Origin: an uncultured virus (IMG/VR IMGVR_UViG_3300037963_003337)
Taxonomy: Duplodnaviria > Heunggongvirae > Uroviricota > Caudoviricetes
Length of the DNA stretch: 20,000 nucleotides
Reading direction: 5' to 3' (one strand)
Virus record (IMG/VR): IMGVR_UViG_3300037963_003337
Positions 1-20,000 of the stretch are shown piece by piece. A model generated the notes under the pieces. The model did not search any database. It saw only the letters and a program-made list of their open reading frames with translations, and was not told the DNA's origin. A program made the position numbers and the translations under genes. Positions within the stretch are counted from its first letter, which is position 1; every line of letters begins with the position of its first letter.

Positions 1-3000
1 CGATCTAAAATTCAATGTCTGACCAACTTAGGGTTAGACATTAGGGATTTGAATGTAATTCGTGGTATCAATGAAAGTGTTGACAAACTCGATTTACAGA
101 ATGTATCTGGATTGGATGTCAATCTTACCAGGTATCTGGATCGCCTTAAAAGTGACACTGGATTGTACTCTGGAATCGTAAATGAACTTGGAGGGTATCA
201 GTATACCCTACAGGGTAATTTGGAGGCGTTTGGACCCCTCTCAGGGGGTGCTGTGAGGTTTAAATACATACCCAATGATAAAGGTACAGGACTCACTAAA
301 AATGATTTAAAATTCGGTGACATTTCTACCTCCAGGGTTAGTTCTTGGAGTGGATCATCATCTGATGAAACTGATGATGAGCAAGCAATTTCTTATGGTG
401 CGTCTGTTCAGGTAAGAGGAACTGTTAAAGTAGGACAAAAAGGATCATTTACACCTGGTGCTACTGAGGCAACTATTAACGTATTAGATACACCAGAACC
501 AATTAGATTTGCAACGGAAGTTGCTACAGATGTATTGGAAGTTGAATTGAATGGTAATACCAGGTACATCTATGCAATGCGTGGTATTCCTATCATCTTT
601 ACCACGGCATTTAAGAATGTCTCTATGGATTTTAAGTTCAATACAATCCCTAGTGGCAACCCTGTTTTTACGTTACAAGCAACTGATGGATCTGAGGCAG
701 AGATTCAATCAACACCACCTGTATCTGGTGGTACATCTAGATTGAGATATAACGGACCATCATACAAAGAAAGATTTGTAAAAGTATATTATCCTCCTAA
801 TAATATTACTGGTATTACTGCTAAATCTCTGAACATTAGAGAGTTGCCAGCAGTTAAGTTCTTTGAGTTAACAGAAATTATAGTATCGGGTAATTTGATT
901 GGTGAAATGCCTGATTGGAGAAGTATTACCTATGCTTATGATAGAGACGTAACAACTAATTCTCCTGAATCAAATCTGACAACTATTAATCTTTCAAGTA
1001 ATCCACTCAATCAAACTGATGATGAGGATTTAGAGTTCTTTGGAACTAATGTTGTAGAAAGGTTACCAAAGAAACTTACAACTTATTATGGAAATGGAAC
1101 TTATAACGCACATACTACATTCAAAACAATCAATGAGTCATGTGCTCTTGTAGTCACTCAAAGTGAGTATAATAGTATTTCAGTTGATCCAACAACTAAG
1201 CAAACATATAATTTTTCTCAAACTCTCACATCTGGTGCTAGTAATGTTACAACTCACATTGAGGGAATTTATTATGACAAACAGGTACACCCAATAACAG
1301 GTGCATATTATTTGTATATTAAAGAACCTGTAATTACCAAAGATTCTAGTTGGACTGCTGATAACCTTAAAACTGATGCTGAATGGAGAAATGCTTTTGC
1401 AGCCAATGGTATTAATAACTATGGTGAATATTTCTTACCATTAAATCTTGCAACTAGATGTCCTAATTTACAAACCTTCCAAATGAGAAATGCCTCAGGA
1501 AGAAGGATTTATAAAAACACAAATACTAGAGGACCATTACCATCTGGTGCTACAAAAAATATTGAATATCAAACCTCTCAAGAATATACACCAACTGTTG
1601 ATCTAGAAACAATTAGGACTTATGATGTATATGATAATAACTATACTAAGTTATCTGATATCTTTGTCAATCCTGGATCATATATTTCTGGATCAAGCAC
1701 GCTAAAAACTTTCAATGTCTCAGAGAATGAGGGTTTAAGTGAACCAGCAGATAGTATTAACTTCTCTAAGATGACAGCAATTAGTAGTATCAGCATTACT
1801 GATACTGCTTTACCTATTCCTTCTGGTCTTGCAGGAAACTCTTCATTAAGTAGTTTGAGTTGTAGTTACACCAGATTTCCAGTAAGATCTCAAAGTAATC
1901 CTATTGCATACAATATTCAGCACCCAAGTGGTGGTTATGTAGATGCTAATGGTGATGGTAATCCAAGTAACGCTACAAATCATTTGTTTAATACAAAATG
2001 GCCAACGTTAGAATCGGAGTATGCACTGACGGGATGTTCTAGTTTAAGTTCATTATCATTCTATGCATCTAGATTGGATGGTATGATTCCAAAGTTTGTA
2101 GGAAATACAAATTTAAAATCTATCGATTTTAGATATACCTCTATTGAAGGTGGTAGACCTAAAGATCCATCTGGTAATCTTTCTGGTAGAAGATATGTAA
2201 TGTGGGATGATACATTTGAAGATGCTCAAGGTATGACTACCATTAGAATTAGAAGTGCTAATTTAGGTAGAAATATTGGTATCTATGATCCTGCTACACA
2301 AACCTACAGTCAAGCAGCATTTCAAGGAAGTACATTCAATCTTCCATTACTTACAACTATTGAAATTGTTAGCACTAACAAACTACTTAGAGGCACCTTC
2401 TTTAACACTAGTGGTGCTCCTAACTTGGTTAAATTATATTCACCATCAAGTGGTTGGGGTTTAGATGTTCCAAATGGAGCACCAATACCATCATTTGGTA
2501 GTAATCCAAACCTTGAGCAAGTTAATTTAAGTGGCAACAACTTTAGTGGTAATATTGTACTAACAGGTGCAGGGAAGTTAAGAGAATTCTATGTTAATAG
2601 TAATATCATTCAAGGTGTTGATCTTAACAATTTCTCAGGACTAGGTAATCTTCAATACTTTATTGCTTCTAACAATCAAATGACGGGACAATTCCCGAAC
2701 TTCAGTGTTGCTGCTCCAAACATTCAGTATATCTCTTTTGCAGATAATTTATATGGAACAGCAGGTGCTGTTGCTCCATTCACAGCAGGATTGTTTAGTC
2801 AATGTACTAGATTAAGATCTCTTGACTTGTCAAATAATAGTATGAACTCAGGAACTGTTGATGATATCTTACTTGAGATGGTATCAAATTACAATAACTC
2901 ACCAAGGAGTGGTGTTGTAGTCAACCTTCAAGGTAATGCTGCACCATCACAGGTTATTGTTAGTACACCTACCACTACTACAACTGTTTCAATTGATTCG

Positions 3001-3327
3001 TTTACAGTATCACAACCTGATCCATTAAATCCACAGCAAACATTCTTTAAACCACAAGATTTTACTGAGGATCTTAAAACTGGTGTTAGTGGCAATCTTT
3101 CATTCAGCACCAAAATTAAGCAAGATGGTGTTGATATAACTAGTTTACTGAGTATTAATCATGCTGCTGATACCTTCTCTTATACAGGGGTAAGTTTCCC
3201 ACCTGATGGTGCAACTATTGATATTGAAGTAACAACTGTTGAACAAGGATTTGAAACGACTTTAACAGGTGGTGTTGTAACTGCTCAACAATTAAGAAAC
3301 GTAGGTTGGATCGTAAGGACTGCATAA
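1..3327 (+). CDS. Large leucine-rich-repeat virion/fibre-like protein (5'-truncated by the window; frame is open from base 1)
   Basis: Frame 1 has no stop from base 1 (RSKIQCLTNLGLDIRDL...). Many LRR units occur: LTEIIVSGNLIGEMP, LTTINLSSNPL, LSSLSFYASRLDGMIP, LEQVNLSGNNFSGNI, LQYFIASNNQMTGQFP, LRSLDLSNNSM. The N-terminal '...NLGL' motif resembles that of the two neighbouring large proteins. Confidence 0.8.
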   Translation, partial: RSKIQCLTNLGLDIRDLNVIRGINESVDKLDLQNVSGLDVNLTRYLDRLKSDTGLYSGIVNELGGYQYTLQGNLEAFGPLSGGAVRFKYIPNDKGTGLTKNDLKFGDISTSRVSSWSGSSSDETDDEQAISYGASVQVRGTVKVGQKGSFTPGATEATINVLDTPEPIRFATEVATDVLEVELNGNTRYIYAMRGIPIIFTTAFKNVSMDFKFNTIPSGNPVFTLQATDGSEAEIQSTPPVSGGTSRLRYNGPSYKERFVKVYYPPNNITGITAKSLNIRELPAVKFFELTEIIVSGNLIGEMPDWRSITYAYDRDVTTNSPESNLTTINLSSNPLNQTDDEDLEFFGTNVVERLPKKLTTYYGNGTYNAHTTFKTINESCALVVTQSEYNSISVDPTTKQTYNFSQTLTSGASNVTTHIEGIYYDKQVHPITGAYYLYIKEPVITKDSSWTADNLKTDAEWRNAFAANGINNYGEYFLPLNLATRCPNLQTFQMRNASGRRIYKNTNTRGPLPSGATKNIEYQTSQEYTPTVDLETIRTYDVYDNNYTKLSDIFVNPGSYISGSSTLKTFNVSENEGLSEPADSINFSKMTAISSISITDTALPIPSGLAGNSSLSSLSCSYTRFPVRSQSNPIAYNIQHPSGGYVDANGDGNPSNATNHLFNTKWPTLESEYALTGCSSLSSLSFYASRLDGMIPKFVGNTNLKSIDFRYTSIEGGRPKDPSGNLSGRRYVMWDDTFEDAQGMTTIRIRSANLGRNIGIYDPATQTYSQAAFQGSTFNLPLLTTIEIVSTNKLLRGTFFNTSGAPNLVKLYSPSSGWGLDVPNGAPIPSFGSNPNLEQVNLSGNNFSGNIVLTGAGKLREFYVNSNIIQGVDLNNFSGLGNLQYFIASNNQMTGQFPNFSVAAPNIQYISFADNLYGTAGAVAPFTAGLFSQCTRLRSLDLSNNSMNSGTVDDILLEMVSNYNNSPRSGVVVNLQGNAAPSQVIVSTPTTTTTVSIDSFTVSQPDPLNPQQTFFKPQDFTEDLKTGVSGNLSFSTKIKQDGVDITSLLSINHAADTFSYTGVSFPPDGATIDIEVTTVEQGFETTLTGGVVTAQQLRNVGWIVRTA

Positions 3328-5718
3328 ATGGCTAATCAAGGTTTTGTACAATCATTAAATTTATTAGAAGTACCAGATGGTGCTGAATTAATCCAGAACC
3401 TCGCTGGAGGTACAGTTGATGCTGACATGAGATTGTTTGCTGGGTTATCAAGCAAGAGATCTCAATTATTTTGGGACAGATTTTATAATTCAGTAAATAT
3501 TGCTAAGTCACCAACAACATTAACACAATCAACACAGTTTGAATGGGATACTGACTACAGTTATACTGATGAAGATATCATATCAGTAACTCCAATTAAT
3601 CTTATCAAGGAAGTTGGAGCATCATTCGTTGGATTTGATGGTGATGGAGTATTAGTCAACAACTTGTCTGGTAGTTTTATTGCATTTGATAGGGGAGAAG
3701 GATATACTCCAGGCACATATAATTTAAACTTACAGGGTGGTAGTGGTCAAAATGCAACTGCAGAAATTATTGTTAATAATAATGGTCTTGTAGAATCAGT
3801 AGAAATTACTAATAGTGGTACTGGATATGCTAGAGGAGATACATTTACTGCTGCTATTCCAGGCAACGGAGTAGGATTCAATGTTAGAATTATTTCTAAT
3901 CCTTGGAAAGTAATTATTATTGGTAACTTTGCATGGGACGTTGCTAATCTTAATACCAAACAATTATCAATTGAGGTTAACAATACCAGTTCAGCATTAG
4001 ATGGTGATTATAATATAGATATCCCAGGAACTGGTGTTAATGCATGGCACCTCCCAACTAACAACACACTTCCAGCATTTGATATTAATAGAAAGATCTT
4101 TGCCGATACAAAGATTAGTAATAACTTAGATTTATACGATATTGATGGTGATGGAACATTTACCAGCACTGATGCTGATTTAATCTATGCTTGGGCAGAT
4201 GCAAAACGCACTGGATCAACTGGTGAATCAGCAATTACGTCATATTTAAATAGCAACTCTCTGCCTGCAGGTGCTATTAGAAACAATACAACTAGAATTT
4301 ACAATTACCTTCAAGGATTATCACCATTATTGTGGGATATAGATGGGACTGGATTTAGTGTCTATGAAAGTGGTAATACTGCTGCTGAGTTAACTAGATT
4401 CTATAATTACTTCACAGGTTATATCGGTGGTGGAAACTATCCATATCCAGCAGCATCTACATTATTATCACAGACACCAACTGCAACAACAGCAACTACA
4501 AAACATGCTATTGCTATTGAGTTCTTGGCAAATAGAGATCCTCAGTATGCCGTACCTGCAGAAGTAGAAGATGAGTATGAGAGACCATATTTTGTATTGA
4601 AATTCAATCAGAGTAATAGTAAGATAAATGCATTTGATAATTTTGTTGAGTATGGATCACAACAAACATGTACCACCAATCAAACTGACTGGATTAATAA
4701 TGTTCAGGTAGGTTCATATAATTCAACTCTCAACTACAGAATTATTGATAAGTTCAGTACTACTGATTCTTCTCAGAACATTACATATTTTGTTGTTATT
4801 GTTACTGCTGGAACTGGTAAACCTGTTTCTCAAGCATTTGGTAGTAATCCAACACTTACACCAATCAACTCTGCACCAGTATTTGATTCATCACGTGAGT
4901 ATGGTGTGTTTGACTCGAACTCAACTGATAAGTTTTTCCTAAGAACTAATCCTAGAAGTACAAGTGAAACTGCAAAGCAAATTATTACATTCTCAGAGAA
5001 GTATACGGTAAGCGATAGTGCATCTAATTACAATGGTGAGATTGTCAATGTAACTACATTGATTCCAGATATTATTATGGAGAGAGATGACTCTCTAACC
5101 ACTGAGAACATTGAATTTTTAGAAGCACCTGTTATTGTTGATACTGGTGACAATGATTACGTTGGAACATTCGGTGCATTTAGTTATAATATTGAAGGAT
5201 ATTCAACAGAACTCAACAATATTACTGACAACGTAGATGAGTCAATTTACTTAAGAACTACAAAGTATAGAATTGACAGAAGTTTATATTATGTTAAAGA
5301 GATCACAGTCAATGGATTTATGACATCCTTTGACCCTGATGGATTCAACTCATCAGTTACAGATTTGACTGCTGAATTATCACCAGGTATCTACATCTCA
5401 TCTTCAGCATCACAGATTACTAATCCATTAGCATCTGACTTTGCTAATAAGACAAGATCATTCTCTAGTGATTACAACCCATGGAAAGATGATGCAGTAC
5501 CAAATGCACTGTCTACCACATCATTGGCAGTAAACATTAATGATTTGGTATGGACATCAGAGATTAAATTAGATGTAGGTAATAATATTGCACATCAAGG
5601 ACTATCCCAAACTCTTGATGGTAACTTTAATAGCAACACAGTTTCACAGGGTCAATCATTCAAACTCAAGATGTTAATTAATGGTGAAGAATACTTTATT
5701 ATTATGCGTAAATCTTAG
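3328..5718 (+). CDS. Cyanophage virion structural / fibre-like protein with dockerin/EF-hand-like loops
   Basis: 796 aa, with ATG immediately after the upstream TAA. Contains the cyanophage structural repeat GEGYTPG...GGSGQNATAEIIV...VEITNSGTGY and the motifs DIDGDGTFTSTD and WDIDGTG. Confidence 0.75.
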   Translation: MANQGFVQSLNLLEVPDGAELIQNLAGGTVDADMRLFAGLSSKRSQLFWDRFYNSVNIAKSPTTLTQSTQFEWDTDYSYTDEDIISVTPINLIKEVGASFVGFDGDGVLVNNLSGSFIAFDRGEGYTPGTYNLNLQGGSGQNATAEIIVNNNGLVESVEITNSGTGYARGDTFTAAIPGNGVGFNVRIISNPWKVIIIGNFAWDVANLNTKQLSIEVNNTSSALDGDYNIDIPGTGVNAWHLPTNNTLPAFDINRKIFADTKISNNLDLYDIDGDGTFTSTDADLIYAWADAKRTGSTGESAITSYLNSNSLPAGAIRNNTTRIYNYLQGLSPLLWDIDGTGFSVYESGNTAAELTRFYNYFTGYIGGGNYPYPAASTLLSQTPTATTATTKHAIAIEFLANRDPQYAVPAEVEDEYERPYFVLKFNQSNSKINAFDNFVEYGSQQTCTTNQTDWINNVQVGSYNSTLNYRIIDKFSTTDSSQNITYFVVIVTAGTGKPVSQAFGSNPTLTPINSAPVFDSSREYGVFDSNSTDKFFLRTNPRSTSETAKQIITFSEKYTVSDSASNYNGEIVNVTTLIPDIIMERDDSLTTENIEFLEAPVIVDTGDNDYVGTFGAFSYNIEGYSTELNNITDNVDESIYLRTTKYRIDRSLYYVKEITVNGFMTSFDPDGFNSSVTDLTAELSPGIYISSSASQITNPLASDFANKTRSFSSDYNPWKDDAVPNALSTTSLAVNINDLVWTSEIKLDVGNNIAHQGLSQTLDGNFNSNTVSQGQSFKLKMLINGEEYFIIMRKS

Positions 5719-8700
5719 AAAGGTTTACTAGTACCAAACAGTAGATCATATTTAATACCACCAAATACAACCTCTACCTTCTCATTGACTGGTAATTGAG
5801 CGTTAGTGATGTTGCTTGGGATACCAAAGATTTTACTTTCAGGATGAGTTGCAGACAAACTTCTAACATTGATCAATCCAGCAACGTGGAAGTCAGGGTT
5901 TAGAATAGTGGTAGACAATCCAATCTCAGAACTATCAAATGGTGGTGAGGTATCAAGTGGTGGGCAGCAGAGTTCCTTACTCTCCAGAACTGTATTAGCA
6001 AATGTATATACAGATAATTTGTTAGTGGAGTTCAGAATGAATGGTGACAATGCACCATTAGCACCACTAGAGGAGTTGTCTGCATTTTCATGTAAGATTC
6101 TAAGACCTTTCCAAATGTCTTGGTCAATCTCACGATCTACAGGTAAGATTTCATAGAAACTATTTCTGTAGTGCATGTAGCGTTTTCTGCTAGGATTCTC
6201 ACTCCATGTGTTAGGACTCTCAGCAGGAGAGATGATAATATTATCAGCAGGGAACAGATTAATTGACTTTTGTGGTGTATTAATGGTCTGTACTTGACCA
6301 TTGTTGTCAGTGTATGTTCTAGTGCCTTGATCTACCAGTGTTGTTGTAAGTGTTCCACCAGAACTACTCGCTTGTGCTGGAGTTACACCAGGATATGAAT
6401 AAAGAGGTTCCCAGTTACTAGCAGCATCAAACTCTGGATACCATAAGAATTTACTGGTGGTTGAGAATGATTTAATATATGAACCAGCAGGCAGAACATA
6501 TTCAACAGCAGTGCCAGCATTATTATTTCTTACAAATGATCTATGTGATGTACTATAGAACATTTCAATATCAGTGCTGGCGGTTCCTGCTGCATTACCA
6601 GTAAGATTAACACCATTATATGATGATGCACTGAGTGTAATGTCAGAGGTAATCTTCACCATTCTGTCAGGATATGCTGAGTTACCAGGGTTAGAACTAT
6701 TATATCCAGCATCATTTAACCAAGCATTGTAGAATGTAGAAAGTTGATTGAGGTTAGAAATTTCACCATTTCCATTTGGACCAGAGACACTACCAATTTT
6801 ATTTGCTTGTGGTAGAGTGAAGTCCTGGTGCCTAGAGAGATATACATTTCTCAAATCAAACAATGATGATTCATACTCTTGTAAATTGATAAATTTACAT
6901 CTCTTTGTAGTACCATCTACTAAGAAGTCATCCTCAAGATCATCCCAAGATGAAATGCTATCATTAAGACGTACAACCATATAGTATTTGATATTCAAAC
7001 TAGTGCTAGTTGTATCACCCCAGACATTACCAGATACTCTGACAAATCCCTCCATACTACCAATAGTAACCATTGGTGTAGTATAACCATTAGCAAAATT
7101 TACAAATCCATCTTCAATTAATTTTAATTTCAACTTAGTACCATTGAGATTGGCAAAGACCTGGTTACCACCATACTTTTTACAACCAATAAATGTATTT
7201 TGTATATGGTTAACAACACTTCCAGCGCCAGTACCACCTTGTAAATCTGCCATTCCCCAAGCATCACGATTACCAGCAGCACCATCACACCAGTATGCTA
7301 CTGAATCTTGATAGGTATTTGCAAATTCATTAGTTGTGATACTTGTTCTATCCTTACTACCAGTGCGATCAAGTAGTTTTCTATATGGATCTTCAGGGTC
7401 ACCAGTATTTCCTCTGTAACCATTCTGACCTCCACCTTGTGTGGTAGATGTCTCATTCCAACGGATATCAATGCCTGCTACATTTGCATTACCAGACATA
7501 TCAACATCAATTAAGATATATTTGGTCTTTACTTTATCTGTGGTTGCATCATAGTTATTTTGAGCACATGCTGAACCAGTACAGAATTGCTCAAGAGGTT
7601 TAGTAATATCAATACCTCTATCTCTATAGATTGCACACAGACCACCATCAGTGCCACCACCTGCTGGATATGGCATTTGATCATCAAATTCAATAGCAAG
7701 TTCATTATCAGCAATCTTCTCAAATCTAGTTGCTCTACAATATGTGGTTTGTGTTGCATTCTTGAATACAATAACGTGTCCAAGATCAATTTCATCAATC
7801 TTATCTTCAGGTACAGTCAGAACTGTATATGATGTTGTTTGATTAACTTGATCTGTAAGTGGTAAGGTTTCACCAGTTGGTGACAATAGAGTATGATTGG
7901 CAGTAGTAACAAATCCTCTGTGGTCAAATACAGTGACATTGTATGAGGTATTTGAACCAACGTTTGCCTCTTTACTAAGAACAATAGAATTACTATCTGC
8001 TAATACATCAATAACTCTTGTTCCAAGTGGGATTGTAGAAGTACCTACGTGTCCATCAGTGCTATCTTGTACAAGATAATTACCAACCTCAACATCAGTT
8101 GAGTTGTTAATGTTAAACAGTCGAGAATCTGCGTCTATGTTTCCAGATCTGCTTAATGTAACAGCACCCCAACTCTCTTGTGGTGTGTAAATTGACTTAA
8201 TAGGTAAGAGAGAATACAGGATATTGTATTGGTCACCAGCAGAGATCAATTGCTTCTTACCAAATGCTCTCTGATCTACACCATCTTCTCTACTTGTACC
8301 ACCAGAAAGAACTGAGTTGTCTAAGAATGTTTTAAAGTCACCAATTTGATAGAACTCATAGTCCTTTTCATATAGTTGCTTATATGTTAAACGACCATAA
8401 CCACCAGATGTTTCTGTTCTTTGTCTAATAATCCATGCTTTATTATTACTGTTAGTATCTACATCATCATCCTTCATAAAGAATGTCCAGTCAAAGACAT
8501 AATCAACATAGCGATCAAGATATTGACTGATTCTGATATATCTCTGTCGTGTAGTTAACTCACCCATGCGTGCTACATGGAGAAGATTATTATATGTGTT
8601 ACCACTAAACAAAGTATGATTCAAACTGCCAGTGGTATATGTTGTGTCAATCTTCTTATTATCTAATTCATCTTGTGCCTGAATACTATACTCTGAAGTA

Positions 8701-10298
8701 GTGCCATCATACCTGAAATAGTATTGTTGATCATTATTATAACCGTCGTCAAAGTTAGTATAATCAGGATCAATTTCTACAGTAATAGTATTGACACCAT
8801 TGGATGATGTGCAATTTGTTACATTGTATCTTCTTACACCTTGCTCAGCTTCATACTCCTCATCAGTTGTATTAGCGGGATTAACATCAGTATTTGCAAT
8901 TCTATAATCATAGATGAAATCATTAATCATGATGTTCTGATATACTTCATCACTAACTGTAAACTGTGTAGCATTTACAATTGCATTATCACCAATAAGT
9001 TCGATATCAGTTCTATGTCTATATGAATTAAGATATGTCTTCATATCTTTTCTATCATATGGAGTATATCTTACTACTGCCTTCAATCCTTCAATATTGG
9101 CATTAGGGTTTTTAGAAAATGTACCAGTGTTTAAGGTCAGTGTATATCCACCATTAGGATCAGGTAGAGTTGATGCGTTGAGATTTAATTTATTAAATTC
9201 TTCAGTTACTTCAATATAGAATCTTGGAATCTTTTTTACATCTTCATAATCAAATAAATGTAGAACTCTATATCTCTGTGCAGGAACTTGACCCTCTTGT
9301 ACATCTAAGAATATCAAATCACCATGCTTGATATCCATAGCATCTTCAAGATGCACCTCAACCAATTGTCTGGTAGGGTCATTATAAATGTTTAGAATTT
9401 CATCAACTTGATTTAGTTTGTATTGTGTCGTCTGCTCACTGAGGGTGTTATTACCATCCAGAAAACTAAACACAAAATCATCTGGAGCACCATATCTCAC
9501 TGACTGGAATGACTGAGATGATGGATCCTGAAACTTAAAGATTGTGCTACCAGTAGTATTAATTAAGAATGTGGTAATGCCTGCTACTGTTGGTTTATAG
9601 AATCCCTGCCAATTAGTACCACCAAAGAGAGATAGGAATGATGATTGTAACTTATCACTGTATACAAAGTTTCCTTGCTCCCAGAAGTTATCACTCAGTG
9701 TGGTAATATTGCCATCACTATCAATCTCATCATCAAAGAATAGATCTGTAACTGGTCCTACAGATAACCACTGATTCTCAGATCCACCTGGAACATCTGC
9801 TTCACCGACTCGGATTCTACGCCATAGTTGATTATTATATGATACAATATCACCAATTTTGTAACTACCAAGAGTGTCTAAGTTTGAACTATATGCTGGT
9901 GCATCTCTTACAATATTCTTATCGTCATAGTATTTGACATTAGGACCATCACCACCTAAGAAGAATGGTTCTCCTGTGGAGAAGTATGCTGCATCTAATC
10001 TATTCTTGATCTTGATGAGTGGTCTGTATACTTTAGGGTTAGAACTGTTATCAATGATACCATTGTCAACAATAGTAAATGCTACAGTTACACCATCCAA
10101 ACTAGCAAAGGTGCTCGCAGTAATATTTGTAATGTAAATGCCCTGAATGGGTTCTAAGTCAGTAGTAGTGAAAGAACTCTCACTACCAAGCATCGTTGGG
10201 TTTGATAAAATATTATTAAGTGCTGCTGTTGCCGAGGGCAAATCAGACAGGTTCAAGTCCCTTCTTAATCCAAATTGATTAAACTGCTTCTGAGCCAT
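5715..10298 (-). CDS. Large virion structural / receptor-binding-like protein with PA14-like and CBM5/12-like segments
   Basis: 1527 aa, S/T/N/G-rich. N-terminus FGLRRDLNLSDLPSATAALNNIL is fibre-anchor-like. YKIGDIVSYNNQLW...PGGSENQW is CBM-like and GGTNWQGFYKPTVAGITTF is PA14-like. A late-type promoter lies upstream. Confidence 0.75.
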   Translation of the reverse strand: MAQKQFNQFGLRRDLNLSDLPSATAALNNILSNPTMLGSESSFTTTDLEPIQGIYITNITASTFASLDGVTVAFTIVDNGIIDNSSNPKVYRPLIKIKNRLDAAYFSTGEPFFLGGDGPNVKYYDDKNIVRDAPAYSSNLDTLGSYKIGDIVSYNNQLWRRIRVGEADVPGGSENQWLSVGPVTDLFFDDEIDSDGNITTLSDNFWEQGNFVYSDKLQSSFLSLFGGTNWQGFYKPTVAGITTFLINTTGSTIFKFQDPSSQSFQSVRYGAPDDFVFSFLDGNNTLSEQTTQYKLNQVDEILNIYNDPTRQLVEVHLEDAMDIKHGDLIFLDVQEGQVPAQRYRVLHLFDYEDVKKIPRFYIEVTEEFNKLNLNASTLPDPNGGYTLTLNTGTFSKNPNANIEGLKAVVRYTPYDRKDMKTYLNSYRHRTDIELIGDNAIVNATQFTVSDEVYQNIMINDFIYDYRIANTDVNPANTTDEEYEAEQGVRRYNVTNCTSSNGVNTITVEIDPDYTNFDDGYNNDQQYYFRYDGTTSEYSIQAQDELDNKKIDTTYTTGSLNHTLFSGNTYNNLLHVARMGELTTRQRYIRISQYLDRYVDYVFDWTFFMKDDDVDTNSNNKAWIIRQRTETSGGYGRLTYKQLYEKDYEFYQIGDFKTFLDNSVLSGGTSREDGVDQRAFGKKQLISAGDQYNILYSLLPIKSIYTPQESWGAVTLSRSGNIDADSRLFNINNSTDVEVGNYLVQDSTDGHVGTSTIPLGTRVIDVLADSNSIVLSKEANVGSNTSYNVTVFDHRGFVTTANHTLLSPTGETLPLTDQVNQTTSYTVLTVPEDKIDEIDLGHVIVFKNATQTTYCRATRFEKIADNELAIEFDDQMPYPAGGGTDGGLCAIYRDRGIDITKPLEQFCTGSACAQNNYDATTDKVKTKYILIDVDMSGNANVAGIDIRWNETSTTQGGGQNGYRGNTGDPEDPYRKLLDRTGSKDRTSITTNEFANTYQDSVAYWCDGAAGNRDAWGMADLQGGTGAGSVVNHIQNTFIGCKKYGGNQVFANLNGTKLKLKLIEDGFVNFANGYTTPMVTIGSMEGFVRVSGNVWGDTTSTSLNIKYYMVVRLNDSISSWDDLEDDFLVDGTTKRCKFINLQEYESSLFDLRNVYLSRHQDFTLPQANKIGSVSGPNGNGEISNLNQLSTFYNAWLNDAGYNSSNPGNSAYPDRMVKITSDITLSASSYNGVNLTGNAAGTASTDIEMFYSTSHRSFVRNNNAGTAVEYVLPAGSYIKSFSTTSKFLWYPEFDAASNWEPLYSYPGVTPAQASSSGGTLTTTLVDQGTRTYTDNNGQVQTINTPQKSINLFPADNIIISPAESPNTWSENPSRKRYMHYRNSFYEILPVDREIDQDIWKGLRILHENADNSSSGANGALSPFILNSTNKLSVYTFANTVLESKELCCPPLDTSPPFDSSEIGLSTTILNPDFHVAGLINVRSLSATHPESKIFGIPSNITNAQLPVNEKVEVVFGGIKYDLLFGTSKPF

Positions 10299-10310
10299 GA
10301 GATATACGGG

Positions 10311-10339
10311 TTGCCTTTTACTGCTATTTATGGTATAGT
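10311..10339 (+). promoter_or_regulatory. Sigma70-type promoter TTGCCT-N17-TATAGT (extended TG)
   Basis: -35 at 10311-10316 and -10 at 10334-10339, upstream of the ATG at 10363. Confidence 0.6.
10325..10332 (-). promoter_or_regulatory. T4-type late (gp55) promoter CATAAATA for the 1527-aa gene
   Basis: TATTTATG on the + strand reads CATAAATA on the - strand, 26 bp upstream of the ATG at 10298. It matches the NATAAATA late consensus. Confidence 0.7.
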
Positions 10340-10362
10340 GGTTTAGTCAATCTCATATTTAT

Positions 10363-10614
10363 ATGGACTTTCAAAAGTATCTCGACAATCTCACCAACCA
10401 ATTGAAGGCAGTCAATGCTGACATCGTAGAGAAACAGGAGGAACTGGACAAACTCAAGGAGTTTCGGTCTCGTATCAAGGGAGGACTAGAAGTGGTCAAC
10501 CAGATCGAGTCAGACAACAAACCAGAGGAACGTCCACCATTGCAATTGCAGCAGGAGATCCGTAATGAGATCCAAGAACTGCAACGCCATGGTGGTGACA
10601 TGGACGCACTGTGA
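10363..10614 (+). CDS. Hypothetical coiled-coil protein
   Basis: 83 aa with a heptad pattern (LTNQLKAVNADIVEKQEELDKLKEFRSRIKGGLEVV). Confidence 0.75.
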   Translation: MDFQKYLDNLTNQLKAVNADIVEKQEELDKLKEFRSRIKGGLEVVNQIESDNKPEERPPLQLQQEIRNEIQELQRHGGDMDAL

Positions 10615-10668
10615 CAGTGTACAAACCGCCACACCACAGGTCGCCAAGGACCAGGTGTTCGCTACAAT
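10611..10668 (+). promoter_or_regulatory. Dyad-promoter unit 1: GTGACAGT-GTACAA-ACCGCCAC ... TCGCCA-N16-TACAAT
   Basis: Dyad at 10611-10632, -10 at 10663-10668. Confidence 0.65.
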
Positions 10669-10694
10669 ATGAACATACACAAGGGAACACCACC

Positions 10695-11108
10695 ATGTAC
10701 AACACCACACTGACCGCCGAGAAGATTGAGGACTACACAGTAATGCTGTGTGATGCTCTCTACATGAACTTCAAAGAGTACAACATTCGTGCTCATCAGC
10801 GTTCTATCAACATGGGTGAGGACAACACTGGTTACCATGCTCGTAAGATCGAAGAGATCAAAGAGAACGGTGCTGACATTGAGTTCTACACCAAGAGAGG
10901 TAAGCGTTACCTGAAGATCATTATGAAGGACAGTGGTGGTTCCAATAGCGTCCATGCCTTCGTTGATCGTGAGACAGGTGATGTGTACAAGGCAGCATCC
11001 TGGAAGCAACCTGCTAAGATTGCTCGTTTCTCTCTCCTGCAGGACAGTGACCGTGAGTGGTTGTACCTCCACGCTGACTGGTCTGGTGGTTACCTCTACA
11101 TCCGCTGA
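10695..11108 (+). CDS. Conserved phage early protein (GKRYLKI...SVHAFVD..TGDVYKAASWK.PAK family)
   Basis: Start re-called at ATG 10695, after the promoter and a CA-rich leader. The motif is one I recognise from myovirus hypothetical proteins. Confidence 0.8.
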   Translation: MYNTTLTAEKIEDYTVMLCDALYMNFKEYNIRAHQRSINMGEDNTGYHARKIEEIKENGADIEFYTKRGKRYLKIIMKDSGGSNSVHAFVDRETGDVYKAASWKQPAKIARFSLLQDSDREWLYLHADWSGGYLYIR

Positions 11109-11110
11109 TC

Positions 11111-11314
11111 ATGGACGATATCACACGTAAGAGGTTGATCAATGCATTGTGTGCAGAGTGGGAATACTGCCTGCACAATGTATTTGAAGTTGACGGTGAG
11201 TGCATGAATCTCGAAGAGTATCGCCTTATGCTAGAATGCTACAATGACGATGATCTACTGAACATAGTAGGTGACGTTGACCACTATCTTAATCAATGGG
11301 GTGTTTGGAAATGA
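11111..11314 (+). CDS. Hypothetical acidic protein
   Basis: 67 aa ORF tightly packed between its neighbours. Confidence 0.7.
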   Translation: MDDITRKRLINALCAEWEYCLHNVFEVDGECMNLEEYRLMLECYNDDDLLNIVGDVDHYLNQWGVWK

Positions 11315-11832
11315 AGAATCTAGACAATCTTCCACTAGGCACGTGTGTATGCTCCAAGTGTGGGGAGCGTAAATCTAATATTGAATTCTCATGGTATGCC
11401 AATAGGTTTACCAAGGATGGTAAGCGTCTACGTGTCAATACAATCTGTGACACATGTTCCTCTCGCACTGCTAAGGAACTTGCTGCCATTAAGAGAACGA
11501 TAGTGAAGCAGCATCCACGTCCTGCATATGGTGAGAACTGTGCCATCTGTGATAAACCCGTGTACAAGAACAAAGCATCTGTACCTGATGGTGTAGATGG
11601 TACGTGGGGATGGCAATGTGACCATGATCATGCATCTGGTCAGTTCAGAGGATGGTTGTGTAAGAAGTGCAACACGGGATTAGGAGCACTAGGTGATGAT
11701 CTGGAGTCCATTCTTCGTGCTGTACAATACCTTGCCAAGCAAGATGACCTAGAAATCTACACTGTATGGAACGGTGGTAAGAGTAGAATTGCGTCTAAGG
11801 TCAATAAAGAGTACCTGAAACGCGGAGAATAA
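11311..11832 (+). CDS. Endonuclease VII-family HNH nuclease with N-terminal Zn ribbon (possible free-standing homing endonuclease)
   Basis: CAIC...CDHDHASGQFRGWLCKKCNTGLGALGDD is the EndoVII signature. CSKC and CDTC lie upstream. The ATG overlaps the previous TGA (ATGA). Confidence 0.85.
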   Translation: MKNLDNLPLGTCVCSKCGERKSNIEFSWYANRFTKDGKRLRVNTICDTCSSRTAKELAAIKRTIVKQHPRPAYGENCAICDKPVYKNKASVPDGVDGTWGWQCDHDHASGQFRGWLCKKCNTGLGALGDDLESILRAVQYLAKQDDLEIYTVWNGGKSRIASKVNKEYLKRGE

Positions 11833-11851
11833 ATACATTGCGTTCACACGC

Positions 11852-11880
11852 TTGACAATATTCCGTAAATGACTTAAACT
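11852..11880 (+). promoter_or_regulatory. Sigma70 early promoter TTGACA-N17-TAAACT
   Basis: Perfect -35 and 17-bp spacer, upstream of the ATG at 11905. Confidence 0.75.
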
Positions 11881-11904
11881 TTACCCGTTCACGCATTTTC
11901 CACT

Positions 11905-12087
11905 ATGTACAGCACTACTACTATTGTTGATCGTTCTGTGTATTACGTAGAAGAGATCACATATGAGTCCGCCTTTGAGTGTGACCATGATGAAGAAGGA
12001 TGGTATGTCGAACTATCTTTCAGCGATGGTGGTTATGATGTGTACGGACCATATCATTCTAAAGAGGAGGCATCCAATGTTTTTTGA
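11905..12087 (+). CDS. Hypothetical acidic protein
   Basis: 60 aa; GWY...VYGPYHSKEEA motif; follows a promoter. Confidence 0.7.
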   Translation: MYSTTTIVDRSVYYVEEITYESAFECDHDEEGWYVELSFSDGGYDVYGPYHSKEEASNVF

Positions 12088-12229
12088 CTCTACCTATGAC
12101 CTATTTGATGAGAAGGCAGCAGAAGAAGCACACAAGTGTGCAATGGAACTAGAAAAGCGTGCTGCTGAACTAGAAGTAACAGTTGACTATTTTATTGAGG
12201 AATTTGACATTGATGAATTCGAGATTTGA
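12077..12229 (+). CDS. Small cyanophage protein (LEKRAAELEVTVDYFIEEF)
   Basis: Start re-called at ATG 12077, with SD GAGGAGG at 12064-12070. Confidence 0.75.
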   Translation: MFFDSTYDLFDEKAAEEAHKCAMELEKRAAELEVTVDYFIEEFDIDEFEI

Positions 12230-12398
12230 TCTCACTCCCCAGGAAGTCAGTATCCTGATGGCGTCAATGCAGTGCATGACAAAAAGTGAAGAGGCACATG
12301 CAGGACCACCATTAGTGGTCTCTCGCCTCTATAATAAATTGTATACTCGACATGAGTACCTACTTCGTCTCCAACAAGATTATGAACCCGACATTTGA
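12213..12398 (+). CDS. Hypothetical protein
   Basis: ATG at 12213, preceded by GAGG; overlapping operon packing. Confidence 0.65.
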   Translation: MNSRFDLTPQEVSILMASMQCMTKSEEAHAGPPLVVSRLYNKLYTRHEYLLRLQQDYEPDI

Positions 12399-12621
12399 TC
12401 AAGACATGGTGTTTGCTCCTCTTCCCATGAAGAAACCAGCAGCACCAACGATGCAATCGCATCGGGACAGTAAGCACACATGGAAACTGGTGTTGCACAA
12501 GGACAATGGTGATAAACTCATCAGGTTCTGCAGCACCAAGAAACATGCTCTTGCTGTGGGTCGAGCAGTACATAATGCCAAGACCCGTCCAACTAAAATG
12601 TTTAGTGTAACCAAAGCATGA
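12382..12621 (+). CDS. Hypothetical basic protein
   Basis: ATG at 12382 overlaps the upstream gene end; its stop overlaps the next ATG. Confidence 0.6.
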   Translation: MNPTFDQDMVFAPLPMKKPAAPTMQSHRDSKHTWKLVLHKDNGDKLIRFCSTKKHALAVGRAVHNAKTRPTKMFSVTKA

Positions 12622-12815
12622 AAACAAGAGAAGAACCACAACCAGGAGCATATACCTGGAATCCTCGTAAAGAGATTGAGTACATTAAGAAGGCACTCAA
12701 GCAAGATCATCTGTACACTGATGATGAGATTAGACATCTCAAGTCACGCTTACGTGATATGTACATTGTCAACAAACAAATGAAGAGAGGACCAGGTTTT
12801 GGCAGAGCATCCTGA
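12618..12815 (+). CDS. Small cyanophage protein (IKKALKQDHLYTDDEIRHLK...GFG)
   Basis: ATGA coupling to the upstream gene; motif typical of cyanomyovirus hypothetical proteins. Confidence 0.75.
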   Translation: MKTREEPQPGAYTWNPRKEIEYIKKALKQDHLYTDDEIRHLKSRLRDMYIVNKQMKRGPGFGRAS

Positions 12816-13032
12816 AATTGCTGAATACGAGTGGATCGATGATTGTTTCCGTGTATGGGAGACAAGATACGGTCTATGGCAATCAGAAACAAAAGAAGGA
12901 CGTAGTATGCTAACTGGTCTTCACAAAGACAATGTTATTATGATGACTCGATGGCACCTCAAGTGTGAGCAAGAGGGTTGGCCAGAAGGAAGTGTACGTG
13001 TACTTGATGTAGACCCAGCAGTAGAACTATGA
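12799..13032 (+). CDS. Small cyanophage protein (EWIDDCFRVWETRYGLW)
   Basis: TTG start preceded by GAGAGGA; motif typical of cyanomyovirus hypothetical proteins. Confidence 0.7.
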   Translation: MAEHPEIAEYEWIDDCFRVWETRYGLWQSETKEGRSMLTGLHKDNVIMMTRWHLKCEQEGWPEGSVRVLDVDPAVEL

Positions 13033-13169
13033 CTGAAAAGAACCAACCAAAGCAAGAGGTAGAAACACAAACTACCATCTTACAAAAGAAAGCAGGAACA
13101 TATGTTGTTCCTAAAGGTAATGCCACACCACAGAAGGGATGGCGTACAGACAATGCACTATCGGATTGA
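13029..13169 (+). CDS. Hypothetical 46-aa protein (MTEKNQPKQEVETQ...)
   Basis: Read manually (below the ORF-track cutoff); ATGA overlap with the upstream stop. Confidence 0.55.
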   Translation: MTEKNQPKQEVETQTTILQKKAGTYVVPKGNATPQKGWRTDNALSD

Positions 13170-13172
13170 ACC

Positions 13173-13331
13173 ATGCCAAAGAAACAACGAATTGATGACA
13201 AGGGCAACACATGGGAGTGGGATGAAACTCCTGAAACTAAGAAAGCACTGAAAAAGTTGCACGATTCCATTGAACGTGCTAAACTTAAGCGAGAGGACGA
13301 TCGAAAGGGATACGACACGTATTCCAAATAA
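13173..13331 (+). CDS. Hypothetical 52-aa protein (MPKKQRIDDKGNTWEWDETPET...)
   Basis: Read manually; begins 3 bp after the previous stop. Confidence 0.65.
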   Translation: MPKKQRIDDKGNTWEWDETPETKKALKKLHDSIERAKLKREDDRKGYDTYSK

Positions 13332-13381
13332 CCCTCTCAGACCCCTCTACAATCCCCTACAACACGCTTTATCACCACATT

Positions 13382-13555
13382 ATGTACGAAGACATCACTG
13401 GCGAATCATTTCAAGCAGATGGTGAGTTTTGGGAGAGTATTTCTCTGCCCTGGGACGACTATGATGATTACTTGCAAAAGGAAGAACTAAATACTACTTC
13501 TTCTAACAAGTACGATGAACTTTCCGAAGAATACTATGTACAATTTGAATCATGA
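13382..13555 (+). CDS. Hypothetical 57-aa highly acidic protein (MYEDITGESFQADGEFWES...)
   Basis: Read manually; CA-rich leader; 17 D/E versus 2 K. Confidence 0.6.
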   Translation: MYEDITGESFQADGEFWESISLPWDDYDDYLQKEELNTTSSNKYDELSEEYYVQFES

Positions 13556-13724
13556 TCATGCGTGTTTAATACGTAATCTATTACACAATGAGCGACTCCA
13601 GTATGCGTATTGCGACAAAGCACTCGATGCCCAGTGGATCAGAACAGTCAACGAAGCAATCGACAGAATGGAACACCCTGACCGATATATCACTACTGAA
13701 ACTGAATCAGGTAGTGATGTATGA
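13536..13724 (+). CDS. Hypothetical protein
   Basis: ORF 13515-13724 with a probable start at ATG 13536. Confidence 0.55.
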   Translation: MYNLNHDHACLIRNLLHNERLQYAYCDKALDAQWIRTVNEAIDRMEHPDRYITTETESGSDV

Positions 13725-13857
13725 GGATACCACTGCAGTGGTCACTTTTGTTGATCCATTATATTGTGTCATTACAAAGGAATCTATGCAGTATGGTATC
13801 ATTATCTACCCACAATTCGCACACCGTGTCAAAGTCAAACAACTCATACCTGGATGA
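13717..13857 (+). CDS. Hypothetical small beta-rich protein (MYEDTTAVVTFVDPLYCVI...)
   Basis: 3' part of ORF 13588-13857; the start position is uncertain. Confidence 0.45.
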   Translation: MYEDTTAVVTFVDPLYCVITKESMQYGIIIYPQFAHRVKVKQLIPG

Positions 13858-14032
13858 ACTCGATGACTACTATCCCAAATTTTTATCAGGTGAACTATCT
13901 GTTAAGGAACAAGTGGATTTTATCCAAACTGTCATTGATCTTGATCTCCAAAAGAGGTACGACCTACACTACATGTGTAAATACTTCATACTTGAAGGAT
14001 TCTGTTACGAGGTAAACACAGGTAATGACTAA
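13793..14032 (+). CDS. Hypothetical protein
   Basis: 3' part of ORF 13721-14032 (LDELDDYYPKFLSGELSVKEQVDFIQ...); the start position is uncertain. Confidence 0.6.
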   Translation: MVSLSTHNSHTVSKSNNSYLDELDDYYPKFLSGELSVKEQVDFIQTVIDLDLQKRYDLHYMCKYFILEGFCYEVNTGND

Positions 14033-14246
14033 TCCAGTACCAGCAGCATATTATACTACTGTATCAAGAGGACAAGTACAATTACGTTCCTCTCAACGTA
14101 GTGGTGTAATACAAACATTTGGTTCCAACATACAAACTGCAATTGTACAAGGAGATCAAATCGTGGCAACCAGTGATAAGGGTGTCACATACATCTATCA
14201 AATAGCAAACAACTACGCTATACTCAAGAAAACATTTTGGAGGTAA
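14025..14246 (+). CDS. Hypothetical beta-strand protein
   Basis: 73 aa, overlapping the upstream stop. Confidence 0.7.
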   Translation: MTNPVPAAYYTTVSRGQVQLRSSQRSGVIQTFGSNIQTAIVQGDQIVATSDKGVTYIYQIANNYAILKKTFWR

Positions 14247-14250
14247 TTCT

Positions 14251-14460
14251 ATGTCATGTTGTCCATCAGGATCTGATCCTCGTAAGTGGGTAGTGCTGTT
14301 CCAACGTCCTGGACGTATAGCAAATATGGATGAATGGTTCGATTCACAACAGGAAGCGGAAAAGAGGTGTGAAGAACTACAAGATATGTTTGATTGGTTG
14401 TATGAAAGGAATAATAAAACTGATGGACCATGCAAAGTATGGGTAGAAGAAAAGATATGA
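14251..14460 (+). CDS. Hypothetical protein (FDSQQEAE motif)
   Basis: SD GGAGG at 14239-14243; 69 aa. Confidence 0.7.
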   Translation: MSCCPSGSDPRKWVVLFQRPGRIANMDEWFDSQQEAEKRCEELQDMFDWLYERNNKTDGPCKVWVEEKI

Positions 14461-14466
14461 TCTAAT

Positions 14467-14664
14467 TTTTCCACAAGAAACTGAAAATGTTTTAATGTTA
14501 AAATAAATATACTTACGTTTTCCACAAGGGTGTGGAAAACTTTGTAAATACTGTGAGTTCTTGTGGTCTTAGCACGCTCGCACCCATTTGTCAAGTTTCC
14601 ACAGACACTAATAAAACTGGCACATCTCGGAGTTTTCCACAGGAATCTCAAAAATTGTGGAAAA
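14467..14664. promoter_or_regulatory. Cluster of cyanobacterial-type DnaA boxes (TTTTCCACA) with an AT-rich tract; oriC-like locus
   Basis: Perfect boxes at 14467(+), 14518(+), 14531(-), 14633(+) and 14656(-); a 1-mismatch box GTTTCCACA at 14595; AT-rich stretch at about 14484-14511; intergenic position. Confidence 0.7.
14566..14623 (-). promoter_or_regulatory. Antisense dyad-promoter unit: GTGCCAGT-TTTATT-AGTGTCTG ... TTGACA-N17-TAAGAC
   Basis: On the - strand: dyad 14623-14602, -35 14594-14589, -10 14571-14566 with extended TG. Confidence 0.6.
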
Positions 14665-14720
14665 CTGTGGTTTTCTGAGAAAAGTGAGAATCCTGACAAA
14701 ATCTGCAGTTTCTGACATAC

Positions 14721-14749
14721 TTGACAGAAGTGCCAGATTCTGCTAGAAT
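14721..14749 (+). promoter_or_regulatory. Strong sigma70 promoter TTGACA-N17-TAGAAT (extended TG)
   Basis: Near-consensus -35 and -10 with a 17-bp spacer. Confidence 0.8.
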
Positions 14750-14795
14750 AACTCTGTTAAGGTTGATAGATATACTATAGGTAGCTTAGAGAGCT

Positions 14796-15212
14796 TTGGA
14801 GTACTTTATTGTAAAGAAACAACATACTGAGATATTGGTGTGGTATCCTCCTATTAGAGGATTCAGACAGATTATACCACAACCATACTTTTCTTTAGAA
14901 CTGGCGAATCGCGTCAGAAAGAGAATGATTCTACCACATGGTAGATATAATCCAGAATATGTAAAAGTTGTCACACGTGACACTTTATCTAAATTACTGG
15001 AAAAAGCACCAGAATGGAAGAAAACTTACAAACCTGCCACTTTTATCAGAGGTGAAAACTTTTCTGAAAAAGGTGAGATTCGTGGTGCTAACTATAATGA
15101 TAAGGGTCACACAGAAGTAGGTGACATTGGTTGGATGAAGTATTCAGATAGAGTATACAACAACAAGGTCTGGGATGTGCAAGAGAAGGACAGTTTTGGA
15201 ACTGGTCCATAG
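14796..15212 (+). CDS. Hypothetical protein
   Basis: 138-aa ORF with a TTG start downstream of a strong promoter. It is unusually rich in promoter-like words, so its coding status is less certain. Confidence 0.5.
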   Translation: MEYFIVKKQHTEILVWYPPIRGFRQIIPQPYFSLELANRVRKRMILPHGRYNPEYVKVVTRDTLSKLLEKAPEWKKTYKPATFIRGENFSEKGEIRGANYNDKGHTEVGDIGWMKYSDRVYNNKVWDVQEKDSFGTGP

Positions 15213-15244
15213 TGGTTGACAAGGTGGGCAATTCGGTGTATTAT
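15187..15244 (+). promoter_or_regulatory. Dyad-promoter unit: AGGACAGT-TTTGGA-ACTGGTCCA ... TTGACA-N17-TATTAT
   Basis: Dyad 15187-15209; -35 15216-15221; -10 15239-15244. Confidence 0.75.
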
Positions 15245-15274
15245 AAGGGAGTCGTTAATCAAAACAACAACATT

Positions 15275-15502
15275 ATGCAAATCGAATTCACTTCATCTTC
15301 CATGCTGCAATCTCCTGTGATTGTTGATACTGACGCTGGAACTGCAACCCTGACCTATAAGAATTCGGGTAAGGATTACACCTACAACATTGATAACAAC
15401 TTCGTGCAAGATTTGCAGGAAACTATCACCAACGAGAAAAGTGTTGGTAAGTTTATCCTAGCAGCACGTGCCGATCGCCGTCTGACTGAAGTGACAGTTT
15501 GA
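15275..15502 (+). CDS. KTSC-like small protein
   Basis: Start re-called at ATG 15275. The pattern SSSML...DTDAGTATLTYKNSGKDYTY...SVGKFI resembles the KTSC domain. Confidence 0.6.
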   Translation: MQIEFTSSSMLQSPVIVDTDAGTATLTYKNSGKDYTYNIDNNFVQDLQETITNEKSVGKFILAARADRRLTEVTV

Positions 15503-15548
15503 TAGGTGTCCACTAGGGGTTGCCAAAGGTGACCCCTTCCCTTATATT
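15491..15548 (+). promoter_or_regulatory. Dyad-promoter unit with stem-loop: GTGACAGT-TTGATA-GGTGTCCAC ... TTGCCA-N17-TATATT
   Basis: Dyad 15491-15513; the inverted repeat AGGGGTTGCC-AAA-GGTGACCCCT (15515-15537) covers the -35. Confidence 0.75.
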
Positions 15549-15570
15549 AAATGAAGTTCAAACAAACCTC

Positions 15571-16092
15571 ATGGGAACACGTTCACGAATTGGTCTTGCA
15601 CTCTCGCTTGATCATATTGTTTCTGTCTATTGTCATTATGACGGATACATTCAACACAATGGACGTAAACTTGTAGAGAAGTTTAACACTCAAGAACTGG
15701 TTGAGGATCTTATCAACGGTGGCGATATGTCATCTCTTGATACTATCCACACGTGGGAATCAGCACCATTGAAACAAATAGTGATCGACGCTGATGGTAA
15801 CAAAACCGTCGAATATATGCGTGACGCTGATGACAACTGGGTTTATTCTCCAGTGAAAGCAACATCATCCCCACAGTATTATTCTGAGAGGGGTGAAGAT
15901 TGCCCTCCACAATTCACCAACTTTGATGAGTTTATCGCTGGTAATTGTGGAGAGGAATGGTGTTACTTATTCACCCCTAATCGTGGGTGGCAGTGTTGGA
16001 AACTCGGTTGGGGTGATACTAACACTTTAGAGTATGATTTCATCACTGAGGAACCATCTCAGGAATTGTCAACCGATACTGTGACAGTTTGA
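15571..16092 (+). CDS. Conserved phage protein (MGTRSRIG...SVYCHYDGY...G..L family)
   Basis: Start re-called at ATG 15571. The YCHxDGY and EEWCYLF motifs are typical of a widespread phage hypothetical family. Confidence 0.8.
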   Translation: MGTRSRIGLALSLDHIVSVYCHYDGYIQHNGRKLVEKFNTQELVEDLINGGDMSSLDTIHTWESAPLKQIVIDADGNKTVEYMRDADDNWVYSPVKATSSPQYYSERGEDCPPQFTNFDEFIAGNCGEEWCYLFTPNRGWQCWKLGWGDTNTLEYDFITEEPSQELSTDTVTV

Positions 16093-16140
16093 GAGGTGGC
16101 ACGGGGGGGATGGCACGATTCACCCCCCTGTGGTTATACT
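16081..16140 (+). promoter_or_regulatory. Dyad-promoter unit: GTGACAGT-TTGAGA-GGTGGCAC ... G7/C6 stem ... TATACT
   Basis: Dyad 16081-16102; -10 16135-16140. Confidence 0.7.
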
Positions 16141-16146
16141 GTGTGC

Positions 16147-16350
16147 ATGGACAAAGAAACCATGAACGAAACCCAATTGACCTTCCTACGTGAGCAACTG
16201 CAGGAGTCGCTGTGCTGCTGGCGTGAGGTTAACGACCTGCCCGAGTTCGTAGACGAGGAATTGTGTGACCTCGTGCTGGCGTGCTTCATTGAGGCAGGTG
16301 AGTGTGACAGTGTGGAAACTGTCCCTGATGAGTCCACAGGGTGGCAGTGA
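16147..16350 (+). CDS. Hypothetical acidic Cys-rich protein
   Basis: ATG at 16147 (or 16162) after the -10 box. Confidence 0.65.
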   Translation: MDKETMNETQLTFLREQLQESLCCWREVNDLPEFVDEELCDLVLACFIEAGECDSVETVPDESTGWQ

Positions 16351-16361
16351 CCCCCTATAAT
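16304..16361 (+). promoter_or_regulatory. Dyad-promoter unit embedded in a gene end: GTGACAGT-GTGGAA-ACTGTCCC ... TATAAT
   Basis: Dyad 16304-16325; -10 16356-16361. Confidence 0.7.
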
Positions 16362-16367
16362 AAACTC

Positions 16368-16997
16368 ATGAGCAACCAACCAACCATGCACGACACAAAG
16401 AACATCCTCGCCATGTACATGCAGGCAACGCCTGTTGATACTCAAGAGGGTACGGTATGGTATAACAATGCCCACAAGATCTGCAAGGGTCTCAGTGACA
16501 AATACAAGATGCCACTTTCTACAGTTGTTGGTGTTGTATCTGCTCTCAGTCCTAATAACAAATGGGACAGAAACATTCTTGATGCTGAGCAAATGATTCG
16601 TGCATATGCTCTAGGATATGACTATCCTAAGGTTTGCACATTCACTAGCAACAAAGACAAAGCAATGACTATCCTAGAGTGTGAAATTGACTCTAGCGAT
16701 AACATTTGTGCCATTCTCAAGGGTAACAAAACCATTGCATTCTTCCGTGGTATACTTACTGACGGACAGTGTGATGAGATCACTGTTGATGGTCACGCCT
16801 TCAATATCTGGCGTGGTATGTACACTTCACTCAATGAGGTTCCCGCTATCAGCAACAAACTGTACAAATCAATTAGTGATGCCTACCGTCAGGCGGCAGT
16901 TACTATCAACGAAATTGAAGACACAAACTATTCACCCGCCCAGATTCAAGCGATCACATGGGTTACCCATCGGCGTGTGAATGGTGTTGTTAAGTGA
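16368..16997 (+). CDS. HhH-GPD/endonuclease III-like (DNA glycosylase-fold) phage protein
   Basis: Motifs EGTVWY, GVVSALSPNNKWDRN, GNKTIAF, ITVDGHA (compare VDTHV) and PAQIQAITW. Start is 16368 or 16386. Confidence 0.6.
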   Translation: MSNQPTMHDTKNILAMYMQATPVDTQEGTVWYNNAHKICKGLSDKYKMPLSTVVGVVSALSPNNKWDRNILDAEQMIRAYALGYDYPKVCTFTSNKDKAMTILECEIDSSDNICAILKGNKTIAFFRGILTDGQCDEITVDGHAFNIWRGMYTSLNEVPAISNKLYKSISDAYRQAAVTINEIEDTNYSPAQIQAITWVTHRRVNGVVK

Positions 16998-17107
16998 CAT
17001 CAATCCTAACCCTAATCCTCGCCCTTGTTATTATCTTGGGCGGGGTTGAACTTGCTTATTTTTTGCTCGTTCAGTTTCTATCACTATTTGCAGGACGGTC
17101 TAGATAG
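16994..17107 (+). CDS. 37-aa membrane peptide (MTSILTLILALVIILGGVELAYFLLVQFLSLFAGRSR)
   Basis: Read manually; GTGA overlap with the upstream stop; almost fully hydrophobic. Confidence 0.5.
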   Translation: MTSILTLILALVIILGGVELAYFLLVQFLSLFAGRSR

Positions 17108-17149
17108 TGGCACACACCCCGTTGCCAAGTCCCCTCTGTGCCCTATAAT
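17092..17149 (+). promoter_or_regulatory. Dyad-promoter unit: AGGACGGT-CTAGAT-AGTGGCAC ... TTGCCA-N16-TATAAT
   Basis: Dyad 17092-17113; -35 17122-17127; -10 17144-17149. Confidence 0.75.
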
Positions 17150-17155
17150 AAGGAC

Positions 17156-17365
17156 ATGAACAACAAACCACTCAAACCAGTCCACAACGGCATGTTCCTC
17201 GTGAACGAGACCGCTGCTAAAGATGACCTCTGCCAGCAGGTCATGGCATCCTACATCGCAACACTCAAAGCAGAGGCAGAGTATCGCGACAGAGTGAGAG
17301 CAGGTCTAGAACCTGCACCACGTACCCAGAACTGGGGAACCTGGAACATCAGCGACCGCCACTAA
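17156..17365 (+). CDS. Hypothetical protein (C-terminal WNISDRH), probably leaderless
   Basis: ATG begins 7 nt after the last base of the -10 box. Confidence 0.75.
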   Translation: MNNKPLKPVHNGMFLVNETAAKDDLCQQVMASYIATLKAEAEYRDRVRAGLEPAPRTQNWGTWNISDRH

Positions 17366-17380
17366 GGCGGTCTTTTTTTT
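17354..17380 (+). terminator. Rho-independent terminator
   Basis: GACCGCC-ACTAA-GGCGGTC followed by T8. Confidence 0.9.
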
Positions 17381-17449
17381 GCCCTGCCTTTCCTATTTTG
17401 GGCTCTACCTTCACTCTAGCACAGGGTGCCCACCTTATAGGGACAGCAT

Positions 17450-17507
17450 GTGCCACTTTCTGAACTGGTCACCCACCCCTTGGCAGTGGTCCCCCTGCTG
17501 CTATAAT
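17450..17507 (+). promoter_or_regulatory. Dyad-promoter unit: GTGCCACT-TTCTGA-ACTGGTCAC ... TTGGCA-N16-TATAAT
   Basis: Dyad 17450-17472; -10 17502-17507. Confidence 0.75.
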
Positions 17508-17530
17508 AAGATCAAGCAACACACAACACC

Positions 17531-17791
17531 ATGGACAACACTTACAACGGTTGGGCAAACTACGAAACCTGGAATGCCTTCCTTTGGATCGGCAACGATG
17601 AGTTTCTCTACAACACCGCTAAGGCGTGTGTGACATACGTGGGCGACAATGAGACCCCCTGGGATAAGTTCGTGCGCTGCATGACAGACGGCATGATCGG
17701 ACGGTTCATGGGTGAGACAGGCGACGGCGTGCGGTGGGATGACCCCACCATCGATGCAGACGCCATGAACGCTGCAATGGTCGAACTCTGA
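17531..17791 (+). CDS. Conserved phage protein (YNGWANYETW...LWIGNDE family)
   Basis: Recognisable motif of a widespread phage early hypothetical family; CA-rich leader. Confidence 0.85.
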   Translation: MDNTYNGWANYETWNAFLWIGNDEFLYNTAKACVTYVGDNETPWDKFVRCMTDGMIGRFMGETGDGVRWDDPTIDADAMNAAMVEL

Positions 17792-17835
17792 ACTGTCCAC
17801 TAGGGGGGTGACAGCATCCCCCTGCCCTCTATAAT
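17792..17835 (+). promoter_or_regulatory. Half-dyad promoter unit with stem-loop: ACTGTCCAC ... GTGACA-N16-TATAAT
   Basis: Right arm 17792-17800; hairpin AGGGGGGTG-ACAG-CATCCCCCT 17802-17823; -10 17830-17835. Confidence 0.7.
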
Positions 17836-17858
17836 AAGACCAAGCAACACAACAGACC

Positions 17859-18065
17859 ATGGCAACAGCAGATTTCGCAGTTCAACCCGCATCCTTCGGC
17901 AAGTTCGACGAGTGGGGTTGCGACTGGGCGACAGACATCAATCACGCCTATCGCCTCGCTGCCACCTATGGAGAGGATGCCGTCATCTGGCGCTGTCCTC
18001 ATCAGGGCAACCCCATGGCATGGGTCCGTGTTAACAATGGTAACGAGACCGCCACCGCTGTCTGA
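17859..18065 (+). CDS. Hypothetical protein
   Basis: 68 aa, following a promoter and a CA-rich leader. Confidence 0.75.
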   Translation: MATADFAVQPASFGKFDEWGCDWATDINHAYRLAATYGEDAVIWRCPHQGNPMAWVRVNNGNETATAV

Positions 18066-18101
18066 TCAGCGTCTAGAATTCACACAACAGCAATCAACCC
18101 C

Positions 18102-18218
18102 ATGCGTTCCCTTCTCGTCATCCTCTTCGCTCTCTTCGTTGGTGCCGCCTATGGCGACTATATGATCGAAGGCGTCCGCTCAGGAATGGACCTCATCGAA
18201 CAACAGCGCCAATCCTGA
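18102..18218 (+). CDS. 38-aa membrane-anchored peptide (MRSLLVILFALFVGAAYGDYMIEGVRSGMDLIEQQRQS)
   Basis: Read manually; CA-rich leader; N-terminal hydrophobic helix. Confidence 0.65.
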   Translation: MRSLLVILFALFVGAAYGDYMIEGVRSGMDLIEQQRQS

Positions 18219-18263
18219 AACTGTCCATTGGCCGCGGCGGATAGACACCGCCCCGCCTATACT
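18206..18263 (+). promoter_or_regulatory. Dyad-promoter unit: GCGCCAAT-CCTGAA-ACTGTCCAT ... GGCGG/CCGCC stem ... TATACT
   Basis: Dyad 18206-18228; -10 18258-18263; no recognisable -35. Confidence 0.65.
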
Positions 18264-18287
18264 AAAGAAGTCAACCAAAACGACACC

Positions 18288-18458
18288 ATGCCCGTTTCCG
18301 ACGCCTATCTGATGGATCTCCAGATCGAAGATCTGATGTATGATCAAATCGATGCTCAAGAGTTGGAGGACTGCGACCTTCCCGACTGGTTCACCGCTGA
18401 CGATGATCAGGACCTGGAAGCGTTCTCCCTTGAATGCGCCTTCGGACCAGAGGAGTGA
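18288..18458 (+). CDS. 56-aa extremely acidic protein
   Basis: Start re-called at ATG 18288; 19 D/E and no K/R. Confidence 0.7.
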   Translation: MPVSDAYLMDLQIEDLMYDQIDAQELEDCDLPDWFTADDDQDLEAFSLECAFGPEE

Positions 18459-18513
18459 CAATCGAGGGGGTGTCCACTAAGACCCCCCTTCCCTCCACTC
18501 CCCCCCTTATAAT
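18455..18513 (+). promoter_or_regulatory. Dyad-promoter unit: GTGACAAT-CGAGGG-GGTGTCCAC ... C-rich spacer ... TATAAT
   Basis: Dyad 18455-18477; -10 18508-18513; no -35. Confidence 0.7.
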
Positions 18514-18535
18514 AAACACAGTTCAAACAAACAAC

Positions 18536-18715
18536 ATGACCAAGCAAGAATCCTTCCAAGCAGCACGCAACGTGATCACTGGCAAGCGTGGCGACGTGAC
18601 CCGCAAGGGACTGATGACTGCCGCCATGGCAAACGGACGCTCTGCTGAGCAGGTCGCCAAGGCATCCACCATGCGTCTCGCCTTCTGGGTGGGGGTTGGC
18701 AAGTCCGCCATCTGA
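18536..18715 (+). CDS. Small basic protein
   Basis: Start re-called at ATG 18536, after the leader GTTCAAACAAACAAC. Confidence 0.7.
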   Translation: MTKQESFQAARNVITGKRGDVTRKGLMTAAMANGRSAEQVAKASTMRLAFWVGVGKSAI

Positions 18716-18727
18716 TGCTAGGATCTG

Positions 18728-18756
18728 GGGGAGGGCAACGCCTCCCCTTTCTGTTT
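18728..18756 (+). terminator. Rho-independent terminator
   Basis: GGGGAGG-GCAACG-CCTCCCC followed by TTTCTGTTT. Confidence 0.7.
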
Positions 18757-18774
18757 ACTTTCTCCATTTTCCAA

Positions 18775-19005
18775 ATGTTCACTTTCCTCGAAAAAATCAC
18801 AGGCAACGTGAGATTTTATGTTTCACGCCCTAGCAGTGCATTAGAAGGCATTGAGTTCTATCCACTAACTGGCACCGCCTATTGTGATTGGAAATCAGGC
18901 AGTGAATCTCAGCATAAGTGTAAGAAACGCCACATGCTGTTGGCATCACTTCCAATGGTAAGTTTGGGACGCTTCGCTAACACTTACCTGAAGTACGCTA
19001 ATTAA
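18775..19005 (+). CDS. KTSC-like small protein
   Basis: Start re-called at ATG 18775. PSSALEGIEFYPLTGTAYCDWKSG...SLGRFANTYLK resembles the KTSC pattern. Confidence 0.55.
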   Translation: MFTFLEKITGNVRFYVSRPSSALEGIEFYPLTGTAYCDWKSGSESQHKCKKRHMLLASLPMVSLGRFANTYLKYAN

Positions 19006-19078
19006 CACTAACTCAGGGGGCACTAAGTAACACTAACTGTGCCCCACTAAGTAACACTAACTCTCCGACACTAAGTAA
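18996..19078 (+). repeat. Iteron-like direct repeats CACTAAGTAACACTAACT, 24-25 bp period
   Basis: Copies at 18996 (2 mismatches), 19021, 19045 and 19069 (10 nt only), separated by 6-7 nt variable GC-rich spacers. Confidence 0.9.
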
Positions 19079-19256
19079 AAACCAGTTATGGCGATTAGCG
19101 CCCTTATATGTTATTGGCCGCTACGGTTAAAATCCATGGGTCCCTCCTAACCTACAAAGGTCCCCGTCCGACCTTGTATTTTCGCAATATCAAAAAATTT
19201 TTCGGGGGTAAAAATCGCCGTATAGGTTGATATATAAAAAGGTTGCTAAGAAACTA

Positions 19257-19511
19257 ATGAGTGCCGATTATCCAAACACATTTGACGATTCTACAATGGA
19301 CTATGGCGGTGATATGGACTATGAGCACTATTTGCAATTCATTTACAATGAGGAAATTCACATGGACAAACCAACAATTGCGTATGAACCAAAGGTAGAC
19401 AAGTTTATCTTGGATTCGCCCGATGGTGAGAGATTTTATTTCAGGGACTATGAGGGTGCCGAGGACTTTTGGATGTTGAACTTTAAGGAAGATTTAAATT
19501 TAGATGCCTAA
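19257..19511 (+). CDS. Hypothetical acidic protein
   Basis: ATG at 19257 within ORF 19227-19511. Confidence 0.65.
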   Translation: MSADYPNTFDDSTMDYGGDMDYEHYLQFIYNEEIHMDKPTIAYEPKVDKFILDSPDGERFYFRDYEGAEDFWMLNFKEDLNLDA

Positions 19512-20000
19512 TTATAGACCAGTAACCGAGAGTATCGGCGCAGGACCCTCCAATATTGATGTTGATTATGAGGTAGGGACTGCGGTATCTCTCAGCTATC
19601 CTGTAGGGACGTATGATCTTAATACATCAACGTATACCAATGTAGGAACTGCGACTGCAAATAGTAACTACAGATCAAAAAGATATTATTTGTTACCTGG
19701 GAGTTCGTATAGGCAGGTCTGGAAGGTTCCGAACGGGGTATCGATAGATTCGTGCGACTCATCAGGGCAGACCTGGTATATTGATAGTTACAGTGATGGT
19801 GCAGATCGTATTGTATATTTGGCAGAGGATCTTACAGAAAGTTTAAATGGGGAGTATACAGGGTGTTGTTTTGATGAGAATGGTAATCAAGTACCAGAAC
19901 CTTCATTAAATCAGAAGCGTGTACATAACATTACGTTAGAGGGGTTACAGTTTGATACTTATGGTAAGATCAACACAGCAGGTGGTATAGAGTATAAGAA
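19504..20000 (+). CDS. Probable virion structural protein, 3'-truncated (MPNYRPVTESIGAGPSNIDVDYEVG...)
   Basis: Read manually: open from ATG 19504 to the window end; T/S/G/Y-rich composition. Confidence 0.7.
   Translation, partial: MPNYRPVTESIGAGPSNIDVDYEVGTAVSLSYPVGTYDLNTSTYTNVGTATANSNYRSKRYYLLPGSSYRQVWKVPNGVSIDSCDSSGQTWYIDSYSDGADRIVYLAEDLTESLNGEYTGCCFDENGNQVPEPSLNQKRVHNITLEGLQFDTYGKINTAGGIEYK

What the first reader, a model, noticed from the sequence alone, without database searches (positions are those of the whole stretch)
14461..14750. Host-type DnaA-box cluster (oriC mimic or DnaA sink) in a T4-like cyanophage
Seen: a ~290 bp intergenic gap contains five perfect TTTTCCACA nonamers (14467+, 14518+, 14531-, 14633+, 14656-) and a 1-mismatch copy (14595). 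Four of them form inverted pairs: GTTTTCCACA-AGGG-TGTGGAAAAC (14517-14540) and AGTTTTCCACA-N14-TGTGGAAAACT (14631-14666). An AT-rich tract lies at ~14484-14511. At uniform composition a given 9-mer is expected about 0.15 times on both strands of 20 kb. Established: TTTTCCACA is the DnaA-box consensus of cyanobacterial oriC, whereas T4-type phages encode their own replisome and initiate via R-loops and recombination without DnaA. Inference: the phage either recruits host DnaA to open an early origin, titrates DnaA (datA-like) to shut off host replication, or uses DnaA to regulate the flanking promoters.
Basis: partly seen in the sequence, partly recalled or inferred. Interest (0 to 1): 0.85.

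Follow-up and report, generated by a model that had tools for sequence, protein, structure and literature searches.

The report
Helically phased DnaA boxes in cyanophage
A T4-like virus of marine cyanobacteria keeps perfect binding sites for DnaA, the host protein that starts DNA copying, lined up on one face of the helix with a conserved control motif and an AT-rich stretch, which makes this cassette the best, still unproven, candidate for where these viruses start replicating.

Summary
Confirmed: five perfect TTTTCCACA boxes in 200 bp (0 of 300 simulated windows had even two). A scan for the motif alone found >=2 perfect boxes beside 48 of 59 genuine copies and 0 of 27 look-alikes; 11 of 21 cultured cyanomyoviruses carry a box cluster, none of 13 phage genomes tested encodes DnaA. 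Boxes and A-tract are phased to the motif at about 10.5 bp, pair spacers are quantised (4/14), and non-cyanobacterial phages show the same pairs spelled TTATCCACA, so host DnaA is the probable binder and an RNA hairpin is unlikely. It is not an oriC copy: no box-plus-trio unwinding module (1/67 vs 12/30 hosts), AT tract on the wrong side, boxes dispensable in several phages. Best reading: T4 oriF-like promoter/unwinding-element origin with DnaA as optional phased helper (0.4); rivals: DnaA-controlled promoter, sink. No function tested. Not found in the papers searched; this scan already reported the element in at least eight other cyanophage genomes.

The parts
14467..14475 (+). Perfect DnaA box; lineage-variable, 99 bp left of the core motif (in phase)
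   Evidence: kept in L123, shifted by 10 bp in L128/L129, absent in L124/126/127/130; phase
14484..14511 (.). AT-rich tract with TAAAT/A-tract motif; candidate DNA-unwinding element or bend
   Evidence: TAAAT[GA] in 50 of 67 elements on this side vs 5 of 67 on the other; phased to the motif; unwinding role inferred
14518..14539 (.). Inverted DnaA-box pair, 4-bp spacer (+14518, -14531); + box 48 bp left of the core motif
   Evidence: spacer 4 is one of two preferred classes
14566..14594 (-). Conserved core motif GTCTTAGC..TGTCAA = leftward sigma70-like promoter (-35 TTGACA 14594-14589, 17 bp, TG-extended -10 TAAGAC 14571-14566) pointing into the boxes and AT tract; the -10 lacks the usual last T
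   Evidence: promoter activity inferred, not shown; not listed by the consensus scan
14595..14603 (+). 1-mismatch DnaA box abutting the -35 of the leftward motif (this lineage only)
14601..14623 (+). Copy of the two-fold operator-like motif found upstream of the early promoters at 15.5-18.5 kb
   Evidence: read by eye; name of the motif recalled (Doron et al. 2016, not held) and given in earlier finding e1-5344406
14633..14664 (.). Inverted DnaA-box pair, 14-bp spacer (+14633, -14656); the most conserved pair in this lineage, + box 67 bp right of the motif (same phase)
   Evidence: present in 7 of 7 relatives with coverage; arms invariant, spacer variable
14721..14749 (+). Rightward sigma70 promoter (TTGACA-17-TAGAAT, TG extension), back to back with the leftward motif
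   Evidence: 11 of 12 matches; a similar promoter within 280 bp in 46 of 67 elements
14251..14460 (+). Upstream 69-aa ORF, no family
   Evidence: conserved in relatives
14796..15212 (+). Downstream 138-aa ORF, no family
   Evidence: conserved in relatives
10600..18720 (+). Context: cyanomyovirus cluster of small early-type ORFs, with repeated promoter units from 15.2 to 18.7 kb
   Evidence: 'early' timing recalled, not tested

Best explanation
The stretch is a single-copy nucleoprotein-assembly cassette of cyanomyoviruses. Its fixed core is a leftward promoter-like motif plus an AT/A-tract 20-110 bp downstream of it; host DnaA binds the perfect boxes that sit on the same helical face. Most likely mechanism: a T4 oriF/oriG-like origin in which host sigma70 RNA polymerase makes a leftward RNA that forms an R-loop in the AT tract and primes the phage replisome (gp59-loaded gp41), while bound DnaA is an optional architectural helper that bends or stresses the DNA and may stop the transcript at the boxes, tying the first round of phage replication to host DnaA availability. 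Shown: sequence, conservation, phasing, absence of phage DnaA, presence of gp59, absence of the host unwinding module. Inferred: DnaA binding (about 0.85), promoter activity, R-loop, origin function, the role of DnaA.
For: Box identity with the cyanobacterial consensus that Cyanothece DnaA domain IV binds (PMC4674748 passages). Motif-only scan: >=2 perfect boxes within -250..+200 of 48 of 59 genuine motifs vs 0 of 27 look-alikes. Phasing to the motif across 33 lineage clusters: + box R(10.5)=0.57, TAAAT 0.57, A-tract 0.67, p<=0.0002; the window's three + boxes fall at -99, -48, +67; the distance between the two pairs is 115, 135 or 145 bp in relatives. Pair spacers in phase classes 3-6/13-16: 86 of 102 vs 23 of 64 for a scrambled control. 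Same pair geometry with TTATCCACA in other phages, 74 of 94. One cluster per genome: 5 of 7 perfect boxes of the 186-kb relative G063 lie in it; G063 has gp23 and gp59 and no DnaA domain IV. Promoter plus downstream AT-rich element is the minimal T4 oriF/oriG anatomy (PMC3016281 passages). Local GC skew flips at the motif (+0.40 to -0.30).
Against: No replication or transcription data. The leftward -10 never has the -7 T (0 of 67, 0 of 27 in the subset not selected on it), and in S-SM2, S-CAM9 and P-TIM68 the -35 is displaced, so the motif may be a protein site rather than a promoter. The AT tract is only moderately AT-rich on average (75% vs 63%). Boxes are missing beside the motif in P-SSM4, S-H9-1, P-RSM4, S-CAM7, S-CAM9 and in 9 of 67 elements, and neither part was found in P-SSM2, S-SSM7, P-HM1, S-SKS1, S-CRM01. 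The minus-strand box and the rightward promoter are not phased to the motif (p about 0.33). The phages have their own helicase loader (4 of 5), so DnaA is not needed for loading. In non-cyano phages the pairs lie beside early-type promoters or terminase genes more often than beside replication genes.
Confidence: 0.4

Rival explanations
1. DnaA-controlled transcription switch: DnaA on the phased boxes represses or terminates the leftward (antisense) transcript and/or tunes the rightward early promoter, letting the phage read the host's cell-cycle or diel state; the cassette is not an origin.
For: Boxes flank back-to-back promoters inside the early cluster; in this lineage a box abuts the leftward -35 and a pair lies 57-88 bp upstream of the rightward -35; in other phages TTATCCACA pairs sit upstream of early-type promoters and DUF932 genes; a picocyanobacterial genome has four non-oriC box elements around back-to-back -35 hexamers.
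Against: In most lineages the boxes lie 40-130 bp downstream of the leftward motif and >100 bp from the rightward promoter, and the rightward promoter is not phased; a conserved AT/A-tract between motif and boxes is not needed for simple repression.
Confidence: 0.25
2. datA-like DnaA sink: many phage genome copies with perfect boxes out-compete host oriC and stop host initiation.
For: Phage elements carry 143 perfect boxes in 67 elements, host oriC only 10 in 30 (mostly degenerate); a close perfect inverted pair occurs in 4 of 41 host genomes and one host genome has only 17 perfect boxes in 3 Mb; some phage lineages stack 5-8 boxes; pairs occur in many unrelated phages.
Against: A sink need not be phased to, or tied to, one promoter/AT cassette; most elements have only 2-3 boxes; the sink would be strong only after phage replication has begun (inference). 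It may be a side effect of either main reading.
Confidence: 0.14
3. The nonamer is bound by a phage or other host protein and only resembles a DnaA box.
For: Tandem repeats of other sequence replace the boxes in S-CAM7, S-CAM9 and L214; the variant spectrum matches host oriC only weakly (Spearman 0.40, p=0.04; hosts vary position 7, phages hardly); T4 oriE has iterons (PMC3016281).
Against: Exact identity with the cyanobacterial consensus, TTATCCACA among the variants, and the switch to TTATCCACA with the same geometry in non-cyanobacterial phages.
Confidence: 0.1
4. DARS-like site: head-to-head boxes make ADP-DnaA release ADP and so re-activate the host initiator.
For: E. coli DARS1/2 cores are + box, - box 14 bp on, - box 12 bp on (PMC6868365 and PMC5742627 passages); 7 of 67 phage elements have a 13 then 10-12 triad; canonical pairs in other phages centre on a 5-bp spacer.
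Against: Exact DARS spacing in 0 of 67; the commonest pair is 23 bp apart; the opposite pair orientation is also common and quantised; the window has no triad.
Confidence: 0.06
5. RNA or single-strand hairpin: the inverted pairs are stems of a small RNA or terminator.
For: The minus strand 14455-14560 folds at -21.5 kcal/mol, z=-3.3; 44 of 67 elements have a close inverted pair.
Against: Arms are invariant with no compensatory change; 14 of 67 elements have boxes but no close inverted perfect pair; spacers are quantised by helical turns and the 22 distinct 14-bp spacers do not extend the stem; no Rfam match, no terminator call.
Confidence: 0.03

Closest known systems
Bacteriophage T4 oriF(uvsY)/oriG(34) R-loop origins, and oriE (PMC3016281, passages read)
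   Same: Promoter with a downstream A+T-rich element in about 100-150 bp; T4-type replisome with gp59; oriE uses an early promoter and has spaced repeats.
   Different: T4 oriF/G need MotA middle promoters; the review passages hold no mention of DnaA and T4 has no box cluster; here the promoter points against the local genes, lacks the -7 T, and carries phased host DnaA boxes; origin activity untested.
Cyanobacterial oriC upstream of dnaN with its basal unwinding system (PMC4674748, PMC8287927, passages read)
   Same: Same box sequence, tandem boxes at 11-12 bp, neighbouring AT-rich DNA.
   Different: No DnaA-trios after a box (1 of 67 vs 12 of 30), AT tract on the 5' side of the nearest box in 53 of 57, boxes more perfect than the host's, no dnaN/dnaA nearby.
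E. coli datA, DARS1 and DARS2 (PMC5742627, PMC6868365, passages read)
   Same: Non-origin cluster of 2-5 boxes with fixed spacing, oppositely oriented pair.
   Different: Spacing 13 or 23 rather than 14 then 12; no IHF/Fis sites tested (cyanobacteria lack IHF: recalled); carried by a lytic phage.
DnaA-assisted plasmid and plasmid-prophage origins: RK2 oriV, P1 oriR, pBR322 (all recalled, no paper read)
   Same: Host DnaA boxes used as an accessory next to an element-specific site and an AT-rich region; helical phasing matters in RK2; pBR322 couples an R-loop primer with a DnaA box.
   Different: No Rep protein or iteron array identified; lytic phage with its own polymerase, helicase and loader.

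Membership tests
DnaA-box array (cyanobacterial type) | 9-mers matching TTTTCCACA, clustered beyond chance, in non-coding DNA | tested here: met
   (71 of 102 pair loci outside long ORFs vs 13 of 64 controls)
DnaA-box array (cyanobacterial type) | Bound by host DnaA | not testable with these tools
   inferred from consensus, host-matched spelling, hosts encode DnaA (4 of 4), phages do not (0 of 13)
Bacterial oriC (basal unwinding system) | DnaA box followed within 16 bp on its 3' side by >=3 DnaA-trios | tested here: not met
   strict test 1 of 67 phage elements (null mean 0.9) vs 12 of 30 host dnaN-upstream regions (null 0.6); loose test 26 of 67, below null 36; regex 0 of 67 vs 18 of 30
Bacterial oriC (basal unwinding system) | AT-rich DNA on the 3' (CACA) side of the anchoring box | tested here: not met
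   AT tract on the 5' side in 53 of 57 box-bearing elements; the window's non-conserved box 14467 is an exception
T4 oriF/oriG-type R-loop origin | Promoter with a downstream A+T-rich unwinding element | tested here: inconclusive
   -35 and 17-bp spacing conserved (25 of 27 TTGAC[AT]) and AT tract downstream, but no -7 T and no RNA data
T4 oriF/oriG-type R-loop origin | MotA-dependent middle promoter | not tested
   cyanomyoviruses are recalled to lack MotA/AsiA; not searched
T4 oriF/oriG-type R-loop origin | Persistent R-loop and replication initiation at the site | not testable with these tools
   only assembled contigs were available
DARS | Three boxes: + box, - box 14 bp on, - box 12 bp further | tested here: not met
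   0 of 67 exact, 7 of 67 one base shorter; none in the window
datA | DnaA titration/ATP hydrolysis with an IHF site between boxes | not testable with these tools
   needs biochemistry; IHF site not searched
Structured RNA / terminator | Covarying stem, Rfam match or stem plus U-tract | tested here: not met

The most novel reading that the evidence does not exclude
Lytic phages with their own replisome widely co-opt the host initiator DnaA as a sequence-specific, helically phased DNA-shaping protein: in cyanomyoviruses at an R-loop origin that thereby fires only when host DnaA is available, and in unrelated phages at early promoters or packaging regions, with the box spelling tracking the host's DnaA.
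Probability: 0.3. Interest if true: 0.85.

Novelty: new variant of a known kind. Interest (0 to 1): 0.66.

Why it matters
Where and how T4-like cyanophages, among the most abundant viruses in the sea, start replication is unmapped as far as the papers searched show, and T4's own origin mechanism is described without DnaA. The cassette gives one 300-bp address in cultured models (Syn9 52.6 kb, S-PM2d 9.7 kb, Syn33 46.7 kb) and natural controls that keep the core but lack boxes (P-SSM4, S-H9-1). If DnaA is used, phage replication could be tied to the host's light-driven cell cycle and DnaA would be a host-range or resistance factor; if it is a sink, it is a DNA-only way to shut off host replication. 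Syn9's record annotates the cassette as two hypothetical genes, so it has been hidden by annotation.

Tried and rejected
No whole genome was held for the window; the nearest record G001 is a 45-kb fragment with one box. blastn of the region and tblastn of the 73-aa neighbour found no cultured phage. Rfam: two sub-threshold hits, neither in the element. Reads: only assembled contigs; RNA runs held at most 6% of the words, one relative's RNA contig covers 14651-15162 but gives no strand or start, so no evidence either way. Hit counts alone do not separate real from control patterns (control 112 loci in a full scan; real patterns stopped at about 120), only spacer classes, context and extra boxes do. 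Terminase association of TTATCCACA pairs: 14 of 56 loci vs 4 of 51 controls (p=0.02) but about 8 lineages after merging relatives by eye (p=0.23), and I scanned 74 of 140 and 84 of 98 listed ORFs: inconclusive. Contig ends near the element show no common position, so no support for a fixed genome end. Reading the core motif as DnaA-trios was considered and rejected: no box precedes it in the right orientation. Tandem perfect boxes were found in only 7 of 61 picocyanobacterial genomes, so the host non-oriC element is not general. PMC12122000 and PMC6359870 passages held nothing useful. Doron et al. 2016 is not held.

Full report
Observation. Loose matches over the whole window are at chance (13 vs 15.4); the clustering is not: 0 of 300 simulated windows had two perfect boxes within 200 bp, against five here. 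The stretch lies between a 69-aa and a 138-aa ORF of no family, in a cluster of small same-strand ORFs with repeated promoter units. ORF 17531 hits 230 phage records, 217 of them named Synechococcus phage, Cyanophage or Prochlorococcus phage; the 186-kb relative G063 has T4 gp23 and gp59. The genome is therefore a cyanomyovirus.

Conservation. Eight loci were found through the neighbouring 73-aa protein; the 7 that reach the element all keep the 14-bp-spacer pair, one is cut short. The arms are invariant and the spacer varies; indels break any reading frame. The two pairs are 115, 135 or 145 bp apart in relatives and the outer box moves by 10 bp. Whole-record scans found two or more perfect boxes within about 30 bp in 11 of 21 cultured cyanomyoviruses (S-PM2, Syn33, ACG-2014d, Syn9, S-SM2, P-SSM7, Syn1, S-SM1, S-ShM2, P-TIM68, S-RIM8), none in the other 10, nor in T4 or HTVC008M. 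No DnaA domain IV was found in 12 named phage records or G063, while 4 of 4 picocyanobacterial genomes have it.

Beside the boxes lies a conserved 29-bp motif (window 14566-14594) that reads on the minus strand as TTGACA, 17 bp, TG-extended TAAGAC. Split by matrix score, 48 of 59 genuine motifs have two or more boxes nearby and 0 of 27 look-alikes do (the matrix was trained on box-bearing copies, which favours this split). In 27 elements not selected on the promoter pattern the -35 is TTGACA or TTGACT in 25, but the -10 never ends in T, so promoter activity stays an inference. The motif scores 30 bits or more in 12 cultured phages, including P-SSM4, S-H9-1 and P-RSM4, which have no perfect box beside it; weaker copies in S-CAM7 and S-CAM9 have other tandem repeats instead; in P-SSM2, S-SSM7, P-HM1, S-SKS1 and S-CRM01 it was not found in the stretches scored or by the whole-record pattern. 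The boxes are thus an optional part of a cassette: motif, AT tract (TAAAT[GA] in 50 of 67 non-redundant elements vs 5 of 67 on the other side), boxes (58 of 67 with at least one, 55 with at least two), and a rightward promoter (46 of 67).

Geometry says protein on double-stranded DNA. Pair spacers fall in classes 3-6 or 13-16 in 86 of 102 non-redundant loci, against 23 of 64 for a scrambled control; extra boxes within 200 bp in 49 of 102 vs 4 of 64. Tandem boxes are 11-12 bp apart. Over 33 lineage clusters the + box, the TAAAT motif and the A-tract are phased to the core motif (R at 10.5 bp 0.57, 0.57, 0.67; p<=0.0002 against uniform positions; related lineages are not fully independent), whereas the nearest minus box and the rightward promoter are not. 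The window's three + boxes lie at -99, -48 and +67, one phase. The hairpin reading fails: although the minus strand folds (z=-3.3), 14 of 67 elements have no close inverted pair, spacers do not extend the stem, nothing covaries, and Rfam has no match.

Is the binder DnaA? TTTTCCACA is the cyanobacterial consensus and is bound by Cyanothece DnaA domain IV (PMC4674748, passages). The phage variants include TTATCCACA but match the host variant spectrum only weakly (rho 0.40). The strongest extra argument: the same pair with the canonical spelling TTATCCACA also fills a scan of viral contigs, with the same two spacer classes (74 of 94) and none of the printed loci carrying the cyanophage motif. 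The hosts of those phages were not determined. I put DnaA binding at about 0.85.

Not an oriC copy. Thirty picocyanobacterial dnaN-upstream regions show degenerate boxes followed by CTA trios and then AT-rich DNA, the basal unwinding system (PMC8287927, passages). A strict box-plus-trio test is met by 12 of 30 hosts (null 0.6) and 1 of 67 phage elements (null 0.9); the AT tract is on the 5' side of the nearest box in 53 of 57 phage elements, opposite to the host. Host origins hold 10 perfect boxes in 30 regions, phage elements 143 in 67. E. coli DARS cores (14 then 12 bp; PMC6868365 passages) are matched exactly by 0 of 67 and within one base by 7.

Mechanism. A promoter with a downstream AT-rich element is the minimal T4 oriF/oriG, whose transcript forms a priming R-loop; oriE uses an early promoter; the review's text has no DnaA (PMC3016281, passages). 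The cassette has that anatomy, is single-copy (5 of 7 perfect boxes of G063) and shows a local skew flip at the motif. As the phages have gp59 (4 of 5) and some lack boxes, DnaA is better read as a phased helper (bending, stressing, or ending the transcript; these DnaA activities, RK2 phasing and the pBR322 precedent are recalled) than as initiator. I give this 0.40, a DnaA-controlled transcription switch 0.25, a sink 0.14, another protein 0.10, DARS-like 0.06, RNA hairpin 0.03. These are not exclusive: perfect boxes in many genome copies would titrate DnaA in any case. Nothing functional was shown; the sequencing runs held only contigs.

Literature and novelty. Ten full-text searches of the open-licence library listed no paper describing DnaA boxes in cyanophage or T4-like genomes; I saw listings and abstract starts only, except for the passages cited. 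Subscription papers are not searched; Doron et al. 2016, with Syn9 start sites and supplements that may bear on the leftward promoter, was not held. Syn9's record annotates the stretch as hypothetical gp86/gp87. This scan has already reported the element in at least eight other genomes; I had reached the promoter-plus-AT reading before that look-up (note). Verdict: real, conserved, a new variant of DnaA-assisted elements in a setting where none is known to me; function open; interest 0.66.

Noticed in passing
L643-L761 (viral contigs): Inverted TTATCCACA pairs with spacers 3-7 or 12-17 occur in many unrelated phages, often intergenic and with extra boxes; flanks include terminase genes (14 of 56 loci, inconclusive against control), DUF932 early genes and some replication genes.
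   Followed up: partly
L469-L591: The reverse pair TGTGGAAAA..TTTTCCACA is quantised at spacers 4 and 10; some phage loci stack 5-8 boxes in 160 bp, a second cluster separate from the core motif.
   Followed up: partly
L473, L478, L492, L005, L031: Contigs of 4.6-5.5 kb (microvirus-sized; not classified) carry inverted TTTTCCACA pairs with degenerate extra boxes, possibly a hairpin DnaA site for complementary-strand priming (recalled ABC-primosome idea).
   Followed up: no
G002:C15:293845-304608 and C24:229172-229484 (L465, L466): A picocyanobacterial genome has four copies of a ~300-bp non-oriC element bounded by DnaA boxes, with back-to-back -35 hexamers, at least one next to a DUF2811 gene; tandem boxes spaced as in the phages. 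Similar hits in G042; 7 of 61 genomes had any tandem.
   Followed up: partly
L435-L464, upstream of dnaN: Picocyanobacterial oriC regions have mostly degenerate boxes (TTTTCCCCA, TTTTCCTCA, ATTTCCACA), clear CTA trios, and by eye a mirror-image trio/box set on the far side of the AT tract.
   Followed up: partly
window 18454-18483: One early-promoter upstream unit resembles the core motif on the minus strand (20 bits), hinting that the core motif and the early operator share an origin.
   Followed up: no
window 18996-19068 and 19146-19160: Three 24-bp repeats and a CCTAACCTACAA motif close the early cluster; the motif recurs at the same place in Syn33, ACG-2014d, Syn9, P-SSM2, S-SSM7, P-SSM4, P-SSM7, S-SM1, P-RSM4, S-RIM8, including phages that lack the DnaA cassette.
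   Followed up: partly
S-CAM7 near 54.0 kb, S-CAM9 near 45.1 kb, L214: Tandem repeats of unrelated sequence stand where the DnaA boxes usually are, next to the core motif.
   Followed up: partly
window 49-3327, 3328-5718, 5715-10298 (-): Three very large ORFs without PHROG match: a leucine-rich-repeat protein (1092 aa) and two probable tail/adhesin proteins, the last on the opposite strand.
   Followed up: no
window 11311-11832: Free-standing endonuclease VII-family gene inside the small-ORF cluster.
   Followed up: no
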